A DNA stretch of 64,000 nt, from positions 11,147 through 75,146 of the forward strand of contig JANWWU010000066.1 of NCBI GenBank assembly GCA_025055595.1, given 5' to 3'. A model generated the notes under the pieces. The model did no database searches, was not told the DNA's origin, and worked only from the letters and a program-made list of their open reading frames with translations. Positions 1 to 64,000 of this stretch are shown here, one piece after another (the first letter of the stretch is position 1; the number at the start of each line of letters is the position of its first letter). The position numbers and the translations under genes were made by a program. The stretch comes from Planctomycetota bacterium (GTDB taxonomy: Bacteria; Planctomycetota; UBA11346).

Positions 1-2
1 AA

Positions 3-599
3 GCCGCCGCCGAGCTCGCCGCCCTCGACAAGCCCTGGCTGCTGGCCGAGTGCGGCTATCAGGGCCGCGAAGCCGACAACCGCGGCAACGAGCTCGACCG
101 CGAGGGCCTGCTCGTCCGCCAGCTCAGTTGGGCCGGGCTGCTGCTCGGCGGCTGCGGCAGCGGCCACAGCTGGTGGTGGGACAGCTACCTCGAGCGCCAC
201 GACCTGTGGTCGCTCTACGGTCCGCTGGTCCGGCTGGCGGCGCTGCTCGAGTGGCGCGACCGCGAGCTGGCGCCGCTGACGCCGAACGCCGACGGCGCGC
301 TGCGCCTCTACGGCTGGACCTCGCCCAGCCAGGCCCTGCTGTGGCCGGTGCATCGCTACGACACCTGGTACGAGGCGGTGGCGCGCGGCCGCCCGCGCCC
401 GGTGCCGCGCGCCCCGGTGAGCGTGGTCCTCGCCGGCTTCGCCCCGCGCGCCGCCTACCGCGTCGCGGCCTACAGCCTGCGCGACGGGCGGCGCGGGGCG
501 ACATGGACGCAGGCGGCGCGCGGCGACGGCACGCTGGAGCTCGTGATTCCGCCCGGCACCATCGACACCGTGTTCCACCTGCTGCGCGAGGGGCCGTGA
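3..599 (+). CDS. hypothetical protein, C-terminal fragment (5' end outside window)
   Basis: Frame-3 translation from the window start is open and non-degenerate (…HSWWWDSYLERHDLWSLYGPLV…TIDTVFHLLREGP*). It matches track ORF 348..599 extended upstream. Its stop overlaps the GTG of the next gene (GTGA). No confident family assignment. Confidence 0.45.
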   Translation, partial: AAAELAALDKPWLLAECGYQGREADNRGNELDREGLLVRQLSWAGLLLGGCGSGHSWWWDSYLERHDLWSLYGPLVRLAALLEWRDRELAPLTPNADGALRLYGWTSPSQALLWPVHRYDTWYEAVARGRPRPVPRAPVSVVLAGFAPRAAYRVAAYSLRDGRRGATWTQAARGDGTLELVIPPGTIDTVFHLLREGP

Positions 600-2413
600 C
601 CGTCCTCCATCCCTTCCTGCTCGCCGGCCTGGCGGCGGTGGCGGTGCCGATCCTGATCCACCTCCTGCTGCGCGAACGGCCGCGCCCGCTGCCCTGGGCC
701 GCGATGCGCTGGCTGCAGGCCGCGCAGCAGCGCGCCCTGCGGCGCTGGCGGCTGACCAACTGGCTGCTGCTCGCCCTGCGCTGCCTGGCGGTGGCCCTGC
801 TCGCCCTCGCCGTCGCCCGGCCGGCCCTGCCCGGTCTCGGCGACGGCGAACAGCTCGTGCTGATCGTCGACCGCAGCGCCTCGATGGGTCCGCTGCACGA
901 CGACCCGGGCGCCCTGGCCGAGGCCCAGGCCCGCCTGGCCCAGGCCGAGCTGCCCTATGCGCGCTGGACCCTGATCGCGGTCGGCGCTCCCGGCATCGTC
1001 GGCAGCGAAGGGACGGAGCTGCTCGCCAGCGGCAGCCCGGCGACGGTGCGCGAGGCGCTGTCCCGCCTCCGCGCCCTGCCGCTGCCCGGAGGGCTGGACG
1101 GCGCCGCGCTCGAGGCGGTCAGCGCCGCCCTCGCGCCGGGCTGCGATGTCCTGCTCGTCTCCGACTTCCGGCAAGACGAGGGACGGCGGCTGGCGGCGCA
1201 CTGCGCGCGCGTCGCGCGCCGGGTCGCGCGCTGGGCGGTCGGCGAGCCGCGGCCCAATCGCCGCTTCGCCAGCGCCCCGCTCGCTCCCGACCTGCGCGCC
1301 GGCGAGCCGGGGGAGCTGCGCCTCGCGCTCGCCGGCCCAGCCGGGCCGCTGCGCCTCGGCCTCGGCGCCGCGCCGCCGGTGCGCGTCGCCGAGCGCGCCA
1401 GCGGCGAGCTGCGCCTGCCGCTCCCGGCCCTGCCCGCCGGCCAGCACCGGCTCCAGCTGCAGCTCGATGCCGGCGGCCTGCTCTACGACGATCGCCTCGA
1501 ACTCGCGCTCTCCGTGCCGCCGCCGCTGCCGGCGCTGGTCGTCGCCGATCGCCTCGACTACGCGGCCGCCGCCGTCCTCGCCAGCGATGGCAGCGTCGAG
1601 CCGCAGCGCATCCTGCCCGGAGCCTTCCCCGGCACGCCGCTGCCGAGCGGCGGCGCCGTGATCCTGCGCGCCCCGGTGCCCGATGCCCATCGCCTGGCGA
1701 GCTGGGTGCGCGGCGGCGGGGTCCTGTGGGCGGAAGCCCGGCTGCTCGCCGCCGACCCCGCGCTCGCCGCCCTGCTCAGCCTGCGCCTCGACGGCGCGCC
1801 GCGCCCCGGCGGCCCCTACCGCAGCGGCGAGCCCGACCTCGACGAGACGCTGGCGGTCGCCAGCCGCGCGCAGGTCCCCTCGTGCAGCGTCCCGGACGCG
1901 GCCCGCGTCCTGCTCTCGGCCGGCGAAGCGCCGCTGGTCGTCGCTCTGCCGGTCGGCCTCGGCTGGCTCGCCGTCGAGCTCGTCCCGCTCGCCAGCGACG
2001 CCGACTTCATCGCCCGCCCGACCGTCCCGCTGTGGGTGCTGCGCAGCCTGCGCGCGCTGAGCGGCGCTGCCCAGCAGCCGCTGTCGCTGACAGCCGGCGC
2101 GCCGGCGCCGCGCGCTCTGCAGCTCGTCCGCGAAGGCCGCCACGCCGCGCTGCGCGCCGGCGAACCCGTCCTGCTGGCGCCCGGCACCTGGGAAGCCGAA
2201 GGGCGCCAGGCCCTGGTGCTGCCCGATCCCGAAGAAGGGCGCACCGAGGTCCGGGCCTCGCCCGAGATCAGCCGCGACCTGGCGACGGCGTTGCCGCAGC
2301 GCCCCGGCCGCGATCTCGGCTGGCCGCTGCTGCTGGCCGCGGCGCTGGTCCTCGCCGGCGAGCTGGCCCTCGCACGCTGGGCCGCGCAGCGCTACGGAGC
2401 GAGCAGTGGCTGA
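596..2413 (+). CDS. BatA-like membrane protein with N-terminal double-transmembrane domain (TIGR02226-like motif VLHPFLLAGLAAVAVPILIHLL) and vWA-like region (LVLIVDRSASMG)
   Basis: In-frame GTG at 596 inside track ORF 50..2413. The upstream part of that ORF is Arg-rich junk. The motif 'PxxLxxLxxxxIPIxIHL' is typical of the aerotolerance/BatA N-terminal domain, and a vWA DxSxS motif follows. Confidence 0.65.
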   Translation: MTVLHPFLLAGLAAVAVPILIHLLLRERPRPLPWAAMRWLQAAQQRALRRWRLTNWLLLALRCLAVALLALAVARPALPGLGDGEQLVLIVDRSASMGPLHDDPGALAEAQARLAQAELPYARWTLIAVGAPGIVGSEGTELLASGSPATVREALSRLRALPLPGGLDGAALEAVSAALAPGCDVLLVSDFRQDEGRRLAAHCARVARRVARWAVGEPRPNRRFASAPLAPDLRAGEPGELRLALAGPAGPLRLGLGAAPPVRVAERASGELRLPLPALPAGQHRLQLQLDAGGLLYDDRLELALSVPPPLPALVVADRLDYAAAAVLASDGSVEPQRILPGAFPGTPLPSGGAVILRAPVPDAHRLASWVRGGGVLWAEARLLAADPALAALLSLRLDGAPRPGGPYRSGEPDLDETLAVASRAQVPSCSVPDAARVLLSAGEAPLVVALPVGLGWLAVELVPLASDADFIARPTVPLWVLRSLRALSGAAQQPLSLTAGAPAPRALQLVREGRHAALRAGEPVLLAPGTWEAEGRQALVLPDPEEGRTEVRASPEISRDLATALPQRPGRDLGWPLLLAAALVLAGELALARWAAQRYGASSG

Positions 2414-4550
2414 ATCCGAAGTGACGCTGGTGTTCGCGGCGCTCGACGAGCCCTGGCAGGGGCTCCTGCTCGTCGCCGGCGCGCTCGCCGCCGCGCTCGC
2501 CGCCTGGCGTTGGTACGGGCCAGCCCCGCCCGGGGCGTGGGGCGCGGCGGCGCGCGGCTGCCGCGCCCTGGCCTGCGCCCTGCTCGTCCTGCTGCTCGGC
2601 CAGCCGAGCGCGCAGTGGACGACGATCGCCAGCAGCCCCGGCGGCGTGCTGCTGGCGATCGACACCAGCGCCTCGATGGGGCGCGCCGACGCGACCGGCG
2701 GTGCGACGCGGATCGCGATCGCCGAGCAGCTGCGCCAGCAGCTGCTGGCCGAGGCCGAGGCGCGGCGCATGCGCCTCGCCGTCCACGCGCTCGACGCCGC
2801 CGGCAGCCCGCTGAGCGAGCCGCCGCGCGCGCACGAGCCATCGAGCCCGCTCGGCGACGCCGTCGTCGCCCTCGTCGAGCAGCGCCGGCCCGAGGTCCTG
2901 ATCATCGCCAGCGACGGGCGGGTCACCAGCGGCTCCTCGCTCGCCGCCGCCGGCGAGCGCCTGCGCGGCCGCGAGCTGCGCGTGTTCGCGCTGGCCCTCG
3001 GCAGCCAGCGCCTCGACCCCGAGCTGTTCATCGACGAAGTGCTGGTCAACCGCGAGGCCGCGCTCGACGAGCTCGAGCCGGTGACGGTGCGGCTGTCGGC
3101 GCGCGCCCTGCCGCCGGAGCCGCTGGTCGTCGAGCTCGCGGTCGACGACGAGACGGTGGACCGCGTCGCCCTCGAACCGCCGGCCGAGCGCGAGCAGCTG
3201 CAGGCCTTGACCGCGCGCCTCGCCGCCACCCTGCGCCGGCGCGGGCCGGCGCAGCTCGCGGTCCGCGCGCGCTGCGGTCAGCTCGAGCGCCAGCAGCGCC
3301 TGCAGGTGACGGTCAGCGAACGGCGGCTGACGGCGCTGCTGCTCGAGCGCGAGCCGCGCTACGAGCTGCGCTACCTGCGCGAGGCGCTCAAGCGCGACAG
3401 CGGGGCGACGGTGCACGCCTACCTCGCCGATCCCCGCTGGCGACGCTGGGGCGGCGAGGGTCCCGAGCGCCTGCCGCTGACCGCGGGCGAGCTCGCCCCT
3501 TACGATGCGATCATCCTCGGCGATCTCGGCGCCGAGGCCTTCCGCAGCAGCGACCTGGCGGCGCTCGCTGCCCATGTGCGGACGACCGGCGCCGGCCTGA
3601 TTCTGATTCCCGGCGAGAGCGGGGCCGCCGCCAGCCTCGCCCACAGCCCGCTCGCCGAGCTGCTGCCGGCCGAGCTCGGCGACAGCGCGCAGCTGGCCCG
3701 CGGCTACCGCGAGCAGCGCCCGCGCCGCCTGCAGCGGACGGCGCTCGCCGCATCGCTCGGCGTCCTCGACAGCGGCGGCCAGCCCTGGGAGCAGCTCGCC
3801 CCCCTGCTCGGCGCCGCCGCCCTGCAGCCGCGGCCCGGCAGCGAGGTGCTGGCCACCGATCAGGACGGCGCGGCGCTGGTCGTCGCACGCAGCGCCGGCG
3901 CCGGCCGCGTCGTGCTGATCGGCGTCGACGACTGCTGGCGCTGGCGGCGCGGCGTCGGCGACCGCTACCTGCACCGCTTCCACAGCCAGCTGCTGCGCTT
4001 CGCCGCCGCCGCGCGGCGGCCCGGCAGCGAGCCCTGGCGGATCACGGTCAGCCCGCGCCGCGCCGCCGTCGGGGAGCCGGTGGTCGTCGATGTCCAGCCC
4101 GCCCCGGGCCTCGAGCTGGAGGCGCCCGAGGAGCTGACCCTGCGCCTCAGCGGGCCCGACGACGCGAGCCTGGTCGTGCCCGCGCAGCGGCGCGGCCGCG
4201 GCTACAGCGCCCGCCTCGCCGCCCCCGCCCCGGGAACCTGGAAGATCTCCCCCGCCTCCGGGCTGCCGAGCGCGCGCGTCGAGAGCGGCGAGCTGACCGT
4301 GCTGGCCAGCGACGACGAGCGCCGCGACCCGCGCGCCGACCCCGAGGCCCTGCGCGCCTTCGCTGCCGCCCTCGGCGGCCAGGTGTTCACCGATCCCGCG
4401 GCCCTGCTCGCCGCCTTGCCGCGCGATCTCGCGCAGAGCAGCGCCGTCGTCAGCCAGCAGGGGCTGTGGGACACGGCCTGGGCCTTCCTGCTGCTTCTCG
4501 CCCTGCTCGCCGCCGAGTGGACGATCCGCCGCCGCCAGCGCCTGCCCTAG
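2406..4550 (+). CDS. membrane protein with vWA-like (LLAIDTSASMG) and class-I glutamine-amidotransferase-like (ThuA/DUF1355-like, YDAIILGDLG…GLILIPGESG) domains; C-terminal TM helix
   Basis: Track ORF 2406..4550. GTG start overlapping the upstream stop by 8 nt. Non-degenerate composition. Domain motifs read directly from the translation. Confidence 0.6.
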   Translation: MAESEVTLVFAALDEPWQGLLLVAGALAAALAAWRWYGPAPPGAWGAAARGCRALACALLVLLLGQPSAQWTTIASSPGGVLLAIDTSASMGRADATGGATRIAIAEQLRQQLLAEAEARRMRLAVHALDAAGSPLSEPPRAHEPSSPLGDAVVALVEQRRPEVLIIASDGRVTSGSSLAAAGERLRGRELRVFALALGSQRLDPELFIDEVLVNREAALDELEPVTVRLSARALPPEPLVVELAVDDETVDRVALEPPAEREQLQALTARLAATLRRRGPAQLAVRARCGQLERQQRLQVTVSERRLTALLLEREPRYELRYLREALKRDSGATVHAYLADPRWRRWGGEGPERLPLTAGELAPYDAIILGDLGAEAFRSSDLAALAAHVRTTGAGLILIPGESGAAASLAHSPLAELLPAELGDSAQLARGYREQRPRRLQRTALAASLGVLDSGGQPWEQLAPLLGAAALQPRPGSEVLATDQDGAALVVARSAGAGRVVLIGVDDCWRWRRGVGDRYLHRFHSQLLRFAAAARRPGSEPWRITVSPRRAAVGEPVVVDVQPAPGLELEAPEELTLRLSGPDDASLVVPAQRRGRGYSARLAAPAPGTWKISPASGLPSARVESGELTVLASDDERRDPRADPEALRAFAAALGGQVFTDPAALLAALPRDLAQSSAVVSQQGLWDTAWAFLLLLALLAAEWTIRRRQRLP

Positions 4551-4591
4551 CCGGCGGCTGGCGATGGGCCGTCACTGGCTACGCTAGGGCC

Positions 4592-5782
4592 ATGCCCGCC
4601 GTCGTCATCAATCCCCGCATCCGCGGCTTCATCTGCACCACCGCCCACCCCGCCGGCTGCGCCGCCGAGACCGCCTCCCTGATCGAGCTGGCGCGCCGCA
4701 GCGGCCCGGGTCGGGGCCTCGGCTGCGCGCTGGTCGTCGGCGCGAGCATGGGCTACGGCCTGGCCTCGCTCGCCACCGCGATGTTCGGCTACGGAGCCGA
4801 CGCCGTCGCGGTGTGCCTGGAGCGCGCGGCCAGCGGCGACAAGCCGGGCAGCGCCGGCTTCTACAACCTCGCCGAGGTGCAGCGCCAGGCGCGCGCCGCC
4901 GGCCGGCGCCTGACAGTGATCAATGCCGACGCCTTCGCCCATGCGACGCGCGCCGAGGCGATCGCCGCCCTGCGCCGCCTCGGCCGCCCGCTCGACCTCG
5001 TCGTCTACTCGCTGGCCAGCCCGCGCCGCAAGGACCCCGATGGCGACGCCGTGTGGACGAGCGTCCTCAAGCCGCTCGGCCAGCCCTACACCGCGAAGAC
5101 GATCGACCTCGACAACGACCAGGTCAAGGAGATCACCCTCGCGCCGGCGAGCGAGGCCGAGCGGCAGGCGACGATCAAGGTGATGGGCGGCGAGGACTGG
5201 GAGCTGTGGATCGCCGCCCTCGAGCAGGCCGGGCTGCTCGCTCAGGGCTGCCGCAGCGTCACCTACAGCTACATCGGGCCGGCGATCACCCACCCAATCT
5301 ACCGCGCCGGCACGATCGGCGCCGCCAAGGAGCACCTCGAAGCGACGGCGCGCCGCCTGCATGCGCGCCTGGCAGCGCGCGGCGGCGGCGCCTGGGTCAG
5401 CGTCAACAAGGCCCTGGTCACCCAGGCCTCGAGCGCGATCCCGGTCGTCCCGCTCTACATCAGCCTGCTGTTCGCGGTGATGAAGGAGCGCGGCACGCAC
5501 GAGGACACCGGCGAGCAGATCGTCCGCCTGTTCCGTGATCACCTGGCGCCCGGCCGCCAGCCGGCGCTCGATGCCGAGCAGCGCATCCGCATCGACGACC
5601 GCGAGATGGATCCGGCGGTGCAGGAGGAGGTCGCGCGGCGCTGGCAGCTGGTCAGCAGCGAGAACCTCCGCCAGCTCAGCGACTACGAGGGCTTCAAGAC
5701 CGCCTTCCGCCGCCTCTTCGGCTTCGCCGTCCCGGGCATCGACTACAGCGCGCCGGTCGAGGTCGCGGCCAGCCTCGACTAG
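4592..5782 (+). CDS. fabV: trans-2-enoyl-CoA/ACP reductase FabV (TER family)
   Basis: ATG at 4592 inside track ORF 2510..5782; everything upstream in that frame is spurious. The N-terminus MPAVVINPRIRGFICTTAHPAGCAAE matches the canonical FabV start (…PRVRGFICxTAHPxGCE…). Length is 396 aa. Confidence 0.9.
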   Translation: MPAVVINPRIRGFICTTAHPAGCAAETASLIELARRSGPGRGLGCALVVGASMGYGLASLATAMFGYGADAVAVCLERAASGDKPGSAGFYNLAEVQRQARAAGRRLTVINADAFAHATRAEAIAALRRLGRPLDLVVYSLASPRRKDPDGDAVWTSVLKPLGQPYTAKTIDLDNDQVKEITLAPASEAERQATIKVMGGEDWELWIAALEQAGLLAQGCRSVTYSYIGPAITHPIYRAGTIGAAKEHLEATARRLHARLAARGGGAWVSVNKALVTQASSAIPVVPLYISLLFAVMKERGTHEDTGEQIVRLFRDHLAPGRQPALDAEQRIRIDDREMDPAVQEEVARRWQLVSSENLRQLSDYEGFKTAFRRLFGFAVPGIDYSAPVEVAASLD

Positions 5783-6105
5783 GGGCGCGGGTACAGGTAG
5801 GCGACGATGACGAAGGGCCGGCCGTCGATCTGCACCACCTGCCAGGAGTGGATGACGAAGGGCGTGACGCGCGTCGTGTTGCGCGTCGGCGAATAGCGCA
5901 GCGCGAGGTTCGCGGTGTCGACGATGCGCCCCGCGCTCAGCGGGAAGGCCTCGATGCAGCACTCCCACTTCGCGGCCTCGGCGATCGGCAGCGGCTCGAG
6001 GAGCTGGACGACCGCCGGCTCCGGCGGCGCAAGCGGCGCTTCGCCACCGCCCAACGCCGCGAGCGCGGCCGCCAGCGCTGCTGCACGGATGCCGCCGGTT
6101 TTCAT
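5779..6105 (-). CDS. small secreted hypothetical protein (signal peptide MKTGGIRAAALAAALAALG)
   Basis: Track ORF. Composition is not Arg-biased (W, C, F, Y, H and N present). It lies 48 nt downstream of aat on the same strand. Convergent 4-nt overlap with fabV. Confidence 0.4.
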   Translation of the reverse strand: MKTGGIRAAALAAALAALGGGEAPLAPPEPAVVQLLEPLPIAEAAKWECCIEAFPLSAGRIVDTANLALRYSPTRNTTRVTPFVIHSWQVVQIDGRPFVIVAYLYPRP

Positions 6106-6153
6106 CGCGCTTCTTGCGCAGTATCGCCTGGGCCGCCGGCGCGCAAGGCGCGG

Positions 6154-6777
6154 CTAGCCGGCGCGCGGCCAAGGCCGTGGCGGCGGCGCCTCGGCGAGCA
6201 AGCGCGCGTACTCCGCGTCGCTGACCTCGTAGGCCCCGAAGCGCGCCATATGCGCGCTCTGCTGCTGGCAGTCGAGCACGGAGTAGCCGAGGTCCTGGAG
6301 CAGGGCGACGAGGTGCACGACGCAGGCCTTGGCGGCGTCGTCGACGCGGTGGAACATGCTCTCGCCGCTGAAGCAGCCGCCGACCGCCAGGCCGTAGAGG
6401 CCGCCGACCAGCTTCCCGTCCCCGTCCCAGGCTTCGACCGAGTGCGCGTGCCCGCGCCGGTGCAGCTCGCAGTAGAGGGCCTCGATGTCGCGGCCGATCC
6501 AGGTGTCGGGACGCTCGGCGCAGGCCGCGATCACCGCGGCGAAATCGCGGTCGACCGTCAGGCGGAAGGGCCGGCGGTTGCGCAGGACCTTGGCCAGGCT
6601 GCGCGGGACGCGGTAACGGTCCCAGGTGATGATCGCGCGCCGCAGCGGGCGGTACCAGGCGATCGGCGCCGCGCGGTGCTCGCACATCGGGAAGCAGCGC
6701 AGGCGATAGGCGGCGAGCACGGTGTCCGGCGTCACCGGATAGCCGTCGAGGTCGCGGATGTCGGCCGGCTCAGCCAT
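6154..6777 (-). CDS. aat: leucyl/phenylalanyl-tRNA--protein transferase
   Basis: Track ORF. Carries the conserved Aat core …GGLYGLAVGGCFSGESMFH…. Confidence 0.9.
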   Translation of the reverse strand: MAEPADIRDLDGYPVTPDTVLAAYRLRCFPMCEHRAAPIAWYRPLRRAIITWDRYRVPRSLAKVLRNRRPFRLTVDRDFAAVIAACAERPDTWIGRDIEALYCELHRRGHAHSVEAWDGDGKLVGGLYGLAVGGCFSGESMFHRVDDAAKACVVHLVALLQDLGYSVLDCQQQSAHMARFGAYEVSDAEYARLLAEAPPPRPWPRAG

Positions 6778-7396
6778 CGAGGACCGCGAGCAGCTCGGCG
6801 GGGCTGGCGACGACCGCGGTCGCCGGGGCCTCCCCGCGCTGGCCGAAGCCCCAGGCGCAGAACGCCGCGCGCAGGCCGGCGGCCTGCGCCGCCCACAGGT
6901 CGGTGTGGTGATCGCCGATCATCCAGCTCTGCGCGCGTTCCGCCGCGCAGGCCGCGAGCAGCTCCTCGAGCATCGCCGGATCCGGCTTCTTCGTGGCGTC
7001 GCCGCCGCGCAGCGCATCGCAGGGCAGGCCGAGCCGCTCGATGATCGGCGCCGCGAAGGCCAGCGGCTTGTTGGTGGCGACGGCGAGGCGCCAGCCGCGC
7101 GCGCGCAGGGCCTGCAGCGCCTCGGGGATCCCGGGATAGGGGCGGGTGTGGGCAGTCAGCCGCGTCGCGTAGTCGGCGCGGAAGGCGGCCATCGCTCGCG
7201 CCCGCTGCTCGGCGCTGCAGCCCGGGGTCAGGCGCTCGATCAGCTTGCCGGCCCCGTCGCCGATCATGCCGACGATGCGCTCGAGCGGCAGCGGCGGCAG
7301 GCCGAGCGCGGCGCGCGCCGCGTTCCCGGCGTCGGCGAGGTCGCGCCGGCTGTCGACCAGTGTGCCGTCGAGATCGAAGATCGCCAGGCGATTCAT
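6770..7396 (-). CDS. gph: HAD-family phosphoglycolate phosphatase-like hydrolase
   Basis: M at residue 150 of track ORF 6770..7843 (MNRLAIFDLDGTLVDS…), followed by the HAD motifs. A 'cat' is seen at 7394-7396 on the + strand. The ATGA overlap with the upstream gene and an 8-nt overlap with aat support an operon. Confidence 0.85.
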   Translation of the reverse strand: MNRLAIFDLDGTLVDSRRDLADAGNAARAALGLPPLPLERIVGMIGDGAGKLIERLTPGCSAEQRARAMAAFRADYATRLTAHTRPYPGIPEALQALRARGWRLAVATNKPLAFAAPIIERLGLPCDALRGGDATKKPDPAMLEELLAACAAERAQSWMIGDHHTDLWAAQAAGLRAAFCAWGFGQRGEAPATAVVASPAELLAVLDG

Positions 7397-8322
7397 CGAG
7401 CGGGCCAGGGATCGCCCCAGCGGCAGCGGCGCGCCGCCGGCCACGCGGGGTCGCGGGGGTAGACGGTGCGCTGCTGCGCGCCCTGTCCATCGCAAACCAG
7501 CACGCTGATCCCGCCGCCGCGGCGCGCCGGCGGCGCGAGCACGCGGCCGGCCGCGAGCGGCGCCCCCTGGCGGCGCGCCAGCAGCCAGGCGAATCGCTCT
7601 TCCTCCCACCCGAGCAGCGCCCCGCCCTTGAGGTGGCGCTGACGACGATGGCGCGGCAGGCGCACCGCGAAGTGGCACCAGCCCCAACCGGCGGTCGGCA
7701 GCGGGCAGGGCCCCTCGTGCGGGCAGGGCGCCACCAGGCGCGCACCGAGCGCGAGCAGCTGGCAGCGCGCGGCCTGCACCACGGCGGCCCCGGCCGGGGT
7801 CCCGGGCTCGACGAGCAGCAGGCCATCGCCCGCGCGCTCCCAAGCCCAGGCGAGCGCCGCGGCGCGCGCCGCGCTCGGCAGCTCGCCGAGGCTGTAGGCG
7901 AAGAGCACGCCATCGTGTACCGGCAGCGCGGACGGCGGCTGCCGCAGGTCGGCCTCCAGCCAGCGCGCCTCCGGCGCCAGCCGCGCGCCGAGCGCGCGCA
8001 GCGCCGGCGAGCGCTCCACGGCGGTGCAGAGTTCAAGCTGCGGGCAGCGCCAGCGCGCCGCCCACCAGCCGGCGCCGCAGCCGGCGCCGAGGTCGAGCAG
8101 ACTGCGCCAGGGCGGGGGGCCGGCGCGGCGCAGGGCCTCGGCGATCGCCGCCACCGTCGCCGGCATCCGCGCCCAGGCGTAGGCCAAGGCGCTCGCCGCC
8201 TCGTCGATCTCGGCCCGGCCCTGGGCGCGATAGGCCGCCTGCAGGCGCTGCCAGGCGCTGGCGGCCTCCGCGGCCGAGGGCAGGGCGTCGAGCGCCGCCC
8301 ACAGCTCCGGCGGCAGGGTCAT
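7393..8322 (-). CDS. Rsm22-like (COG5459) SAM-dependent methyltransferase
   Basis: M at residue 201 of track ORF 7393..8922 (MTLPPELWAALDALP…). The GxGxG-like segment LLDLGAGCGAGWW is present. The upstream 200 codons of the ORF are Arg-rich junk. A 'cat' is seen at 8320-8322. Confidence 0.7.
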   Translation of the reverse strand: MTLPPELWAALDALPSAAEAASAWQRLQAAYRAQGRAEIDEAASALAYAWARMPATVAAIAEALRRAGPPPWRSLLDLGAGCGAGWWAARWRCPQLELCTAVERSPALRALGARLAPEARWLEADLRQPPSALPVHDGVLFAYSLGELPSAARAAALAWAWERAGDGLLLVEPGTPAGAAVVQAARCQLLALGARLVAPCPHEGPCPLPTAGWGWCHFAVRLPRHRRQRHLKGGALLGWEEERFAWLLARRQGAPLAAGRVLAPPARRGGGISVLVCDGQGAQQRTVYPRDPAWPAARRCRWGDPWPAR

Positions 8323-8753
8323 GCGCGCTGCACCGGCCCCGGCTGGCGCTGCCGCGCCAGGGCGAGGGTCCCGCCGTCGAGCAGCCACAGCGCCGCGCCC
8401 TCGCGGCTCTCGTCGGCGCCGAGCAGACCGCGCGGCAGGTCGTCGAGCGCCAGCTCCGCGTCGTCCAGCCGCTCGAGCGGCAGCTGCCAGCCTTGCCAGG
8501 TGGCGACGGCGAAGAGATCGGTGAGCAGGGCATCGAGGCCCGCGCGGTCGCGGCGGGCGACGCTGGCGAGATCGCCGGCCTCCAGCTCGCCGGCCAGGCG
8601 CAGGCAGCGGCGCAGGTGCTCGGCGAGGCCGCGCTCGGCGAGCCAGACCAGCTCGCGCTCGACCAGCGCGCGGTAGCGCGCCAGCAGCGGCGGCGCGGTC
8701 AGCGCCGCGACCAGGCTCGGCGGATCGACGCGGTAGCGCTCGCAGCGGTTCAC
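8319..8753 (-). CDS. hypothetical protein (~144 aa) hidden in the tail of a longer spurious ORF
   Basis: The last ~144 codons of track ORF 8319..11144 have clean composition (VNRCERYRVDPPSLVAALTAPPLLARYRALVERELVWLAERGLAEHLRRC…). A GTG start overlaps the stop of the upstream peptidase gene (GTGA). Its own stop overlaps the ATG of the Rsm22-like gene (ATGA). It fills an otherwise 427-bp gap inside a tightly coupled operon. Confidence 0.5.
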   Translation of the reverse strand: MNRCERYRVDPPSLVAALTAPPLLARYRALVERELVWLAERGLAEHLRRCLRLAGELEAGDLASVARRDRAGLDALLTDLFAVATWQGWQLPLERLDDAELALDDLPRGLLGADESREGAALWLLDGGTLALARQRQPGPVQRA

Positions 8754-11692
8754 CAGCGGAAGCCCAGCGCGGCGTAGATCGTGTAGTCCTCCTCGCCGTC
8801 GATCTGGCGCGCGAGGCCGAGACCGGGCGCGACCCGCACCAGCCAGTACTCGATCTCGAGGTGCAACTCGACGCCGGCAGCGCGGTACCAGCGCGCGCCG
8901 GGCTGGTGGCGGCGCAGGACATCGCTGACCCGCGCGCCGTCGTAGAACAGCTCGGCGACGAGCTGGCGCGTGACCCACGGCGTGGTGCCGGCGCCGACGA
9001 AACCCTGCCACAGCGGCAGGCGGTAGCCGGCGCTGCCGGCCAGCAGCACCCGCCCGCGCGCCATCGTCTTCGGATAGCCGCGCGGGACGCCGAGCGCGGC
9101 GTCGCCGCCGATGCCCCACACCCCCTGCAAGCTCGGCGGGCCGTCGCTCCAGCCGAGCTGCGCGCCGAGCACCAGCTGGTGGTTCCACGACGGCAGCACC
9201 GGCTGGCTGTACGAGGCCTGCAGCAGCGCGCGGTTGTTGGTCGCGCTGCCGACGCGCCAGCTGGCGGTCGCGCTCAGGCCGTCCTCGGCGGCGTAGCTCG
9301 TCGGATAGAGGATGCTGTCGTCGTAGGCCAGCGTCAGCGCGCCGTAGCCCTCCTCGCCGCGCCACGGCTGGCGCCCGATCACCGTCAGCCCGCGGTAGTC
9401 GTCGGCCGCGCTGTCCACCGGCTCGCGGCGCTCCCAGCCCGCGGCCAGCCAGCCCTGCCAGCGCCGGCCGTAGCCGCCCATCCCGTAGCCGAGGCGGGCT
9501 TCCACGCTGTCGACGAGCTCGACATAGTCGTAGGCCCGGCCGTCGCTGGCGAGCAGCTGCTCGTTGTAGCCGAGCTCGCGGCGCAGCGCGACGAAGGCCG
9601 GTCCCGGCTGCCAGCCCTGGTAGCTCCAGGCGAGGAGGCCGACCGCGCTGTGCTCGTGGTAGCCGACGCCGAGCGAGGCGATCACCGTGTGGGTGAGCAG
9701 GGCATCGTGGGCGACGGCGACCGCGCCGAAGGCGCCGAGGCTGTCCGGGACGGCGACGGTGGTCGGAGTCCAGTAGCGTGGCCGCAGGCTGTCGAGCGCG
9801 CGGTACGGCTCGGCCTCCGGCAGCGCCGCCGGCGCGAGCGGGCGCGGCGCGGGATCCGGGCGATCCGCGCCGACGGCGTACGGTCCGAGCGGTTGCCGCT
9901 CGATCGGCGCCGGCCAGCCGTGCGGCACCTCGGGCAGGGCCGGCGGCCATCGCCGCTCGTCGAGCGGCATGACGGCGAGGAAGGGGCCCAGCTGATCGTG
10001 ATCGAGGACGGCGAGCAGGCGGCCGTCGGGCGAGGGCACGGCGGCGAGCACCGCGCCGATCGTGTTGGTGACGGGGCGGATGGCGCCGGCGAGCTCGACG
10101 CACCAGGCGTTGGCGACCCCGGAGACATCGCTGGCGCAGAACACGCGCTCGCCCGCGGCGTCCCACGCCGGGTGCAGGATCCGCGCCGGCACCTCCCAGA
10201 GCACGCGCCGCCCGCCGCCGTCCGGCCGCGCCAGCACCAGGCGCGAGCCGCGGGCGTCGGTCTCGACCCAGCACAGCTCGTCGCTGCCCGGTCGCCAGGC
10301 CGGGGCCCAGGGCCGGCCCTCGCTCGGGATCTCCTCCGGCTCGCCGTCGTCGCGCCAGCGGATCAGCCGCTGCCGCCCGGCGCCGACGAACTGCACGGCG
10401 ACGACCTCGAGGCTGTCGCCGCGGCGGCGGGCATCGGGCTGGATGACGCGCGGATGCGGCCACTCGCGGACGACGCGCGCGCCGTCGGCGACGAGCCGCG
10501 CTCGGCTGGGTCGCCAGCGGTCGCCGCCGACCGCGGCCTCGGCGTAGATCTGGTGCCGGTCGTCGACCCGGCGCAGCGCGCCGAGCATCCAGGCCGAGGG
10601 TTCCTGCAGCGCGTTCTCGATGCGCCCCTGCGCGCTGGTGATCGCCAGCGCGGGGCGCGCGGTCGGACTGTCGGCGGCATGCACCAGGCGCTCGCCCATC
10701 CACGCCGGGGCCGCGATCCGCCAGTGCGCCGGGCTGCGCCGCGTCGCATGGGTGACGGGCTGGCTGCGGATCAGCGCGAGCATGCGCTGCTGCTCGGCCT
10801 GCAGGTCCTGCCGCGCCTGGGCGATCAGGAACGGATGCTCCCAGCCCAGGCTCGGCTCGCTGCCGCGGCGGAAGGCGAAGGGCAGCTGCAGCCGGCCCTG
10901 GTCCTCGACCACCCGCCACAGGCCGCGGCGATCGCCGTAGGCCGCGGCCAGCCAGCGCGCGTAGGCCAGGCCGTAGAGGTAGGCACGGTTGCCGAAGGGC
11001 CAGCGCTCGTAGGAGAGGCGCCAGGTGTCGGGCGGGGGGATGCCGCCGGCGGCGGCATCGAGGCGCCACGCCGCGTGCACCAGCGGATCGCGGCCGCGCC
11101 CGGCCCACGGCGAGGCCGGATCGGCGTAGGCGGTCTCCGCCCACTGCGCGACCGCCTCGTGCCAGAAGCCCGGCGACAGCACATGGTTCGGCACGCTGCC
11201 GAGGAAGACGAGCAGCGACAGCGGATCGTGGGGCAGGACGCGGCCGAACACCGTCTCGAGCGCGGCGCGCCAGCCGTGGTTGCGGTCGTTGGCCAGGTGA
11301 TGGGCGAACTCGTGCACCAGCGTGCGCTCGAGGTCGTCGCCGCCGGCGAACAGCTGGCTCTCGGGGCGGCTCGGCGCGAGCTGGACCTGGACCAGCGGGA
11401 AGGGGACGACGGTCGAGAAGCCGTTGTGCGCGTCCTCGTCGTCGGTGAACACGAGGTGCAGGGTGCGCGTCGGCTGCCAGCCGGCATCGTCGATCATCCG
11501 CCGATAGAGCGCGATCGCGCGCGCGACGGCCTCCTCGAGCTGCGCGCGCTGCGCGCTCGGCACATGGATCGCGAGTCCGGGGACGCGGTAGGTGTGATAG
11601 CGCACGCCGGGCTTGAACGGCGACTGGTCCTCTAGCGCGCCGAGCGCGGCGGCCAGGGTCAGCAGCAGCGTACCGAGCAGGGATCGTCTCAT
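8750..11692 (-). CDS. large secreted/outer-membrane multidomain protein: N-terminal HEXXH metallopeptidase-like domain (LVHEFAHHL), TolB/PD40-like beta-propeller region, C-terminal beta-barrel ending …ALGFRW
   Basis: M at residue 73 of track ORF 8750..11908 (signal peptide MRRSLLGTLLLTLAAALGA). 'cat' at 11690-11692. The start overlaps the ruvB stop (ATGA). The HEXXH motif and the aromatic C-terminal residue typical of OM barrels are read directly from the translation. Confidence 0.7.
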   Translation of the reverse strand: MRRSLLGTLLLTLAAALGALEDQSPFKPGVRYHTYRVPGLAIHVPSAQRAQLEEAVARAIALYRRMIDDAGWQPTRTLHLVFTDDEDAHNGFSTVVPFPLVQVQLAPSRPESQLFAGGDDLERTLVHEFAHHLANDRNHGWRAALETVFGRVLPHDPLSLLVFLGSVPNHVLSPGFWHEAVAQWAETAYADPASPWAGRGRDPLVHAAWRLDAAAGGIPPPDTWRLSYERWPFGNRAYLYGLAYARWLAAAYGDRRGLWRVVEDQGRLQLPFAFRRGSEPSLGWEHPFLIAQARQDLQAEQQRMLALIRSQPVTHATRRSPAHWRIAAPAWMGERLVHAADSPTARPALAITSAQGRIENALQEPSAWMLGALRRVDDRHQIYAEAAVGGDRWRPSRARLVADGARVVREWPHPRVIQPDARRRGDSLEVVAVQFVGAGRQRLIRWRDDGEPEEIPSEGRPWAPAWRPGSDELCWVETDARGSRLVLARPDGGGRRVLWEVPARILHPAWDAAGERVFCASDVSGVANAWCVELAGAIRPVTNTIGAVLAAVPSPDGRLLAVLDHDQLGPFLAVMPLDERRWPPALPEVPHGWPAPIERQPLGPYAVGADRPDPAPRPLAPAALPEAEPYRALDSLRPRYWTPTTVAVPDSLGAFGAVAVAHDALLTHTVIASLGVGYHEHSAVGLLAWSYQGWQPGPAFVALRRELGYNEQLLASDGRAYDYVELVDSVEARLGYGMGGYGRRWQGWLAAGWERREPVDSAADDYRGLTVIGRQPWRGEEGYGALTLAYDDSILYPTSYAAEDGLSATASWRVGSATNNRALLQASYSQPVLPSWNHQLVLGAQLGWSDGPPSLQGVWGIGGDAALGVPRGYPKTMARGRVLLAGSAGYRLPLWQGFVGAGTTPWVTRQLVAELFYDGARVSDVLRRHQPGARWYRAAGVELHLEIEYWLVRVAPGLGLARQIDGEEDYTIYAALGFRW

Positions 11693-12711
11693 GCGAAGAG
11701 GTCCTGTTGGGCGAGGGGCGGCGGCTCGCTCGGCGGCGGCAGGCCGAGATGGCGGTAGGCCGCCGGCGTCGCCAGGCGCCCCTGCGCGGTCTTGAGCAGG
11801 AAGCCGGCTTGGACGAGGTAGGGCTCGTGCATCTCCTCGATCGTCGTCTCCTCCTCGTCGACGGTCTGGGCGATCGTCTTCAGGCCGACCGGGCGGCGGT
11901 GCCGGCACAGGCAGTGCAGGATGCGGCGGTCGAGCTCGGTCAGGCCGTGCTCGTCGATGCCGAGCATCGCCAGCCCCTCCTCGGCGACGGCGGCGGTGAT
12001 GCGGTTGCCGTGGTGCACCTGCGCCAGATCGCGGATGCGCCGCAGCAGGTTGTTGGCGATGCGCGCCGTGCCGCGGCTGCGGCGGGCGATCGGCCGCAGG
12101 CCCTCGGCATCGGCGGCGACGCCGAGCAGGCGCGCGCTGCGCTCGAGGATCTGCAGCAGCTCGTCGACGCCGTAGAGGTCGAGGCGCTCGCGGATCGCGA
12201 AGCGGCTGCGCAGCGGCGCGGTCAGGCTGCCCTCGCGGGTCGTCGCCCCGACCAGGGTGAAGGGCGGGAGGTTGATCGTCAGCACCTGGCTCGCCGGCCC
12301 CTCGCCGAGGTGGACGGCGATGCGGAAGTCCTCCATCGCCGCGTAGAGGTACTCCTCGACGACGCGCTTCAGGCTGTGGATCTCGTCGATGAACAGCAGC
12401 GAGCCGGGCCGCAGCGCGGAGAGCAGGGCGGCGAGGTCGCCGGGCTTCTCGAGCAGGGGCCCGGCGGTCTCGGTGATCTCGGCGCCCATCTCGGCGGCGA
12501 GGATGTGGGCGAGCGTCGTCTTGCCGAGTCCCGGCGGACCGGCGAGCAGCACATGGTCGAGCGGCTCGCCGCGCTGGCGGGCGGCGGCGACGGCGAGCGC
12601 GAGGTTGCGCGTCACCGCGCGCTGGCCGGTGAAGTCGGCGAAGCGCTTCGGCCGCAGCGCGCGGTCGCTCGCCTCGTCGCGCTCGACGAACTCGCGCGGC
12701 GCGCCGCCCAT
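11689..12711 (-). CDS. ruvB: Holliday junction branch-migration ATPase RuvB
   Basis: M at residue 76 of track ORF 11689..12936. Walker A LLAGPPGLGKTTLA and the conserved RuvB core and C-terminal winged-helix region are present. 'cat' at 12709-12711. Confidence 0.95.
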   Translation of the reverse strand: MGGAPREFVERDEASDRALRPKRFADFTGQRAVTRNLALAVAAARQRGEPLDHVLLAGPPGLGKTTLAHILAAEMGAEITETAGPLLEKPGDLAALLSALRPGSLLFIDEIHSLKRVVEEYLYAAMEDFRIAVHLGEGPASQVLTINLPPFTLVGATTREGSLTAPLRSRFAIRERLDLYGVDELLQILERSARLLGVAADAEGLRPIARRSRGTARIANNLLRRIRDLAQVHHGNRITAAVAEEGLAMLGIDEHGLTELDRRILHCLCRHRRPVGLKTIAQTVDEEETTIEEMHEPYLVQAGFLLKTAQGRLATPAAYRHLGLPPPSEPPPLAQQDLFA

Positions 12712-13220
12712 CAGAACCAGTACCCCAGGCCGCCGGAGAACGACATCGTCTCGAGGTCGAGGGCGCGGCGCGTGTAGTGCCAGGTGATCTCGAAGAAGAG
12801 CCGCTCGCTGAGCAGGTAGCCGGCCATCAGCTTGCCGCCGATGTCCCAGCGCCGCTGCTCGGCGGCAGCGCGCACGCCGGGGATCTCCGCGAGCTTGAGG
12901 CGCACGAAGTTGCTGCCGAGCCCGAGGCCGAGCCACCAGCGCTGCCGGATCTGCCGGCGCTCGGCGTAGGTCACTTCGAAGGCGGCGAAGGTCCCCTCGC
13001 CGTCGGGCGCGTAGCGGCCGTCGAGGTCGATCGTCGGCAAGCCGACGAGCCCGCGCTCGAGGAGCAGCGTGCCGAGGCCGAGCCGATAGCCCCAGTCGGT
13101 CTCGAGCGCCTTGCGCAGCTCGGGGCCGAGGTAGTCGCCGCCGGCCTGGACGAAGAACGGCAGGCCCTGGGCCGCCGGCACGCTGGCGGCGAGCGCGAGG
13201 AGCAGGGCGCAGCGCGGCAT
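12711..13220 (-). CDS. small outer-membrane beta-barrel protein (OmpW/OmpA-like 8-strand candidate), signal peptide, C-terminal …GYWF
   Basis: M at residue 12 of track ORF 12711..13253 (MPRCALLLALAASVPAAQG). Alternating hydrophobic pattern and a C-terminal Phe. The stop overlaps the ruvB start. Confidence 0.55.
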   Translation of the reverse strand: MPRCALLLALAASVPAAQGLPFFVQAGGDYLGPELRKALETDWGYRLGLGTLLLERGLVGLPTIDLDGRYAPDGEGTFAAFEVTYAERRQIRQRWWLGLGLGSNFVRLKLAEIPGVRAAAEQRRWDIGGKLMAGYLLSERLFFEITWHYTRRALDLETMSFSGGLGYWF

Positions 13221-13230
13221 GGGGGCATGC

Positions 13231-14211
13231 TCAGGGCGTCGGCGCCGGCGCAACCGCGTCGCCGGCGGGCAGGATCTGCAGCGTGATCGGGCTCGGCAGC
13301 AGGCGCAGGCCGGGCGGGCCCTGGACCTGCACCGGCACGATCAGGGAGCCCGGCGGCGGCTCGCGGCGCAGGTCGACCCAGGCGAGGAAGTCGCCCGGCT
13401 GCGCCGAGCGCACCGCCGCCTCCAGGCCCTCGATGCGCAGCGTCGTCAGCGGCTCGGCCGGCTCGACCCGCCAGCGCCCGCTGTGGCGCGCCGGCAGCAG
13501 CAGGGCGACCGGCACCTGCAGCGTGGCGCTGGCGCTGCGCGCCGGCGCGACGATCACCGTCGCCACCACCGGGTCGAGCGGCTGCGGCAGGCCCTCGACG
13601 ACATGCAGGGCGACGCGCTCCTCGAGCGGCGCCGACAGCGCGGGATCGATGCCGTCGAGGCGGATCGGCGCGAAGCGCAGCGGCTCGCCGCTGGCCTCGA
13701 ACATCGCCAGCCGCTCGGCGCTGTCGCGGACCTCGATGCGCGTGCGATCGAGGCGGACCTCCGCCGACAGCCCGGAGGGCAGGCCGAGGACCGGCGGCGG
13801 CTCGGCGGGCAGCGTCGCGGTGATCAGCCGCGCCAGGCGCACGCCGATGCTGCGCAGGGCGGGATCGGTGCGGACGATCCGCATGTCGGAGTCGAGGCCG
13901 AGCAGGCGGCTGGTCAGCGTCAGCTCGACGGTGCCGGCCTCGCGCGCGCGCGGCAGCTCGAGGTGCGGGCGCAGCACGCCCTCGCGCAGGGCCTGGGTCT
14001 TGTTCGCCGGCAGCGAGATGACGGCGACGAAGTCCGGCGGATCGATGGCGGCGACGGTGAGCCCCGGCGGCAGGCCGCCGACGCGCGCCGGCGACAGCTC
14101 GACCTGCACCTGGCGCTCGACGCGCACCTGTCCGCTGGTGTAGCTCCACAGCGCGATCGCGATGACCAGGCTGACGAGCTTCAGCCGCCAGTCGGCGAGC
14201 AGCCACCTCAT
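13231..14211 (-). CDS. cdaR: YbbR-domain protein, putative CdaA regulator CdaR
   Basis: M 326 codons before the end of track ORF 13231..15129 ([24 protein letters not shown], an N-terminal TM helix). Repeated YbbR-like segments follow. The ATGA overlap with the cdaA stop matches the conserved cdaA-cdaR synteny. Confidence 0.7.
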   Translation of the reverse strand: MRWLLADWRLKLVSLVIAIALWSYTSGQVRVERQVQVELSPARVGGLPPGLTVAAIDPPDFVAVISLPANKTQALREGVLRPHLELPRAREAGTVELTLTSRLLGLDSDMRIVRTDPALRSIGVRLARLITATLPAEPPPVLGLPSGLSAEVRLDRTRIEVRDSAERLAMFEASGEPLRFAPIRLDGIDPALSAPLEERVALHVVEGLPQPLDPVVATVIVAPARSASATLQVPVALLLPARHSGRWRVEPAEPLTTLRIEGLEAAVRSAQPGDFLAWVDLRREPPPGSLIVPVQVQGPPGLRLLPSPITLQILPAGDAVAPAPTP

Positions 14212-15011
14212 CGCCTGCTCCCCATCTCGGCGGCGCGGAAGACGCGCGCGAAGATCAGCTCGAGGTCCTGGCGCGTCAGGCCGCGGGTGAACTGCCCGCG
14301 GTCGGCCATGCTGATCTGCCCGGTCTCCTCGGAGACGATGATCGCCAGCGCATCGGTGTCCTCGGAGATGCCGATGCCGGCGCGGTGGCGGGTCCCGGAC
14401 AGCGACTTGTAGGCGATGTTGTTGGTCAGCGGCAGGATGACGCCGGCGGCGGCGATGCGGCCGCCACGGATGATCACCGCCCCGTCGTGCAGCGGCGCGT
14501 CCTTCCAGAAGAGGCTGACCAGGCTCTTGGCGGTCAGCTCGCAGTCGAGCGGGCTGGTCGTGATGTAGGCGTCGAGGCGGTCGTTGCGCTCGATGACGAT
14601 CAGCGCGCCGATCCGCCGCTCGGCCATGAACATCAGCGCCTCGACGAGCGGGCCGACGAGGTGCATGCCGTGCCCGCCGCCGCCCTGCGGCAGCAGGCCG
14701 CCGAGCCGCGACAGCAGGCGGCGCAGCTCGGGCTGGAAGACGACGATCAGGATGATCGCGCTGAAGCCGACCAGGGTCTGCAGCAGCCAGGCGATCGCGT
14801 GCAGCTCGAGCCAGCGCGACAGCAGCCAGATGCCGACGACGCCGAGCAGCAGCAAGCTGATGCCGCCGATCTTGCCGCCGGCCGCCGTCCGCTCGAGCGC
14901 GCGCAGCAGGGCGTAGACCGCGCCCCAGAGGATCGCGAGCTCGGCGCCGGCGCGGACGAAGAACGGCCAGTCGGCGAGCGGCGGCAGCCAGTCCCACGGG
15001 AGGAAGCTCAT
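14208..15011 (-). CDS. cdaA: diadenylate cyclase CdaA (DisA_N/DAC domain, 3 N-terminal TM helices)
   Basis: M 267 codons before the end of track ORF 14208..15869. DAC-domain motifs …[15 protein letters not shown]…[15 protein letters not shown]… are present. 'cat' at 15009-15011. ATGA overlap with folP. Confidence 0.9.
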
Positions 15012-15853
15012 GCGGCCTCGCGCAGGGCGGCAGCGACGCGCAGCGCGGCGCGCGCGCCGGCGACATCGTGGACGCGCAGCAGCGCGCAGTGCGGGGCGAG
15101 CAGGGCGTGCGCGACATGGCTCGCCGCATCGCGCTGCGCCGGCTCGGCGATGCCGGTCAGCGCGCCGATCAGCGACTTGCGGCTGACGCCGACCAGCAGC
15201 GGCCGGCCGAGCGCGGCGAGGCGCGGCAGGGCGGCGAGCAGGGCGAGGTTGTGCGCGCGCGTCTTGCCGAAGCCGATCCCGGGATCGAGGACGATCGCCT
15301 GCTCGGCGACGCCGGCGGCGACGGCCCGCGCCAGCGCCTGGCGCAGGGCCTCCTCGACCTCGCCGACGACATCCTGGTAGCGTGGCGCCAGCTGCATCGT
15401 CTGCGGCGTTCCCTGCATGTGCATCAGGATCAGCGGGCAGCGCGCGCGCGCCGCGACCGCAAGCAGCTCGGGATCGCGACCGCCGCCGATGTCGTTGATC
15501 GCATCGGCGCCGGCGGCGAGCGCCGCCTCCGCCACCCGCCCCTTGCTCGTATCGACGCTCAGCGGCACGCGCACGCCGGCGGCGCGGATCGCGGCGATCG
15601 CCGGCACGACCCGCGCGATCTCGGTCTCGGCGTCGACCGGCTGGGCGCCCGGCCGCGTGCTCTCGCCGCCGACATCGAGCCAGTCGGCGCCGGCAGCGAC
15701 CAGCGCGCGCGCCGCCTCGGCCGCCGCCGCCGGCGTCGCATGGCGTCCGCCGTCGCTGAAGGAGTCCGGCGTGACATTGATGATCCCCATCAGGCCGGCG
15801 GGCTGGCCGACGGCGATGGCGCGCGCGGGATCGAGCAGCCAGCGGCGGGTCAT
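15008..15853 (-). CDS. folP: dihydropteroate synthase
   Basis: Track ORF. Contains …[14 protein letters not shown]… and a GxGFGKT-type motif. The true start may instead be the internal M at residue 22, at 15790. Confidence 0.9.
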
Positions 15854-15974
15854 GCCGCGATCCTAGCATGCGCCCCGGCCGCGGCAGCAGGGCGCACCGC
15901 GGCCGAGGCGCGCCCTGCGCAAGCTGCGCGCGCGTGCGATTGCGACACCGCTCGCCGCTTTAGGGTTTCCGCCG
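15854..15974. promoter_or_regulatory. divergent intergenic region between folP (-) and the NifU-like/suf cluster (+)
   Basis: 121-bp non-coding gap flanked by divergently oriented operon starts. No specific motif identified. Confidence 0.25.
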
Positions 15975-16688
15975 ATGCCTGCGGAAGCCACGCTGACGCG
16001 CGCCGCCGAGCAGCGCCTGCGCGCGCCGCGCACGCGCGGCGCGTTCAGCCAGCGCGATGCCGCGCGCCGGCGCCTCGCCCTGCTCGAAGCCAGCGATGGC
16101 GCCGGGCAGGCGGCGATCTTCTGGCTGGTCGAGCTGCCGGCGCAGCGCATCGCCGACGCGCGCTTCCTCGCCTTCGGCTCGCTGTGGAGCCACCCGCTGG
16201 CCGACGCCTTCACCGAGCTCGTCCGCGGACGGAGCCTCGACGAGGCCTGCGCGCTGCCGCTGGCGCGCGTCGAGGCCCTGCTGCGCGACGACCCCGAGGT
16301 CCCGGCCTGCGCCGAGAGCGAGCTCGCCTTCCTCGCCGACCTCCAGCAGCGCGCGCGCGCCGCCGCCCCGCAGCTCGCGGTGCCGCCGCCGCTGACCGAG
16401 AAGCCGGTGTACCAGCGCAAGCGCCCGCAGGACTGGAACGAGCACGACCGCGCCTGGCTGCCGCTGTCGCTGCTCAAGAAGGTCGCCAAGGTCGACGCCG
16501 CGATCGCCCGCGTCCTCGCCGACAAGGCGCCGCAGGCGCGGCACCGCGTCGAGGGCCTGCACGACGACTTCCGCGTCGTCTGCCTGCTCGAGGGGGTCGG
16601 CGACGCCGAGCGCCACACGCTGGCGCTGTTCATCGCCAGCGCCCTGCGCGAGATCCATCCCGAGCTCACCGTGGAGGTGCCGCCATGA
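15975..16688 (+). CDS. IscU/NifU-like scaffold-domain protein lacking most cluster-ligating cysteines (pseudo-scaffold), with C-terminal extension
   Basis: Track ORF. The N-terminal ~120 aa align by eye with IscU: ENPRNVGSFD ~ [10 protein letters not shown], and [33 protein letters not shown] ~ [33 protein letters not shown]. The IscU Cys37 and Cys63 positions are replaced. The stop overlaps the sufB ATG (ATGA). Confidence 0.55.
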
Positions 16689-18130
16689 GCGCCCTCGCCC
16701 CCCCGCTCAGCAGCGAGGCCGATGCCTACAAGTACGGGTTCCGCAGCGCGGTCGAGAGCGTCACCCTCGCGCCCGGGCTCAACGAGGAGACCGTGCGGCA
16801 GATCAGCGCGGCGCGCCGCGAGCCGCCCTTCCTGCTCGAGTTCCGCCTGCGCGCGTTGCGCGCCTGGCAGCGGATGCGCGAGCCGACCTGGGCCGCCGTC
16901 GAATATCCGCCGATCGACTACCAGGCGATCAGCTACTTCTCGGCGCCGAAGCAGCTGCCGCGCCATGGCTCGCTCGACGAGGTCGATCCCGAGATCCTGC
17001 GCACCTTCGAGAAGCTCGGCATCCCGCTCGACGAGCGCAAGCGCCTCGCCGGCGTCGCCATCGACGCGGTGTTCGACTCGGTGTCGATCGCGACCACGCA
17101 CCAGGAGAAGCTGTACGACGCCGGCGTCATCTTCTGCTCGCTCGGCGAGGCCGTGCAGCGCTTCCCGGCGCTCGTCGAGCGCTGGCTCGGCAGCGTCGTG
17201 CCGGTCACCGACAACTGGTTCGCGGCGCTCAACAGCGCGGTGTTCTCGGACGGTTCCTTCGTCTATGTCCCGCCCTACACGCGCTGCCCGCTCGAGCTCT
17301 CGACCTACTTCCGCATCAACAACACCGAGAGCGGGCAGTTCGAGCGCACGCTGATCATCGCCGACCGCGGCAGCTATGTCAGCTACCTCGAGGGCTGCAC
17401 GGCGCCGCGCTCCTCGGCCCACCAGCTGCACGCCGCGGTCGTCGAGCTGATCGCGCTCGACGACGCCGAGATCAAGTACTCGACGGTGCAGAACTGGTAC
17501 GCCGGCGACCCGGCGAGCGGCCAGGGCGGGGTCTACAACTTCGTCACCAAGCGCGGGCTGTGCAGGGGCGCGCGCTCGAAGATCAGCTGGACCCAGGTCG
17601 AGGCCGGCAGCGCGATCACCTGGAAGTATCCGAGCTGCGTGCTGCGCGGCGACGACAGCGTCGGCGAGTTCTACAGCGTCGCCCTGACCAACGGCCGGAT
17701 GCAGGCCGACACCGGGACGAAGATGATCCACATCGGCAAGCGCACGCGCTCGCGGATCGTCTCCAAGGGCATCAGCGCCGACCGCAGCCGCAATGTCTAC
17801 CGCGGCCTCGTCCAGGTGCAGAAGAGCGCCGAGGGCGCGCGCAACCACACGACCTGCGACTCGATGCTCGTCGGCAAGCGCGCCGAGGCCCGCACCTATC
17901 CGTACATCGATGTGCAGCGCGACGACGCCGTCGTCGAGCACGAGGCCTCGACCAGCCGGCTCTCCGAGGAGCAGCTGTTCTACCTGCAGGCGCGCGGGCT
18001 GGCCGAGGAGGACGCGGTCGGCCTGATCGTCAACGGCTTCGCGCGCGAGGTCCTCGCCGAGCTGCCGCTCGAGTTCGCCGCCGAAGCGCGCAAGCTGCTG
18101 CAGCTCAAGCTGGAGAACTCCGTCGGATGA
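16685..18130 (+). CDS. sufB: Fe-S cluster assembly protein SufB
   Basis: ATG at 16685 inside track ORF 15068..18130. 481 aa with the canonical SufB sequence throughout (…[21 protein letters not shown]…). Confidence 0.95.
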
Positions 18131-18873
18131 GCCTGCTCGAGATCGCCGACCTCAGCGTCGCGGTCGCCGGCCGCACGGTGATCGAGCGCCTGTCGCTCGC
18201 CGTGCCCGCCGGCTCGCTGCACGCCGTCATGGGGCCCAATGGCTCGGGCAAGAGCAGCCTGGCCAAGGCCCTGGCCGGGCATCCGGCCTACGCCGTGACC
18301 GGCGGCAGCGTGCGCCTCGCCGGCCGCGACCTGCTCGCGCTCGCTCCCGAGGAACGCGTGCACGCCGGCCTCTTCGTCGGCATGCAGTACCCGACCGAAG
18401 TGCCGGGGGTGAACAACGGCGAGTTCCTGCGCCTGGCGGCGAACGCCGTGCGCCGCGCGCGCGGTCTGCCGGAACGCACGCCGAGCGAGTTCGCGCCGCT
18501 GCTGGCCGCGGCGCTGCAGGCGAGCGAGGCGCCGGAGGACTTCGCGCAGCGCCAGCTCAACGCGGGGATGAGCGGGGGCCAGAAGAAGCGCAACGAGATC
18601 CTGCAGATGTTCGTCCTCGAGCCGAGCGTCGCGGTGCTCGACGAGACCGACTCCGGCCTCGACATCGATGCGATCAAGGCGGTGGCGCGGGCGATCAACG
18701 CCTACCGCCGCGCCGACCGCGCGCTCGTCCTGATCACGCACTTCCCGCGCCTGCTCGAGCTGGTGCAGCCCGACCGCGTCCATGTGCTGGTCGGCGGGAG
18801 GCTGGTGGCCAGCGGCGACGCCGCGCTCGCTGCGCGCCTGGAGGCCGAGGGCTATGAGCGGTTCCGCGCTTGA
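18127..18873 (+). CDS. sufC: Fe-S cluster assembly ATPase SufC
   Basis: ATG overlapping the sufB stop (ATGA). Walker [10 protein letters not shown] and ABC signature SGGQKKR are present. 248 aa. Confidence 0.95.
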
Positions 18874-19777
18874 GCTGCCGAGCAGCGCGCTCGAGGACTG
18901 GCGCTATGTCGACTGCCGGCCGCTCGCTGCGAGTCCGGCCTCCCAGGCCACTGTCCTCCCCGGCCGGCCCTGCGCCGCAGACGCTTTCCCGGAGCCCAGC
19001 GACGCGACGCACCGATGGGCCCTCGCCGGCGAGCGCCGCGCCGTGCAGCCGGACTGCGGGCAGCTGCTGCTCGAAGATCGCGGCGGCTGCTGGGCGCTGC
19101 TCGTCGAGCTGGCGCCGCGCCAGCGCCTGCGCCTCTGCGTCCGCCGCCACCCCGCCGCCGGACGCAGCGCCAGCTGGCTGCACTGCCGGCTCGCCGCCGG
19201 CTCCTGCCTCGAGATCCGCGACGAGCACGAGCAGCCGCTCGGCGTGCACCTCGCGGCGTGGAGCGTCGAGCTCGCGAGCGATGCGACCTGCGCGCTCGGC
19301 GTCGTGCAGCGCGGCGGGCTGCTGCAGCGCCAGCGCCTCGACGCGCAGCTGCTCGCGCCGGGAGCGGAGGCGCGCGTCGTGCGCCTCGCCGCGCTCGATG
19401 GCGCGCGCCAAGCCCATCTGCTGGCGCGGGTCACCCACGCCGTCGGCCCGACGCGCAGCCGCCAGCTCGCCAAGGCGGTGCTCGCCGACGCCGCGCGCTC
19501 GAGCTTCGACGGCCTGATCCGCGTGCTGCCCGGAGCCGACGGCAGCGACGCCCTGCAGCGCGACCATCACCTGCTGCTGTCGCCGCAGGCCCGCGCCGAC
19601 AGCCGGCCGCAGCTCGATGTCCGCGCCGACGAGGTGCAGGCGGCGCACGGCGCGACGATCGGCCGCCTCGACGCCGAGGAGCAGCTCTACCTGCGCCAGC
19701 GCGGGCTGCCGGTCGCCGAAGCCGAGCGTCTGCTCGTCGCCGCCTTCCTCGCCGAGGCCGAGGAGGCCCTGCCGTGA
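18854..19777 (+). CDS. sufD: Fe-S cluster assembly protein SufD (short form)
   Basis: M at residue 25 of track ORF 18782..19777 ([19 protein letters not shown]…). C-terminal SufD-like …EEQLYLRQRGLPVAEAERLLVAAF… Position between sufC and sufS fits. Confidence 0.8.
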   Translation: MSGSALELPSSALEDWRYVDCRPLAASPASQATVLPGRPCAADAFPEPSDATHRWALAGERRAVQPDCGQLLLEDRGGCWALLVELAPRQRLRLCVRRHPAAGRSASWLHCRLAAGSCLEIRDEHEQPLGVHLAAWSVELASDATCALGVVQRGGLLQRQRLDAQLLAPGAEARVVRLAALDGARQAHLLARVTHAVGPTRSRQLAKAVLADAARSSFDGLIRVLPGADGSDALQRDHHLLLSPQARADSRPQLDVRADEVQAAHGATIGRLDAEEQLYLRQRGLPVAEAERLLVAAFLAEAEEALP

Positions 19778-20982
19778 GCTTCGATCCCGAGGCGATCCGC
19801 AGCGAGTTCCCGGGCCTGGCCGAGCTGCGCGACGGCCGCCCCTACACCTACCTCGACAGCGCGGCGACGGCCCACAAGCCGCGCTGCGTCATCGAGCGCG
19901 TCGCGGAGCTGCTCGGCCCAGCCTACGGCACCGTGCACCGCGGCCTCTACCGCCGCGCGGCGCAGATGACCGAGCGCTACGAGCAGGCGCGGCGGACGGT
20001 CGCGCGCTTCCTCGACGCCGACCCCGGCGAGATCGTCTTCACCGCCGGCTGCACCGACGCCCTCAACCTCGTCGCGCACGGCTGGGGCCGCGCCCACCTC
20101 AGGCCGGGCGACCGCATCCTGGTCAGCGGCATGGAGCACCACGCCGGGCTCGTCTCCTGGCACACCGCCGGCTTCAAGCCCGAGCCGATCCCGCTGCGCG
20201 ACGATGGCAGCCTCGATCTCGAAGCCTACGACCGCCTGCTCGCCGCCGGCGGCGTCAAGCTCGTCGGCTGCGTGCACATCTCGAACGCGCTCGGCACGAT
20301 CAACCCCGTCGCCGAGCTGGCGCGCCGCGCCCACGCCGCCGGCGCGCTGTTCTGCCTCGATGCCGCGCAGAGCGCGCCGCATCTGCCGCTGTCGGTGCGC
20401 GCGCTCGGCTGCGACTTCCTCGCCTTCGCCGGCCACAAGGTCTATGGCCCGACCGGGATCGGCGTGCTGTGGGCGCGCCGCGAGCTCCTCGAGGCGATGC
20501 CGCCCTGGCGCGGCGGCGGCGAGATGATCGAGCGCGTGTCCTTCGCCGGCACGACCTATGCCGCGCCGCCGGCGCGCTTCGAGGCCGGCACCCCGCCCTT
20601 CGTCGAGGCGATCGGGCTGGCGACGGCGCTGGAGTGGCTGATGGCCCAGGATCGCGCGGCGATCCTCGCCCACGAGCGCGCGATCTACGACTACGCCGAA
20701 CGCCGCCTCGCCGAGGTCCCCGGCCTGCGGCGCATCGGCACCGCGCCCGAGCGCGGCGGCGCGCTGTCGTTCGTCCTCGCCTGCGCGCACCCCGCCGACA
20801 TCGCCGCCGTCCTCGACGCGCAGCACATCGCGATCCGCGCCGGGCACCACTGCGCGCAGCCGGTGATGGAGCGCTTCCGCGTCAGCGCGACGGCGCGCGC
20901 CTCGATCGCGCTGTACACGACGCGCGCCGACATCGACCGCCTGCACGACGGGCTCCAGACCTGCGTCCGCCTCTTCGGGTGA
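19774..20982 (+). CDS. sufS: cysteine desulfurase SufS (class V aminotransferase)
   Basis: GTG overlapping the sufD stop (GTGA) within track ORF 19015..20982. PLP lysine in AGHKVYGPTGIG and catalytic Cys in RAGHHCAQP. Confidence 0.9.
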   Translation: MSFDPEAIRSEFPGLAELRDGRPYTYLDSAATAHKPRCVIERVAELLGPAYGTVHRGLYRRAAQMTERYEQARRTVARFLDADPGEIVFTAGCTDALNLVAHGWGRAHLRPGDRILVSGMEHHAGLVSWHTAGFKPEPIPLRDDGSLDLEAYDRLLAAGGVKLVGCVHISNALGTINPVAELARRAHAAGALFCLDAAQSAPHLPLSVRALGCDFLAFAGHKVYGPTGIGVLWARRELLEAMPPWRGGGEMIERVSFAGTTYAAPPARFEAGTPPFVEAIGLATALEWLMAQDRAAILAHERAIYDYAERRLAEVPGLRRIGTAPERGGALSFVLACAHPADIAAVLDAQHIAIRAGHHCAQPVMERFRVSATARASIALYTTRADIDRLHDGLQTCVRLFG

Positions 20983-20985
20983 GCG

Positions 20986-21819
20986 ATGCTGCGGCTCGCG
21001 CGCCAGGGCCTGGGCATCCGCGAACAGGTCGTCGCCGATCCCGGCAGCAGCCTGCGCTCGCTGGTCAACTGCGGCGATCACTGGCCGTTCACCTGGCACT
21101 ACCACCCCGAGCTCGAGCTGACCGCGGTCGAGCGCGGGCAGGGCGTGCGCGCGGTCGGCGACAGCATCGCCCCCTTCGCCGCCGGCGATGTCGTGCTGAT
21201 CGGCAGCGCGGTGCCGCACAGCTGGGCCAGCGAGCCCGGCCTGCCCGGCGGCGTGCAGGCGGTCGTCGTCCAGTTCCCGGCCGAGCTGCTGGCGGCGACC
21301 GCGGAGGCCGCGCGGCTGCGCCAGCTCGCCGAGCGCGCGTGCCTCGGACTGTGCGGGCCGCCGACGGCGGTCGCCCTGGTCCGCGCCATCCACGAGGCGC
21401 GCGCGCCGCTGCGCCGCCTCGCCCGCCTGCTCGAGGTCCTGGCGGAAGCCGAGCAGTGGACGCCGCTGATGCGTCCGGTCGCGCGCCGCCACCACCGCGA
21501 TCCGCGCCTGCAGCGCGCGCTCGCCTGGCTGGACCAGCACGCGCGCGAGCCGCTGCGCCTCGGCGAGCTGGCGTCCCGCGTCGCGATGCGGCCGCCGGCC
21601 CTGTCGCGCGCCTTCCGCACCGCGTACGGGATCACGCCCTCCGAGTACGTCGCGCGGCTGCGCATCGGCCTGTGCTGCCGCGAGCTCGCCGAGAGCGACG
21701 CGGAAGTGGCGGCGATCGCCTTCGCCAACGGCTTCGGCAGCCTGGCGAGCTTCCATCGCTGGTTCCGCCGCCTGACCGGCAGCTCGCCGGAGCTGTGGCG
21801 GCGCCGCCTGCGGGGCTGA
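20986..21819 (+). CDS. AraC-family transcriptional regulator (cupin + HTH)
   Basis: Track ORF. Cupin-like N-terminal half and a C-terminal AraC HTH (…YGITPSEYVARLRI…). Confidence 0.8.
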   Translation: MLRLARQGLGIREQVVADPGSSLRSLVNCGDHWPFTWHYHPELELTAVERGQGVRAVGDSIAPFAAGDVVLIGSAVPHSWASEPGLPGGVQAVVVQFPAELLAATAEAARLRQLAERACLGLCGPPTAVALVRAIHEARAPLRRLARLLEVLAEAEQWTPLMRPVARRHHRDPRLQRALAWLDQHAREPLRLGELASRVAMRPPALSRAFRTAYGITPSEYVARLRIGLCCRELAESDAEVAAIAFANGFGSLASFHRWFRRLTGSSPELWRRRLRG

Positions 21820-21820
21820 G

Positions 21821-22792
21821 ATGGGCGCCGCCCATGCCTGCGCCTACCGGCGGGTGGCGATCGCCGCCTGGGCGGCGCTGAGCGCCGCCGGCGACGCGCA
21901 CGCTACCTGGCAGGCGATCTGCGAGCAGCGCCGCTGCCTCGCGCTCGACCCGGAGTGGGGCTGGGTCGGGCGCTGCGCGGCCGGCGATCAGGAGGAGCTG
22001 GCGCTCGCGGTGTGCCGTCGGCTGCCGCGCCCGCAAGCCCCGCTCGCCTTCGGCATGGCGACGAGCAAAGGCACGCTCGCGCAGCATGCCGCTGCCGCCG
22101 GTCCCCCCTGGCTCGCCGCCTGGCCCGGGGCGGCCTCGGCGCGCCTCGCCGCCCGCCTGCAGCTCGGCCTCCACCTGCCGGTGTGCTGCGTCGCCGCCTG
22201 CTCGACCGCCCTGGCGACCCTGCTGGCCGGGGCCGACGCGCTCGAGCGCGGGCAGGCGGCGCAGGCCCTGGTCGGGGCCGCCGAGGCCTCCTTGACGCCG
22301 CTGATCCTCGCCGGCTTCCGCAACGCCGGCGTCCTGTGCGGTGCGACTTTGCCGCAGGCTTTCGCCGCCCCGACCGGCTTCGCGCCGGCCGAGGGCGCCG
22401 CCGCCTTCCTGCTCGCCGAGCGCGGGCCCTGGCGCCTGCTCGCCGGGGTGCGGCTCGGCGACGCCGAGCACGAGACCCACTGCCTCGATCCGCTCAGCCT
22501 CGGCTGCGCCCTGGAGGCGCTGTGGGACCTCGCTCCCCGCCCCGAGCTGATCGTCTGCCACGCCACCGGCACCGCCCACGGCGATGCCTACGAGGGCGCT
22601 GCCCTGGCGCGCGGGCCCTGGGCGGCGGTGCCGCGGCTCTGCGCCAAGCCCTGGATCGGCCACACGCTGGGGGCCAGCGGCGGCGTCGAGCTGGCGGCCG
22701 CCCTGCAGGCCCCCTGCCAGCGGCTGTGGAAGCTCTCGCTCGGGTTCGGCGGGCACATCGTCGCCCTCGCGGTCGAACGCATGCTCCGGTAA
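21821..22792 (+). CDS. minimal beta-ketoacyl-ACP synthase-like protein (thiolase fold; Cys …CCVAACSTALA…, His …CHATGTAHGD…, …GHTLGASG…)
   Basis: Track ORF. KAS N-terminal motif (RRVAIAAWAALSAAG ~ RRVVVTGLGxxSPxG) and a Cys/His/His triad are present. The protein is only 323 aa, about 90 aa shorter than FabF/FabB. It starts 2 nt after the AraC stop. Confidence 0.65.
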   Translation: MGAAHACAYRRVAIAAWAALSAAGDAHATWQAICEQRRCLALDPEWGWVGRCAAGDQEELALAVCRRLPRPQAPLAFGMATSKGTLAQHAAAAGPPWLAAWPGAASARLAARLQLGLHLPVCCVAACSTALATLLAGADALERGQAAQALVGAAEASLTPLILAGFRNAGVLCGATLPQAFAAPTGFAPAEGAAAFLLAERGPWRLLAGVRLGDAEHETHCLDPLSLGCALEALWDLAPRPELIVCHATGTAHGDAYEGAALARGPWAAVPRLCAKPWIGHTLGASGGVELAAALQAPCQRLWKLSLGFGGHIVALAVERMLR

Positions 22793-22859
22793 GTTTGCCG
22801 ATCTTCGCCGTTGACAGTCCCGAAATCATCGACAAGGTACGCGCCCGATCCGGCAATCA

Positions 22860-23936
22860 TTGCCGCTCCCCGTGGTCAGCGCTGCCCAGCCCCAACTTGC
22901 CAGACCCCGCTCCCCGGCGCGGCGCGCGCGCTGGGCGCCGATCCTTGCGGCCTTGCGCGACCAGCCCTGGCGCGAGCTGCTTGCAGCCAGCGAGCTGCTC
23001 GAGGCGCTCGCCGCCCAGGGCCTGGAGCTCAGCGAGCGCACGCTGCGCCTGCACTGCGCGGAGCTCGGCGCCGCGGGCCTGATCGAGCGCGTCGGCAAGC
23101 GCGGCTACCGCCTGACGCCCGCCGGCCTCGAGGCGGCGCGCGCGCTCGCCGTCCAGCGCCGGCTCGGCACGGTCGCGGCGCGGATGGAGAGCATGGTCTG
23201 CCAGCTGACCTTCGATCCCCGCCGCCGGCAGGGCCTGGCCTCGATCAATGCCTGCGTCGTCCGCCGCTCGCTGCTGCCGACCCTGCTCGCCGACCTCGAG
23301 GCGGTGTACGAGAGCGGGCTGGCGGTCGGCGACCGCGTGCTGATCGCCGAGCCCGGCAGCGAGGTGCTCGGGCGACGGGTCCCGGAGACCTGCGTCGGGA
23401 TCGGCACCGTCTGCTCGCTGACCATCGCCGCCACCCTGCTCGCCGGCGGGGTGCCGACGCAGCTGGTCGGCGGGGCCCTGCTCGGCATCGTCGAGCGCCG
23501 CCCCGCGCATCTGCTCGAGCTCGTCCGCTACGACGCCAGCTCGCTCTCGCCCAACGAGCTGTTCATCCGCGCTCGCCTGACCAGCGTGATCGACGCCGCG
23601 CGCTGCGGCGAGGGCCGGATCACCGCCAGCCTGCGCGAGCTGCCGATGTCGGCCCTGCCGCGGCTCGACGAGGCGCTCGCCGCCTGCCGCGAGGCCGGTT
23701 TGCACGGCGTGCTCGCCGTCGGCAAGCCCGGGCAGACCCTGCTCAACGCCCCGCTCGGCGAAGGCCGGGTCGGCCTGCTGCTCGCCACCGGCCTCAATCC
23801 GCTGGCCGGCCTCTGGGAGCGGCACCTCGTCTCCGCCAGCGATCCCGACACCGCCAGCCCGATGGTCGGGCCGGCGGAGTGGCAGTCGCTGATCCCGGTG
23901 CGCGAGCTGCGCGCCCGCCTCGCCCGTTTCCTGTAG
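22860..23936 (+). CDS. NrpR-like nitrogen repressor-family regulator (winged-helix + DUF128/NRD-like domain), tentative
   Basis: Track ORF. The N-terminal segment [39 protein letters not shown] resembles the NrpR wHTH (…ISERTVRYHL…ERVGxRGxxIT…). It lies immediately upstream of gltBD, with an 8-nt gap. The family call is from memory of NrpR sequences and was not searched. Confidence 0.45.
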
Positions 23937-23943
23937 GAAGTCC

Positions 23944-28494
<4,551 letters not shown>

Positions 28495-28515
28495 ACCCTC
28501 TGCCAAGGAAGCGCC

Positions 28516-29997
<1,482 letters not shown>

Positions 29998-30903
29998 TCA
30001 CGGGCCGCGGCGCGGGCCGAGCCGGACGAGTTCGTCGCGCCAGGCCGCGGCCTGGCCCTCGCCGATCTGATAGAGCCAGCGCCGGGCGTCGGCGCCGTAG
30101 CCGGCGGTCGGCGCCAGCCAGCGGTGGCGCGCGCACCACCAGCGGTTGAACAGGTGCATGTGCAGCTCGCGCGCGTACTTGGCGATGCAGGAAGCGAGCG
30201 CGGGCAGCGGCCAGCGGCGGTCGGCGCCGACCGCGATCAGCACCTCGCTGGCCGCGACGCGGTAGCGGCGGGCGGCGCGCGCGGCGTCGACGAGCTGCAC
30301 CGCCGCTCCCGGCCAGATGCCGGACAGCCAGGGGCCGTAGTCGAGGCGCCCGCCGAGACGATCGATGACGATGCGTGTCGGTCGTCGCGGATCGGGCGCG
30401 AGCTCGCCGAGCACGGCGCCGACGGCGGCGAGCAGGCAGGCCGCGCGGTTGCGGCCGGCGGCCCGCGCCTCATTGAGCGCGCGCGGGTGCAGGATGCGCG
30501 CGCGCAGGCCGGCCGGGCTCAGGCCCGGCAGCCGCCAGGACGGCAGCGCGCGCGCCGCCAGCGGCACGCGCAGCTGCTCGGCGCCCTGCTGCCAGGGCGC
30601 CGAGCGCTGGTCGGCGGACTCGCCGCACAGCGCCAGCACATCGGCCGCGGTGTCGGGCTGGAAGCCGCTGAGCCAGGCGAGCGCCGGCAGGGCGACGCGC
30701 TCGAGCGGCGCGAGGTCGCCGGGACGATGCACGGCCTTGCTGTCGGCGACCCCGCAGCCGGCGAGCGCGGCGAGCGCCGCCTCGTCGTCGGCCGCGACCG
30801 CGACCGCGCAGACCACCAGCGGACCGAGCAGCGGACCGTAGCCGGCTTCGTCGACGCCGAGCTGCCGCTCAGCGCTTGGGCTCGGGGGGCAGGACGAAGT
30901 CAT
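29998..30903 (-). CDS. RNase H type-2 (RNase HII)-like protein, divergent
   Basis: Track ORF. N-terminal GVDEAGYGPLLGPLVV and …ADSK… correspond to RNase HII motifs (DEAGRGxLxGPVV, DSK), but with GRG changed to GYG and a long non-homologous C-terminus. Confidence 0.45.
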   Translation of the reverse strand: MTSSCPPSPSAERQLGVDEAGYGPLLGPLVVCAVAVAADDEAALAALAGCGVADSKAVHRPGDLAPLERVALPALAWLSGFQPDTAADVLALCGESADQRSAPWQQGAEQLRVPLAARALPSWRLPGLSPAGLRARILHPRALNEARAAGRNRAACLLAAVGAVLGELAPDPRRPTRIVIDRLGGRLDYGPWLSGIWPGAAVQLVDAARAARRYRVAASEVLIAVGADRRWPLPALASCIAKYARELHMHLFNRWWCARHRWLAPTAGYGADARRWLYQIGEGQAAAWRDELVRLGPRRGP

Positions 30904-31990
30904 CGGCGGCGAGCAGGCCCTGCACCCAGGAGACGAAGGCCGCGAAGGGGTAGGCGAGGCAGGCGATCGCCGTCTCCTCGGTCACCGGCAGCGGCGGGAA
31001 GCGGTCGCGCGCCAGCCGCGACAGCCGCTCGCGCATGCGCAGGCCGGCGAAGGCCTCGCGGTAGGGCGCCTGCTGCGCCGCGACCGCGACGCGGGCGTAG
31101 ATCTCGTGCAGCTGGATCAGCTTCTGCCACAGGCGGGCGATGCGAAAGCGCTTCTGCTCCGGGGTCTGGCCCTGCAGGAAGAGAAAGAGCTGCGGGGTCT
31201 CCTCCATCGCCGCCAGCCAGTGGTAGAGCGTCGGGTAGGCTTGGCCCTCCCGCGGATCGAACTCGTCGACCGCCATGTAGACGAGGAACACCTGCTTGTA
31301 GAAGCGCGCGCGGACGCGCTCGGCGAGCAGCGCCGCGAGCGCGGCCGCGCGCTCGCTCTCCGGCAGCGCCGCCAGCGAGCGCTCGGCCTCCGCGCCGAGG
31401 CGCGGGATGGCGACGGCATCGTGCCAGGTCGCATCGGCCTGCCGCTGGCGCAGGCGCTCGCGCAGCTCCTGGCAGCGCGCGGCGAAGCTCGCCGTCCACA
31501 CCAGGCTCTCGGCGAGCCGCGGCTCGCCGAAGGGCGGCAGCGGCCGCGCCAGCCGCGCCACGGCCTGGCAGGGCAGGGCGCGCAGCGCGTCGATGCCCAG
31601 CGTTTCGCCGAGGCGCTCCTGCAGCTGGCGGCGCAGCGTGCGGTACACCGCGATCGCATGGAGCTGCGCCTCGGCGACGCCGAGCCCGCTCTCGTCCCGC
31701 AGCAGGCACAGCTCGTCGATCAGCGCGGCGCGCACCGCGGCCTCGCGGTAGTGCTCGTCCTCGGCCAAGGCCGCAAGCAGCCGCTGCTGCAGGCGGCGCG
31801 CGCCCTCGTCCTCGAGCTCCGCAAGCAGCGCCGCCAGCCGGCCCTGAGCCGGCTGCTCGGCGAGCAGGCCGTCGCCGATCCCGCCCTCCGCCTCCTCGAT
31901 CAGCGCGCGATGGCGCGCGATCACGATCGGCCGCCGCGCCTCGGCGATGATCGCGGCATCGCTCGCTGCCTCGTCCGCTGCCTCGGCCAT
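30869..31990 (-). CDS. hypothetical protein
   Basis: Track ORF with balanced composition. Overlaps the downstream RNase HII-like gene by 35 nt on the same strand. No family recognised. Confidence 0.5.
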   Translation of the reverse strand: MAEAADEAASDAAIIAEARRPIVIARHRALIEEAEGGIGDGLLAEQPAQGRLAALLAELEDEGARRLQQRLLAALAEDEHYREAAVRAALIDELCLLRDESGLGVAEAQLHAIAVYRTLRRQLQERLGETLGIDALRALPCQAVARLARPLPPFGEPRLAESLVWTASFAARCQELRERLRQRQADATWHDAVAIPRLGAEAERSLAALPESERAAALAALLAERVRARFYKQVFLVYMAVDEFDPREGQAYPTLYHWLAAMEETPQLFLFLQGQTPEQKRFRIARLWQKLIQLHEIYARVAVAAQQAPYREAFAGLRMRERLSRLARDRFPPLPVTEETAIACLAYPFAAFVSWVQGLLAADDFVLPPEPKR

Positions 31991-32035
31991 GCGGCGACTA
32001 TCGCGCGGCGCGGGCGGGCGCCAGCGCCGTCCGCC

Positions 32036-32290
32036 TCAGGCGCGCTCGTACTTGATGACCTCGACCGGGCAGCCCTCGGCGGCCTCGATGATCTGCTCCT
32101 CGAGGGTCGCGCCGTAGTCGTCGGCGAGCGGCGCGCGCGCGTCCCGATTGGTGTCCTCCTTGCCGTCCGCCCGCACCGCGGCGCGGATGTGGCAGGTGTC
32201 CTCGGTGACATGGAAGACCTCGGGGCAGGCGGTCTCGCAGGCGTTGCAGACGATGCAGCCGTCCTCGATCCACACGCGGGCGATGGGCAT
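32036..32290 (-). CDS. ferredoxin (single-cluster type, CxxCxxC…CP)
   Basis: M at residue 49 of track ORF 32036..32434 (MPIARVWIEDGCIVCNACETACPEVF…EGCPVEVI). 'cat' at 32288-32290. Confidence 0.75.
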   Translation of the reverse strand: MPIARVWIEDGCIVCNACETACPEVFHVTEDTCHIRAAVRADGKEDTNRDARAPLADDYGATLEEQIIEAAEGCPVEVIKYERA

Positions 32291-32399
32291 GACGACCTCC
32301 GTCGGGCGTCGTATCGCTGCCGCCGCAGGGCCAAAGGCTTTTCGCGTGCGGCGCACGCGGTCTTCCCTTTCGGTCAGGCGCGCCAACCTGCCGCAGTCC

Positions 32400-33695
32400 A
32401 TGAGCCGCATCGACCTCGAGCCGGTCAAGGGCACGCGCGACTTCTATCCCGAGGACCTGCGCTTCCGCAGCTGGCTGTTCGGGCACATGCGCGCCGTCGC
32501 CACCGCCTTCGGCTACGAGGAGTACGACGCCTGCGTCCTCGAGCACGCAGCGCTCTACATCCGCAAGGCCGGCGACGAGGTGACGCGGCAGCTCTACGAG
32601 TTCATGGACAAGGGCGGGCGCCATGTCGCGCTGCGCCCGGAGCTGACGCCGTCGCTGGCGCGGATGGTGATGGCGCGCGGCGCCGCGCTCGCCCTGCCGC
32701 TGCGCTGGTTCGCCATTCCGCAGTGCTTCCGCTACGAAGAGACGCAGCGCGGGCGCAAGCGCGAGCACTTCCAGTGGAACATGGATGTCATCGGGCTGGC
32801 GAGCGTCGCCGCCGAGGCCGAGCTGATGGCGGCCCAAGCCGAGCTGTGCCGCCGCGTCGGCCTGCGCCTCGACGGCCCCGAGCCCGAGGCGCTGTGGCGG
32901 GTCTCCGACCGCCGCCTGCTCGCCGACGCCCTCGCCGGGCTCGGGCTCGACGAGGAGCGCGCCGCCGCGGTCTGCGTGCTGATCGACAAGCGCGGCAAGA
33001 TCGGCGACGAGGAGCTGCTCGCCGCGCTCGGCGAGCTCGGCGTCGACCGCGAGGCGTCGCGGCGGCTGTTCGCGCTGCTCGAGGTCCGCGGCCTCGAGCA
33101 GCTCGGCGCGCTGCTGCCGGCCGAGCATCCCGGGCTGCGCGCGCTGCGCGAGCTGCTGGCGCTGGCCGAGAGCCACGGCATCGCCCACCTCATCCGCATC
33201 GACCTCTCGGTGGTCCGCGGGCTCTCCTACTACACCGGCATCGTCTGGGAGGTGTTCGCCGCCGCCGGCACCTTCCGCCGCGCGATCGCCGGCGGCGGGC
33301 GCTACGACCGCCTGTGCGCGCAGCTCGGCGGCGAGGCGGTGCCGATGGCCGGCTTCGGCTTCGGCGACATCCCGATCCAGGAGGTGCTGGCCGAGCTCGG
33401 GCGCCTGCCGCCGCTGCCGCGCACGCTCGACGCCGTCGTCTATCCGATGGACGGCGCGCTGATCCCGCTCGCCAACCGCCTGGCGGCGCGCCTGCGCGCC
33501 CAGGGGCAGAGCGTCGCCGTCGACTACACGCTGCGGCGCTTCAAGCACGTCGTCCAGCGCGCCGAGAGCGACGGCGCGCAGGCGCTCTACATCCTCGGCA
33601 GCGACGAGGTCGCGCGCGGCGTCTGCAAGCGGCGCCGCCTCGGCGGCGCGCGCCAGGAGGACGACATCCCGCTGGCCGCCTTCGGCATCGCTTAG
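32400..33695 (+). CDS. hisS: histidine--tRNA ligase
   Basis: ATG at 32400 within track ORF 32148..33695. Class-II motifs KGTRDFYPED, FRYEETQRGRKREHFQ and GGGRYDRL, plus a C-terminal anticodon-binding domain. Confidence 0.9.
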   Translation: MSRIDLEPVKGTRDFYPEDLRFRSWLFGHMRAVATAFGYEEYDACVLEHAALYIRKAGDEVTRQLYEFMDKGGRHVALRPELTPSLARMVMARGAALALPLRWFAIPQCFRYEETQRGRKREHFQWNMDVIGLASVAAEAELMAAQAELCRRVGLRLDGPEPEALWRVSDRRLLADALAGLGLDEERAAAVCVLIDKRGKIGDEELLAALGELGVDREASRRLFALLEVRGLEQLGALLPAEHPGLRALRELLALAESHGIAHLIRIDLSVVRGLSYYTGIVWEVFAAAGTFRRAIAGGGRYDRLCAQLGGEAVPMAGFGFGDIPIQEVLAELGRLPPLPRTLDAVVYPMDGALIPLANRLAARLRAQGQSVAVDYTLRRFKHVVQRAESDGAQALYILGSDEVARGVCKRRRLGGARQEDDIPLAAFGIA

Positions 33696-33746
33696 CAGGC
33701 TTCGGGCGCCGTTGTCCTGCTCTTCCGCGCCAGTACCGTCACGAGC

Positions 33747-35318
33747 ATGGCGCCCTCCGACACGCCGCGCGGAACCCGTGCGCTGCCGCCGCTCTCCGGC
33801 CGGCAGCTGGCGGCGCTGGTCCGCGAGCGCCTGCAGCAGGATCCGGCGTGGAGATCGTTCACCGTCGATCAGCGCTGGGTCTGCCCGTGGTGCCTGTCGG
33901 TGATCGGCCGCCGACCGCAGCGCAGCTGGGAGGACTCGATCGCCGCGCACCTCGAGGTGTGCCGGCACTATGCCGGCGGCAGCCGGCCGCCGCTGGCGGC
34001 CGCCGTCGTGCAAGCGCAGATCGCCTTCGAGAACCTCGTGCACCGCGCCAAGAGCGACCCGGCATGGCAGGTCTACGCGGACGGCGTGTGGATCTGCCCG
34101 GCCTGTTTGCAGCGCATCCCGCAGGTGCGGGCGATCGGCGGCAGCCCCTCGCTGCTGACCTACCGCGAGATGGTCCAGCACCTGCAGCGCTGCGCCGCCT
34201 ACGCGCGCGGCACCCTGCATCCCGTCGCGGCGGTGCGCGCGGTGATCGCGCCCCCGGCCCCGCCGCCGGTCACCCCCGCCACCGGCGCCCGCAGCCTCCC
34301 GCCGCCGGCAGCCGGCGGCGCCGCCACGCCGCTCGGCGGCGCCCGCGTCCTGCCCGCGGCCGGCCCCGCCGTGGAGCCGACCGCGGCCACCCCGCTCGGC
34401 GGCGTGCGCATCGTGCTGCCGCCCGCGGCCAGCGAGCCGCCGGTCGCCACCCCGCTCGGCACCCGCGCCCTGCCGCCGCTGCCGCCCGCGCCGAGTCCGC
34501 TGCCAGCGCCGCTGGCGCCGGAGCTCGCCTGGATGGACGAGGCCGATCGCCAGAGCGCGCGCAGCGAGGCCAGCGCTCCCCCGCCCCCCGAGGAACTGCG
34601 CCGCGCCCGCGATCTGCAGCAGCGCCTGCTCGCCGAGGCTCCGGAGATCCCCGGCTTCGCCTTCGCGACGCGCTACGAGCCTTGCGACCATGTCAGCGGC
34701 GACTTCTTCTGCTTCGTCCGCCTGCCGCACGGCGACATCGGCTTCGCGATCGGCGATGTCAGCGGCCACGGCATGCAGGCCGCGCTCGTCATGTCGATGG
34801 CCAAGAAGACGCTGGAGATCTACGCCGCGCAGGGCGGCGGACCGCGCCAGGTCCTCGCCCAGGTCAACGACGCGCTCGCCAGCGACCTCGGCGGCACGAT
34901 GTTCGTCACCGTCACCTACGCCGTCCTGTCGCCGGCGCGGCGGACGATCCGCTGGGTGCGCGCCGGGCACCCGCCGACCCTGGTGTGCAACCATCGCCTC
35001 GGCACGCAGGGCGAGATCAAGCCCGCAGGCATGGTGCTCGGGATGAAGACCGGGGCGCTGTTTTTCGACAGCCTGGAGGAATACGAGATCGATGTCGTGC
35101 CCGGCGACACCTTCCTGCTCTATACCGACGGCATCACCGAGACCACCAACCCCCAGGGCGAGGAGTTCGGCGAGGGGCGGCTCGCCGAGATCTTCGTCCG
35201 CCATGCCAGCGCCGGGGTCGAGTCCCTGCTGACGCAGATCATCGATCGCGTGCGGCATTTCCGCGGCTCGCGACCGGTCGCCGACGATCTCACGCTGCTC
35301 GCGCTCGCTGTGCCATGA
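33747..35318 (+). CDS. SpoIIE/RsbU-type (PP2C-fold) phosphatase with a novel N-terminal region: two tandem CxxC…HLxxC Zn-ribbon-like repeats plus low-complexity ATPLGG-type peptide repeats
   Basis: Track ORF. The C-terminal domain has the RsbU-like …GDVSGHGMQAALVMSMAKK…LLYTDGITE… pattern. N-terminal repeats RWVCPWCLSV…HLEVCRHYAG and VWICPACLQR…HLQRCAAYARG are visible directly. The stop overlaps the next ATG (ATGA). Confidence 0.75.
   Translation: MAPSDTPRGTRALPPLSGRQLAALVRERLQQDPAWRSFTVDQRWVCPWCLSVIGRRPQRSWEDSIAAHLEVCRHYAGGSRPPLAAAVVQAQIAFENLVHRAKSDPAWQVYADGVWICPACLQRIPQVRAIGGSPSLLTYREMVQHLQRCAAYARGTLHPVAAVRAVIAPPAPPPVTPATGARSLPPPAAGGAATPLGGARVLPAAGPAVEPTAATPLGGVRIVLPPAASEPPVATPLGTRALPPLPPAPSPLPAPLAPELAWMDEADRQSARSEASAPPPPEELRRARDLQQRLLAEAPEIPGFAFATRYEPCDHVSGDFFCFVRLPHGDIGFAIGDVSGHGMQAALVMSMAKKTLEIYAAQGGGPRQVLAQVNDALASDLGGTMFVTVTYAVLSPARRTIRWVRAGHPPTLVCNHRLGTQGEIKPAGMVLGMKTGALFFDSLEEYEIDVVPGDTFLLYTDGITETTNPQGEEFGEGRLAEIFVRHASAGVESLLTQIIDRVRHFRGSRPVADDLTLLALAVP
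34323..34490 (+). repeat. imperfect ~60-nt tandem DNA repeats (x3) encoding ATPLGG(A/V)R(V/I)LP… peptide repeats inside the RsbU-like gene
   Basis: The unit gccac(g/c)ccgctcggc(ggc)… recurs three times in-frame. Coordinates are approximate. Confidence 0.5.
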
Positions 35319-36052
35319 GACTGCAGGCCGCCGCCCTCACCCATCGCGGACGCATCCGCAACCACAACGAAGACGCCGCCTACGCCGATGCCTGGGACCG
35401 GCTGGCGGTGGTCTGCGACGGGATGGGCGGGCACGCTGGCGGACACATCGCTTCCCAGCTCGCGGTCGAGACGATCGTCGCCAGCCTCTCGTCGCTGCGC
35501 GGCGCGGCCTGGGCCGACGAGGAGCGCGTGGTCAAGGCCGTGCAGGAGGCGGTGTTCGCGGCCAACGACCGCATCCTCGCCCGCGCGCGGGTCGATGCGA
35601 CGCTGTCCGACATGGGGACGACGATCGTCCTCGGCGCCTTCATGCCCGACCGCGTGGTCACGGCCTACGTCGGCGACAGCCGGATCTATCGGATCAGCGG
35701 CCGCGAGATCGCCCAGGTCTCCGAGGACCACAGCCTGGTCGCCGAGCGCATCCGCGCCGGCCTGCTCGATCCCGACAGCGAGGAGGCCCGCCTGCTCTCC
35801 AACATCGTCACCCGCGCGCTCGGCATGGAGCAGATCACCGTCGACATGGCGGTCGAGGACCTCGCGCCCGGCGACACCTACCTGCTGTGCACCGACGGCC
35901 TGCACGACCTCGTCCGCGAGGCCGAGATGCTGCGCATCGTCCAGGGCGCGAGCACGCTCGAGCGCGCCTGCGTCGAGCTCGTCGAGCTCGCCCTGCATCG
36001 CGGCGGGCACGACAATGTCACCGTCGCCCTCGTGCGCGCGCTCGCGGAGTGA
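35315..36052 (+). CDS. PP2C-family Ser/Thr protein phosphatase (Stp-like)
   Basis: ATG at 35315 inside track ORF 31106..36052; the upstream ~1400 codons of that ORF are junk. Motifs …THRGRIRNHNED…VCDGMGGHAGG…DSRIY…TDGL…GGHDNVT…. Confidence 0.85.
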   Translation: MRLQAAALTHRGRIRNHNEDAAYADAWDRLAVVCDGMGGHAGGHIASQLAVETIVASLSSLRGAAWADEERVVKAVQEAVFAANDRILARARVDATLSDMGTTIVLGAFMPDRVVTAYVGDSRIYRISGREIAQVSEDHSLVAERIRAGLLDPDSEEARLLSNIVTRALGMEQITVDMAVEDLAPGDTYLLCTDGLHDLVREAEMLRIVQGASTLERACVELVELALHRGGHDNVTVALVRALAE

Positions 36053-36054
36053 GC

Positions 36055-36615
36055 ATGGCCCCCTTCGATCTCGCCGCCGACAACAGCGCCCTGCTGCTGA
36101 TCGATGTCCAGGAGCGCTTCCTGCCCGCGATCCCCGAGATCGCCGGCGAGCGCCCGGTCGGACGCTGCTGCCGGCTGCTGCTCGAGAGCGCGCGCGACCT
36201 CGCGGTGCCGATCCTCGTCAGCGAGCAGTACCCGCAGGGCCTGGGACCGACGCTCGCGCACCTGCAGGAGGCGCTGGCCGGCGCGCCGCGCCATCCGAAG
36301 ACCGCCTTCAGCTGCTGCCGCGACGCCGGCCTGGCGCGCGCGATCGCCGCCCTGCATCGCTCCTGGTGGGTGCTCGCCGGCATCGAGGCTCATGTCTGCG
36401 TGCTCGCCACCGCCGCCGATCTCCTCGCGCAGGGCCGACGCGTCGTCATCGCCGCCGACGCCGTCGCCAGCCGCGACGCTCGCCACGCCGCCTGGGCGCT
36501 GCAGGCGGCGCGCGACCTCGGCGCCCTGGCGTTGCCGGCCGAGACGGTGATCTTCGCCTGGCTCGGCGACGCCGCGCATCCCGCCTTCAAGCGGGTGGCG
36601 GCGCGGCTGCGCTGA
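36055..36615 (+). CDS. isochorismatase-family hydrolase
   Basis: M at residue 57 of track ORF 35887..36615 (MAPFDLAADNSALLLIDVQERF…). Starts 3 nt after the PP2C stop. Confidence 0.8.
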   Translation: MAPFDLAADNSALLLIDVQERFLPAIPEIAGERPVGRCCRLLLESARDLAVPILVSEQYPQGLGPTLAHLQEALAGAPRHPKTAFSCCRDAGLARAIAALHRSWWVLAGIEAHVCVLATAADLLAQGRRVVIAADAVASRDARHAAWALQAARDLGALALPAETVIFAWLGDAAHPAFKRVAARLR

Positions 36616-37336
36616 GCGGCGGTGCGCCCTCGGTCATCTCGAGGAAGCGCGCCTCGAGGTCGCCGCCGGCGCTGAGCTCGGCGACCGTGCCCTGGGCGAT
36701 GATCCGGCCGTGGTTGATCACCGACACGCGGTCGCAGGAGGCCTCGACCGTCGACAGCGTGTGCGTGCTCATCAGCACCGCGCCGCCATCCCGCGCCAGC
36801 GCGCGGAACAGGTCGAGCGTGATGCGGATGTGCCTGGGGTCGAGGCCGACCAGCGGCTCGTCGACGATCAGCAGGCGCGGGCGATGCAGCCAGGCGGCGG
36901 CGAGCACGACGCGCTGGCGCTGGCCGTGGCTGTAGCCCTCGGCCAGGCGGTCCCAGAAGCCGGAGAGGTGGAAGAGGTCGTCGCACTCCCGCAGGCGCTC
37001 GGCGAAGGTCGCGCGATCGAGGCCGTAGACGCGGGCGGTGAAATCGAGGAACTCGCGGCCGGTCAGCCGCTCGAAGAGGTAGGGCTCGTCCGGCACATAG
37101 GCGAGGACGCGGCGCGCCGCCTGGCCGTCGCGGACGGCGTCGCAGCCGTCGACGAGGATCTCGCCGGCATCGGGCTGCAGCAGGCCGACGATCATCCGCA
37201 TCGTCGTCGTCTTGCCGGCGCCGTTGGGACCGAGGAAGGCGTGGACCTCGCCCGGCGGCACCGCGAGCGACAGGTCGTCGACCGCGACCAGGCTGCCGAA
37301 GCGCTTGCTGACCTGCCGCAGGACGAGCAGGCTCAT
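36587..37336 (-). CDS. ABC transporter ATP-binding protein
   Basis: M at residue 12 of track ORF 36587..37369. Walker A GPNGAGKTT, signature YSHGQRQR, Walker B LLIVDEP. Confidence 0.85.
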   Translation of the reverse strand: MSLLVLRQVSKRFGSLVAVDDLSLAVPPGEVHAFLGPNGAGKTTTMRMIVGLLQPDAGEILVDGCDAVRDGQAARRVLAYVPDEPYLFERLTGREFLDFTARVYGLDRATFAERLRECDDLFHLSGFWDRLAEGYSHGQRQRVVLAAAWLHRPRLLIVDEPLVGLDPRHIRITLDLFRALARDGGAVLMSTHTLSTVEASCDRVSVINHGRIIAQGTVAELSAGGDLEARFLEMTEGAPPLSAAAPPPA

Positions 37337-37373
37337 GCCGCGATGCTGCGGCGCGCCGGCGCGCGGCAAGCCG

Positions 37374-38192
37374 TCAGGCGAGCAGCTCGGTCAGATCCTC
37401 CGGCGGATGGCGGATGCCGATGAAGAAGGGGCCGAACTCGGCGTACCAGGCGCTCGCCGGATCGTAGCGCATCTCGGTGACCAGCTTCTTGAAGACCAGC
37501 GGATCGTCGGCGTGCAGGTCGACGCCCCACTCCCAGCTGTCGAGGCCGATCGCGCCGCTGATCACCTGCACGACGCGCTCGCGGTAGCGCGCGCCGACCT
37601 GGCCGTGGCCGCGCATCAGCTGTCGCCGCTCCTCGCTGGAGAGCGCATACCAGTTGCGCTGCTCGCCGCGCCGCTTGCTCATCGGGTAGAAGCAGAGGTG
37701 GCGCTGCGCGGGGATGCGCCGGAACAGCCGGGCATCGAGCTCGGCGGTCAGGCGCGCCAGCTCCTCGCGGTAGGCCTCCTCGTAGCCGGGATCCTCGGGC
37801 CGCCGGCCGCGCGCCGCGAGGGCGCGGCGCGCCGCGGCGCTCGCCTCGTAGAGCCCGAGCTCGATCACCGAGAGGAAGGAGAAGCTCGGCTTGAGGAACT
37901 CGTGCAGGCGCAGGCGGCGGAAGCTGAGCTCGACCTCGTCGAGGGCCTCGACGCTGTCGCGATAGTGCAGGAACAGGAGATCGGCCTTCTGGCCGACGAC
38001 GCTGTACATCGCGCTGTCGCCGCGCGCCGCGCCCTGCATGCGCTCGAGCCAGGCCTGGGCCTCGGCGATCATCTCGATGCCGGCGGAGCAGGCGCGCCAG
38101 CGCGGCCAGTCGACGACATAGCAGTCGTGGAGGACGAACCAGCCCTCGCGGGTCTCCGGGACTTCCGGACTCGGATGCGGGGACTCGCTCAT
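37374..38192 (-). CDS. chlorite dismutase-family protein (HemQ/coproheme decarboxylase-like)
   Basis: Track ORF. Contains …LCFYPMSKRRGEQRNWY… matching the Cld/HemQ family signature. Confidence 0.7.
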   Translation of the reverse strand: MSESPHPSPEVPETREGWFVLHDCYVVDWPRWRACSAGIEMIAEAQAWLERMQGAARGDSAMYSVVGQKADLLFLHYRDSVEALDEVELSFRRLRLHEFLKPSFSFLSVIELGLYEASAAARRALAARGRRPEDPGYEEAYREELARLTAELDARLFRRIPAQRHLCFYPMSKRRGEQRNWYALSSEERRQLMRGHGQVGARYRERVVQVISGAIGLDSWEWGVDLHADDPLVFKKLVTEMRYDPASAWYAEFGPFFIGIRHPPEDLTELLA

Positions 38193-38286
38193 GCCGCCAC
38201 CTTAGCGGCGCTGCGCGCCGCGCCAAGCGCGCGGAGAGCGTCGCGCGCCGCGGTTGCCGCGCGCGCGACGACCATAAGCCGAACGG

Positions 38287-41122
<2,836 letters not shown>

Positions 41123-41148
<26 letters not shown>

Positions 41149-42037
41149 CGAGCTCGGGATCGGCGAGGCGGACGACCGACCACGGCGGCACCGAGCGCGT
41201 CAGCCAGACATTGCCGCCGATCACGCTGTGCGCGCCGACGACGGTGTCGCCGCCGAGGATCGTCGCGCCGGCGTAGATCGTCACATGGTCCTCGAGGTCG
41301 GGGTGGCGCTTGTTGGCGGCCCCGCGCACCAGCTCGCCGTCGGCGCCGCGCGCCAGCGGGTTCCAGGCGACGAGGCCGACGCCCTGGTAGAGCAGGCAGC
41401 GCTTGCCGATGCGGCTGGTCTCGCCGATCACCACGCCGGTGCCGTGATCGATGAAGAAGCTCTCGTCGATCGCCGCCCCGGGATGGATGTCGATGCCGGT
41501 GCGGCCGTGCGCGTGCTCGGTCAGCATCCGCGGCAGCAGCGGGATCCCGCGGCGATACAGGCGGTGGGCGAAGCGCTGGATGCTGACGGCGACGATCGAG
41601 GGATAGGCGAGGACGACGACCTCGCGCTCGCTGGCCGCCGGATCATTGGCGTAGGCCCACTCGACATCGGTGATGACCAGCTCGCGGACGGCGACGAGGT
41701 CGGCGAGCAATTCGGCGACCAGGCCGCGCAGCGCCGCCGGCTCCGGCTCGCTGCCGCCTTCGCGGCGCGCCTGGTAGCGGCAGGCGCGCGCCACCTGCTC
41801 GAGCAGCGTGCCTTCGAAGGCGGCGAGGCGCGCGCAGAGGAAGTCGTCGAGGCGCGCGCCGCCGACCGGCTCGGCGACGAAGTAGCCGGGGAAGAGCAGG
41901 GTCAGCAGCTGGCGGGCGAGCAGGGCGACGCTCTCGCGGTCGGGCAGGCTGGCCTCGTTGACCCCGGGCTGGCGCTGGTAGGCGGCGCGCAGCCGCCTGG
42001 CGACCTCGGCGAGGCTGGCGAACAGGGCATCGCTCAT
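41123..42037 (-). CDS. cysE: serine O-acetyltransferase
   Basis: M at residue 146 of track ORF 41123..42472 (MSDALFASLAEV…). Hexapeptide-repeat C-terminus. The start overlaps the stop of the upstream M48 peptidase gene. Confidence 0.9.
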
Positions 42038-43974
42038 GGGGGATTCCTCAGCAAGCGCGGCAGGGGCAGCAGCGCCTCGCCGGGTTGGCGCGCGGCGTTG
42101 GTGCGCGCCGCGCCGAGGCGCCGCTCGTAGAGCGCGGCGTGCTCCTCGCGTCCTCGCCCGTCCTGGCGGCGATCGGCGGCGAGGCCGGCGAGCGCCCGCT
42201 CCCAGGCCTGCGCGGCGCGCGTCCAGTCGCGCTCGAGGAAGCGGATGCAGGCGATCGTATCCCACAGGCCGTGGGCGGCGGCCGGCGGCAGGCGCTCGGC
42301 GGCCTGCTCCAGCCGCGGCAGGAGGCGGCGGGCCTGCGCGAGGTCCTGGGCCGTCGGCTCGGCGCTGCCGGCGACCAGCGCGTAGGCCCAGGCGTTGTCG
42401 ACCATCAGCTCCAGGCTGGCGTCGCCGAGCCGCATCACCGCCAGCGCCGCCAGGCGGTGGCGCAGTGGCCACAGCTCGTCGTCGCCGCCCAGCCGCTCGA
42501 TCGCGCCGAGCTGCAGCCAGGCCAGGCGCTGGCGCTCGCCGGCATCGACCGCGCCGAGCCAGGCGATCAGCGGGCCGCTGTCGCCGTGATCGGCGGCGGC
42601 GAGGCCCCGCGCCAGCGCCGGCTCCTCGCTCGACCAGGCCGCCAGCTCCTGCACCGGATCCGCGACCTGGCGCGCGGCGCGCACCGGATCGAGCAGCAGG
42701 CTGGCGACGAAGAGCGCGCAGACAGCGAGGAAGGCGACGATGGCGAGGCGCATGCGGGCGACCAGGCGATGGTGAGCGGCGGCGAGCTCAGCATTGCGCG
42801 CGCAGGCGCGCAGGAAGCGGACGCGCTCGCGGATCGAGCGGTGCCGCCAGCTCGGCTCGTCCTCCGGGGTCCCGGAGAGCCGGGCGACCGCCTGCAGGGC
42901 CGAGGTCATCGCCGTCGTGCCGGCGAGCTGCGCGCCGGCGAGGTCGGCCTGCCGCTCGCAGGCGCGGCTGAGCGCGGCGAAGGGCCCGCGGATCCAGCCC
43001 AGCAGCAGGACGCCGAGGACGGCGATCGCCAGCCAGTCCTCGGGCAGCGCCGCCAGCTCCGGCCACCGGGCGAGCAGCGACTCGCCCAGCGCCGCCAGCC
43101 ACTCGAGCAGCAGCCAGTTGGCGAGCATCGCGCACAGCGCGAAGGCGAGGTAGAGCCAGAGATGCCCGTGGCGATGGTGACCGAGCTCGTGGCCGATCAC
43201 CGCCCGCACCTGCTCGGCGGGCAGGTCGGCGAGCAGGTCGTCGCTGACCAGGACCCAGCGCAGCCGCGGCAGGATGCCGATCGCCAGCGCGTTGTGCACG
43301 GCGCCGCCGGCGGAGCGCCACAGGCACAGCCGCGCGATCCCGGCGCAGTCGCGCTCGAGCAGCCGGCGCAGCTCGCCAGGAGGCAGCGGCTGCGCGCCCC
43401 ATAGCGGCAGCAGGGCGAGCGGCAGGAAGGCGAGCAGGCCGAGGACGAGAAGCCAGCCGCCGAGCAGGGAGAGCAGCAGGCCCTGCCAGCCGCTGAACCA
43501 CGCCAGGGTGCCGAACTCGCGCCCGAACCACTCGCAGAGGTCGATGATCGGCAGCACGAGCAGCACCGGTGCCAGCTCGAAGCGCAGATGATGCAGGACC
43601 AGGGCGCGGCGCGTCCACGGCACGCCGCTGATGCGGCTGATCGCCGGCGCCAGGCCCCACCACAGGCTGGCGTGCATCAGCACCCAGGGCAGCAGCGCGA
43701 GCGTCCAGCCCGGGGCCCAGGCCGCCCAGCCCCAGCGCCAGCACAGGAGCGCGAAGACGGCGAGGCCGCCGAGCTGCCCGCCGCGCTCGACCGCGCGCAG
43801 GGCGCGCCGGTCGCCGTGGCGCGCCAGCCAGTTGCCGACGCCGATCACCCCGAGCGCCCAGCCCGCCACCAGCAGCAAGGCGGCGAGCACAGTGCTCTGC
43901 GCGTCCGCCACCGGACGCGCGGCGAACACCTGGAGCACGAGCAGCGCGGCGAGCACCGGCAGCAGTGCGCCCAT
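42034..43974 (-). CDS. M48-family Zn metalloprotease (HtpX-like, HELGHH) with multiple TM helices and a ~250-aa C-terminal helical extension
   Basis: M at residue 184 of track ORF 42034..44523 (MGALLPVLAALLVLQVF…). 'cat' at 43972-43974. HExxH motif …VIGHELGHHRHGH…. Confidence 0.75.
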   Translation of the reverse strand: MGALLPVLAALLVLQVFAARPVADAQSTVLAALLLVAGWALGVIGVGNWLARHGDRRALRAVERGGQLGGLAVFALLCWRWGWAAWAPGWTLALLPWVLMHASLWWGLAPAISRISGVPWTRRALVLHHLRFELAPVLLVLPIIDLCEWFGREFGTLAWFSGWQGLLLSLLGGWLLVLGLLAFLPLALLPLWGAQPLPPGELRRLLERDCAGIARLCLWRSAGGAVHNALAIGILPRLRWVLVSDDLLADLPAEQVRAVIGHELGHHRHGHLWLYLAFALCAMLANWLLLEWLAALGESLLARWPELAALPEDWLAIAVLGVLLLGWIRGPFAALSRACERQADLAGAQLAGTTAMTSALQAVARLSGTPEDEPSWRHRSIRERVRFLRACARNAELAAAHHRLVARMRLAIVAFLAVCALFVASLLLDPVRAARQVADPVQELAAWSSEEPALARGLAAADHGDSGPLIAWLGAVDAGERQRLAWLQLGAIERLGGDDELWPLRHRLAALAVMRLGDASLELMVDNAWAYALVAGSAEPTAQDLAQARRLLPRLEQAAERLPPAAAHGLWDTIACIRFLERDWTRAAQAWERALAGLAADRRQDGRGREEHAALYERRLGAARTNAARQPGEALLPLPRLLRNPP

Positions 43975-44049
43975 GCCGGGATGCTGCGTCGGCGGCCAGC
44001 GGCGCCAGAGCCGGGCTTTGCCGCTTCCGCCGGCGACGACACTCGCGTC

Positions 44050-44574
44050 ATGGCAGAAGCGCCGGAACAGCTCGCTCGCCTGCGCGCCGCCTGCCTCGAC
44101 GCGCTCTGCCTCGGCGCGCCGCCGCCGGCCGCCGACTGCGCGGCGTGGCTGACCGAGGTCGTGCCGCCGGGCACGGCGCGCGGCGTCGCCGAGGTCCCGG
44201 AGCCGTGGCGCGCGGCGCTCGCCTGGTGCGGGGTGCCGCTCGCTCGCGGTCCGCTGCGCTGGGGCGTCGATCTCCGCGTCGCCCCCGCGCTCGCCGCCCC
44301 GCGCCGCCGCGGCCGGCGGCTCGAGCTGCCCGCCGCCGAGCAGCTGTCCCAGCTCAGCGCGGTCGCGCTGCAGCCGCTGCGGCGCTTCATCGCCGAACGG
44401 CTCGGCTTCCGCCTGCAGATGGCGCCGGGGGTGCGGCTGTGGCTGTGGCCGGAGCGCGCGCTCGTGCTCTCGCTGCGCCCGCAGCCGCTGCTCGGCTTCT
44501 GCTACGGCCCGAGCCCGGGGCACCGCGTCTACCTCGAGCTGCCGCCCTGGGGCTGGCAGACGATCGCATGGTAG
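44050..44574 (+). CDS. hypothetical protein
   Basis: M at residue 155 of track ORF 43588..44574 (MAEAPEQLARLRAACLDAL…). Composition is moderately clean. The stop overlaps the ATG of the next gene. The alternative start at M132 (43981) is equally possible. Confidence 0.4.
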   Translation: MAEAPEQLARLRAACLDALCLGAPPPAADCAAWLTEVVPPGTARGVAEVPEPWRAALAWCGVPLARGPLRWGVDLRVAPALAAPRRRGRRLELPAAEQLSQLSAVALQPLRRFIAERLGFRLQMAPGVRLWLWPERALVLSLRPQPLLGFCYGPSPGHRVYLELPPWGWQTIAW

Positions 44575-45179
44575 ACGACAAGCGCGCCCTGCGCGCCGCG
44601 CTGCGCGCGGCGCGGCGCGCGCTGCCGCTGGCGCAGCGCGCGCGCGAGGCCGCGGCCGCCGTCGCGGCCTGCGCCCCGCTGAGCGCTGTCGAGGCCCTCG
44701 CCAGCTACGCCGCGCTGCCCGAGGAGCTCGACCTCGCGCCGCTGCATGCCGCGCGCTGGCAGCGCGGGCTGGCGGTGTACCTGCCGCGGGTCGTCGCCCG
44801 CGAGCTGGTCTGGCACGCGGTGCGCGATGCGGCCGAGCTGCGACCGGGCTACCGCGGGATCCCGGAGCCCGATCCCGACCTGCCGCTGTGCGCCCTGCCG
44901 CCGAACTGCCTGGTCCTCGTGCCGGGCCTCGGCTTCACCGCCGACGGCGCACGCCTCGGCCAGGGCGGCGGCTACTATGACCGCCTGCTCGCCGCACGGC
45001 CCGACCTGCGCAGCGTCGGCGTCGGCTTCTCCTGCCAGCTGCTGCCCGCGCTGCCGCAGGCCGCCCACGACCAGCGCCTCGGCGCCGTGCTGATCGCCGG
45101 GCAGTGGTTCCCGAGCGACGCCGTGGCGCGGCTCAGCGCTGGACGATCGGCAGGTACTGCAGCGGAATCTGCAGGATGA
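44568..45179 (+). CDS. 5-formyltetrahydrofolate cyclo-ligase (MTHFS)
   Basis: ATG within track ORF 43965..45179 (MVDDKRALRAALRAARRALP…GGGYYDRLL…). About 203 aa, typical for MTHFS. Confidence 0.75.
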   Translation: MVDDKRALRAALRAARRALPLAQRAREAAAAVAACAPLSAVEALASYAALPEELDLAPLHAARWQRGLAVYLPRVVARELVWHAVRDAAELRPGYRGIPEPDPDLPLCALPPNCLVLVPGLGFTADGARLGQGGGYYDRLLAARPDLRSVGVGFSCQLLPALPQAAHDQRLGAVLIAGQWFPSDAVARLSAGRSAGTAAESAG

Positions 45180-46131
45180 TCAGCGCCATCGCCGTGCCGT
45201 AGGCCGGACCCGGCCCCTCCAGGCCCGGCCAGCTGCCATCGGGCTGCTGGCGAGCGAGGATCGCCGGCGCCGCCAGCGCCCAGTAGCGCTCCCAGTCCTC
45301 GCGGTCCGGGCTGTGGAACATCGCCTGCGCCGCGTAGTACTGCCCGTACCAGAAGTAGTGGCCGCCCTGCAGATGGCCGGCGAGGTGGCGGCGCAGGAAG
45401 CGCAGCGCCGGACCGAGGTGCGGGTCGCCGGCGATCGGCACTCCGGCGCCGATCAGGGTCATCGCGCCGGCGGCGGCGCGCGGCACGCCCTCCGGGCCCT
45501 CGGTGCCCCAGCCGCCGCCGGCCGCGGTGTAGGTGAAGCTGCCGGTCCCGGTCGCGCAGCGCCGCACATAGGCGATCGCGCGCGCCGTCGCCTCGACGCT
45601 GGCCTGGCCGCCGATGCCGACGTTCCACGCCGCGCGCAGCGCCATCACCTGGCAGATCGTGACGCTGACATCGGCATCGATCGGCAGCGGCTGGTAGCGC
45701 CAGCCGCCCTCCTGGTTCTGGCTGCGGTGGATGAGGTCGACCGCGGCTTCGAGCGCGGCGCGGATTGGCTCGGCCGGCGCCATTCCATAGCACTCGGCGA
45801 GGAACAGCGTCGCGAAGCCGTGCGCGTACATGTTGCCGTAACCGCCGCCGAGGTAGCCGCGAGCGCGGTCCTGGCTCTGCAGGACGTAGCGCAGGGCGCG
45901 CCGGCACTGCTCGGCGTACTGGCCGCGCGTCGGCGTGTGGCCGCCGGCGAGGAAGGCCATGCCGGCGAGGGCGGTGATCCCCGGGCCCTCGCCGATCGCG
46001 CCATCGGGCTGCTGCAGGCGCGCCAGCGCCGCCAGGCCTCGGTCGATCGCCTGCTGCCAGCCCGCCGGCTCGCCGGCGTGGACGGCGGCGAGCAGGGCCG
46101 CGAGCGCGCTGCAGCGAGCGAGCAGACGCAT
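45133..46131 (-). CDS. secreted prenyltransferase/squalene-oxidase-repeat (terpene-cyclase-like alpha/alpha toroid) protein
   Basis: Track ORF. Signal peptide present. Repeated QxxDGxW-type motifs (QQPDGAIGEG, QNQEGGWRY, QQPDGSWPG). Confidence 0.7.
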   Translation of the reverse strand: MRLLARCSALAALLAAVHAGEPAGWQQAIDRGLAALARLQQPDGAIGEGPGITALAGMAFLAGGHTPTRGQYAEQCRRALRYVLQSQDRARGYLGGGYGNMYAHGFATLFLAECYGMAPAEPIRAALEAAVDLIHRSQNQEGGWRYQPLPIDADVSVTICQVMALRAAWNVGIGGQASVEATARAIAYVRRCATGTGSFTYTAAGGGWGTEGPEGVPRAAAGAMTLIGAGVPIAGDPHLGPALRFLRRHLAGHLQGGHYFWYGQYYAAQAMFHSPDREDWERYWALAAPAILARQQPDGSWPGLEGPGPAYGTAMALIILQIPLQYLPIVQR

Positions 46132-46206
46132 GCGCGCAGCCTACGACGAGGCCGCCTGCAGCCAGCGCGGCGATTGCTGGCCCAGGCAGCAGCGTAGGGT
46201 TCGTGC

Positions 46207-49200
46207 ATGGGCTTCACTGGCCAGCTCGGGTCCGTCAATCTCGCGGACATCTTCCAGACCCTGCAGGTCAACCGCCAGACCGGGACGATGACCGTCAGCA
46301 GCCCGAGCCAGGAGACGGTGCGGCTATGGTTCGCCGAGGGGATGATCGTGCTCTGCTCGGCGCCGACCGTCGAGGGCCGGCCCTTCCTGCTCCATATCCT
46401 GCTGCGCCGCGGGCTGGCGCCGGCCGAGGCGCTCGACGAGGCGCTGCGCCGCCAGCGGCAGACCGGGCAGGCGCTGCGCGATGTCCTGCTCAACACCGGC
46501 CTGATCGCCGAACCGGCGCTCGACGAGCTGGCGGTGTGGTGCGTCGAGGAGATCGTCTGCCCGATCTTCGAGTGGCAGGCCGGGCAGTTCAGCTTCGCCG
46601 AGGGCGACCCGCCGCCCGAGCTCAGCGGTCCGGAGGCGATCGCGATCCCCGCCGGCCTGCCGACGACCTCGCTGGTCATGGAGGCGACGCGGCGCCTGGA
46701 CGAGTGGCAGCGCATCCGCGCCGTGATCCCCGACGCCAACGCGCTGTACATCGTCGACAACGAGGGCCGCCAGAACCTGCGCAACGTGCAGACCGACCCC
46801 GAGCTGCTCAAGGTCCTGCGCTACCTCGACGGCCGGCACCTGCTCGACGGCATCGCCCAGGCGACCGGCTTGTCGCGCTTCGATGTCCACGCGATCGCCG
46901 CCCAGCTCGTCATCGCCGGCGTCGCGCGCGCGCGCAGCCTCGCCGAGATCGTCGACGACGCCCTGCAGCTCAAGCAGCGCGGCGAGCTGCCGGCGGCGCA
47001 GGCCCTGCTCGAGATCGCGCTGCGCGCCGCGCCGACCGCCGATGTGCAACGGCCGCTGGCCGAGATCTACGAGAAGCTCGGGCAGATCCCGCGCGCCGTC
47101 GAGCTGTACCTCGCGCTGCTGCAGCAGGCCCAGGACGCCGGCGACCTCGCGCAGGCCCGCGACTACCTCGACCTCCTCGTCCGGCTCTCGCCCGACGACC
47201 CCGACCTGCACTTCGAGCGCGCGCAGATCCTCGCCGAGCTCGGCAACCCCGAGCTCGCGACCCAGGGCTTCTGCACCGCGGCCCAGGGCTTCCTCGCGCT
47301 CAAGGCGGTCGCCAAGGCGATCGATGCCTGCCATCGCGCGAAGAACCTGCTGCCGCGCCAGCCCGATCCGCACCGCTACCTGGCGCGCGCCTACCTGCTC
47401 GATGGCAACACCGAGACCGCGGTCGTCGAGTACAAGGCGCTGTGGCACGCGCTGCTGACCGAGCAGTCGCCGCGCAAGGCGCTCGAGGCGCTGACGCGGA
47501 TCCTCGATAGCGACTGCAAGTACGCCGCGGTCAAGGAGCAGGTGCTGGCCTACGCACGCAACTCCGAGGCGGTGCGCACCAGCCGCGCGATCCGCCTGCT
47601 CGTCTACGCCGCGATCGGCGTCGTCCTCGGCTGCGGCCTGGTCGCCGGCTGGTGGTTCTACGAGCGCCACCTGCTGCGCGAGGAAGGCCTGCGCCGCCTG
47701 ACCGAGCTCGAGGCGGCGCTGCCGCACCAGCTGCAGGAGCTGCGGCACATCGCGCTGCGCCAGCAGCTGGCCGAGATCCGCGGGCACTACGGGGTGCGGG
47801 TGCCGGAGGTCGAGCTGCGCGCCAGCGCCCTCGAAGCCCAGGTGGCCGAAGACTTCGAACTGCGCGCCAGCGAAGAGCTCAAGCGCTGCGAGGCCCTGCG
47901 CGCCGCCGGCAAGTACCAGGAGGCGCTGCGCGCGCTCGACGACCTGGAGCGGACCTTCACCGCGACCCGCGCCGCCGCCGCCGTCCCGGAGGCGCGCACC
48001 CGCGTGCGCGCGGAAGAGATCGCGACCCAGGTCTACGCGCGCGTCGAGAGCGCCAAGCAGCGCTGGACCGCGCTCGACTGGGACGGGGCCCTCGCCGAGC
48101 TGACGCCGGTCCTCGCGCGCAGCGACCTGCCGGCGGCCCTGCGTCAGGAGCTGACCGAACTCCAGGTCGAGTGGCAGGCGGCGCTGCGCAGCGCGCGCCG
48201 GCTCTCCGAGCGCGCCGCCGCGATCCAGGCCCAGGGCGACCGCCGGACCGCGCTCGAGGCCTGGCGGCGCGCCGCCGATCCCGCCGCCGAGGGCGAGAGC
48301 GACCGCGCCGCCGCGCTCAGCCGGCTGACCGTGCTCGAACGCGACATCGCCGAGGGCCGGGCGCGCCAGGCCCAGGGCGCGGCGGCGCGCGGCGACCCCG
48401 TCGCCTGCTTCGCCGCGATCGACGAGCTGCAGGCGCTCGCCGGCCAGGCCCGCGGTCCGGGGCCCGGCGAGGTCCTGCAGGCGCTGACCCTGCCCTTCAC
48501 CGTGTTCCTCGACAGCCACCACACGACGCTGCAGATCGCGCGCCGCGATGGCGCCGCCGAGCAGCTGCGCGCGCCCCCCGGCCATCAGGGCCCCTGGCGC
48601 CAGGTGCTCGCCTGGCGGCTGAGCGAGCGTTGGACGCTGACCGCGGCGCGGCGCGGCTTCCTGTCGCAGTCGCTGTCGGTGTCGGCGGAGGCGCGGCGCG
48701 TCTCCGCCGACTTCACGCTGGTGCGCGGTCCGAAGTGGCGCTGCGAGCTCAGCGCGCGGCCGGTGTCGGCGCCGCGGCTGGTGCCGGGGGCGGTGCTCGT
48801 CGGCACCAACCGCACGACGCTGGAGTTCGTCGATCCCGCCCAGGGCACCCTGCGCACGCTGTCGTTCGGCGACGCCGTCGCCGAGCTGATCGACAGCCTC
48901 GCGATCCTCGGCCAGCACGGCTTCCTCGTCGTCGAGCAGCGCGTGCACGCCGTCGACCTCGCGGTGCGCGCCCGGGCCTGGGCCTGGCCGCCGCCGCACG
49001 AGAGCGGCCCGCGCCTGCTCGGCCGCCTGGCGGCCCTCGAGCATCCGCTGATCCCCAGCGTGCGCCTGGTGCTGGCGCCGGCTCCCGGCGAGCTGCTCGT
49101 CCTCGCGGTCGACGGCGAGCGCGTCGTCCGCTATCCCGGCCTGCGCTTGAGCGGCGAAGTCAGCGCCGCGCCGCTGGTCGATGCCCGCGACCCGCTGCGC

Positions 49201-49803
49201 CCCCTGGTCTGGCTGCCGCTCGGCGCGGCGCTGCTCGTCATCGACTGCAGCACGGTGACCGAACGGAACCCGCCGCGGCTGCTCGCCTCGCTGACCCTGA
49301 GCGGCGAGCTGCTGACCTCCCCGGTGCCGGCGCTCGTCGAGCAGGTCCCGGCGATCCTCGTTGCCGACAGCCGCGGCGTCGTCTCGGCGATCGATGCCCG
49401 GCCGGCGGCCGGCGGCCTGCTGCGCACGCTCGGCTCATGGACCCTGGAGAGCGCGCCGACCAGCGAGCCGATCCTCGCCGGCGACCGCACGGTGGCGGTG
49501 CTCGCCCTGCCCGAGGGGCGCCTCGCCTGCCTCGACCTCGCCCGCCCCGGCAGCCTGCGCTGGCGGGCCCCGGCGCGCCCGCTGAGCGCCGGCATCGTCG
49601 GCGCGCCGGCGATCGGCCAGCTCGGCGCCTATGCCGTCGACAGCGCTGGGATGCTGCACGCCTTCGCGCTCGTCGACGGCGCGCTGCGCTGGTCGGCGGA
49701 CCTCGGCGGCACCCCGGTCGGCGGGGTGCTGGCCAGCGACGGCGCCCTCTACATCCCGACCCGCGCCGGCCAGCTCGTCTGCTTCGAGGAAGGCGACGAG
49801 TGA
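46207..49803 (+). CDS. large multidomain protein: N-terminal DUF4388/PATAN-like domain, TPR-like helical region, single TM helix, long coiled-coil, C-terminal PQQ-like beta-propeller
   Basis: Track ORF, 1198 aa. The N-terminus MGFTGQLGSVNLADIFQTLQVNRQTGTMTV…VRLWFAEGMIV matches the DUF4388 signature. TM helix LLVYAAIGVVLGCGLVAGWWF. The C-terminus has repeated …G…L.A.D..TG..LW… blades. Confidence 0.8.
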   Translation: MGFTGQLGSVNLADIFQTLQVNRQTGTMTVSSPSQETVRLWFAEGMIVLCSAPTVEGRPFLLHILLRRGLAPAEALDEALRRQRQTGQALRDVLLNTGLIAEPALDELAVWCVEEIVCPIFEWQAGQFSFAEGDPPPELSGPEAIAIPAGLPTTSLVMEATRRLDEWQRIRAVIPDANALYIVDNEGRQNLRNVQTDPELLKVLRYLDGRHLLDGIAQATGLSRFDVHAIAAQLVIAGVARARSLAEIVDDALQLKQRGELPAAQALLEIALRAAPTADVQRPLAEIYEKLGQIPRAVELYLALLQQAQDAGDLAQARDYLDLLVRLSPDDPDLHFERAQILAELGNPELATQGFCTAAQGFLALKAVAKAIDACHRAKNLLPRQPDPHRYLARAYLLDGNTETAVVEYKALWHALLTEQSPRKALEALTRILDSDCKYAAVKEQVLAYARNSEAVRTSRAIRLLVYAAIGVVLGCGLVAGWWFYERHLLREEGLRRLTELEAALPHQLQELRHIALRQQLAEIRGHYGVRVPEVELRASALEAQVAEDFELRASEELKRCEALRAAGKYQEALRALDDLERTFTATRAAAAVPEARTRVRAEEIATQVYARVESAKQRWTALDWDGALAELTPVLARSDLPAALRQELTELQVEWQAALRSARRLSERAAAIQAQGDRRTALEAWRRAADPAAEGESDRAAALSRLTVLERDIAEGRARQAQGAAARGDPVACFAAIDELQALAGQARGPGPGEVLQALTLPFTVFLDSHHTTLQIARRDGAAEQLRAPPGHQGPWRQVLAWRLSERWTLTAARRGFLSQSLSVSAEARRVSADFTLVRGPKWRCELSARPVSAPRLVPGAVLVGTNRTTLEFVDPAQGTLRTLSFGDAVAELIDSLAILGQHGFLVVEQRVHAVDLAVRARAWAWPPPHESGPRLLGRLAALEHPLIPSVRLVLAPAPGELLVLAVDGERVVRYPGLRLSGEVSAAPLVDARDPLRPLVWLPLGAALLVIDCSTVTERNPPRLLASLTLSGELLTSPVPALVEQVPAILVADSRGVVSAIDARPAAGGLLRTLGSWTLESAPTSEPILAGDRTVAVLALPEGRLACLDLARPGSLRWRAPARPLSAGIVGAPAIGQLGAYAVDSAGMLHAFALVDGALRWSADLGGTPVGGVLASDGALYIPTRAGQLVCFEEGDE

Positions 49804-49847
49804 ACGGCAACGGCGGCGGCCGCGGCGCGTATGATCTTCGGGGACCC

Positions 49848-50453
49848 ATGCCGCAGCGCGCCTTCACCCTCGTCGAGCTGCTCGCGGTCATCGGCATCAT
49901 CGTCATCCTGATGGGCCTGGCGCTCGGCGGCGTGTCGCTGGCGCGCCGCAGCGCGCAGCGCGCGCGCACGGTCGGCGCGATCGCCGCCGTCGCCGCCGCC
50001 ATCGACCAGTACCGCAACCTCAACAACTGCTGGCCGGAGCACTTCACCGTCAGCGATGCCGTCGCCAACCATCCCCAGGCGCCGGAGGAGCTGCGCGCGC
50101 GCCGCTACGACCAGGTCTATCAGCGGGTCTTCGCGCCCGGCGGGCAGCTGCGGCCGGCCAGCGAGATCCCGCCCGAAGACTGGCGGGCGGTCAATGCCGC
50201 CCTCGCCTGGCAGCTCGCCGACCTGGCGCGCGAGCACCAGCGGCGCGGCCTCTTCCTCGACGCCTGGGAGGAGCCGCTGCGCTACCGCCCGGCGCGCTGG
50301 TACCCCTGGCAGAGCGGGGCGCGCGCGCGCATCGACAGCGACCAGCCGCCGCAGCCCGACAGCTACCAGCTGTGGTCGGCCGGTCCCGACCGCCGCGACG
50401 CCGAGGACCCCGGCGAGGGCGGCGACGACATCCCGAACTGGAACAGGCGCTGA
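49848..50453 (+). CDS. prepilin-type N-terminal cleavage/methylation domain protein (pseudopilin)
   Basis: ATG at 49848 inside track ORF 47652..50453. N-terminus MPQRAFTLVELLAVIGIIVILMGLALGG is the class-III signal/pilin motif with Glu+5. Confidence 0.75.
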   Translation: MPQRAFTLVELLAVIGIIVILMGLALGGVSLARRSAQRARTVGAIAAVAAAIDQYRNLNNCWPEHFTVSDAVANHPQAPEELRARRYDQVYQRVFAPGGQLRPASEIPPEDWRAVNAALAWQLADLAREHQRRGLFLDAWEEPLRYRPARWYPWQSGARARIDSDQPPQPDSYQLWSAGPDRRDAEDPGEGGDDIPNWNRR

Positions 50454-50460
50454 TGCCGGC

Positions 50461-51678
50461 ATGCGCCGCGGCTTCACCCTCACCGAACTGCTGGTCGTCA
50501 TCGGCATCGCCCTGCTGCTGATGGGCCTCTCGGTCGCCAGCGTGGTCCGCGGACCCTCGCTCCACCGGATGCTCGCCGCCGAGCAGCTGCTCGCCGACTG
50601 CATCCGCCAGGCCCGCCACCAGGCGCGCAGCAGCGGGCAGCCGGTGCTGCTCGTGCTCAGCCCCGAGGACGGCGCGATCAGCGGCCTGATCCGCCGGCTG
50701 CTGTGGACCCGCGAGGAGGGCTGGCCGCCGGCCCACGACGCCTTCTGGCCGGGACGCAGCGGCAGCGGCCTGCTGTTGCCCGACGCCTTCGCCGAGGATC
50801 CGGCGGCCGCAGCCAGCAGCGATGGCCTGCTCGAGGGTCCCGACCGCCTGGCGCGCGGGCTGCCGCCCGAGGCCCAGCGCGAGCTGCCGCGCCTGCTGCT
50901 GAGCGTCGCCGTGCGCCCGCCGCGCGCCGACCGCGGCCCTCTCGCGCTGCCGCTGGTCCTGGTCGGCGAGGAGAGCGAATACGGCGAGGAAAGCAGCGAC
51001 CTCGCGCGCAGCCAGCTCGGGCTGCTGCTGCTGCGCAGCGACGCCGACGCGCAGAGCGGCGCCGCGCCGCGCACCGTGCTGCCGGCCTGGGAGGTCCTCG
51101 GCTGGATCGTCGACGGCAGCGGCGAGCGGCACGAGATCTCCTCGCTCGCTCACGCCACCGAAAGCCGCGGGCGGACGCTGACCCTGGTGCACAGCGACGG
51201 CACCGCGGGCGCGATCAGCGGCTACGACCACGACGGGGCGATCGCCGGCGAGCGCTGGCTCGAGCTCGGCCTGCTCGTCGAGCCCGGGCGCCTGACGCTG
51301 TACCGCGATGGCCGGGAGATCGCGCAGCGCGCGCTGAGCGTAACCAGCCTGCGCTCGGCGCCCGGCGCGCGCGAACGCGTCGTCGTCGGCCGCATCCGCA
51401 TCCCGGGCTGGGATGCGGCGCGCTTCGCCCCGCCGGCCGGCGTCGTCTGGCTGATCGACAGCGTGCGCCTCGAGCGCCTCGGCACGGCGCCGGCGGCGCT
51501 GCTGCCTGCGGGCGTGCAGGTCGCCGCGCCGGCGCGCATCCGCTGCCATCCCGATGGCCGCGTCGAGTGCGAGGGCGAGCTCGCGCTGCGCAGCGACAGC
51601 GGGGAGAGCGCGATCGTCACGGTCTCGGGCAGCGGGCTGGTGACGAGCGCCACCCGCCTGCGTGCGGAGGACCGATGA
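50461..51678 (+). CDS. prepilin-type N-terminal cleavage/methylation domain protein (long pseudopilin, 405 aa)
   Basis: ATG at 50461 inside track ORF 50056..51678. N-terminus MRRGFTLTELLVVIGIALLLMGLSVA (G|FTLTE). The stop overlaps the next ATG (ATGA). Confidence 0.7.
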   Translation: MRRGFTLTELLVVIGIALLLMGLSVASVVRGPSLHRMLAAEQLLADCIRQARHQARSSGQPVLLVLSPEDGAISGLIRRLLWTREEGWPPAHDAFWPGRSGSGLLLPDAFAEDPAAAASSDGLLEGPDRLARGLPPEAQRELPRLLLSVAVRPPRADRGPLALPLVLVGEESEYGEESSDLARSQLGLLLLRSDADAQSGAAPRTVLPAWEVLGWIVDGSGERHEISSLAHATESRGRTLTLVHSDGTAGAISGYDHDGAIAGERWLELGLLVEPGRLTLYRDGREIAQRALSVTSLRSAPGARERVVVGRIRIPGWDAARFAPPAGVVWLIDSVRLERLGTAPAALLPAGVQVAAPARIRCHPDGRVECEGELALRSDSGESAIVTVSGSGLVTSATRLRAEDR

Positions 51679-54600
51679 GGCGCGGCGCCGCCCTCGTCCT
51701 CGCCCTGGCGATCCTCGCCAGCCTGCTGTTCCTCGCCCTGCCCTTCGTCTTCAGCCAGACGGCGAGCGTCGGCGGGGCGCGCAGCGCGGCCTGGGACCAC
51801 GAGGCGCGGCGCATCCTCGCGGCGAGCGAGCACGAGGCGGTGGCGGCGAGCATCAGCGCGCTCGCCGCCCTCGCCGCGGGCGAAGCGACGAACTCCCTGC
51901 CGCACGACCTCGCGGAGCGCGCCGGCTACAGCGTCGTCGTCGAGCACCCGGGGCGCGCCGTCCTCAGCAACCTGCCGGCCTCGGGGTCGACGCAGCGCGG
52001 GCTCGCGATCGAGGACGAATACGGCAAGCTCGATGTCAACAGCCTCGGCCCCGAGGCCTGGGGGCGCCTGTTGGCGGACCTCGACATCCCCGATCCGACG
52101 ACTTGGCGCTGGGTGTGGAGCGGGGGCCAGCCCAACGCGCAGCCGGCGCTGCTGCAGCACGGCAGCTGGCAGCCGCTGCCCTACGGCCGGCTGGCGATCG
52201 CCCTCGCCCGCCACCGCCTGCGCCTGCCCAGCGGCCGCTACCACGACCTCGCCGAACTGCTCGCCGCCGACCCCCGCCGCGCGCAGCCGGCGCAGGCGCC
52301 CTTCGGCGCCGTCGAATACGGCTCTGGCGCGCGCGACCAGGAGAGCTTCGAGCCGCTGATCAGCCGCCTGATCCCCGACTGGGAGCAGCAGCTCTTCGGC
52401 GCCGGCGGCCTGCTCGACCGCCAGGGACCCTACCGCGCTCACCCGCTGACCCGCGTCGAGTGGGAGCGCCTGCTGCCGCACCTGACCGTGCACGCCCTCG
52501 GCCAGGGGCGGGCGGGCTGCGCCGACCTCGGCACGGTCATCGCGCTGAGCCAGGTGCCGAACCACAACGACCACAGCATGATCAGCGATCTCGTCGCCGC
52601 TCCCGCGGCCCTCAACCGTCTGGTCCCCGCCTTCGCCTGGCTGGTCGGCGCGCGCCGCGACGGCCGCCTGTACCGCGGCCGCCGCCACCTCGATGGGCTG
52701 ACGGTCGAGTCTGTCGCCTCCCCGCTCGCCGATCCCGGGCTGCCGCTGGCCGTCGAGCTGCCGGCCTGGGTCAACGCCAACACGATGACCGAGCCCGTCG
52801 CGGCAGCGCTCAACGCCCAGCTGCCAAAGCAGCCGCTGGCGGCGCTCGCCGCCCTGCCGCCCGACAGCTGGTGGCCCTTCGCGCTTGCGAACACCGGCCA
52901 GCCCTCGACCTGGCGGCCGCCGCTCGCCGTCCTCAGCCTCGGCGCGATCCGCATCGAGGCGGCGACGACGGTGATGGCGGCGGGGCAGATCACCGCCCAG
53001 CGCCAGCGCCGCAGCGTGTGGCAGGCCCTGCCGGCGAGCGTCGAACGGCGCTGGCGCAGCCAGGCCGAGCTCGAGGCGCTGTGCCGCCTCGGCCTGCCCT
53101 CGGGCAGCGTCAGCGGCCCCCAGCCGCTGCTGCGGCGCAGCGTGCCCGGCGAGCTGCTGGCGGGCGACGGTTGGCTGGAGCCCGCGCCGCTCGCGTCCTT
53201 CGCCGACAACCCCGCGCTGTCGCTGCCGCAGCGCGCCAACCTGCCCGCCGACGAGGGGCTGGTGCCGGCCGGCTACCAGCGCGCCTTCTCCGCGCCGCTG
53301 GCCAGCCTCTGCCTGCTGCGCAGCGGCAGCGACGAGTTCGCCCCCCAACAGCTGAGCCTCCGCTTCGCCCTCGACGGCGAGGCCAGCGCCGCCGCCGTCC
53401 TGTTCGCGGCGCGAACCGGCGACGGCAGCGCGCCGCGCGGCCGCTGGCGGCTGCGTTGGGAAGGCGCGGGCGCCGAGGCGGAGCGCTGGCAGGGGCAGCT
53501 GGTCCTCGAGGTCGCTGGCCTCGCCCTGCCCTGGGAGCGGGACCACCCCTGGACGATGGCTGCCGACGACCCGCGCACCGCCGACATCGACGAGCGCTGC
53601 CTGCCCGGCCCGCTCTCCCTCGCCCCGCGCCGCCCCGGGCCGCCGCACGAGGAGTTCCGCTACCGGGCGGAGCTCGCCCGCGGCACGATCCACCACCTGC
53701 AGCTGTGGTACGCCGGGCCGCAGCCCGGGCAGTATGGGCTGGCGGTCGACGGCATCGTCGGCCGCGACGCGATCAGCGGCCGGGACTTCGCGCGTTTCGG
53801 CGATCACTATCCCTTCCCCGCCTTGCGCCTGGCCGAGGACATCCCGGCCAGCGACCCCCTCCGCGAAGGCGGGGCCGCGCTGAGCCGGCCCGAGCGCATC
53901 CGTCTGCTCGCCCCGCCGGGCCTGCGCCTCGCCGAGCTGCTGCCGGCGCGCGGCCTGATCCGCATCGACGACGAGTACTTCAGCTACGAGGGCATCGACG
54001 GCGACGCGCTGCGCGGCGTCCGCCGCGGGCGGCGCCAGAACTGCAACCCGACCGCGGTGATCCGCACCCTGGTCCGCCCCGGCCCGCCGGCGGAGTACCG
54101 CGACGATCCCGACCACGCCAAGCGCTGGCCGGCGACCCAGGCCCACCGCGCCGGCGCCCTGGTGCTGCCCGGCGACTGGCTGACGCGCATCGAGGCCGGC
54201 GTCGACGCCGACCGCCGCTGGCTGCGCGGCGCGACGACGCTCGCCGACCCCCTGCAGGCCGAGGCCGTGACCGAGGAGATCGACATCCGCTCCTGGCCGG
54301 TGGTCAATGGCCAGCGCCTCTATCCGAGCGAGATCCCGGTCCGCGGCCCCTGGCCGGAGCGCGGCATCCTGCGCTTCGAGGTCAATGTCAGCGAGAACAA
54401 GGCGGCCTTCGTCCGCGAGGGCGAGCGCCTGCGCCTCGACTGGCGGCCGCCGATCGCCTCGGGAACGCCCGAGGGCGCGGCTCCCCTGATGCCGCCGGCC
54501 TTCACGAGCCGCGCCAGCGTCACCATCCGCCTGATCAGCCTGCGCGTCGCCGACGACGCCGACCTGACGCACACGCCGACCACCGAGCGCCTGCGCTTCG

Positions 54601-56510
54601 CCCGCAGCGGCTGGCTGCAGCTGCTCGACCCGCAGAGCGGCCGCTGCGAGTGGGTGCGCTATGACGACCTCGCGGTGCGCGAGCCGCCGTGCCAGGTCAC
54701 TGGTCGCTTCTTCATCCATGAGCAGGGCTGGGACATGGCGCCCTTCGCGACGCCGCAGCCTGCGGCTCAGCCGCGCGGGGCCTGGCGCACGCCCTGGCGC
54801 CGCGACAGCCCCTGGCCGGCGGGAACCCGCGTGCTGCCGGTGCAGACCCTGCTGCCCGATGTCCGCGGCCTCGAGTCCGGCGATGTCTGCACCGTCGTCG
54901 CCGACCGCGCGCCGCTGCCCTGGCCGCCGCTGCAGCTGATCGTCCGCCATGCCGCCAGCGACGGCCTGCCGTGGACGAGCAGCGAGACCGGCTTCGAAGC
55001 GCCGGCCTCCTTCTTCGCGTTGACCGAGGCCGTCCCCGATGGCATCCCCGACGCGACGCTGCGCGATCAGAGCAACCGCCTCCTCCCGCAGCCGGCCGGC
55101 GCCGCCACCATCCTGGTCGGCCGCGGCTGGCGCGGCGCCGACCTCAGCCCGGTCCATCCCGTGCAGACGCGGCGCGGCCAGGGACCGCGCGCCAGCGCCT
55201 GGGGCGCGCAGGCGACGCTCGCGATCGGCGGCCCGGGCCTGCTCGTCGACGACATCGCCAGCGGCCCGCTGCTGTCCGGCCTGCTCGGCGACGCGGCAAG
55301 CGAGAACGGCTGCCGGGTCGTCGCGCTCTCCGGCGACCGCGATCAGCCGGTCGAGATCGCCGGCGAAGGCGCGCGCGGCTTCCCGCTGCGCGTGCAGAGC
55401 AACGCCGAGGTCTTCACCAGGCCCTACGGCATCATCGACATCGGCGGCGAGGTTTTCGCCTATCGCCGCTTCGATGCCCGGCACGCCGACCTGATCGGCC
55501 GCGCCCTGCTCGGCAGCGCGGCGCGCGCCCAGGGCCTGCCGAGCCTCGCCGAGCGCGGGCGCGGTGTCGCCTCGCCCGACAGCCCCTTCCACGGCCTGCC
55601 GCTCATCCCCCTGCCCTTCGGTCCGGTCGGCGAGCTGATGGGCGAGGGCCTGCTGCTGCCGGCGACGGCGAGCGCGACTGCGCTCGGGACCCGCGGGGCG
55701 CTCGGCGAGGACCTCGAGCTGTGCGACCGGCCCTACGACGAGCACCGCAGCGCGGCGCTGCCCGCCAACCCCGCGCAGCGCTCGCCCTACGAGCCGAGCC
55801 CGCTGCGCGCGCCGGTGCAGCTGCTCCACCACCCGCACGACGGCAGCGCCGAGGTCCTGCGCTTCCTCCGCCACCCCGACCTCGAGCAGGTGCTCACCGC
55901 GCCCTGGCTGCGCGGCCTCTACGGCACCGCGCCGCAGGCCTGGCAAGGGGCCTTCGGCCTGGCGCGCCGCCGTTCCTGGCGCGATCCGCTGCCCGACTGG
56001 CAGCCGCCGCCGCTCGGCAGCGGTCGGCTCAACCCGCTGGTCATCGGCTGGTGGCCGAGCCGGCCGGCGCCGCTCGCCGACCTCGGCCTCGCCGACCGCG
56101 ACCGCCACGCCCAGCTGCGCTGCCGGCTCTACGGCTGGTTCGCCTACGGGCTGCAGTGCTACGGCCTGCGCCCGCTTCAGGCCGAGGTCGAGGTGCTGAG
56201 CCTCGGCGGCGCCGAGGCGCTCGCGGCCCGCCTGCTGGTGCCCGGCGGCAGCGGCCTCGAGCTCTCGGACTGGGGCGCCATGCCCGAGGAGCTGCTGGCC
56301 GAGGGCAAGCACACCTTCGGCTTCGGACACGCGCGGCAGCGCGCCGGCGGCGCCGGCTGCGAGCTGCGCCTGCACTGGCTGCCGGCCAGCGCTCAGGGGA
56401 GCTGGGCCGAGCGCTGGTCCGCCAATCAGGGCCTGCGTCCCCGCCTCGGCGCGGTGGCGCTGCGCGCTCAGGCCGCGGTCCAGACCCTGGCTGTCGAAGC
56501 CGTCCGCTGA
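51675..56510 (+). CDS. giant (1611 aa) membrane-anchored protein with GspK-like (T2SS minor pseudopilin K) N-terminal features followed by ~1250 aa of uncharacterised sequence
   Basis: ATG at 51675 inside track ORF 50703..56510, overlapping the upstream stop. N-terminal hydrophobic anchor AALVLALAILASLLFLALPFVF. Then IEDEYGKLDVNSL, resembling the GspK DExxKxNxN motif, and helical hairpin-like segments. The rest is non-degenerate but unassigned. Confidence 0.65.
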   Translation: MRRGAALVLALAILASLLFLALPFVFSQTASVGGARSAAWDHEARRILAASEHEAVAASISALAALAAGEATNSLPHDLAERAGYSVVVEHPGRAVLSNLPASGSTQRGLAIEDEYGKLDVNSLGPEAWGRLLADLDIPDPTTWRWVWSGGQPNAQPALLQHGSWQPLPYGRLAIALARHRLRLPSGRYHDLAELLAADPRRAQPAQAPFGAVEYGSGARDQESFEPLISRLIPDWEQQLFGAGGLLDRQGPYRAHPLTRVEWERLLPHLTVHALGQGRAGCADLGTVIALSQVPNHNDHSMISDLVAAPAALNRLVPAFAWLVGARRDGRLYRGRRHLDGLTVESVASPLADPGLPLAVELPAWVNANTMTEPVAAALNAQLPKQPLAALAALPPDSWWPFALANTGQPSTWRPPLAVLSLGAIRIEAATTVMAAGQITAQRQRRSVWQALPASVERRWRSQAELEALCRLGLPSGSVSGPQPLLRRSVPGELLAGDGWLEPAPLASFADNPALSLPQRANLPADEGLVPAGYQRAFSAPLASLCLLRSGSDEFAPQQLSLRFALDGEASAAAVLFAARTGDGSAPRGRWRLRWEGAGAEAERWQGQLVLEVAGLALPWERDHPWTMAADDPRTADIDERCLPGPLSLAPRRPGPPHEEFRYRAELARGTIHHLQLWYAGPQPGQYGLAVDGIVGRDAISGRDFARFGDHYPFPALRLAEDIPASDPLREGGAALSRPERIRLLAPPGLRLAELLPARGLIRIDDEYFSYEGIDGDALRGVRRGRRQNCNPTAVIRTLVRPGPPAEYRDDPDHAKRWPATQAHRAGALVLPGDWLTRIEAGVDADRRWLRGATTLADPLQAEAVTEEIDIRSWPVVNGQRLYPSEIPVRGPWPERGILRFEVNVSENKAAFVREGERLRLDWRPPIASGTPEGAAPLMPPAFTSRASVTIRLISLRVADDADLTHTPTTERLRFARSGWLQLLDPQSGRCEWVRYDDLAVREPPCQVTGRFFIHEQGWDMAPFATPQPAAQPRGAWRTPWRRDSPWPAGTRVLPVQTLLPDVRGLESGDVCTVVADRAPLPWPPLQLIVRHAASDGLPWTSSETGFEAPASFFALTEAVPDGIPDATLRDQSNRLLPQPAGAATILVGRGWRGADLSPVHPVQTRRGQGPRASAWGAQATLAIGGPGLLVDDIASGPLLSGLLGDAASENGCRVVALSGDRDQPVEIAGEGARGFPLRVQSNAEVFTRPYGIIDIGGEVFAYRRFDARHADLIGRALLGSAARAQGLPSLAERGRGVASPDSPFHGLPLIPLPFGPVGELMGEGLLLPATASATALGTRGALGEDLELCDRPYDEHRSAALPANPAQRSPYEPSPLRAPVQLLHHPHDGSAEVLRFLRHPDLEQVLTAPWLRGLYGTAPQAWQGAFGLARRRSWRDPLPDWQPPPLGSGRLNPLVIGWWPSRPAPLADLGLADRDRHAQLRCRLYGWFAYGLQCYGLRPLQAEVEVLSLGGAEALAARLLVPGGSGLELSDWGAMPEELLAEGKHTFGFGHARQRAGGAGCELRLHWLPASAQGSWAERWSANQGLRPRLGAVALRAQAAVQTLAVEAVR

Positions 56511-56549
56511 ACGGCTCGGCATCAAGCGGGAGACCGCGCCTCCGATGCT

Positions 56550-56948
56550 ATGTCTGCGATGGACTCCTGGCTGCGCATCGGGGAAACGACCGCCTACCAG
56601 GGCGGAACGCCGCGCCAGCACAACGGCGGCACCGGTCGCTTCGCGCAGAAGCAGCGCGACGAGGGGCAGCGGCGTCAGCGCGAGTACGAGCCCGAGCCGG
56701 CGAGCGACCAGGCGCCGCCCGATCCCCTGTTGGCGGAGATCGACCGCCTGCGCGCGCTCGAGCCGACGCGCGGCGACAGCGGGGCGCGCCGCGCCCTGCG
56801 CGCCCGCCTCGCCTATGCGCGCCACCAGGATCTCCCGCTGTCGCCGCCGATCACCAGCGATGCGGCCAGCAGCGAGACGACGACCGCGGTCTGGAAGCAG
56901 CCAGCGCCGCCCGCAGCGCCCCCTGGCGTGCCGCCCGCCAGCCCCTAG
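56550..56948 (+). CDS. small hypothetical protein (132 aa)
   Basis: Track ORF. High GC3 and mixed composition. Sits in the 450-bp gap between the giant gene and fabD. No family. Confidence 0.35.
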   Translation: MSAMDSWLRIGETTAYQGGTPRQHNGGTGRFAQKQRDEGQRRQREYEPEPASDQAPPDPLLAEIDRLRALEPTRGDSGARRALRARLAYARHQDLPLSPPITSDAASSETTTAVWKQPAPPAAPPGVPPASP

Positions 56949-56966
56949 GCTGACAGTGGAGCGAGC

Positions 56967-57902
56967 ATGTCGCGAGCCCTCGTCTTCCCCGGCCAGGGCG
57001 CCCAGTATGTCGGCATGGGCGTCGAGCTGGCGCAGCGCTTCCCCGCCGCCCGCGCCCTGCTCAGCGAGGCCGACCGCGTGCTCGGCTTCGCGCTCTCCGA
57101 CATCATGGCTAACGGCCCGGAGAGCGACCTGACGCGCACCGATGTCAGCCAGCCGGCGATCTTCGTCGCCAGCGCGATGAGCCTGGCGGTGGCCGAGGAG
57201 GCGCTGCAGCCGCTGACCCGCGCCGCCTGCGCCGGCCTCAGCCTCGGCGAGTACACGGCGCTCTACGCCGCCGGCGCGATCGGCTTCGCCGAGGCCCTGC
57301 GCCTCGTCCGCCTGCGCGGGCAGGCGATGCAGGCGGCGGCCGAAGCGACGCCGGGCGGGATGGTCGCGCTGATCGGGGCCGACGAGGCGCAGGCGCGGGC
57401 GCTGTGCGCCGAAGCTGCTGCCGGCGAGGTGCTGACCGTCGCCAACCTCAACAGCCCGGGGCAGGTCGTGATCTCGGGCGCGCGCGGGGCCTGCGTCCGC
57501 GCCCTCGAGCTCGCCAAGAAGCACGGGATCCGCCGCGCGACCAGCCTGGCCGTCGCCGGCGCCTTCCACAGCCCGCTGATGCAGCCGGCGGCCGAGCGTC
57601 TGGCCGAGGCCGTCGCCGCCCTGTCCTGGCGCGACCCGCAGCGCCCGGTGTACAGCAATGTCACCGCCGCCCCGCTGACGCGCGCCAGCGAGATCCCCGA
57701 GCTGCTGGTCCGCCAGCTGACCTCCCCCGTCCGCTGGGCCGACAGCGTGCGCGCGCTGCACGCCGCCGGGATCAGCGAGTTCCTCGAGCTCGGCCCGGGC
57801 AAGACGCTCTGCGGGATGATCGCGCGCACCGTCGAGGGCGTGCAGTGCCGCAACCTCGACACCGCCGAGGATGTCCGCGCGCTGGTCGCCGCCGGCGCCT
57901 GA
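56967..57902 (+). CDS. fabD: malonyl-CoA:ACP transacylase
   Basis: Track ORF. Motifs …FPGQGAQYVGMG…GLSLGEYTAL… (active Ser)…. Confidence 0.95.
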   Translation: MSRALVFPGQGAQYVGMGVELAQRFPAARALLSEADRVLGFALSDIMANGPESDLTRTDVSQPAIFVASAMSLAVAEEALQPLTRAACAGLSLGEYTALYAAGAIGFAEALRLVRLRGQAMQAAAEATPGGMVALIGADEAQARALCAEAAAGEVLTVANLNSPGQVVISGARGACVRALELAKKHGIRRATSLAVAGAFHSPLMQPAAERLAEAVAALSWRDPQRPVYSNVTAAPLTRASEIPELLVRQLTSPVRWADSVRALHAAGISEFLELGPGKTLCGMIARTVEGVQCRNLDTAEDVRALVAAGA

Positions 57903-59252
57903 TCAGCTGGCGAGGATCTCGGCGATCAATCCTGCGACATCGCGCTGATGCCAGGACGCGCGCTGCCAGCGGCGCGCGCTGGCGATCAGCAGCGGGCCGG
58001 CTTCTGGACTGGCTGCCGGCCGGCCATGGCTGCCGCGCACCAGCGCGCTGTCGAGCGGGCAGACATCCATCACATAGCGCAGGCCGAGGGCCTTGCGCAG
58101 CAGCGCCCGCGCCAGGCGCCAGCGACCGCCCCGCGGATCGAGGAACAGCTCGCGCGGGTCGTAGCCCGGCTTCTTGTGGATCTCGACGCAGCGCGCGAAG
58201 TCGGGGCGCGCGCCGTCGTCGAGCCAGTAGTCGTAGGCGAACCACCAGCCGGGGGCGGCGAGCGCGATCAGCTCCCCGCTGCGCGGATGATCGAGCCCGA
58301 GTTCGCTGCGTTCGGCGCCGCCGTAGACGCGCTCGATGCCGGGCAGGCGCTCGAGGACGGCGCGCGCCGCCGCCTCGGCCGCGGGATCGGCGCAGTAGAC
58401 ATGGGCGATCTGGTGATCGCAGACCGCGAAGGCGCGGCTCGCCCCGGTGTCGAGCAGCTCGCCGGCAGCATTGCGCACCGCCTGCAGCAGGCCGGCCTGG
58501 CGCAGGGCGCGGTTGGGGAAGGCGGCCTGCGACACGGGCTCGATGCCGTACTCGCTGACGACGAGCACCGCGTAGCCGCGCTCGGCGAGCCACGCCAGCA
58601 GCGGTCCGACGACCGCATCGAGCTCGCGCAGGGCACGCGCCAGATGCGGGCCGGAGGGGCCGAAGCGCTGCAGGTCGTAGTCGAGGTGCGGCAGGTAGCA
58701 CAGCGCCAGCTCGGGGTCCGTGCGCTCGATCGCGGTGCGGAAGCTCTCGGCGATCCAGCGGGTGGCGGCGATGTCGGCGCCCGGGCCCCAGAAGCGGAAC
58801 AGCGGGAACTCGCCGTGCCGCTCGCGGATCGCCTGCTTCAGCTCGTAGGGCCAGGCGTAGAAGTCCGGGGCCTTGCGGCCGTCGTGGTGGTAGACCGGGC
58901 GCGGGGTGACGGTCGCCGCCGCCCTCGTCTGCATCGCGTACCACCAGAAGTGTTTCAGCGTGCGCGGCCCGCCCGGCCGCTGCCAGGGCAGCGGGGCCTC
59001 GATCAGGCGCTCCGACTGCCGCCACAGCCAGACCTCGCCGAGCTCGCGGAAGAACCAGCCGTTGGCGACGATGCCGTGGCGCGAGGGCAGCTCGCCGGTC
59101 AGCATCGTCGCCTGAGCGGTCGTCGTCACCGCCGGCAGGGCGCTGGCCAGCGGCGCGGCGAAGCCGCGCTGCGCCAGCTCGCGCAGCGCCGGGGTGTCGG
59201 CGCCGAGGTGCGCGGGCGTCAGACCGACGCAGCACAGCACCGCGAGCTTCAT
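57903..59252 (-). CDS. type-I phosphodiesterase/nucleotide pyrophosphatase (alkaline-phosphatase superfamily) protein
   Basis: M 449 codons before the end of track ORF 57903..61028 (MKLAVLCCVGL…TTTAQATMLTGELPSRHGIVANGWF… fits the PF01663-type motif). 'cat' at 59250-59252. The start overlaps the purM stop (ATGA). The stop abuts the fabD stop. Confidence 0.8.
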   Translation of the reverse strand: MKLAVLCCVGLTPAHLGADTPALRELAQRGFAAPLASALPAVTTTAQATMLTGELPSRHGIVANGWFFRELGEVWLWRQSERLIEAPLPWQRPGGPRTLKHFWWYAMQTRAAATVTPRPVYHHDGRKAPDFYAWPYELKQAIRERHGEFPLFRFWGPGADIAATRWIAESFRTAIERTDPELALCYLPHLDYDLQRFGPSGPHLARALRELDAVVGPLLAWLAERGYAVLVVSEYGIEPVSQAAFPNRALRQAGLLQAVRNAAGELLDTGASRAFAVCDHQIAHVYCADPAAEAAARAVLERLPGIERVYGGAERSELGLDHPRSGELIALAAPGWWFAYDYWLDDGARPDFARCVEIHKKPGYDPRELFLDPRGGRWRLARALLRKALGLRYVMDVCPLDSALVRGSHGRPAASPEAGPLLIASARRWQRASWHQRDVAGLIAEILAS

Positions 59253-60442
59253 CGCAGGCTGATCGGCCCGTCCGGGGTGTGGATGATCACCTCGCGCTGC
59301 GGCGGCCCCCCGCCCTCGACGCGGCCGACGACGCGCGCCTCGATGCCGCAGCGCGCGGCGACGCGCAGGCAGGTCTCGACCTGCGCCGGCTCGACCGCGG
59401 CCTCGAGGCGCCAGCCCATGTTGAAGGTGCGGTACATCTCGTCCCAGGGAGCGCAGCTCAGAGCGCGGATCGCGGCGAACACCGGCGGCACCGGGAAGGG
59501 CGCATCCTTGATGTAGCGGTTGCCCGGCCGCCCGAAGCGGCGGATCTTGTCCTGGCCGCCGCCGGTGCAGTGGATCAGGCCGTGCACGGCCCCGCGCGGC
59601 AGCTCGGCGAGCAGCGCCGCGATCAGCGGCGTGTAGAGGCGCGTCGGCGAGGTCAGGGCGCTGGCGATCGTGAAGCGCGGGTCGCCGGGCAGGGGATCGG
59701 CGAGGCGGTGCGTGCCGGCGTAGATCAGGAGCGGATCGGTCTCCGGCGCGAAGGTCTCGCCGTAGTAGCGATACACCTCCGCCAGCAGGTCGTGCCGCGC
59801 CGAGGTCAGGCCGTTGGCGCCGATGCCGCTGTGCGGCCGGTCCTCCCAGGCCGCCTGCCCCGTGCTGCTGAAGCCGACCAGTACATCGCCCGGCGCGATG
59901 CGGCTGGCATCGATCACCTCCTCGCGGCGCAGCCGGGCGATCACCGTCGCATCGACGACCAGCGTCCGCACGAGGTCGCCGAGGTCGGCGGTCTCGCCGC
60001 CGGCCAGCGCGCAGGCGATGCCCCAGGCGCGCAGGCGCTCGCAGCAGTCCTGATAGCCGGCGATGATCTCGGCGATCACCGTGCCGGGGATGCGGTGAGC
60101 ATTGCGCGCGATGCTGTTGGTGACGAGGAAGGGCCCGAGGGCGCCGACGCAGGCGCAGTCGTCGAGGTTCATCGCCAGCGCATCCTGGGCCAGCCCGCGC
60201 CACAGCGCCGCCGGCGCGCCCTCGCGCCAGGCGAGATAGTAGGCCGCGCTCTTCGAGCCGGCGCCGTCGCTGTGCATGACCAGGCAGTGGGCCTCGCTGC
60301 CGCCGAGCAGGTCGGGCAGGATGCGGCAGAAGGCGCCGGGGAACAGGCCGGCCTCCAGGGCCTGGGTCGCCGCGTGCACCTCCTGCTTGCTCGCCGACAC
60401 GCCGCGCGCGGCGTAGCGGTCGGCTGGCTGTGACTCGGGCAT
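59249..60442 (-). CDS. purM: phosphoribosylformylglycinamidine cyclo-ligase (AIR synthetase)
   Basis: M at residue 54 of track ORF 59249..60601 (MPESQPADRYAARGVSASKQEV…). PurM core …DGAGSK…, …GLIHCTGGG… 'cat' at 60440-60442. Confidence 0.95.
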   Translation of the reverse strand: MPESQPADRYAARGVSASKQEVHAATQALEAGLFPGAFCRILPDLLGGSEAHCLVMHSDGAGSKSAAYYLAWREGAPAALWRGLAQDALAMNLDDCACVGALGPFLVTNSIARNAHRIPGTVIAEIIAGYQDCCERLRAWGIACALAGGETADLGDLVRTLVVDATVIARLRREEVIDASRIAPGDVLVGFSSTGQAAWEDRPHSGIGANGLTSARHDLLAEVYRYYGETFAPETDPLLIYAGTHRLADPLPGDPRFTIASALTSPTRLYTPLIAALLAELPRGAVHGLIHCTGGGQDKIRRFGRPGNRYIKDAPFPVPPVFAAIRALSCAPWDEMYRTFNMGWRLEAAVEPAQVETCLRVAARCGIEARVVGRVEGGGPPQREVIIHTPDGPISLR

Positions 60443-60527
60443 GGAGCGATGCTGCAGCCGCGTCGGATCCTGCAACCCGGGCCGTGTGCCGCGATTGTAC
60501 GCAGCCGCCGCGCCGCATCCTGCGCTC

Positions 60528-61244
60528 ATGCGCGCCTTCCTGCGCTGGCTGGCCTTCCTGATCAGTCTCGCGCTCGGCGCTTTGCTCGCCGTCTTCAGCA
60601 TCTGGCCCGAGACCGTCGAGCCGGTGATGCGTTGGCTGCGCGATCAGCCGGAGGGCCGCTGGACCGGCGCCGCGATGGCGATCGTCCTGCTGACCAGCCC
60701 GCTGGTCTGGCTGCTGCGCTGGGTGCAGGCGCAGCGGCGCAGCCGCGAGATCAGCTACACGACCGACAACGGCCGGATCTCGGTCAATCTGCTGGCGATC
60801 GAGGAGGCGCTGACGCGCGCGATCGAGGGCGAGCCCGAGATCCGCAAGGCCCGGGTCTCGGTCTACGAGGACCGCGTCAAGCGCAGCATCGTCATCGACG
60901 CCGTCGTCACGCTGTGGGAGGTGCCGAACGTCACCGAACGCAATCTGTTCTGCCAGCGCCTGCTGCGCCGCCGCTTCGCCGAGCTGATGCCCGAGCGCAG
61001 CGATGTCCAGGTCAACCTCTCGGTGCATCGGCTGACCGTGCGGCCGCCGGGGCAGGCACAGCCCGCCCGCCCGCCGGCGAGCGAGCCGCCGCCCGCGGCG
61101 CCGGCGGCGCCGCGCGCCCGCGAGCCGGAGCGCCTGCCGGCGATGACGAGCGACGACGAGCTCTATGTCGGTCCGGCGATCCCCCTCGGCGACGACGAGG
61201 ACGACGAGCAGTCGGGCAGCGTGCGCGCGCGCGCCCTCGGCTAG
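60528..61244 (+). CDS. Asp23/Gls24-like (alkaline-shock protein family) membrane-anchored protein, tentative
   Basis: M at residue 30 of track ORF 60441..61244 (MRAFLRWLAFLISLALGALLAVF…). The central segment …ISVNLLAIEEALTRAIEGEPEI…VIDAVVTL… resembles Asp23-family cores. The C-terminus is acidic and low-complexity. Confidence 0.5.
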   Translation: MRAFLRWLAFLISLALGALLAVFSIWPETVEPVMRWLRDQPEGRWTGAAMAIVLLTSPLVWLLRWVQAQRRSREISYTTDNGRISVNLLAIEEALTRAIEGEPEIRKARVSVYEDRVKRSIVIDAVVTLWEVPNVTERNLFCQRLLRRRFAELMPERSDVQVNLSVHRLTVRPPGQAQPARPPASEPPPAAPAAPRAREPERLPAMTSDDELYVGPAIPLGDDEDDEQSGSVRARALG

Positions 61245-61777
61245 GTCGTCGCCAGGCCGCGCGCCATGATGATCTTGCCCGAGCGGACGAGCTCGACGAT
61301 GTGATAGGCCTTGAGCAGGGCGAGGAAGGCGTCGAGCTTCTCGCTCTCGCCCTCGATGCGCAGGATCAGCGACTCGGCGCCGTAGTCGACGACCTTGGCC
61401 TTGTAGTGCTCGGCGATCTGCAGGATCGCCGTGCGGTCGGCGAGCGGCACCTTGACCTTGACCAGCGCGAGCTCGCTCTCGATCACCGGCTGGCCGCTGT
61501 GGTCGATCGCATGGACGACATCGATCAGCTTCTCGAGCTGCTTGACGATCTGCTCGAGGACCTCGGGGTCGCCGGAGCAGGTGATCGTCATCCGCGAGAA
61601 CTCGCCGGGCGCGCAGCGGTAGCCCTCGATCTCGGCGTCGAAGGCCGGCGAGACGACGAGCGACTCGATGTTGTAGCCGCGGCGGCTGAAGACGAGCGCG
61701 ACGCGGACGAGCACGCCGGGCTTGTTGCGGACGAGCAGCGAGATGGTGTGGAGCGGAGGGGCGGCAGCGGTCGTCAT
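61241..61777 (-). CDS. ilvN: acetolactate synthase small (regulatory) subunit
   Basis: Track ORF. ACT-domain start …HTISLLVRNKPGVLVRVALVFSRRGYNIESL…. Confidence 0.9.
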   Translation of the reverse strand: MTTAAAPPLHTISLLVRNKPGVLVRVALVFSRRGYNIESLVVSPAFDAEIEGYRCAPGEFSRMTITCSGDPEVLEQIVKQLEKLIDVVHAIDHSGQPVIESELALVKVKVPLADRTAILQIAEHYKAKVVDYGAESLILRIEGESEKLDAFLALLKAYHIVELVRSGKIIMARGLATT

Positions 61778-61791
61778 GGCGGTCCTCGTAT

Positions 61792-63564
61792 TCAGGTCGA
61801 GCCGGCGGGCTTCTCCATCCTGACCTTCGGGCGCTCGATCAGCATCTGGTCGTAGCTCGCGCCGGCCGGGATCATCGGGAACACGTTGTCTTCCTTCACC
61901 ACCTCGGCATCGATGACGCAGGGCCCCTCATTGTACTCCATCGCCTTCTTGAGCACCTTGTCGACATCGGCGGCGCGCTTGATGCGGAAGGCCTTGACGC
62001 CGTAGGCCTCGGCGAGCTTGCAGAAATCGGGGTTGCCGGGCAGGTCGGCGCCGGAGAGGCGGTTGTCGAAGAACAGCTCCTGCCACTGGCGGATCATCCC
62101 GAGGTAGTGGTTGTTGATGATCAGGACCTTGACCGGCACCTTCTCGACCGCCGCGGTCGCCAGCTCGCACAGCGTCATCTGGAAGCCGCCGTCGCCGACC
62201 ACCGCCCACACCGGAATCTTCCCCAGCGCCAGGCTGGCGCCGATCGCCGCCGGGAAGCCGAAGCCCATCGTGCCGGCGCCGCCCGAGCTGATCCAGTGCC
62301 GGTTCTTCACCGTCAGCATGAACTGCGCCGCCCACATCTGGTGCTGGCCGACATCGGTGGTGACGATGCAGTCGCGGGCGCCGAGCTTGTCGAGGCGGTC
62401 GAGCACATACTGCGCGCGCAGCCCGCCCTTCTTCGGGTACTTGAGCGGATAGGCCTTGCGCCAGCCCTGGATGTCCTTCCACCACTGCTCGGTGTCGCAC
62501 TTGCCGACGCGCGGGATCAGGTCCTCGACGACCAGGCGGGCGTCGCCGGGCAGCGCGACATGCGGCTTGACGACCTTGCCGAACTCGGCGTAGTCGATGT
62601 CGATGTGGATCTTGATCGCCTCGGGGCAGAAGGCCGAGAGCTTGCCGGTGATGCGGTCGTCCCAGCGCGCGCCGATCGCCATGATCAGGTCGCAGGTCTT
62701 GACCGCGAGGTTGGCGTAGGCCGTGCCGTGCATCCCGAGCATGCCGAGGTGATAGGGCCGGTCCTCGGGCACCGCGCCCTTGCCGAGCAGGGTGTTGACG
62801 ACCGCGGCCCCGGTCTTCTCGGCGAGCTTGGCGATCGCCGGCCCGGCCCCGCTCCACACCGCCCCGTGCCCGACCAGCAGCAGCGGCCGCTTGGCCTTGG
62901 CGAAGTAGGCCGCGGCGCGGTCGAGCGCCGCGGGATCGGCGCGCGTCGGCACCCGATAGCCGGGCAGGAACACCTCGTCGACCATCGGCGCCGTGCACGG
63001 GGCCTGGGTGACATCCTTGGGCAGGTCGAGCAGCACCGGGCCCGGCCGGCCGGTCGTCGCGAGGTGGAAGGCTTCCTTCATCACCCGCGGGATGTCGTTG
63101 GTCTTCTTGACCAAGTAGCTGTGCTTGACCACCGGGTAGGTGATGCCGGTGACATCGGCTTCTTGGAAGGCGTCCTTGCCGAGCATCGCGGTGATCGTCT
63201 GCCCGCACAGGACGATGATCGGCGAGGAGTCCATCAGCGCGGTCAGGCAGCCGGTGACGGTGTTGGTCGCGCCGGGACCGGAGGTGACGAGGACGACGCC
63301 GGGACGGCCGCTCGCACGGGCGTAGCCGTCGGCCATGTGGGTGGCGCCCTGCTCGTGCCGCACCTGGATCAGGCGGATTTTCGAGTCATAGAGGGCGTCG
63401 AAGATCGGCATCGCGGCGCCGCCGCTGTAGGCGAAGACGCATTCGACGCCCTCGCGCTCCAGGCACTTCACGATCATCTCGCCGCCGGTCGGGATCTTCT
63501 TCGGCGCCGCTGGCGGAGCAGCGCTTTCAGCGGCTGAAGCGGGGTTTTGGGCTGGCTGCAGCAT
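61792..63564 (-). CDS. ilvB: acetolactate synthase large subunit (ThDP-dependent)
   Basis: Track ORF, 590 aa. ThDP motif …GDGGFQM…[12 protein letters not shown]… The start may instead be the internal M30, at 63477. Confidence 0.95.
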
Positions 63565-63753
63565 GGCCGTCTGTCCTTGGGAAGGGAATCTTGCGGGTTG
63601 AACAGCGAAGTCAACTGTCTGCTTCCGGACAGTCGTGAGATCATGCGCTCAGAAGCGGAAACATCGACGAGATCCCTGCACGAGAGCAACGCAATCGACG
63701 CATGACGAGGTCGAATCGGCTGGATCCTCGGCCGGCAGGCGCAGAATCCTGCC
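63565..63753. promoter_or_regulatory. divergent promoter/5'-leader region between ilvB (-) and bioA (+); locally lower GC with short inverted repeats
   Basis: A 190-bp gap is the only noticeably AT-richer stretch in the window (gggaagggaatcttgcgggttgaacagcgaagtcaactg…). It contains gtctgtcc…ggacagtc partial palindromes. Confidence 0.3.
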
Positions 63754-64000
63754 ATGCGGAACGCCGAAGAGCTCATCGCCCGCGACCTCGCCTGCGTCTG
63801 GCATCCTTGCAGTCAGATGCGCGACTACGAGACCTTCCCGCCCCTGCCGGTGGTCGGCGCCCGCGGCTGCCGGCTGCAGCTCGCCGACGGCCGGGAGGTG
63901 CTCGATGCGATCAGCAGCTGGTGGTGCAAGAGCCTCGGCCACGGCCACCCTGCCATCGTCCGCGCGATCCAGGAGCAGGCGGCGCGCTTCGAGCACGTGA
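63754..64000 (+). CDS. bioA: adenosylmethionine-8-amino-7-oxononanoate aminotransferase (class-III aminotransferase), 3'-truncated by window end
   Basis: ATG at 63754 gives MRNAEELIARDLACVWHPCSQMRDYETFPPLPVVGARGCRLQLADGREVLDAISSWWCKSLGHGHPAIV…, which matches the BioA N-terminal pattern (…HIWHPxTQM…SSWW…LGHxHP…). Confidence 0.8.
   Translation, partial: MRNAEELIARDLACVWHPCSQMRDYETFPPLPVVGARGCRLQLADGREVLDAISSWWCKSLGHGHPAIVRAIQEQAARFEHV

Follow-up and report, generated by a model that had tools for sequence, protein, structure and literature searches.

A NifU-derived protein predicted to lack cysteine ligands is encoded first in a sufBCDS operon of Planctomycetota

At the head of a sufBCDS operon lies a gene, hereafter X, whose 237-aa product descends from NifU and, as judged from alignments and structure prediction, keeps none of the cysteine ligands in either its IscU-like or its Nfu-like domain. 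X probably no longer builds or carries a cluster. We read it as a non-cluster-binding adaptor or accessory subunit of SufS and/or SufBCD, a reading that we regard as about evenly balanced between right and wrong. The gene lies in the window, by which we mean the whole 64-kb stretch of DNA that was analysed, and the features that concern us are as follows.

15938..15966, + strand: promoter-like bipartite motif, GATTGC (15938-15943) and TAGGGT (15961-15966), from cross-species comparison
15975..16688, + strand: X, gene for a NifU-derived protein free of Cys ligands (degenerate IscU-like domain, linker, degenerate Nfu-like domain), 237 aa, from homology, model and codon G+C
15996..16373, + strand: domain of IscU/NifU_N fold, aa 8-133, canonical ligands all replaced, from Pfam, Foldseek and alignments
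16374..16439, + strand: conserved linker, aa 134-155, from invariant residues and model confidence
16440..16685, + strand: Nfu-derived alpha-beta-beta-alpha-beta domain without CXXC, aa 156-237, from model, hhalign and relatives
16685..16688, + strand: ATGA, overlap of the X stop with the sufB start (translational coupling), from the sequence
16685..18130, + strand: sufB (NCBIfam SufB equivalog NF008773, 825.9 bits, cut-off 717)
18127..18873, + strand: sufC, ATGA overlap with sufB (TIGR01978, 306.6 bits, cut-off 212.8)
18854..19777, + strand: sufD, short form of ~307 aa with an inferred start and a 20-nt overlap with sufC (TIGR01981, 162.9 bits, below the cut-off of 222)
19774..20982, + strand: sufS, type II cysteine desulfurase, GTGA overlap with sufD, no sufU after it (TIGR01979, 466.6 bits, cut-off 475.1)

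Results

X is a real gene under purifying selection, as its homologues, conservation, GC3 and AlphaFold2 (AF2) pLDDT all show. Full-length homologues at 49-80% identity make up more than 175 sequence clusters, and intact ORFs are found in these clusters and in 30 species-level genomes. The family was aligned with 26 sequences at first and then with 121, and in the larger alignment of 121 conservation reaches 95% or more at 63 positions. The G+C content of the three codon positions (0.81/0.50/0.96) matches that of sufB, sufC, sufD and sufS; GC3 of the X ORF is 96% and the G+C content of the 64-kb window is 74%. A long antisense ORF at 15960..16658 is a mere mirror frame of X. An AF2 model of the full protein, built from the 26-member alignment, has a mean pLDDT of 94.7.

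The first-pass annotation had likened the N-terminus of X to IscU by eye, and this likeness is borne out over ~130 aa. Residues 15-111 match Pfam NifU_N (PF01592) with 31.8 bits against a gathering cut-off of 22 (E 1.8e-7), which makes the HMM alignment proposed as a check significant. A phmmer search of the PDB with X alone gave only weak IscU matches (E ~0.04); a profile of 26 family members reached solved IscU structures at E 4e-5. Moreover, a Foldseek search of the PDB with the X model found E. coli IscU (3lvl_A) at E 5e-6, TMt 0.76 and rmsd 3.2 A, and the top 50 chains were exclusively IscU and SufU. By contrast with these hits, matches of full-length X to anti-sigmaE and PDE6_gamma were set aside as noise.

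The cluster ligands were mapped by MAFFT L-INS-i with genuine NifU-type N-domains and by hmmalign of 150 representatives. In both, the position of E. coli IscU C37 falls within a 4-residue deletion beside A43 of X, and the G38-D39 that follows corresponds to the invariant G44-Q45, such that Asp39 has become Q45. C63 is replaced by S69: the change of GCGS to GSLW that had been noted by eye is real, with the preceding G68 invariant and positions 69-71 variable. The H105-C106 pair aligns with L117/A118 (MAFFT) or A118/F119 (hmmalign). On these alignments all three canonical ligand cysteines of the N-domain are gone, along with Asp39 and His105. The first-pass annotation had counted two of the three as lost; the loss is real, but it extends to all three. 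The residue then taken for the third cysteine, C112, had been mis-registered. A 7-residue insertion, LRDxPxxPA, is common to the X family and its NifU-type relatives and missing from E. coli IscU, and once it is placed in the alignment with those relatives C112 falls on the L/V of (L/V)PPxK. This rules out C112 as a retained third ligand. C112 is present in 68/121 family members (56%), with Phe in 37/121.

None of the 121 sequences contributes an invariant cysteine, and 3/121 have no cysteine at all. The most conserved is C92, found in 113/121 members (93%) and replaced by Ala or Gly in the other 8. It sits in a short helix of the AF2 model and on no mobile loop, and in related groups its column holds C/A/V/I/L, which suggests a buried small hydrophobic position. 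A functional thiol at C92 is therefore judged unlikely.

Other parts of the ancestral domain have been retained. The ARFxxxG strand, D77 and LRDxP are kept from NifU, and the invariant residues of the N-domain include G44, Q45, W50, R63, F64, G68, S72, H73, D77 and LRDDP (103-107). The HscA chaperone motif LPPVK is absent from X, the matching segment of the alignment reading C-AES-ELA. Members of the family are publicly annotated as "iron-sulfur cluster assembly scaffold protein" or "NifU-like". The sequence of X contradicts the word scaffold, leaving a canonical scaffold or carrier impossible.

The remainder of the protein, which had been left as an unexplained tail to the IscU-like domain, can be accounted for. 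The C-terminal ~95 aa are a degenerate Nfu domain, as hhalign, Foldseek and the collinear homologues that carry PF01106 each indicate. Modelled alone, the C-domain (residues ~141-237) has a pLDDT of 92.4 and the order helix-strand-strand-helix-strand. Foldseek superposes it best on CnfU of Arabidopsis (2z51; prob 1.0, TMq 0.58, rmsd 2.1 A over 72 columns), with an E of 0.027, and also matches it to 1veh, a NifU-like domain from mouse; taken alone, these E-values do not reach significance. Pfam PF01106 found no match at E of at most 10 on X or on the C-domains of the 26 family members, a PDB sequence profile search with the C-domain returned nothing meaningful, and the PDE6_gamma, Lon and HPTransfase matches that these searches gave are noise. 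Comparison by hhalign of the family C-domain with 82 CXXC-bearing C-domains gave Prob 86% and E 4.9e-6 over 89 columns. In this comparison the invariant G207 matches the glycine of GxCxxC, with a deletion of ~4 residues at the CXXC site, where X has the loop G207-VGDAERH-T215. Invariant residues of this domain are H196, D197, D198, G207, T215 and H228. Full-length homologues collinear with X carry PF01106 with a genuine CXXC, and it is these relatives that make the Nfu descent firm.

The two domains are joined by a linker whose family consensus is PKPxEKxxYxRKRxxDW. The window copy has PPP for the prolines, followed by a 15-residue remainder, and Y146 and K149 are invariant in the family. Residues 141-150 are the least confident stretch of the model (pLDDT 69). 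A linker that is predicted with low confidence and yet invariant would show the pattern typical of a peptide that becomes ordered on a partner.

To place X among its wider relatives, a full-length profile was run against 1.84 billion representatives. This yielded 150 proteins, which the hmmalign table divides into five groups.

Group A1, the family of the window: N-domain Cys-less, C-domain Cys-less, operon X-sufBCDS without sufU
Group A2, more distant: N-domain Cys-less, C-domain Cys-less, operon X-sufBCDS-sufU
Group B: N-domain Cys-less, Nfu domain with CXXC, operon X-sufBCDS-sufU
Group C: N-domain Cys-less, Nfu domain with CXXC, adjoins or is fused to a NifS-like domain
Group D, true NifU: CGD, FGCG and HC ligands in the N-domain, Nfu domain with CXXC after a BFD domain

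Read from sequence, the groups form a degenerative series that runs from true NifU, through proteins whose IscU-like domain is Cys-less and whose Nfu CXXC is intact, to those with both domains Cys-less, of which X is the end member. The extended motif PKPxEKxxYxRK...D(W/M)...DxxWLPLS is confined to the CXXC-less groups A1 and A2 and is missing in the CXXC-bearing groups, and G44-Q45, H73 and H196-D197 are essentially specific to A1. The gain of this linker motif and of new conserved His, Asp and Gln residues points to neofunctionalisation of the doubly degenerate groups rather than decay.

Group A1 was surveyed with one genome per species, giving 30 loci, all of them from metagenome-assembled genomes (MAGs) labelled Planctomycetota, a few as Brocadiaceae or Kuenenia. 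The first-pass annotation had proposed looking for X in related suf operons, and sufB lies directly 3' of X in 29/30 genomes, followed by sufC, sufD and sufS wherever the contig reaches. At the one exception, L009, X is away from sufB and has a MarR gene downstream. Identity to the window copy across A1 loci is 40-65% for X, 57-83% for SufB (73-83% for full-length matches), 52-74% for SufC, 25-62% for SufD and 57-79% for SufS. On these ranges X evolves like a normal SUF component. In A2 and B operons a 150-155-aa NifU_N protein (sufU) follows sufS, and in group C the homologues adjoin a gene for a NifS-like class-V aminotransferase or extend such an enzyme at its C-terminus as a fusion. Most members of the sister groups bear no taxon name; for one group B relative the name given is that of a Nitrospinae MAG. 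The wider family is therefore not confined to Planctomycetota, and we make no claim of a PVC-wide distribution.

Within the window X, sufB, sufC, sufD and sufS are consecutive and all overlap, and NCBIfam models bear out the naming of the four suf genes. That X is the first, translationally coupled gene of a sufBCDS operon was thus correctly recognised at first pass, as was the overlap of its stop with the sufB start. An overlap or short gap between X and sufB is likewise found in relatives, and on one short group B contig the N-terminus of SufB begins inside the X stop codon. Upstream, the promoter-like motif ends 8 nt 5' of the X ATG. Its general form, RWTTGC-N15-20-TANNNT, occurs in 17/31 related loci, ending 6-25 nt 5' of the start codon, against 0.05 on average and at most 1 in shuffled controls. 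A generic sigma-70 and terminator scan returned nothing relevant and did not call the GATTGC/TAGGGT motif. A promoter so near the ATG would imply a near-leaderless mRNA with X promoter-proximal.

The first-pass annotation had also remarked that SufU or SufE would be expected here and that neither is present. Indeed, tblastn (E of at most 1e-3) found no SufU, SufE, SufA, SufT or Nfu in the 64-kb window or the 30 related loci, and no conserved extra gene was found after sufS in the A1 clade. However, the expectation itself needs amending, as sister operons carry sufU after sufS beside an X homologue. With a homologue of X upstream of sufB and sufU after sufS in the same operon, X is not a positional replacement of sufU. 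A SufE-like reading of X, in which GCQSxVW was compared by eye with GQAxIxW, was also considered and rejected: Pfam SufE (PF02657) gave no match on X at E of at most 10, and tblastn with an approximate E. coli SufE sequence as query found nothing in the 64-kb window. The SufS encoded here scores nearly alike against its counterparts from E. coli (352 bits) and B. subtilis (342 bits), similarity favouring neither SufE nor SufU dependence.

Discussion

With the canonical ligands absent, a non-scaffold accessory role of the kind suggested at first pass is the most reasonable reading of X. The form of it that we favour, at roughly even chances, is that X is a non-cluster-binding adaptor or accessory subunit of SufS and/or SufBCD, the docking mechanism being our own construction. 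Under this hypothesis X would be a stoichiometric subunit of the SUF machinery. Its IscU-like module would keep the ancestral docking on SufS and/or SufBC2D, and a second contact surface would be formed by the newly fixed linker motif together with the remodelled Nfu-like domain, a surface which may bridge or gate the hand-over of sulfur or cluster, or stabilise the complex. It is through the IscU fold that proteins of the ISC, NIF and SufU systems dock on cysteine desulfurases, and relatives of X are fused to a NifS-like domain. X coexists with a genuine sufU in A2 and B, so it is no simply displaced sufU. Operon linkage, the gene overlaps and the upstream promoter-like motif are all consistent with a subunit of this kind, as is the conserved linker motif, which lies in the least confident stretch of the model as a partner-binding peptide typically would. 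Moreover, there is precedent for degenerate modules of this sort in the A-type domain of NfuA and the degenerate Nfu domain of plant NFU1-3. Four observations pull the other way. The invariant Q45, H73, D77, D105, H196, D197, D198 and H228 might just as well make up a metal site; C92, which 93% of the family keep, may have a thiol-based role; in L009 the gene is separated from sufB and neighbours a MarR gene; and in a clade whose operon has no sufU the role of X could be more active than that of a passive adaptor.

The invariant polar residues lead to a different proposal, that X is a metallochaperone or iron donor whose His, Asp and Gln ligands hold one or two mononuclear Fe(II) or Zn(II) sites and feed iron to SufBCD. 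We consider this unlikely. One site would consist of Q45/H73/D77/D105 and occupy the former cluster pocket, the other of H196/D197/D198/H228 and lie at an end of the Nfu-like domain. The residues that replace or surround the former ligand positions are indeed His, Asp and Gln, H73 and H196-D197 are specific to A1, and from the secondary structure the HDD at the beta-hairpin turn and H228 in the alpha2-beta3 loop should share one end of the domain. We also know of no established iron donor for SUF, which counts in favour. However, group A2, which is equally Cys-less, does not conserve H73 and H196/D197, so that any metal site would be specific to the clade, and D77 and LRDxP are inherited from genuine NifU and hence are no new ligands. 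The conservation would be explained just as well if these residues formed a buried polar network in the pocket that the cluster has vacated. The thiol-based proposal, that X is a persulfide carrier or SufS activator which replaces SufU or SufE through C92 (or C112), appears very unlikely to us. It has on its side that A1 operons are without sufU, which in sister operons comes after sufS, that C92 is kept in 113/121 members and that SufS is a type II desulfurase, an enzyme class that normally needs an acceptor (PMC8593673). Yet C92 is Ala or Gly in eight members, three members are free of cysteine, and the column varies as C/A/V/I/L in relatives whose operons encode SufU; the short helix that holds C92 and the Phe found in place of C112 in 37/121 sequences argue against it too, and a sufU or sufE may lie elsewhere in the genome.

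Cluster binding by other means has also to be weighed, for X descends from cluster-binding domains and is tightly coupled to SufB. A cluster ligated in a non-canonical manner, for instance between subunits with SufB or SufD or with glutathione, is nevertheless highly improbable for a family that has no invariant cysteine, a deletion at the CXXC loop and three members with zero cysteines. An IscU fold devoid of its chemistry and encoded nearest the promoter could instead be a regulatory decoy or sensor that competes for the docking site of SufU/IscU on SufS, and so throttles the flux of sulfur, or reports the state of SufBCD. We hold this to be quite unlikely: Pfam and NCBIfam assign X neither a DNA-binding nor a signalling domain, a stoichiometric coupling of its translation to that of SufB suits a subunit more than a regulator, and homologues coexist with sufU in A2 and B operons. 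Lastly, the loss of ligands from both domains might mark a decaying, non-functional relic of NifU. This is effectively refuted by the pattern of conservation, that is, the intact ORFs across 30 species-level genomes and more than 175 clusters and the 63 positions conserved to at least 95%, and it is further opposed by the gained motifs and the high-confidence fold predictions.

There is also a bolder reading. It may be that SUF in this clade runs without SufE or SufU and that X provides a third, chemically different coupling between SufS and SufBCD, either as an allosteric non-thiol activator or bridge or as the long-sought iron donor by way of its His/Asp sites. We think this unlikely, but if the genomes of the clade truly lack both SufU and SufE then X would be a candidate for a new SufS-SufBCD coupling, and considerably more interesting for it. 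Irrespective of this, the family offers a natural series in which the IscU module and then the Nfu module lose their ligands while the gene stays first in the suf operon. It is therefore well suited to asking what scaffold folds do besides binding clusters, be it docking, gating or metal delivery.

Comparison with known systems

Full-text literature searches (suf, NifU or IscU with Planctomycetes or Chlamydia; degenerate domains) returned no description of the X family. Its closest relatives are an uncharacterised "NifU-like" family whose IscU-like domain is Cys-less and whose Nfu domain is intact, annotated as 'NifU-like protein' or 'NfuA/NifU-like', with which X has end-to-end homology (E 1e-20 to 1e-23 with the X profile). 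Group B of this sister family shares with X the place directly upstream of sufB and an N-domain that is already Cys-less. The sister family differs in that it keeps CXXC, matches PF01106 and is without YxRK...WLPLS, and in that group B operons end in sufU.

With the NifU/IscU N-terminal domain (PF01592) X shares a significant profile match, the fold, the ARFxxxG strand, the NifU-type LRDxPxxPA and an encoding alongside a cysteine desulfurase. X differs in the absence of the three ligand Cys, Asp39, His105 and LPPVK, and is linked to sufBCDS, not to nifS or iscS. It is far below the cut-offs of the NCBIfam equivalogs for NifU, SufU and clostridial NifU. Against NifU proper (TIGR02000) it scores 14.9 bits for a cut-off of 273, and where that protein has a central Fer2_BFD [2Fe-2S] domain X has a 22-aa linker. 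SufU (TIGR01994) has in common with X the IscU fold and membership of a suf operon. However, X is without the Cys3-Asp zinc site and reaches 12.1 bits against a cut-off of 92.5, and its gene precedes sufB, unlike sufU, which follows sufS, both being present together in sister operons.

Two precedents come nearer to the logic of X. In plant plastid NFU1-3 a second, degenerate Nfu domain has no cysteines (PMC3721309). CnfU (2z51), the top superposition for the X C-domain, belongs to these proteins, and the likeness lies in an Nfu fold without cluster cysteines; the plant proteins differ in that their chain also contains an Nfu domain with a functional CXXC, of which X has none. The closest described architectural analogue is E. 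coli NfuA, in which a Cys-less A-type domain targets the protein to its clients (PMC8593673; PMC3721309). There, as we propose for X, a module that lost its cysteines is kept for recognition beside an Nfu domain. The degenerate module is of A-type in NfuA and of IscU fold in X, and in X the Nfu domain has lost its CXXC as well; unlike NfuA, X is thereby left with no cluster-binding module.

Conserved motif upstream of the operon

The gene for the NifU-derived protein lacking cysteine ligands, which opens the X-sufBCDS operon of the window and is here called X, is preceded by a promoter-like element that is conserved across loci.

15938-15966, bipartite promoter-like motif RWTTGC-N15-20-TANNNT, upstream of X

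The motif was found in 17 of 31 loci, where shuffled sequences would be expected to yield 0.05, and it lies at equivalent positions 5′ of the gene in the window and in the related loci L001, L003, L004, L007, L008, L012-L019, L021, L025 and L029. Only 6-25 nt separate its end from the start codon, suggesting that the suf mRNAs of this Planctomycetota clade are leaderless or near-leaderless.

Variation within and beyond the operon

The window encodes a short form of SufD, and three ORFs follow sufS.

18854-19777, sufD, short form
20986-21819, AraC-family regulator gene, starting 4 nt past the sufS stop
21821-22792, truncated beta-ketoacyl-ACP-synthase-like ORF (323 aa), weak partial matches only
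22860-23936, 358-aa ORF lying after the suf operon and before the glutamate synthase gene, without an NCBIfam match

We compared SufD length in the window, L001-L005 and L013 with that in L033, L036, L041 and L043. In the window and the loci nearest to it the protein measures just ~300-336 aa; members of the clade that are less closely related have 350-415 aa, and the sister operons, where sufU follows sufS, encode 387-440 aa. The sub-clade comprising the window and these nearest loci seems to have lost an N-terminal part of SufD. Given the 4-nt gap to sufS, the AraC-family gene may share a transcript with the suf genes; related loci do not keep this layout.

Homologues of X in other contexts

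L009 is the sole genome in which the homologue (7998-8699) is not succeeded by sufB. A MarR-family gene (8779-9249) lies downstream instead, and the flanking ORFs are without a Pfam match. At L036, a sister operon whose X retains the Nfu CXXC, a further gene lies just past sufU.

L036 13525-14166, minus strand, separate NifU_N + Fer2_BFD gene (213 aa)

Therefore, three IscU-fold proteins are encoded around one suf operon there. Lastly, a class-V aminotransferase (NifS-like) domain is fused to or adjoins the distant homologues P0191, P0192, P0242, P0259 and P0261 (loci L038 and L039). As judged by eye, neither its PLP-lysine motif nor its catalytic-cysteine loop is conserved in these five fusions, and the desulfurase portion, too, may be degenerate.

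Follow-up and report, generated by a model that had tools for sequence, protein, structure and literature searches.

The main question for RsbU/SpoIIE-class PPM phosphatases, the input step of partner-switching stress pathways, is how their diverse N-terminal domains signal to the catalytic switch. N-terminal regulatory domains control PPM phosphatases via the segment that immediately precedes the catalytic domain, and the characterized enzymes are activated by dimerization that the N-terminal domains drive (PMC12143880). For general-stress-response-type PPM phosphatases (Bradshaw model), an α-helical coiled-coil linker from the N-domain to the PPM domain has been proposed as general (PMC12143880). 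A locus in a 64,000-nucleotide stretch of Planctomycetota DNA (here called the window; positions are counted from its first letter) raises the same question for an N terminus made of repeated Cys/His modules. A first-pass annotation, made from the sequence alone, described this N terminus as novel, as a duplicated zinc ribbon, and as a sensor. Here we describe the gene (gene A), its family, and its genomic context, and ask how the N-terminal region may control the phosphatase.

Table 1. Features of the gene A locus (positions in the window)
Feature	Position	Strand	Evidence
hisS, histidyl-tRNA synthetase, 51 nt before gene A	32400..33695	+	Pfam tRNA-synt_His, HGTP_anticodon
Gene A, 523-aa Cys2-His-Cys-finger/SpoIIE-type PPM phosphatase	33747..35318	+	ORF call
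N-terminal tail, TPxG(x)RxLPP copy DTPRGTRALPPL, residues 5-16	33759..33794	+	Sequence reading
Module 1, residues 23-85: helix, DPAW, W-x-CPWC knuckle, helix with H68-x3-C72	33813..34001	+	Module HMM, E = 7.5e-23
Module 2, residues 95-162: layout of module 1, 24-residue loop from CPAC to H145-x3-C149	34029..34232	+	Module HMM, E = 4.5e-25
Pro/Ala/Thr-rich disordered tether, residues 171-257, with TPxG(x)RxLPP in four copies, RALPPLP (239-245) among them	34257..34517	+	
LxWMDxA(D/E) helix, residues 258-275, WMD at 262-264	34518..34571	+	Conservation, predicted helix
α0 helix and PPM (SpoIIE/RsbU-type) domain, residues 282-523	34590..35315	+	PF07228, E = 1.5e-50
Gene B, 245-aa Stp1/PstP/tPphA-type PP2C phosphatase	35315..36052	+	Pfam PP2C_2/PP2C
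Isochorismatase-family hydrolase	36049..36615	+	PF00857, E = 1e-27

Gene A encodes a SpoIIE/RsbU-class phosphatase

The product of gene A is 100% identical to a protein already deposited at NCBI from a Planctomycetota bacterium (MCS6970608.1; P0002), where it is annotated as "SpoIIE family protein phosphatase." The RsbU-like PP2C domain named in the first-pass annotation was readily recovered. The Pfam SpoIIE profile (PF07228) matched residues 328 to 522 with 172.2 bits (cutoff, 25), and the match spanned profile positions 2 to 191 of 192. Metal-coordinating aspartates were looked for in the GDxx, GDVSGHG, TDG, and DD motifs; D319, D337, D461, D513, and D514 were invariant in 101 aligned relatives. 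The domain was modeled by AlphaFold with a pLDDT of >90 over residues 290 to 523. Foldseek matched it to Pseudomonas aeruginosa RssB, the RsbU domain of Rv1364c, SiaA, and SpoIIE (E = 1e-15 to 1e-11), with a probability of 1.00 for RssB, Rv1364c, SiaA, SpoIIE, and RsbX. Gene A is a member of the SpoIIE/RsbU-class PPM phosphatases with the αββα fold, and its PPM domain is acidic (pI 5.1). It is not RsbU proper: no RsbU_N match was found in Pfam or NCBIfam, and the neighbors are hisS, a PP2C gene, and an isochorismatase-family gene, not rsbT, rsbV, or rsbW.

The N-terminal modules have a predicted Cys2-His-Cys finger fold

The two W(V/I)CP…HL…C copies noticed in the N terminus are homologous, with 36% identity over segments of about 65 aa (E = 5e-12; two-sequence BLASTP). 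Module 1 combines WVCPWCL (residues 44 to 50) with HLEVCRHYA (68 to 76), and module 2 combines WICPACL (115 to 121) with HLQRCAAYA (145 to 153). The candidate ligands are C46, C49, H68, and C72 in module 1 and C117, C120, H145, and C149 in module 2. A DPAW motif, absent from the first-pass annotation, lies upstream in both modules.

Structure prediction, which the first-pass annotation had proposed for this region, yielded a confident Cys2-His-Cys finger fold. Modeled alone, the N-terminal domain reached a pLDDT of 95 and a pTM of 0.84, with both modules inside one confidently modeled unit (pLDDT of about 96 to 98 for module 1). Each module consisted of a helix, a β-hairpin bearing the CPxC knuckle, and a helix bearing HxxxC; the H-x3-C pairs were placed on α-helices H61-71 and H136-148. 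The duplication proposed in the first-pass annotation was thus upheld by the BLASTP comparison, but the zinc ribbon was not, as a β-hairpin carries the CPxC pair alone and the second pair lies on an α-helix. Ribbon families gave only subthreshold matches to the modules, confined to the WxCPxC knuckle. With the two pairs so placed, the predicted structure of the module is that of a Cys2-His-Cys finger of the ββα type, extended by an additional helix at the N terminus and with a putative zinc site.

The ligand pattern is well conserved. In module 1, H68 and C72 were invariant across 101 relatives, and C46, P47, and C49 were each kept in at least 90%; in module 2, W115, P118, and C149 were invariant across the same relatives. 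Four candidate ligand positions were conserved jointly (CCHC) in 586 of the 692 module instances in the family, and the first module was CCHC in nearly all members. The commonest degenerate form, SSHC, in which both knuckle cysteines are gone, was seen in 43 instances, all of them middle modules. The N-terminal domain was basic in 28 of 29 relatives (median net charge, +4; median pI, 8.9), and its conserved residues besides the candidate ligands were mostly Trp, Pro, Leu, Gly, and Glu, not basic ones.

A match to a known common domain, the outcome that the first-pass annotation had set against its own reading, did not emerge: no Pfam, NCBIfam, or PDB family claimed the module. No Pfam finger family scored above its cutoff for the N-terminal domain; weak subthreshold profile matches of the modules were to zf-Di19, zf-BED, ZFAND2, and TRAF-type fingers. 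Sequence searches of the PDB with the N-terminal domain and the module profile gave a best E value of 0.015, on the WxCPxC knuckle only, and Foldseek found no PDB match with an E value of <2 for the N-terminal model. The regulatory region of gene A appears to be lineage-specific, compact, and basic, with two CPxC…H-x3-C zinc-finger-like modules. Its role as a sensor is one that we infer.

A predicted disordered tether and WMD helix precede the PPM domain

Residues 180 to 257 had pLDDT values of <50 and no predicted secondary structure in the AlphaFold model. The low-complexity ATPLGG(A/V)R repeats noted earlier in this region are present in three copies, ATPLGGAR (193 to 200), ATPLGGVR (214 to 221), and ATPLGTR (233 to 239), with weaker copies at residues 175 to 187 and at the extreme N terminus (5 to 16). 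In gene A relatives, the N-terminal tail is rich in Gly and Arg and follows the form G.RG.SPL. A recent DNA-level tandem repeat was rejected as the origin of TPLGG, as TRF gave short GC-rich microrepeats only. The tether comprises about 90 residues in gene A and spans 90 to 250 disordered residues across the family, and in 191 family linkers RTP, TPL, and TP.G were enriched 4- to 6-fold over shuffled sequences. Thr-Pro motifs are nevertheless not a family-wide trait: 57 of the 191 linkers had none, so linker phosphorylation cannot be universal.

The motif at the C-terminal end of the tether is more constant. WMD was enriched 85-fold in family linkers, and W262 and M263 were kept in at least 90% of relatives. 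AlphaFold predicted the helix at residues 258 to 275 with low-to-medium pLDDT. Only short helices (258 to 275 and 282 to 294) were modeled ahead of the PPM domain, and no continuous α-helical (coiled-coil) linker between the N-terminal and PPM domains was present in the gene A model. Both DPAW and WMD are strongly conserved surface motifs, and their conservation therefore suggests specific interactions.

The family is widespread in Planctomycetota

The search for the module in other proteins that had been proposed for this locus proved productive. The module profile recovered 278 representative protein clusters at 50% identity, each protein having between 2 and about 7 modules, and the gene A architecture occurred in >100 clusters at 90% identity. 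All named sources were Planctomycetota metagenome-assembled genomes (MAGs). Among the best 150 matches, 131 new representatives were listed, 104 with the same PPM domain and the others short fragments. No output domain other than PPM was seen among these 131, and, among the matches listed, every complete member with a recognizable output domain carried the same PPM domain. An orphan status, which a word-indexed search with the N-terminal 168 aa seemed to indicate by returning only P0001, was dispelled by full-length and exhaustive profile searches. Literature searches on DUF1677 and on Planctomycetes with SpoIIE found nothing about this family. Novelty, as claimed at first, is thus confined to the domain. 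The N-terminal domain is uncharacterized and is the new part, but the protein was already in NCBI and belongs to a conserved family widespread in Planctomycetota MAGs.

Gene A opens a conserved two-phosphatase cassette

As first reported, the stop codon of gene A overlaps the start of an Stp-like PP2C gene, in an ATGA at 35315 to 35318 (gene A TGA, 35316 to 35318; gene B ATG, 35315 to 35317). Gene B matched PF13672 with 72.4 bits (cutoff, 24) and NCBIfam Stp1_PP2C_phos (NF033484) with 219.9 bits, just below the equivalog cutoff of 230; by these scores it falls clearly within the broader PP2C class. Its nearest solved relatives were tPphA, PstP, PppA, and Stp1 (E = 1e-37 to 1e-29; 1e-37 to 1e-33 for tPphA and PstP). 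The GTG start of the isochorismatase-family gene overlaps the stop of gene B in turn (GTGA; an alternative ATG lies at 36055), and this gene had only a weak generic YcaC-like match in NCBIfam.

Gene A was directly followed by gene B in all 11 related loci, and the 4-nt overlap was found in the window and in loci L002, L003, and L013. The isochorismatase-family gene followed gene B in L002, L003, L005, L008, L013, L014, L016, and L017 and was displaced by about 5 kb in L015. From this gene order and the overlaps, gene A is read as the first gene of a conserved, translationally coupled cassette comprising gene A, an Stp/PstP-type PP2C, and an isochorismatase-family hydrolase. The first-pass annotation had called the two-phosphatase unit atypical; the pairing is real (ATGA) but, being family-wide, is no peculiarity of this genome. 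Only the closest clade (L001, L002, L003, L013, and L014) has hisS upstream of gene A. The hisS gene is probably outside the functional unit, because it was not upstream in L015 to L017.

The view that no kinase, STAS, or anti-sigma partner adjoins the pair was extended to the whole window: Pfam scans of its 53 candidate genes detected no Pkinase, STAS, RsbW-type ATPase, FHA, sigma factor, or anti-sigma gene. In related loci, a Hanks-type kinase was found in the same gene string after the cassette (L017), and a STAS gene was found 4 kb from the cassette (L016). Promoter/terminator and Rfam scans of the operon were uninformative. In the window, the operon lies among redox/Fe-S genes (ferredoxin, a chlorite-dismutase/HemQ-like gene, and the SUF system).

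Proposed mechanism and alternatives

With moderate confidence, we favor the explanation that gene A encodes a soluble, predicted catalytically competent PPM Ser/Thr phosphatase with a zinc-finger-like regulatory N-terminal domain, working within the coupled cassette as follows. Each finger is predicted to bind one Zn2+, and the array would serve to bind or sense a protein partner or some other ligand. It may bring the tethered phosphatase to its target; alternatively, it may occlude and release the acidic PPM domain, and the transducer would be the WMD helix. The substrate of the PPM domain would be a protein phosphorylated on Ser or Thr whose gene lies elsewhere; the default for this class is a STAS-type anti-sigma antagonist. 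The cotranslated Stp-type enzyme would remove Hanks-kinase Thr phosphorylation in the same pathway and may also act on the Thr-Pro-rich gene A linker. The likely role of the N-terminal region is thus zinc-dependent binding or sensing, by which a phosphatase of the partner-switching type would be controlled. How the two are coupled is a guess, because characterized relatives transduce signals through a coiled-coil linker and gene A has a long disordered tether in its place.

Zinc-thiolate switches have established precedents in bacteria, and the conservation of three Cys and one His per site makes a redox (thiol) switch conceivable. Oxidant-labile Zn-Cys3His centers of the RsrA/ChrR type, or Hsp33-like ones, would then release zinc upon oxidation, unfold the finger array, and so activate or inactivate the tethered phosphatase; the cassette would then serve as an input for oxidative stress. 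The ferredoxin, chlorite-dismutase/HemQ-like, and SUF genes around the window operon fit this possibility, but such neighbors are not conserved in related loci. Furthermore, the CxxC…HxxxC order on a ββα scaffold is typical of structural fingers and not of the ZAS order HxxxCxxC, no zf-HC2 match was found, and loss of the knuckle Cys pair in a middle module is tolerated in 43 relatives. We regard a redox switch as possible but rather unlikely.

It is similarly doubtful, and slightly more so, that the array is a purely structural scaffold. In that case, structural zinc would support an oligomerization or stability domain, like the dimerizing RsbU N-domain, that has no signal input of its own, and regulation would instead come from the linker or the partner phosphatase. 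The persistence in the family of degenerate copies that lack the Cys pair agrees with such a role, as does the activation of characterized PPM phosphatases by dimerization through their N-terminal domains (PMC12143880). However, a disordered tether of 90 to 250 residues is ill-suited to passing dimer geometry to the catalytic domains, and the strong conservation of the DPAW and WMD surface motifs suggests specific interactions.

Tandem finger arrays are typical of nucleic-acid-binding finger proteins. Basic tandem fingers that bind DNA or RNA could place the phosphatase on the nucleoid, a transcript, or a ribonucleoprotein, as the basic N-terminal domain (28 of 29 relatives), the arrays of 2 to about 7 fingers, and the upstream hisS of the closest clade might suggest. 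We consider this improbable: the domain is modestly charged, conservation outside the candidate ligands falls mostly on Trp, Pro, Leu, Gly, and Glu and not on basic residues, and the modules are modeled as one unit and not as beads on a string (pTM, 0.84). The hisS linkage is lost in more distant members, and no nucleic-acid-binding finger family passes its threshold.

An artifact, whether a misassembled or frameshifted N-terminal fusion, as the first-pass annotation had feared, or chance Cys/His patterns in a GC-rich spurious ORF, is effectively ruled out: one relative does look chimeric (P0001, partial, with a DctP fragment at a contig end), but the full-length architecture recurs in independent MAGs (NCBI, JGI, ENA, and Logan; 33 to 77% identity; GC content, 54 to 75%), codon-position GC indicates a single coding frame over 32357 to 35319, and the fold prediction is confident.

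Significance

The favored explanation, a phosphatase under a zinc-finger-like regulatory domain, has a bolder extension that we offer as speculative. The finger array would be an unrecognized class of bacterial cytoplasmic sensor, acting through the disordered tether and WMD, in a cassette that joins partner-switching and Hanks-kinase signaling. If this were true, the array would sense, for example, zinc, redox state, or a specific macromolecule, and PPM control would run via a disordered tether and a short linear motif, not via the coiled-coil linker thought to be general. The obligatory SpoIIE-type and Stp-type pair would be a hard-wired junction between phospho-STAS partner switching and Hanks-kinase signaling in Planctomycetota, with the Stp enzyme resetting the phosphorylation state of the Thr-Pro-rich gene A linker.

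Apart from this extension, the family offers an undescribed input domain, probably metal binding, that is confined to uncultured Planctomycetota. Its tether is a testable counterexample to the coiled-coil linker proposed as a general transduction device, and the conserved two-phosphatase operon hints at cross talk between two phospho-signaling systems that are normally treated separately. For annotation, a domain of no assigned function, with 278 clusters and a weak connection to plant DUF1677, gains a boundary, a ligand pattern, and a confident model. Identification of a substrate or signal would be needed to make the practical value more than modest.

Comparison with known systems

ZAS domains (e.g., RsrA and ChrR) hold zinc Cys/His sites in bacterial stress-signaling proteins. 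The gene A modules share this type of site, with zinc as the candidate metal, so an analogy to a redox switch is possible. However, a ZAS-type anti-sigma domain was rejected for gene A: the motif order differs (HxxxCxxC in ZAS and CxxC…HxxxC in the modules), the fold is another one, and neither an anti-sigma domain nor a zf-HC2 match is present.

The most consistent weak match was to the plant family DUF1677 (Pfam PF07911), found in the N-terminal domains of 23 of 29 relatives at model positions of about 28 to 80. Gene A scored 13.6 bits as a whole protein and 18.5 bits as the N-terminal domain alone (cutoff, 25). Some three-module relatives reached 29 to 35 bits, with no single stretch significant in any relative. 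This match explains nothing, because DUF1677 has no known function.

Among ββα Cys2-His-Cys and Cys2-His2 fingers are the UBZ4-type CCHC, Di19, BED, and ZFAND2 C2H2 fingers. The gene A modules resemble them in the C-x2-C…H-x3-C pattern, a β-hairpin knuckle bearing the first pair and a helix the second. They differ in the loop from the Cys pair to the His (18 or 24 residues, against about 12 in canonical fingers), in the extra N-terminal helix and DPAW motif (about 65 aa in all), and in their bacterial context and fusion to a phosphatase.

The alignment of gene B with tPphA, PstP, PppA, and Stp1 covers the whole length, and gene B shares the RxxNED, DGMGGH, GDSR, TDG, and DN motifs with the Stp1/PstP/PrpC/tPphA group. 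Unlike Hanks-kinase-associated PP2Cs, it has no Hanks-type kinase or FHA gene adjoining it or within the 64-kb window, and, unlike the Stp1/PstP group, it is translationally coupled to a SpoIIE-class phosphatase.

Like RsbU, RsbP, RssB, SiaA, and Rv1364c, gene A has the PF07228 catalytic domain with invariant metal-binding Asp residues, a regulatory region N-terminal to it, and an α0 helix immediately upstream. In contrast to RsbU systems, no rsbT, rsbV, rsbW, STAS, or stressosome genes lie nearby in the window. The N-terminal domain of the known enzymes is a four-helix bundle (RsbU) or a PAS, REC, HAMP, or transmembrane domain, connected by a crossing coiled-coil linker, whereas in gene A these places are taken by a Cys2-His-Cys finger array and by a long disordered Pro-rich tether with a WMD motif.

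A conserved Planctomycetota family of finger-bearing phosphatases

SpoIIE/RsbU-class phosphatases with an N-terminal array of fingers form a conserved Planctomycetota family. The member in the window, gene A, is followed directly by gene B, which encodes an Stp-type PP2C. The first-pass annotation described the sequence correctly, as the two modules, the repeats, the RsbU-like phosphatase domain, and the coupled PP2C were all found. The module pattern is a helix, DPAW, 6 to 8 residues, W-x-C-P-x-C-L, 18 or 24 residues, and H-L-x-x-C-x-x-Y-A-x-G; the copies in gene A share 36% identity (E = 5e-12, two-sequence comparison).

Gene A and its sequence features (window positions for the gene, residue numbers for its parts)
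Feature	Location	Strand	Detail
Gene A	ORF 33747-35318	+	523 aa
Module copy 1	gene A residues 23-85		candidate ligands C46/C49/H68/C72
Module copy 2	gene A residues 95-162		candidate ligands C117/C120/H145/C149
TPxG(x)RxLPP-like copies	gene A linker residues 175, 193, 214, 233		sequence
Further TPxG(x)RxLPP-like copy	gene A extreme N terminus, residues 5-16		sequence

An assembly or fusion artefact, which the first-pass annotation had named among the outcomes that would refute its reading, was excluded on two grounds. Codon-position GC showed one single coding frame across 32357-35319 (+) (window G+C, ~75%), and a full-length search revealed >100 further clusters with the gene A architecture, in addition to an identical protein, P0002 (NCBI MCS6970608.1), which carries the annotation SpoIIE family protein phosphatase. 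GTDB species representatives included seven full-length orthologues with two or three modules, all from Planctomycetota MAGs (GC, 54 to 72%). We know of no cultured host for the family.

The module also recurs in other proteins. When the first 168 aa were used as the query of a word-indexed search, a single relative, P0001, was retrieved. Its sequence is incomplete, with hisS upstream of it, and stops at the end of its contig in a piece of DctP. This gene A orthologue (locus L001, 4090-4949) has two modules and TPMGG repeats and reads without a stop into the fragment of DctP, a TRAP-transporter binding protein; because of that terminal fragment, it is probably an assembly chimera. Using a 69-position profile built from 58 diverse module copies, an exhaustive HMMER search of 1.84 billion representative proteins matched 278 proteins at E <= 1e-3 (101 at E <= 1e-30), each with 2 to about 7 modules. 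The best 150 of the 278 matches comprised 131 previously unseen representatives, 104 of them with the same PPM domain; the remainder were short or ended within the Pro-rich linker, which points to contig-end fragments. No module with any other output domain was seen among these 150 matches, and ten unusually long family members all terminate in SpoIIE. One of the 131, P0250 (611 aa, low GC), combines three finger modules with a DWMTDD motif and lacks both a PPM domain and any Pfam match; either this family variant has no phosphatase or the gene is frameshifted.

The N-terminal module as a predicted metal-binding finger

In an alignment of 101 sequences, H68, C72, W115, P118, and C149 were invariant, and W35, W44, C46, P47, C49, L69, G78, E95, W107, G113, L121, H145, L146, and G155 were at least 90% conserved. 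The full C-C-H-C set was present in 586 of the 692 module instances surveyed, and the first module was CCHC in essentially all family proteins. Among degenerate modules the most frequent type is SSHC (43 cases), in which both knuckle cysteines have been lost together; it is confined to the middle module of three-module proteins. Such joint conservation and joint loss of ligand positions would be expected of a four-ligand metal site. Each finger would bind one zinc, and the array, acting in binding or sensing, would recruit or gate the phosphatase tethered to it. A zinc-thiolate redox switch at these positions is a minor possibility.

AlphaFold2 models were built with the family alignment for full-length gene A (mean pLDDT, 84.9; pTM, 0.55) and for the N-domain alone (pLDDT, 95.0; pTM, 0.84). 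In the full-length model, pLDDT was >90 at residues 20 to 170 and 290 to 523 and <50 at 180 to 257. Each modeled module has an N-terminal helix, a short β-hairpin with the CPxC knuckle, and a helix with H-x3-C, and is modeled as a long-looped Cys2-His-Cys finger of the ββα type. The first-pass annotation had described a ribbon-like N terminus and proposed structure prediction as a check; the ribbon was rejected because it would need a second CxxC hairpin, and the model places H-x3-C on a helix. The two modules lie inside a single confident unit. A purely structural or oligomerization role is rather unlikely. Relatives have a basic N-domain (median pI, 8.9), and the PPM domain of the window protein is acidic (pI 5.1). 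A nucleic-acid tether is unlikely.

The Cys2-His-Cys finger array, which we favor as a binding or sensing domain, is new. The gene A N terminus matched no Pfam or NCBIfam family above threshold, and Foldseek of the N-domain against the PDB returned nothing (best E = 2.3). In sequence and profile searches, PDB matches were limited to the knuckle, WxCPxC, of fingers of the PHD, RING, and NZF types (E >= 0.015). The most consistent weak match was plant DUF1677 (23 of 29 relatives), for which a literature search found no function on record. The window protein scored 13.6 to 18.5 bits against a cutoff of 25, and some three-module relatives reached 29 to 35 bits without an individually significant stretch.

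Tether and catalytic domains

Other traits of the family are its disordered tether and the conservation of a WMD motif. In 191 members, the linker has a mean length of 140 residues, with Pro, Ala, Thr, and Ser abundant; RTP, TPL, and TP.G occur 4- to 6-fold above shuffled sequences, and Thr-Pro is wholly absent from 57 linkers. The gene A repeats showed no tandem repeat at the DNA level. RALPPLP (residues 239 to 245) of the window protein happens to match the class I SH3-ligand consensus. About 20 to 25 residues upstream of the α0 helix lies a strongly conserved motif, L-x-W-M-D-x-A-(D/E). Family linkers show an 85-fold enrichment of WMD, and at least 90% of relatives retain W262 and M263.

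Pfam SpoIIE (PF07228) covers gene A residues 328 to 522 (E = 1.5e-50), and the domain superposes on P. aeruginosa RssB, the Rv1364c RsbU domain, SiaA, SpoIIE, and RsbX. All PPM metal-binding aspartates are kept (D319, D337, D461, and D513/D514, invariant in the 101-sequence alignment). Gene B (245 aa) matches Pfam PP2C_2 and PP2C, scores 219.9 bits on NCBIfam Stp1_PP2C_phos (cutoff, 230), and has tPphA, PstP, PppA, and Stp1 as its nearest solved relatives; its RxxNED, DGMGGH, GDSR, TDG, and DN motifs are present. With catalytic motifs intact in both proteins, both enzymes therefore look active.

Genomic context

The first-pass annotation had considered two coupled phosphatases atypical. The coupling stands, since the gene A TGA overlaps the gene B ATG (ATGA, 35315-35318), as it does by 4 nt in L002, L003, and L013. 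It is no peculiarity of this genome: every one of the 11 related loci with enough sequence (L002 to L008, L013, L014, L016, and L017) has gene B directly 3' of gene A. The downstream Stp-type PP2C is obligatory in the family. Next comes a gene of the isochorismatase family with a GTG start that overlaps the gene B stop; it takes this place in 8 of the 11 loci and is ~5 kb off in L015, which is the same contig as L004. The hisS gene is upstream in the closest clade only.

The earlier statement that no partner is adjacent held, as a Pfam scan of all 53 candidate genes in the window detected no kinase, STAS, RsbW-like ATPase, FHA, or sigma factor. Elsewhere, a Hanks-type kinase lies right behind the cassette in L017, and a STAS gene lies 4 kb downstream in L016. 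Promoter, terminator, and Rfam scans of the operon gave nothing informative. In L013, at 230-3185 and thus ~7 kb upstream of the cassette, an [FeFe]-hydrogenase-like/PAS sensor gene is overlapped at its end by the start of another SpoIIE-type phosphatase gene, a second unusual sensor coupled to such a phosphatase in these organisms.

Several other window genes were recorded. An NrpR-like regulator (22860-23936, +; PF01995, E = 1.4e-55, plus HTH_12) lies directly upstream of the glutamate synthase genes gltB/gltD (23944-29997). NrpR is an archaeal nitrogen repressor, which makes its occurrence in a Planctomycetota MAG notable. At 13231-15011 (-), next to folP, a diadenylate cyclase gene (DAC, E = 3.7e-39) and the 326-aa gene behind it, which lacks a Pfam match, presumably form a c-di-AMP synthesis unit. 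A 1,198-aa protein (46207-49803, +) begins with a DUF4388 domain, continues with TPR repeats, and has a PQQ_2/BamB-like propeller at its C terminus. At 49800-56510 (+), two prepilin-type (N_methyl) genes precede a 1,647-aa ORF without any Pfam match. A 980-aa protein (8750-11692, -) has no Pfam family, and a 373-aa protein (30869-31990, -) has no Pfam or NCBIfam family. The latter gene is flanked by the ferredoxin gene that immediately precedes hisS and by an RNase HII-like gene whose match is limited to the first ~44 positions of the profile.

Proposed role and comparison with known systems

Gene A would act on a phospho-Ser/Thr protein whose gene lies elsewhere; the most probable substrate is a STAS-type antagonist. 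Gene B may serve this pathway too, acting on phosphorylation by Hanks kinases. The family belongs to a well-known phosphatase class but has an unusual tether and an uncharacterized input domain restricted to its lineage. Its architecture does not follow the coiled-coil-linker model that has been put forward for general-stress-response phosphatases (PMC12143880). The family is real and clearly bounded and could test the generality of the current transduction model.

Follow-up and report, generated by a model that had tools for sequence, protein, structure and literature searches.

The gene under study encodes a membrane-spanning PATAN (DUF4388) protein that ends in a β-propeller, and it heads an operon-like, same-strand run with two pseudopilin genes and a giant gene. 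It belongs to a conserved orthologous group confined to Planctomycetota and is no isolated oddity. The family probably links cell-polarity signalling to pilus-like fibre assembly. We tentatively propose that the protein may act as an inner-membrane adaptor of a pilus-like apparatus (type IV pilus/type II secretion class), a role that we consider plausible rather than probable. The window referred to below is the whole stretch of DNA analysed, 64,000 nucleotides in length; positions are counted from its first letter.

The gene and its family

A preliminary description of this DNA had claimed a DUF4388-TM-propeller protein. The gene is real, and DUF4388, the TM segment and the propeller were all recovered (Table 1). 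An exact look-up matched the product to NCBI MCS6970619.1, an identical protein of a Planctomycetota MAG. In the GC3 frame plot, GC3 was 0.96 over the full ORF and GC1 exceeded GC2, indicating that the ORF is coding on its strand. The AF2 model of the full-length protein had a mean pLDDT of 90 and a pTM of 0.49.

We found 112 homologues, most of them full-length and 37–59% identical to the window protein. The PATAN-TM-propeller family comprises ~110 proteins of about 1200 aa each, and its members come from Planctomycetota MAGs throughout. NCBI already names them 'DUF4388 domain-containing protein', and some were auto-annotated by JGI as 'outer membrane protein assembly factor BamB'. PF13360 and PF13570 are on record for most homologues, and PF14332 is on record too. 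Across the family, the predicted cytoplasmic half is 54–67% identical and about twice as conserved as the predicted periplasmic half (29–40%). The orthologues of the pseudopilins and of the giant protein are fast-evolving, with 25–35% identity among themselves; therefore, the periplasmic half tracks these downstream gene products.

Table 1. Features of the PATAN gene, its product and the downstream genes
Feature	Residues	Positions	Strand	Basis and remarks
Whole PATAN gene	1-1198	46207..49803	+	ATG start, 1198 aa, predicted bitopic PATAN-TPR-TM-stalk-sandwich-propeller
PATAN/DUF4388	1-173	46207..46725	+	Pfam PF14332
α-clip insertion in PATAN	60-122	46384-46572	+	Four helices = two hairpins (model)
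Winged-helix-like domain	181-243	46747..46935	+	Weak Pfam HTH_47, model secondary structure
TPR array (predicted cytoplasmic), ~12 helices	245-451	46939..47559	+	Pfam TPR matches, model helices
Single TM helix, AIRLLVYAAIGVVLGCGLVAGWWFY	~462-486	47590..47664	+	Kyte-Doolittle peak 2.21
All-α TPR-like stalk (predicted periplasmic)	490-759	47674..48483	+	AF2 sub-model
Seven-stranded PEGA-like β-sandwich, ~80 aa	761-836	48487..48714	+	Strands in models
Eight-bladed BamB/PQQ-like β-propeller, ~350 aa	844-1194	48736..49788	+	32 strands, Foldseek, profile
Pseudopilin 1, 201 aa, leader MPQRA/FTLVELL		49848..50453	+	Pfam N_methyl
Pseudopilin 2, 405 aa, leader MRRG/FTLTELL, weakly GspH-like		50461..51678	+	N_methyl at cut-off
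Giant 1611-aa protein, pseudopilin-like anchor MRRG/AALVLALAIL..., w/o Glu5		51675..56510	+	N-terminus, synteny

The winged-helix-like, TPR, periplasmic helical and PEGA-like parts listed in Table 1 were all absent from the preliminary description.

The predicted cytoplasmic half

Pfam PF14332 matched residues 4-168 with an E value of 8.5e-25 and 87.6 bits (cut-off 25). The match covered profile positions 1-122 of 122, which upheld the earlier DUF4388 call. The AF2 model displayed two helical hairpins inside a beta-rich core, as in a PATAN domain with an α-clip; the helices (60-67, 73-86, 90-97 and 102-122) lie between strands 46-51 and 127-132. The insertion scored 28.1 bits with NCBIfam NF053729 (MshE-type motif) versus a cut-off of 38, and an MshEN-type c-di-GMP receptor was rejected on this score. 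By eye, the Arg and Gly of RLGxx...G...L...Q, which we take to be the MshEN motif, are not preserved: residues 60-64 read FLLHI, and residues 89-91 read ALR. The sub-threshold match is consistent with the published relation between the α-clip and the N1 region of T2SS/T4P ATPases, where an α-clip is also found (bioRxiv 10.1101/2021.06.11.447907).

The domain had also been called a receiver domain. This was wrong: PATAN is no receiver, and Pfam gave no Response_reg (REC) match at E <= 1 in the window protein. A PatA-type response regulator (PATAN + REC) was rejected as well, as PATAN is followed by a winged-helix-like domain and TPRs, with no CheY-like receiver. HTH_47 matched the winged-helix-like domain with an E value of 6e-4, below the Pfam cut-off. 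This domain is the family's most conserved segment, with 67% mean pairwise identity; the corresponding value for the TPR array is 61%. Several Pfam TPR matches fell within the array, and TPR_17 exceeded its cut-off. Together, the winged-helix-like and TPR domains place ~290 aa between PATAN and the TM helix.

The TM segment and topology

Across 52 aligned homologues, a single hydrophobic segment was found at ~462-486 (Kyte-Doolittle 19-residue mean of 1.5–2.7), in agreement with the one TM helix described before. The position of the peak was shared by 51 of these homologues, and the peak of P0094 was under the listing threshold, a 19-residue mean of 1.5. The sequence of the segment is variable (35% identity), with aromatic borders. 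In the AF2 model, it is the sole stretch with pLDDT < 50 and lies between two well-folded halves. The N-terminus of the protein is not hydrophobic, and there is no N-terminal signal peptide. The K+R content flanking the segment is neutral, about 2.6 before and 2.4 after. From domain logic, we infer a bitopic N-in/C-out membrane protein; the N-terminus is placed inside because the partners known for PATAN are cytoplasmic.

The predicted periplasmic half

The TM helix is separated from the propeller by a 270-aa helical domain and an 80-aa β-sandwich. The AF2 sub-model of the helical stalk had a pLDDT of 94.6. Its TPR/BamD-type matches in Foldseek were weak, with E values of at least 0.017. A profile of residues 488-845 found 16 cluster representatives at E <= 1e-30 among 1.84 billion, and ~15 of them were family members or fragments. 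Pfam gave no match for the β-sandwich of the window protein itself; a distant homologue, L047, matched Pfam PEGA at the equivalent position.

The 32 strands of the C-terminal domain form eight blades in the AF2 model, a BamB/PQQ-like propeller. Foldseek against the PDB ranked BamB first (E 7.5e-12 and TM 0.73 for 3prw; TM 0.73–0.76 for BamB over about 375 columns), and YxaL was among the matches. The identity to BamB was 13–18%. Against BamB and other PQQ proteins, the family profile reached E values of about 1e-16. In the window protein alone, PQQ_2 scored 25 bits, just below the Pfam cut-off of 27.6. PilY1 was not among the best 50 Foldseek matches of the propeller. These results bear out the fold of the PQQ propeller reported earlier, whereas its reported size of 500 aa was overstated. 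BamB as a functional family of BAM lipoproteins was rejected: TIGR03300 scored 26.8 bits versus a cut-off of 285, and the propeller here forms the C-terminal end of a TM protein of 1198 aa that lacks an N-terminal signal peptide.

The downstream pseudopilin operon

The PATAN gene was said to lie directly upstream of pseudopilin genes, and the two genes that follow it do carry a prepilin N-methylation motif. Both have a class III leader followed by a hydrophobic helix. The N_methyl score of pseudopilin 1 was 23.9 bits (cut-off 21.2), and NCBI names the protein 'type II secretion system GspH family protein'. For pseudopilin 2, the N_methyl score of 21.2 bits equalled the cut-off, and the GspH score was 20.3 bits (cut-off 21). 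Its orthologue at locus L001 had a weak Laminin_G_3 match. The genes share one strand, with gaps of 44 nt before pseudopilin 1 and 7 nt before pseudopilin 2; the giant gene begins before pseudopilin 2 stops, with a 4-nt overlap.

The N-terminus of the giant protein was conserved in 12 orthologues. No Pfam match was obtained for the giant protein of the window or for these 12 orthologues, nor was there a PDB sequence match. The comparison with E. coli GspK was weak (hhalign probability 33%, E 4.7e-4, N-terminal 60 columns). As in GspK, the leader RRG/AALVL lacks Glu5, and the ordered motifs resemble those of GspK. The giant protein is 5–6 times the size of GspK, and it had no significant T2SSK match.

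Gene neighbourhood in relatives

Relatives have orthologues of pseudopilin 1, pseudopilin 2 and the giant gene in the same downstream position. Among 27 GTDB species loci with sufficient flanking sequence, 20 had these genes directly downstream of the PATAN gene, as did every metagenome locus examined; co-occurrence with pilin genes, proposed earlier as a check, is thus conserved and not accidental. The other seven informative genomes keep the PATAN gene without adjacent pseudopilins. In relatives, there are four pilin-like genes, one with a GspK-type leader.

The most informative context lies upstream and was absent from the preliminary description: in most relatives, mglA, mglB and two Roadblock genes are found there. 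MglB was directly upstream of the PATAN gene in 25 of 32 loci, usually accompanied by MglA and two more Roadblock genes. The upstream MglA of relatives matched Thermus MglA with an E value of 3e-76, and the upstream MglB matched with 3e-20. Loci L021 and L022 keep the mglA/mglB link and lack adjacent pseudopilins. Synteny with the pseudopilins and with mglA/mglB was kept down to 37% identity. In the 64-kb window, tblastn gave no match for MglA or Roadblock proteins. Neither the window nor the 10-kb flanks examined in relatives contained a gene for PilB, PilC, PilM-Q, GspD/E/F or a prepilin peptidase.

Comparison with other PATAN proteins

We retrieved 38 PATAN-encoding loci from other lineages and examined the ORFs of 32. 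Most encode soluble proteins of ~350–460 aa. Only L047, which is from Planctomycetota, has the same architecture (1/32), so the preliminary description was right to call a DUF4388 TM protein unusual. The L047 contig continues for 2.4 kb downstream; this stretch has Roadblock genes and mglA and no pseudopilin gene. None of the 38 loci had an ORF with a prepilin motif near the PATAN gene. A PATAN-TPR gene in an MglA/MglB-Roadblock neighbourhood was present in loci of Zixibacteria, Gemmatimonadota, Ignavibacteria, Fibrobacteraceae (Fibrobacterota) and Desulfatiglandales.

Genes for soluble PATAN(-TPR) proteins beside mglA/mglB were reportedly noted by Makarova et al. in 2006 and by Wuichet and Sogaard-Andersen in 2014; the neighbourhood link has thus been known since 2006, without a mechanism. 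The Planctomycetota family resembles these proteins in having PATAN followed by TPRs and, in most relatives though not in the window, a neighbourhood of MglA and Roadblock/MglB. In contrast to the soluble proteins, which have no TM helix, it has added a TM helix, a stalk, a sandwich, a propeller and a pseudopilin operon.

The window protein also resembles the PATAN regulators of type IV pili (PixE, PixG, PilG and LsiR of Synechocystis and SgnC of M. xanthus) in its N-terminal PATAN domain with a two-hairpin α-clip. Both are linked to a pilus-class machine, functionally for the regulators and through its gene neighbourhood for the window gene. The regulators are soluble, usually PATAN-only or PATAN plus REC, and are encoded with a chemosensory system; the window protein instead has no REC, has its own TM helix and a predicted periplasmic part of 700 aa, and its gene is accompanied by pseudopilin genes.

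BamB (YfgL) and Bacillus YxaL are the best structural and profile matches for residues ~820-1198. BamB, unlike the window protein, is a ~390-aa BAM-complex lipoprotein of the periplasm, without a TM helix or a cytoplasmic part. The likeness to BamB/PQQ proteins is one of fold only and does not indicate a PQQ cofactor or an association with BAM. The PilY1/minor-pilin operon and the GspH-I-J-K tip complexes are similar in that a β-propeller protein and minor (pseudo)pilins are encoded together. PilY1 is secreted and sits on the pilus tip, whereas the window propeller is predicted to be tethered to the inner membrane. In Myxococcus, the MglA effectors SgmX (T4aP) and GltJ (gliding) are reported as TPR-containing or membrane-embedded adaptors that couple the state of MglA to a trans-envelope motility machine (PMC7519303, PMC11135422). 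The likeness is one of logic alone, with no claim of sequence relationship; SgmX is soluble, and GltJ has different cytoplasmic domains.

Discussion

PATAN domains are widespread yet poorly understood, and the mechanistic data are solely cyanobacterial, showing binding to the T4P motor. The domain serves as an output and binds, at the inner membrane, PilB and PilC, and the M. xanthus PATAN protein SgnC is required for pilus-dependent motility (bioRxiv 10.1101/2021.06.11.447907). A screen for T4aP regulators in M. xanthus recovered PATAN proteins (PMC11580455), and the gene linkage of PATAN to MglA/MglB has been published (PMC4316618). Motor binding and this linkage were therefore known. What is new is the membrane-spanning form of PATAN, previously undescribed, with an attached minor-pseudopilin operon.

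If the protein is an adaptor, its N-terminal 460 residues (PATAN with the α-clip, the winged-helix-like domain and the TPRs) would be cytoplasmic. As characterised PATAN proteins suggest by analogy, this part may dock onto the extension ATPase and the platform protein (PilB/GspE and PilC/GspF type). It would probably also read the MglA/MglB polarity switch in most relatives, where this switch is encoded immediately upstream. Beyond the TM helix, the helical stalk, the PEGA-like sandwich and the propeller may hold or position a minor-pseudopilin complex, putatively formed by the two pseudopilins and the giant GspK-like protein encoded directly downstream. The fibre would then be primed solely where and when the cytoplasmic side permits. 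The domain composition, the TM segment conserved in the family, the operon-like layout and the synteny with pseudopilins and mglA/mglB are observed; we infer the orientation, every binding partner and the direction of information flow in this scheme. A stronger version, in which the protein is a core pilus or pseudopilus component that joins the MglA/MglB switch and the PilB/PilC motor to the pseudopilin priming complex and the giant tip protein in one polypeptide, seems unlikely to us, if worth considering. Against a role as an adaptor stand the absence of pilus/T2SS core genes near the locus, the seven relatives without adjacent pseudopilins, the lack of mglA/mglB in the window, the neutral charge around the TM segment, a closest propeller fold that is BamB and not PilY1, and the statistically weak likeness to GspK.

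The protein could also be a receptor and no assembly scaffold. The periplasmic propeller and stalk would respond to a cue from the envelope or surface, or to the pseudopilus state (e.g. a retracted tip complex), and signal through PATAN-TPR to MglA/MglB or the motor. We regard this as rather unlikely. Its fast-evolving periplasmic half is as often seen in ligand-facing domains, and its layout is that of known bacterial sensors such as propeller-linked Ser/Thr kinases, in which a cytoplasmic signalling module is joined through one TM to an extracytoplasmic β-propeller. The mglA/mglB link (25/32) is at least as strong as the pseudopilin link (20/27); it persists in L021 and L022, and in L047 the Roadblock genes and mglA occur where a pseudopilin gene is absent. 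However, one TM helix without HAMP, kinase or cyclase offers no established transmission mechanism, the tight association that most genomes show with pseudopilin genes suits a structural partner equally well, and PATAN is documented as an output or binding domain, not as an input relay (bioRxiv 10.1101/2021.06.11.447907).

A general scaffold of envelope biogenesis, serving outer-membrane protein or cell-wall assembly with the pseudopilin genes adjacent by chance, is very unlikely. It would fit the nearest folds (the propeller resembles BamB and the stalk, weakly, BamD-type TPRs), the seven genomes without adjacent pseudopilins and the JGI annotations. But the low identity to BamB and the insignificant stalk matches argue against it, as does synteny with both gene sets down to 37% identity; moreover, BamB is a lipoprotein without a cytoplasmic part, and the best-conserved half here is PATAN-TPR. 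An entirely cytoplasmic protein is highly improbable. The hydrophobic helix would be buried or peripheral, and the protein would be a large soluble MglA-linked scaffold whose propeller binds cytoplasmic partners. The neutral flanking charge would allow this, and membrane insertion is borderline with four glycines in the segment (a hand estimate on a position-independent hydrophobicity scale). Yet one hydrophobic stretch of ~23 residues at a fixed place, variable in sequence and bordered by aromatic residues, is what a membrane helix typically looks like, and AF2 packs it against neither half. The downstream partners are exported proteins, and PEGA domains and BamB/PQQ-type propellers are typically extracytoplasmic.

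Even if the proposed explanation is wrong, the family is a well-defined, narrowly distributed membrane protein. MglA/MglB, PATAN and minor pseudopilins stand side by side in one conserved gene array, with the PATAN protein as a membrane-spanning link, which gives a concrete, testable model: a polarity GTPase could set where a pilus-like fibre is primed. If the stronger version above holds, a Ras-like polarity GTPase module and the assembly of the pilus tip would for the first time be joined by a direct structural link, and the PATAN domain would gain a defined structural role in a machine. The array suggests that uncultured Planctomycetota have an uncharacterised fibre system, with a putative tip protein of 1600–2000 aa that has no known homologue.

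Domain composition of the PATAN protein

The G+C content of the window is ~75%, and long spurious ORFs are therefore common in it. Over its full length, the PATAN gene had the codon-position pattern expected of genuine coding sequence (GC3 0.96, GC1 0.78, GC2 0.50). Its ATG start gives MGFTGQL..., in agreement with the MGFQGQL... start of the homologs. The protein was identical to NCBI MCS6970619.1, which is encoded in a Planctomycetota MAG and annotated as "DUF4388 domain-containing protein". A promoter and terminator scan of 45000-57500 gave nothing informative at 75% GC.

The PATAN protein was searched against Pfam and modeled using AlphaFold2 from 52 family members. The model was confident (mean pLDDT 90). 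Pfam matched the complete DUF4388/PATAN profile (PF14332) with an E value of 8.5e-25 and 87.6 bits (cut-off 25), so the N-terminal domain is DUF4388, as the preliminary description had claimed. No receiver domain (REC) match was obtained from Pfam; the "receiver" label was dropped and that reading was ruled out. The winged-helix-like, TPR, stalk and sandwich parts had been missing from the earlier domain list.

For the C-terminal propeller, the family profile matched BamB chains at about E 1e-16, and the top Foldseek match was BamB (E 7.5e-12, TM 0.73-0.76). The PQQ propeller described earlier is thus present and is BamB/PQQ-like, but its size of 500 aa did not hold: the propeller has 350 aa and comes after a stalk of 270 aa and a sandwich of 80 aa. 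When residues 488-845 were modeled separately, the pLDDT was 94.6. Foldseek found nothing significant for the stalk in the PDB; TPR/BamD-type matches were below significance. At the position of the sandwich, Pfam matched PEGA in the distant homolog L047.

The MshE-type c-di-GMP motif of NCBIfam gave a sub-threshold match within the helical insertion of PATAN (alpha-clip), explained by the published resemblance between the alpha-clip and the N1 region of T2SS/T4P ATPases (bioRxiv 10.1101/2021.06.11.447907). Binding of c-di-GMP through this motif was rejected, as the score was below the cut-off and key residues are not conserved; nucleotide binding is therefore not claimed.

Features of the PATAN protein (residues) and of the window (nucleotide positions, strand)
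Feature	Position	Length	Remarks
PATAN gene	46207-49803 (+)	1198 aa	
PATAN	residues 1-173		Four-helix insertion at 60-122; Pfam match 4-168; MshE-type match 64-107
Winged-helix-like unit	residues 181-243		Weak Pfam match, 189-239
TPR array	residues 245-451		Pfam TPRs at ~284-360
Hydrophobic peak	residues ~462-486		
Helix entering the sole low-confidence stretch	residues 466-489 (stretch)		
All-alpha region (stalk)	residues 490-759		
Seven-stranded sandwich	residues 761-836		PEGA-like
Propeller	residues 844-1194		32 strands, eight blades; PQQ_2 match at 1056-1190, slightly below Pfam cut-off
Pseudopilin 1	49848-50453 (+)	201 aa	44 nt past PATAN gene; leader QRA/FTLVELL
Pseudopilin 2	50461-51678 (+)	405 aa	7 nt further; leader RRG/FTLTELL; weak GspH match
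Giant protein	51675-56510 (+)	1611 aa	Overlaps pseudopilin 2 stop by 4 nt
Non-pilin stretch	56511-56966	456 nt	Between giant gene and fabD
Prenyltransferase-repeat protein	45133-46131 (-)	332 aa	Divergent from PATAN gene, 75 nt apart
NrpR-like regulator	22872-23936 (+)		PF01995, E 1e-55
Glutamate synthase large and small subunits	23950-29997 (+)		
Diadenylate cyclase (DAC)	14208-15011 (-)		Overlaps folP end
folP (pterin-binding)	15008-15853 (-)		
ORF without Pfam match	8750-11692 (-)	980 aa	
ORF without Pfam match	13231-14211 (-)	326 aa	
ORF without Pfam match	30869-31990 (-)	373 aa	
ORF without Pfam match	44050-44574 (+)	174 aa	
ORF without Pfam match	60528-61244 (+)	238 aa	

Membrane segment and predicted topology

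A hydrophobic peak was observed in the same place in 51 of the 52 aligned homologs, with variable sequence. We read this segment as a putative membrane helix, in line with the single TM segment noted previously. K+R counts were alike on its two flanks. An N-in/C-out orientation is inferred because a signal peptide is lacking, the domains of its N-terminal half have cytoplasmic known partners (PilB and PilC), and PEGA domains and BamB-type propellers are usually extracytoplasmic.

Distribution and gene context of the family

The search returned 112 homologs, mostly full length (~1190-1210 aa) and 37-59% identical; all those with a named source came from Planctomycetota MAGs. Across GTDB species genomes, 41 family loci were located, again in Planctomycetota MAGs only, a few labeled Kuenenia or Brocadiaceae. 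Another 38 weaker matches covered only the N-terminal PATAN(-TPR) region; they derived from other phyla as well as from different genes of Planctomycetota. With a stalk-plus-sandwich profile, 16 of 1.84 billion cluster representatives were matched at E <= 1e-30, and ~15 of them were family members or fragments. The family is narrow.

In relatives, the PATAN gene lies within a nine-gene array on one strand, in the order TPR-Roadblock, Roadblock, GTPase, Roadblock, PATAN gene, pseudopilin, pseudopilin, giant protein and a further pseudopilin. The GTPase carries a long C-terminal extension and is a genuine MglA (E 3e-76 against the Thermus protein); MglB (E 3e-20) is encoded by the last Roadblock gene. 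MglB was found upstream of the PATAN gene in 25 of 32 loci, a context that the preliminary description had missed. Pseudopilins directly followed the PATAN gene in 20 of the 27 loci with enough flank and were absent in 7. The subclade of the window (~58% identity; GTDB loci L006-L008 and L043, and the homolog locus P0011) has no adjacent mglA/mglB module, and neither Pfam nor tblastn queries with the relatives' Roadblock and MglA proteins detected mglA or mglB in the window. Among the 120 matches listed for a search with the MglA of the nearest clade, none lay on a contig with a length found in this MAG.

In the MglA proteins of these Planctomycetota (L001 7888-9432, also L002, L003, L041 and many further MglA-search matches), a C-terminal extension of 200-300 aa follows a canonical G domain that shares ~65% identity with Thermus MglA. 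Automatic annotation often names them "signal recognition particle receptor subunit beta".

L047 (316-5836) is a distant Planctomycetota homolog (27% identity). Its architecture is likewise PATAN-TPR-TM-PEGA-PQQ, and its propeller match is far stronger (PF13570, E 1e-63). Its TPR-Roadblock, Roadblock and MglA genes are located downstream, not upstream.

Genes of soluble PATAN(-TPR) proteins (~400 aa) of other phyla also adjoin MglA and Roadblock genes; no prepilin-motif ORF was found beside them (0/38 loci). At L048-L063 and L084, genes of soluble PATAN(-TPR) proteins and their Roadblock, MglA and MglB-like neighbors keep an order conserved across several phyla and groups (Zixibacteria, Gemmatimonadota, Ignavibacteria, Desulfatiglandales and Fibrobacteraceae of the Fibrobacterota). 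This order confirms the published PATAN-MglA/MglB linkage (Makarova et al. 2006; Wuichet and Sogaard-Andersen 2014, PMC4316618).

Neighboring genes in the window

As described earlier, the PATAN gene is directly upstream of pseudopilin genes; two of these follow on the same strand. Both pseudopilins reached the Pfam N_methyl cut-off, and NCBI names both as T2SS GspH-family proteins. The giant gene is followed by fabD. In relatives, a fourth pseudopilin gene (340-450 aa) comes after the giant gene (L001 21875-22939 and equivalents). The window has only a stretch that is not pilin-like at this place, rejected as a fourth pseudopilin; hence its lineage appears to have lost the gene.

The giant protein had no Pfam match and no PDB sequence match, and a word-based homolog search found only the protein itself. 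Its N-terminus (RRG/AALVLALAIL...), a pseudopilin-like anchor without Glu5, was conserved in 12 orthologs. In hhalign, this N-terminus showed a weak alignment to the leader of E. coli GspK (probability 33%, E 4.7e-4), and the order of short motifs in the giant protein resembles that of GspK. We treat a GspK-like identity as a lead. The orthologs are fast-evolving (1600-1980 aa, 25-32% identity). The giant protein could be a very large pseudopilin of the tip or an adhesin.

On the other side of the PATAN gene, a protein with prenyltransferase/squalene-hopene-cyclase-type repeats is encoded; this neighbor was not conserved among the relatives examined. The Pfam scan of called genes assigned the remainder of the window to housekeeping genes. 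An NrpR-like regulator gene is directly upstream of the glutamate synthase genes; its family is best known as an archaeal nitrogen repressor. The DAC (c-di-AMP synthesis) and folP genes appear to share an operon with ruvB, which lies further downstream. Five ORFs were clearly coding by GC3 and had no Pfam match at the thresholds used.

Proposed function

The predicted cytoplasmic half of the PATAN protein is well conserved (54-67% identity), and the predicted periplasmic half is fast-evolving (29-40%). We favor, tentatively, a trans-envelope adaptor. Its cytoplasmic half would bind the extension motor and platform and would also read MglA/MglB wherever these are present. Its periplasmic half would hold the minor-pseudopilin/giant tip complex, which is equally fast-evolving, and fibre priming would thereby depend on the cytoplasmic state.

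The strongest competing reading is that the propeller acts as an outside-in sensor, which we consider possible and clearly less probable than the adaptor. The BamB match of the propeller could also point to an envelope role unrelated to pili, or the protein could be entirely cytoplasmic. The synteny and the conserved hydrophobic segment make both improbable, the second slightly more so. All these models share one main weakness, in that the ATPase, platform, secretin and peptidase of the machine are not encoded nearby: Pfam detected no pilus or secretion machine genes among the called genes of the window (one partial end ORF skipped).

The preliminary description was correct in essentials about this gene. 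Its interpretation, a transmembrane signaling or assembly protein, is partly supported, with receiver label and propeller size corrected and the further domains and MglA/MglB context added.

Cyanobacterial PatA-type regulators use PATAN as their output domain, its known cytoplasmic partners are PilB and PilC, and pilus-dependent motility of M. xanthus needs the PATAN protein SgnC (bioRxiv 10.1101/2021.06.11.447907). Candidates in a recent study of M. xanthus T4aP regulators include PATAN proteins (PMC11580455). In the literature searched, which covered subscription journals thinly, we found no earlier account of a PATAN protein that spans the membrane, bears a periplasmic propeller and is accompanied by a pseudopilin operon, and nothing specific on Planctomycetes, MglA and pilins together. 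We place the protein in the PATAN domain family; it is neither a PatA-type response regulator nor BamB. It is a new form of the known PATAN-MglA-pilus theme, membrane-anchored and specific to its lineage.

Follow-up and report, generated by a model that had tools for sequence, protein, structure and literature searches.

Type IV filaments, among them T2SS pseudopili, type IV pili and competence pili, are primed and capped by K-type minor pilins. According to recent work, a C-terminal beta-strand licenses assembly of the tip; it comes from the K pilin or, alternatively, from a separate giant adhesin (PMC13533445). In GspK and CpaL the strand is part of the same chain, and the C-terminus of CpaL folds back as a beta-strand onto its pilin module (PMC13533445). 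Functional modules are also carried, for presentation on the filament, by the modular type IV pilins, examples being S. sanguinis PilB (vWA module) and PilC (ConA-like lectin module) and ETEC CofB (Raynaud et al. 2021, PMC8179133). The InterPro survey of modular pilins was keyed on IPR012902, and the most extreme multi-domain example cited is 860 aa long (PMC8179133).

A 64,000-nucleotide stretch of DNA from a Planctomycetota bacterium (hereafter, the window) was analysed. It contains a very large gene preceded by two pseudopilin genes, arranged as follows:

46207..49803, + strand: cassette gene 1, DUF4388/TPR protein of 1198 aa (Pfam, NCBIfam)
49848..50453, + strand: GspG-like (major-type) pseudopilin of 201 aa, N-terminus MPQRAFTLVELL (Pfam, NCBIfam)
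50461..51678, + strand: GspH-like minor pseudopilin of 405 aa, MRRGFTLTELL... (Pfam, NCBIfam)
51675..51678, + strand: ATGA start/stop overlap of the GspH-like gene and the giant gene (sequence)
51675..56510, + strand: giant gene, 1611 aa plus stop codon (translation, codon-position G+C, gene caller, NCBI entry, HMMER relatives)

The G+C content of the window is ~75% and long ORFs are present in all frames, including a 2179-aa ORF at 51222..57761 on the antisense strand, opposite the giant gene. Since such DNA opens long ORFs in any frame, ORF length by itself is no evidence. Codon-position G+C, determined over 52001-56800 in the + frame from 51675, was ~0.78, 0.55 and 0.95 at positions 1, 2 and 3, respectively, while GC3 of the rival antisense frame was only ~0.78; the frame of the giant gene is settled by this pattern. 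The giant ORF translates to 1611 aa with zero internal stops, and a codon-usage gene caller gave it the second-highest score in the window. The ATG at 51675 is preceded by GGAGGA. It forms an overlap (cgATGAgg) with the stop codon TGA of the gene before it, as noted in an earlier sequence-only reading, this gene being that of the GspH-like pseudopilin; in most related loci, the giant gene begins with an identical 4-nt overlap. This start is supported by the homologues, which begin alike with a short basic leader and an R-x-G-A-A-L-hydrophobic segment. A scan for promoters and terminators revealed nothing informative in the 75% G+C DNA. NCBI holds an identical 1611-aa entry, 'MAG: hypothetical protein RMM29_01760 [Planctomycetota bacterium]'. 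We conclude that the giant gene is a real gene.

Relatives of the giant protein were recovered by exhaustive HMMER search. Word-indexed searches, whether the query was the protein or a 43-sequence alignment, recovered nothing beyond the protein itself and one distant relative, probably because the candidate list was swamped by low-complexity A/L/R words. The sequence-only reading had proposed looking for the same fusion elsewhere, and ~120 representative clusters, mostly of 1600-2200 aa, were found. All 48 genome loci of the family belong to Planctomycetota MAGs, often with 2-4 copies of the giant gene per genome, in paralogous cassettes. Members with a source name are all called "hypothetical protein", and no Pfam or curated NCBIfam assignment was found for the members checked. 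Thus, the family is unannotated and, in these 48 loci, found in Planctomycetota only; the family is conserved, as is its pseudopilin cassette.

The conserved order of the cassette is DUF4388/TPR protein, GspG-like, GspH-like, giant and a third pseudopilin, tentatively GspJ-like. The 1198-aa protein matches Pfam DUF4388 (E 8.5e-25), TPR repeats and PQQ_2, contains an MshEN-like c-di-GMP-binding motif at aa 64-107 (NCBIfam c-di-GMP_motif, MshE-related, E 1.3e-6), and ends in a PQQ/BamB-like beta-propeller. Homologues with 38-45% identity occupy the same place upstream of pseudopilin genes in 12 related loci, and the protein probably acts as a regulator or scaffold within the filament system. The GspG-like pseudopilin (Pfam N_methyl, E 3e-5; NCBIfam typeII_sec_gspG, E 2e-9, under the cut-off) has a homologue in the same slot in 22 related loci, and the GspH-like protein (Pfam N_methyl and GspH, E 8e-4; NCBIfam typeII_sec_gspH, E 3e-6) has one immediately 5' of the giant gene in 32. 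The latter protein is enlarged by a C-terminal extension, which in three of four homologues scanned scores as a ConA-like Laminin_G_3 domain (E 5e-6 to 6e-3; weak in locus L050). In 26 related loci, the giant gene is followed by the GspJ-like gene. This gene was absent from the window; a 129-aa ORF at 56559-56948 was rejected as its remnant, since its N-terminus is not hydrophobic and it does not resemble the J-like family. In the main cassette type, a GspI-like gene was not recognised. Compared with the gsp operon, the order is G-H-K-J instead of G-H-I-J-K, and no gspC/D/E/L/M adjoin the cassette in the window or in the 48 related loci. An assembly ATPase, platform protein, secretin or prepilin peptidase was not found in the window. 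In a tblastn search with E. coli GspC-O, the matches were limited to G- and J-like N-termini and to GspF homologues, which occur in 5 related loci at a distance of 7-9 kb. Genes for a PilS-like kinase, a PilC-type platform, PilM and MglA/MglB-like proteins are present near related loci.

Structure prediction and family alignment divide the giant protein into the following parts:

51675..53084, + strand: head, predicted GspK/PilK-type minor-pilin module, aa 1-470 (predicted structure)
53085..53279, + strand: low-confidence linker between head and body, aa ~471-535 (pLDDT)
53280..56474, + strand: body, predicted compact, mostly-beta multi-domain unit, aa ~536-1600 (predicted structure)
53292..53954, + strand: predicted concanavalin-A/laminin-G-like jelly roll, aa ~540-760, approximate (body model)
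56439..56507, + strand: conserved C-terminus, aa 1589-1611, LGAVALRAQAAVQTLAVEAVR (family alignment)

The head begins with a basic leader, MRRG, and a hydrophobic helix, AALVLALAILASLLFLALPF, which lacks Glu at +5 and extends to aa 68. The family consensus is RxG followed by AALIIALVILAALLLLGLPF, with Gly at -1 of the putative cleavage site. In the head model, the helix leads into a globular pilin domain that harbours a helical/HhH part; as in 3CI0 chain K, a large helical domain interrupts the beta-sheet. Motifs of the head include IEDEYGKLDVNSL (aa ~112-124) and VNANT (aa ~365-369). The closest structures are GspK (PDB 3CI0 chain K) and XcpX (5VTM chain X), with 18-21% identity over the aligned part. 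In the linker region, the head model has pLDDT <50 at aa 475-560, and values are moderate at the start of the body model. The GspK HMM NF037980 matched aa 357-400 with 18.1 bits (E 0.0015), below its curated cut-off of 130 bits, and the best relatives (E 3.6e-6 to 7.4e-11) are still far under it. Alignment of the head family with the single E. coli K-12 GspK sequence by hhalign paired aa 2-60 with aa 2-63, i.e., the N-terminal helix only, at a probability of 30%. No Pfam match (T2SSK included) was obtained with the whole protein, with four ~400-aa tiles (E <= 10) or with 31 relatives. N_methyl/TIGR02532 (the IPR012902 motif) also failed to match the giant protein or the 31 relatives, as expected for K-type pilins, which lack Glu+5. 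As judged from the model, the first ~470 aa of the giant protein have the GspK fold, in agreement with the assignment first made from the sequence of the N-terminus. Family members (1611-2198 aa) are five to seven times larger than GspK/XcpX (~300-330 aa; NF037980), a roughly fivefold expansion having been suspected initially; they share the GspK fold of the head and differ by a ~1100-aa body behind the pilin module.

A head of this kind could also cap a short T2SS-type pseudopilus confined to the periplasm, with the body serving as a piston head or a docking platform to substrates or secretin and never displayed outside. The nearest structures, GspK and XcpX, are indeed T2SS proteins, GspG and GspH models give the best scores for the neighbours, and a folded body of ~120 kDa, which would have to cross a secretin or stay periplasmic, is perhaps hard to pass through one. 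We nevertheless consider this role rather unlikely, since T2SS and T4P K-type proteins are indistinguishable by fold alone, the T2SS genes listed above do not accompany the cassette, the PilS-like kinase, PilM and MglA/MglB-like genes near relatives are typical of type IVa pili, and the paralogous cassettes suit alternative minor-pilin/adhesin sets better than one piston.

The body (aa ~536-1611) was modelled as a compact, beta-rich unit with pLDDT 84 and pTM 0.87. Its length had been put at ~1250 aa; it is ~1100-1140 aa. The sequence-only reading had found no nameable motif in it. This view is to be amended for one ConA/LamG-like jelly roll, which carries the family motif W-Y-H-L-Q-V ... D-G-x-V-G-R-D (W672, D692, G693, G696), and stands for the rest, for which nothing alike was found in PDB or Pfam and no global relative outside the family. 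About 850 body residues are confidently predicted and have an unrecognised fold. PDB sequence and profile searches with the giant protein gave nothing except a match of the TM helix to Nad3, dismissed as chance, and Foldseek matches of the whole body to phage tail nozzles in PDB (TM 0.10) are noise. A PilY1-type propeller was not found in the giant protein or in the relatives scanned. The amino acid composition is skewed (A+L+R+G+P = 56%, K 0.3%), but self-BLAST revealed no internal repeats and the fold is predicted with high confidence; the sequence-only reading had described the body as not low-complexity. A short recurring motif (I-x-I-D/G-D/G-E-Y/V-F/I-S/A-Y ... R-G) has weak profile support (two copies, probability 63%, 26 columns). 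The body is thus predicted to be a folded unit with one lectin-like domain.

The extreme C-terminus has the family consensus IGxVRLRCxAPxxVLAVExxR-COOH; in ~60 of 69 full-length relatives, the spacing between this motif and the stop is constant. In the body-only model, all conserved parts are structured except the last ~11 residues (pLDDT 44-62). By analogy with GspK and CpaL, this C-terminus is a candidate beta-strand that returns to the pilin module. Such conservation is expected for assembly of a tip complex, and it argues against exaptation of the GspK-like module as the membrane anchor of a bitopic inner-membrane/periplasmic protein, possibly a jelly-roll glycan-processing enzyme, that acts outside filaments. 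That alternative is also at odds with the conservation of the entire K-module fold in the family, and not merely its helix, and with the gene being always embedded among prepilin-type genes and translationally coupled to one; we regard it as distinctly improbable. That the long ORF is an artefact, formed by chance in 75% G+C DNA or by assembly or frameshift fusion, is in our view refuted and retains next to no probability: high-GC DNA does yield very long spurious ORFs, such as the antisense one, and the source is a metagenome-assembled genome, but the codon-position GC pattern is even over the entire ORF, ~69 relatives of at least 1500 aa, drawn from independent assemblies, are colinear from end to end, and the structure models are confident.

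Among described proteins, PilX/PilK together with PilY1/PilC offer a functional analogy, i.e., a filament-priming K-type pilin with a tip adhesin of at least 1000 residues and variable binding domains. The PilY1/PilC adhesins have a C-terminal propeller (IPR008707) and a Sec-type signal peptide, whereas no such propeller was found in the giant protein, which begins with a pilin-type helix. CpaL (Caulobacter Tad, type IVc pilus) and ComZ (Thermus) are examples of K-type or minor pilins into which a large adhesin domain is inserted. Their architecture resembles that of the giant family: a minor-pilin-like module at the N-terminus, then a large middle domain that sits on the tip (presumably so in the giant family), and lastly an extreme C-terminus that is conserved. 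With modular type IV pilins, the giant protein shares the concept of a functional module, ConA-like lectins included, on a pilin module, the two being represented by its head and its separate body; the adjacent H-like pseudopilin also fits this class. The grafted part is, however, ~1100-1700 aa long and mostly of unrecognised fold, and the N-terminus is K-type and lacks IPR012902. TIGR02600 describes Verru_Chthon cassette protein A, large proteins from pseudopilin cassettes of Verrucomicrobia. There, too, a very large protein accompanies several prepilin-type genes in a phylum related to Planctomycetota, but HMM scans do not support a relationship: TIGR02600 did not match the giant protein at E <= 0.1 and matched only 1 of 54 relatives (E 0.008; 1 of 31 in a first set and 0 of 23 in a further set), so this identity was rejected. 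Both neighbouring pseudopilins weakly match cassette protein D (TIGR02596; E 8e-5 and 2e-4) in the N-terminal helix only.

We favour, as fairly probable, the reading that the giant protein is a K-type tip-initiating minor pilin of a Planctomycetota-specific type IV filament, with a binding body at the tip. By analogy, it most likely unites the roles of PilX and PilY1 in a single chain, with a built-in adhesin. Points against this reading are the lack of filament machinery and of the GspJ-like gene in the window, the absence of a recognised GspI-like gene, scores below every curated threshold, and the size of the folded body, for which the choice would be between crossing a secretin and remaining in the periplasm. 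Processing, tip location, a binding function and return of the C-terminal strand, all of which we infer, would proceed as follows. The N-terminal hydrophobic helix would insert the protein in the cytoplasmic membrane, and a prepilin peptidase would remove the short MRRG leader. The K module would then join the GspH-like pseudopilin, and in relatives also the GspJ-like one, in a filament-capping initiation complex, below which GspG-like subunits would polymerise on a PilC/GspF platform; because they polymerise underneath, the giant body would ride at the filament tip. The extreme C-terminus would fold back and complete the K-module beta-sheet, as in GspK and CpaL. Given the ConA/LamG lectin fold predicted in the body and the second one in the H-like subunit of relatives, our best guess is that the body binds a ligand, most likely glycans; with ~850 residues of no recognisable fold, an enzymatic or other role is also possible.

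Gold-labelled dextran bound pili-like fibres of P. limnophila and G. obscuriglobus (PMC5394234), and no gene-level definition of the composition of Planctomycetota surface fibres, or of their role in macromolecule capture, was found in the literature. The family is a candidate component of these fibres, and its ~850 residues of unmatched, confidently predicted fold offer a target for discovering new structure and function. In a combined reading, which we hold to be quite unlikely, its members would be the largest known pilin-type subunits, self-contained 'PilX + PilY1' tip machines capping polysaccharide-binding planctomycete fibres. If so, the own C-terminal strand of each tip machine would license assembly, and the 2-4 cassettes would be alternative lectin tips 'fishing' for different macromolecules under c-di-GMP and MglA-type control. 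If the assignment as a K-type tip pilin is true, the family would represent an extreme natural case, with pilin and adhesin in one chain of 1600-2200 residues, and a useful test of the licensing model.

Since G+C is ~75% across the whole window, long ORFs occur in every frame and ORF length is no evidence for a gene. The giant gene is the fourth and last of four tightly spaced co-directional genes, and other long ORFs overlap it:

45133-46131, minus strand: prenyltransferase/squalene-cyclase-like gene, upstream of the cassette
46207-49803: 1198-aa protein with DUF4388, an MshEN-like c-di-GMP-binding motif, TPR repeats and a BamB-like propeller
46396-46527: the MshEN-like motif, aa 64-107 of the 1198-aa protein (NCBIfam NF053729, E 1.3e-6, below cut-off)
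49848-50453: GspG-like pseudopilin
50461-51678: GspH-like pseudopilin, 405 aa
51675-56510, plus strand: giant gene
50703-56510, plus strand: overlapping 1935-aa ORF in the giant gene's frame, from an upstream GTG
51662-54664, plus strand: further long overlapping ORF, other frame
51222-57761, minus strand: 2179-aa antisense ORF, overlapping the giant gene

The status of 51675-56510 was therefore decided by codon-position G+C. In the plus-strand frame from 51675 (52001 to 56800), G+C at codon positions 1/2/3 was ~0.78/0.55/0.95, which matches genuine genes elsewhere in the window, and before 51675 it is the preceding gene's frame that has the high GC3. Third-position G+C of the antisense ORF would be only ~0.78, versus ~0.95 for the plus frame; codon-position GC was not gene-like in any of the three overlapping ORFs, which were rejected as by-products of 75% G+C. 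A simple codon-usage gene caller gave 51675-56510 the second-best score in the window, its 1611-aa translation is stop-free, and an identical protein is held at NCBI as a hypothetical protein from a Planctomycetota MAG (346-kb contig). We conclude that the giant ORF proposed in the sequence-only reading is real. The start/stop overlap with the preceding pseudopilin gene, also claimed there, is seen in the sequence: the ATG, preceded by GGAGGA, overlaps the upstream TGA (ATGA).

The giant protein contains one hydrophobic segment only (aa 1-32), which comes directly after MRRG and lacks a Glu at +5; the absence of this Glu is a hallmark of minor pilins of the K type. The head was modelled with AlphaFold2 (aa 1-560, with 49 relatives; pLDDT 76, pTM 0.75) and showed a GspK fold, with good folding up to ~aa 470 and a helix at aa 2-68. 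The NCBIfam GspK model matched the giant protein with 18 bits (aa 357-400 against profile positions 202-247) and 7 of 54 relatives, with E-values down to 3.6e-6 and 7.4e-11; in one relative, P0119, aa 14-137 aligned to profile positions 2-106. Neither the giant protein nor any of the seven relatives comes near the curated cut-off, which is 130 bits. This makes the head remotely homologous to GspK/PilK-type pilins and not a GspK orthologue, and it is in this sense that the GspK-like N-terminus suggested earlier stands. The giant protein shares the fold of GspK/PilX-class tip pilins, to which we liken its working mode, but fails GspK on curated sequence thresholds, operon context and size, and so was not filed as GspK. 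No PilY1 propeller was found in it, and the Verrucomicrobia cassette protein A family, considered as a relative, had no supported link to it. In structure, the giant protein qualifies as a 'modular pilin', but it lacks IPR012902, the motif on which the modular-pilin survey was keyed; the most extreme multi-domain example cited there has 860 aa (PMC8179133).

Word-indexed homologue searches did not recover the family. An exhaustive HMMER search (query aa 1-1200; 1.84 billion representative proteins) returned 119 relatives at E <= 1e-3, including 46 at E <= 1e-30, with a typical length of 1600-2200 aa. The query is colinear over the full length with 69 sequences of 1500 aa or more, sharing with them a common N-terminus (R-x-G-A-A-L-I-I-A-L-V-I-L-A-A-L-L-L-L-G-L-P-F-L-F-S-Q-S) and a common C-terminus, which disposes of the objection that the gene is a fusion artefact. 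Pfam gave no match for the giant protein or for any of the relatives scanned (31/31), and the relatives' clusters that were looked up were nameless or 'hypothetical protein'. A genome scan using two narrow peptide patterns only, with one genome per species, revealed 48 loci, all in Planctomycetota, Planctomycetales, planctomycete or 'Ca. Kuenenia' MAG records, with single MAGs often holding 2-4 of them. Cultured planctomycetes were not among the matches, a weak absence given such patterns. Loci from 'Candidatus Kuenenia' MAGs (L024, L026, L030, L031) have a G+C of 66-68%, which does not fit the ~41% of K. stuttgartiensis; the label is therefore distrusted, with mislabelling or contamination of the bins as possible causes. 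We see in the giant proteins a family of very large K-type pilins that is unannotated and restricted to one phylum.

The body was modelled separately (aa 500-1611, with 54 relatives; pLDDT 84.2, pTM 0.87) and was predicted to be a single compact assembly, mainly beta, with few helices. It contains one concanavalin-A/laminin-G-like jelly roll, whose position, near aa 540-760, we infer from the conserved motif W-Y-H-L-Q-V ... D-G-x-V-G-R-D and from the order of the strands. A Foldseek search with the complete body as query gave no meaningful match (best TM 0.10), leaving roughly 850 body residues whose fold is confidently predicted but has no detectable relative. Charged residues invariant in 43 full-length members include D710, H711, E767, R784, R787, H824, E992, D1070, D1096 and D1192. 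A short motif, G-h-h-x-I-D/G-D/G-E-Y/V-F/I-S/A-Y ... R-G, recurs in the body, as does E-W-x-x-Y:

aa ~760-787 (window ~53952-54035): first copy
aa ~988-996 (window ~54636-54662): second copy
aa ~1252-1279 (window ~55428-55511): third copy

Several invariant residues fall in this motif. Profile comparison of the copies linked only the first and third, weakly (probability 63%, 26 columns). It may bear some likeness to a motif in phage tail proteins.

Genes for the DUF4388, G-like and H-like proteins lie upstream in 12, 22 and 32 related loci, respectively (tblastn with the window's cassette proteins), and most loci also share the 4-nt overlap between the H-like and giant genes. Directly 3' of the giant gene, 26 loci encode a prepilin-type protein of 370-440 aa whose N-terminus is most like GspJ. 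No GspJ-like gene follows the giant gene in the window, where the 456-bp gap to fabD (56511-56966) holds only a doubtful 129-aa ORF (56559-56948) with a weak coding signal, rejected as a pilin gene for want of pilin features; the fifth cassette gene seems to have been lost in this copy or to be located elsewhere. The GspG-like pseudopilin has Ala before its FTLVELL segment (MPQRA|FTLVELL, window 49848-49880), where Gly is canonical in prepilins. The GspH-like pseudopilin is enlarged (405 aa versus ~170 for GspH); its homologues in relatives score sub-threshold for a Laminin_G_3 (ConA-like) module, and the tip complex may thus carry two lectin-type domains. The MshEN-like motif of the DUF4388 protein hints at a filament system that would respond to c-di-GMP.

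The rest of the window contains no filament machinery, the remaining genes being housekeeping. For four genes that are clearly coding (8750-11692, 12711-13220, 13231-14211 and 30869-31990, all minus strand), one with a 980-aa product, Pfam gave no match at E <= 0.001; their neighbours are housekeeping genes, ruvB, a DisA-type cyclase and folP among them. An NrpR-type regulator (22953-23936, plus strand; Pfam NRD1_2, E 3e-55) lies directly 5' of the glutamate synthase large subunit gene (23944-28494, plus strand); NrpR is known mainly as an archaeal nitrogen repressor.

Several relatives carry PilS-like kinase and PilC/GspF genes downstream of the cassette (in L025, a T2SSF gene and the kinase ~5-7 kb downstream), and GspF homologues occur in five related loci. 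Four loci (L004, L005, L007, L025) encode, ~3-7 kb 5' of the giant gene, what looks like an MglA/MglB-like polarity module: a small GTPase of Arf/Ras type with three proteins that have Roadblock/LC7 domains, one of them TPR-fused. In L025 this set lies 5' of the DUF4388 gene. None of these genes is in the window. At the locus of P0120, a more distant paralogue (L050), the gene run is FHA, PilM_2, TPR, pseudopilin, LamG-pseudopilin and giant, after which come another two genes that are pilin-like. Taken together, the family is part of a type IV filament system, closer in character to type IVa pili than to a classical T2SS.

In the established model, the filament is capped and primed by a K-type pilin in complex with I and J pilins, and GspK itself has an inserted alpha-domain (PMC8179133). 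A 2026 study reports that a C-terminal beta-strand completing the K-pilin sheet licenses tip assembly, supplied in trans by PilC/PilY1 and, by AlphaFold modelling, MshQ, or in cis by GspK and by the K-like protein CpaL, which has ~600 aa and an adhesin middle part of ~470 aa (PMC13533445). The giant family follows the logic of CpaL at much larger size, with a K module followed by a very large middle body and a conserved extreme C-terminus. That terminus (...V-R-L-R-C-x-A-P-x-x-V-L-A-V-E-x-x-R-COOH) is conserved to the last residue in ~60 of the 69 members, and its final ~11 residues are the sole conserved stretch left unstructured in the body-only model. By analogy, the return of this candidate strand to the K module is plausible, if somewhat doubtful, head and tail coming from separate models (aa 1-560 and within aa 500-1611).

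A purely periplasmic T2SS-type pseudopilus head would share the K module, and is unlikely beside the type IVa-like gene context. Another rival is a periplasmic enzyme that is anchored in the membrane through the GspK-like module and no longer enters filaments; with pilin genes recurring around the giant gene, we consider it very improbable. The chance that the ORF is an artefact is negligible. Dextran-binding fibres have been seen on Planctomycetes (PMC5394234); that the giant proteins cap them is quite unlikely, partly because the matches include no cultured planctomycete. We favor, as the probable reading, a minor pilin that initiates the tip and carries its own adhesin: the giant protein would start the filament tip, and its body would act as the adhesin, probably binding glycans.
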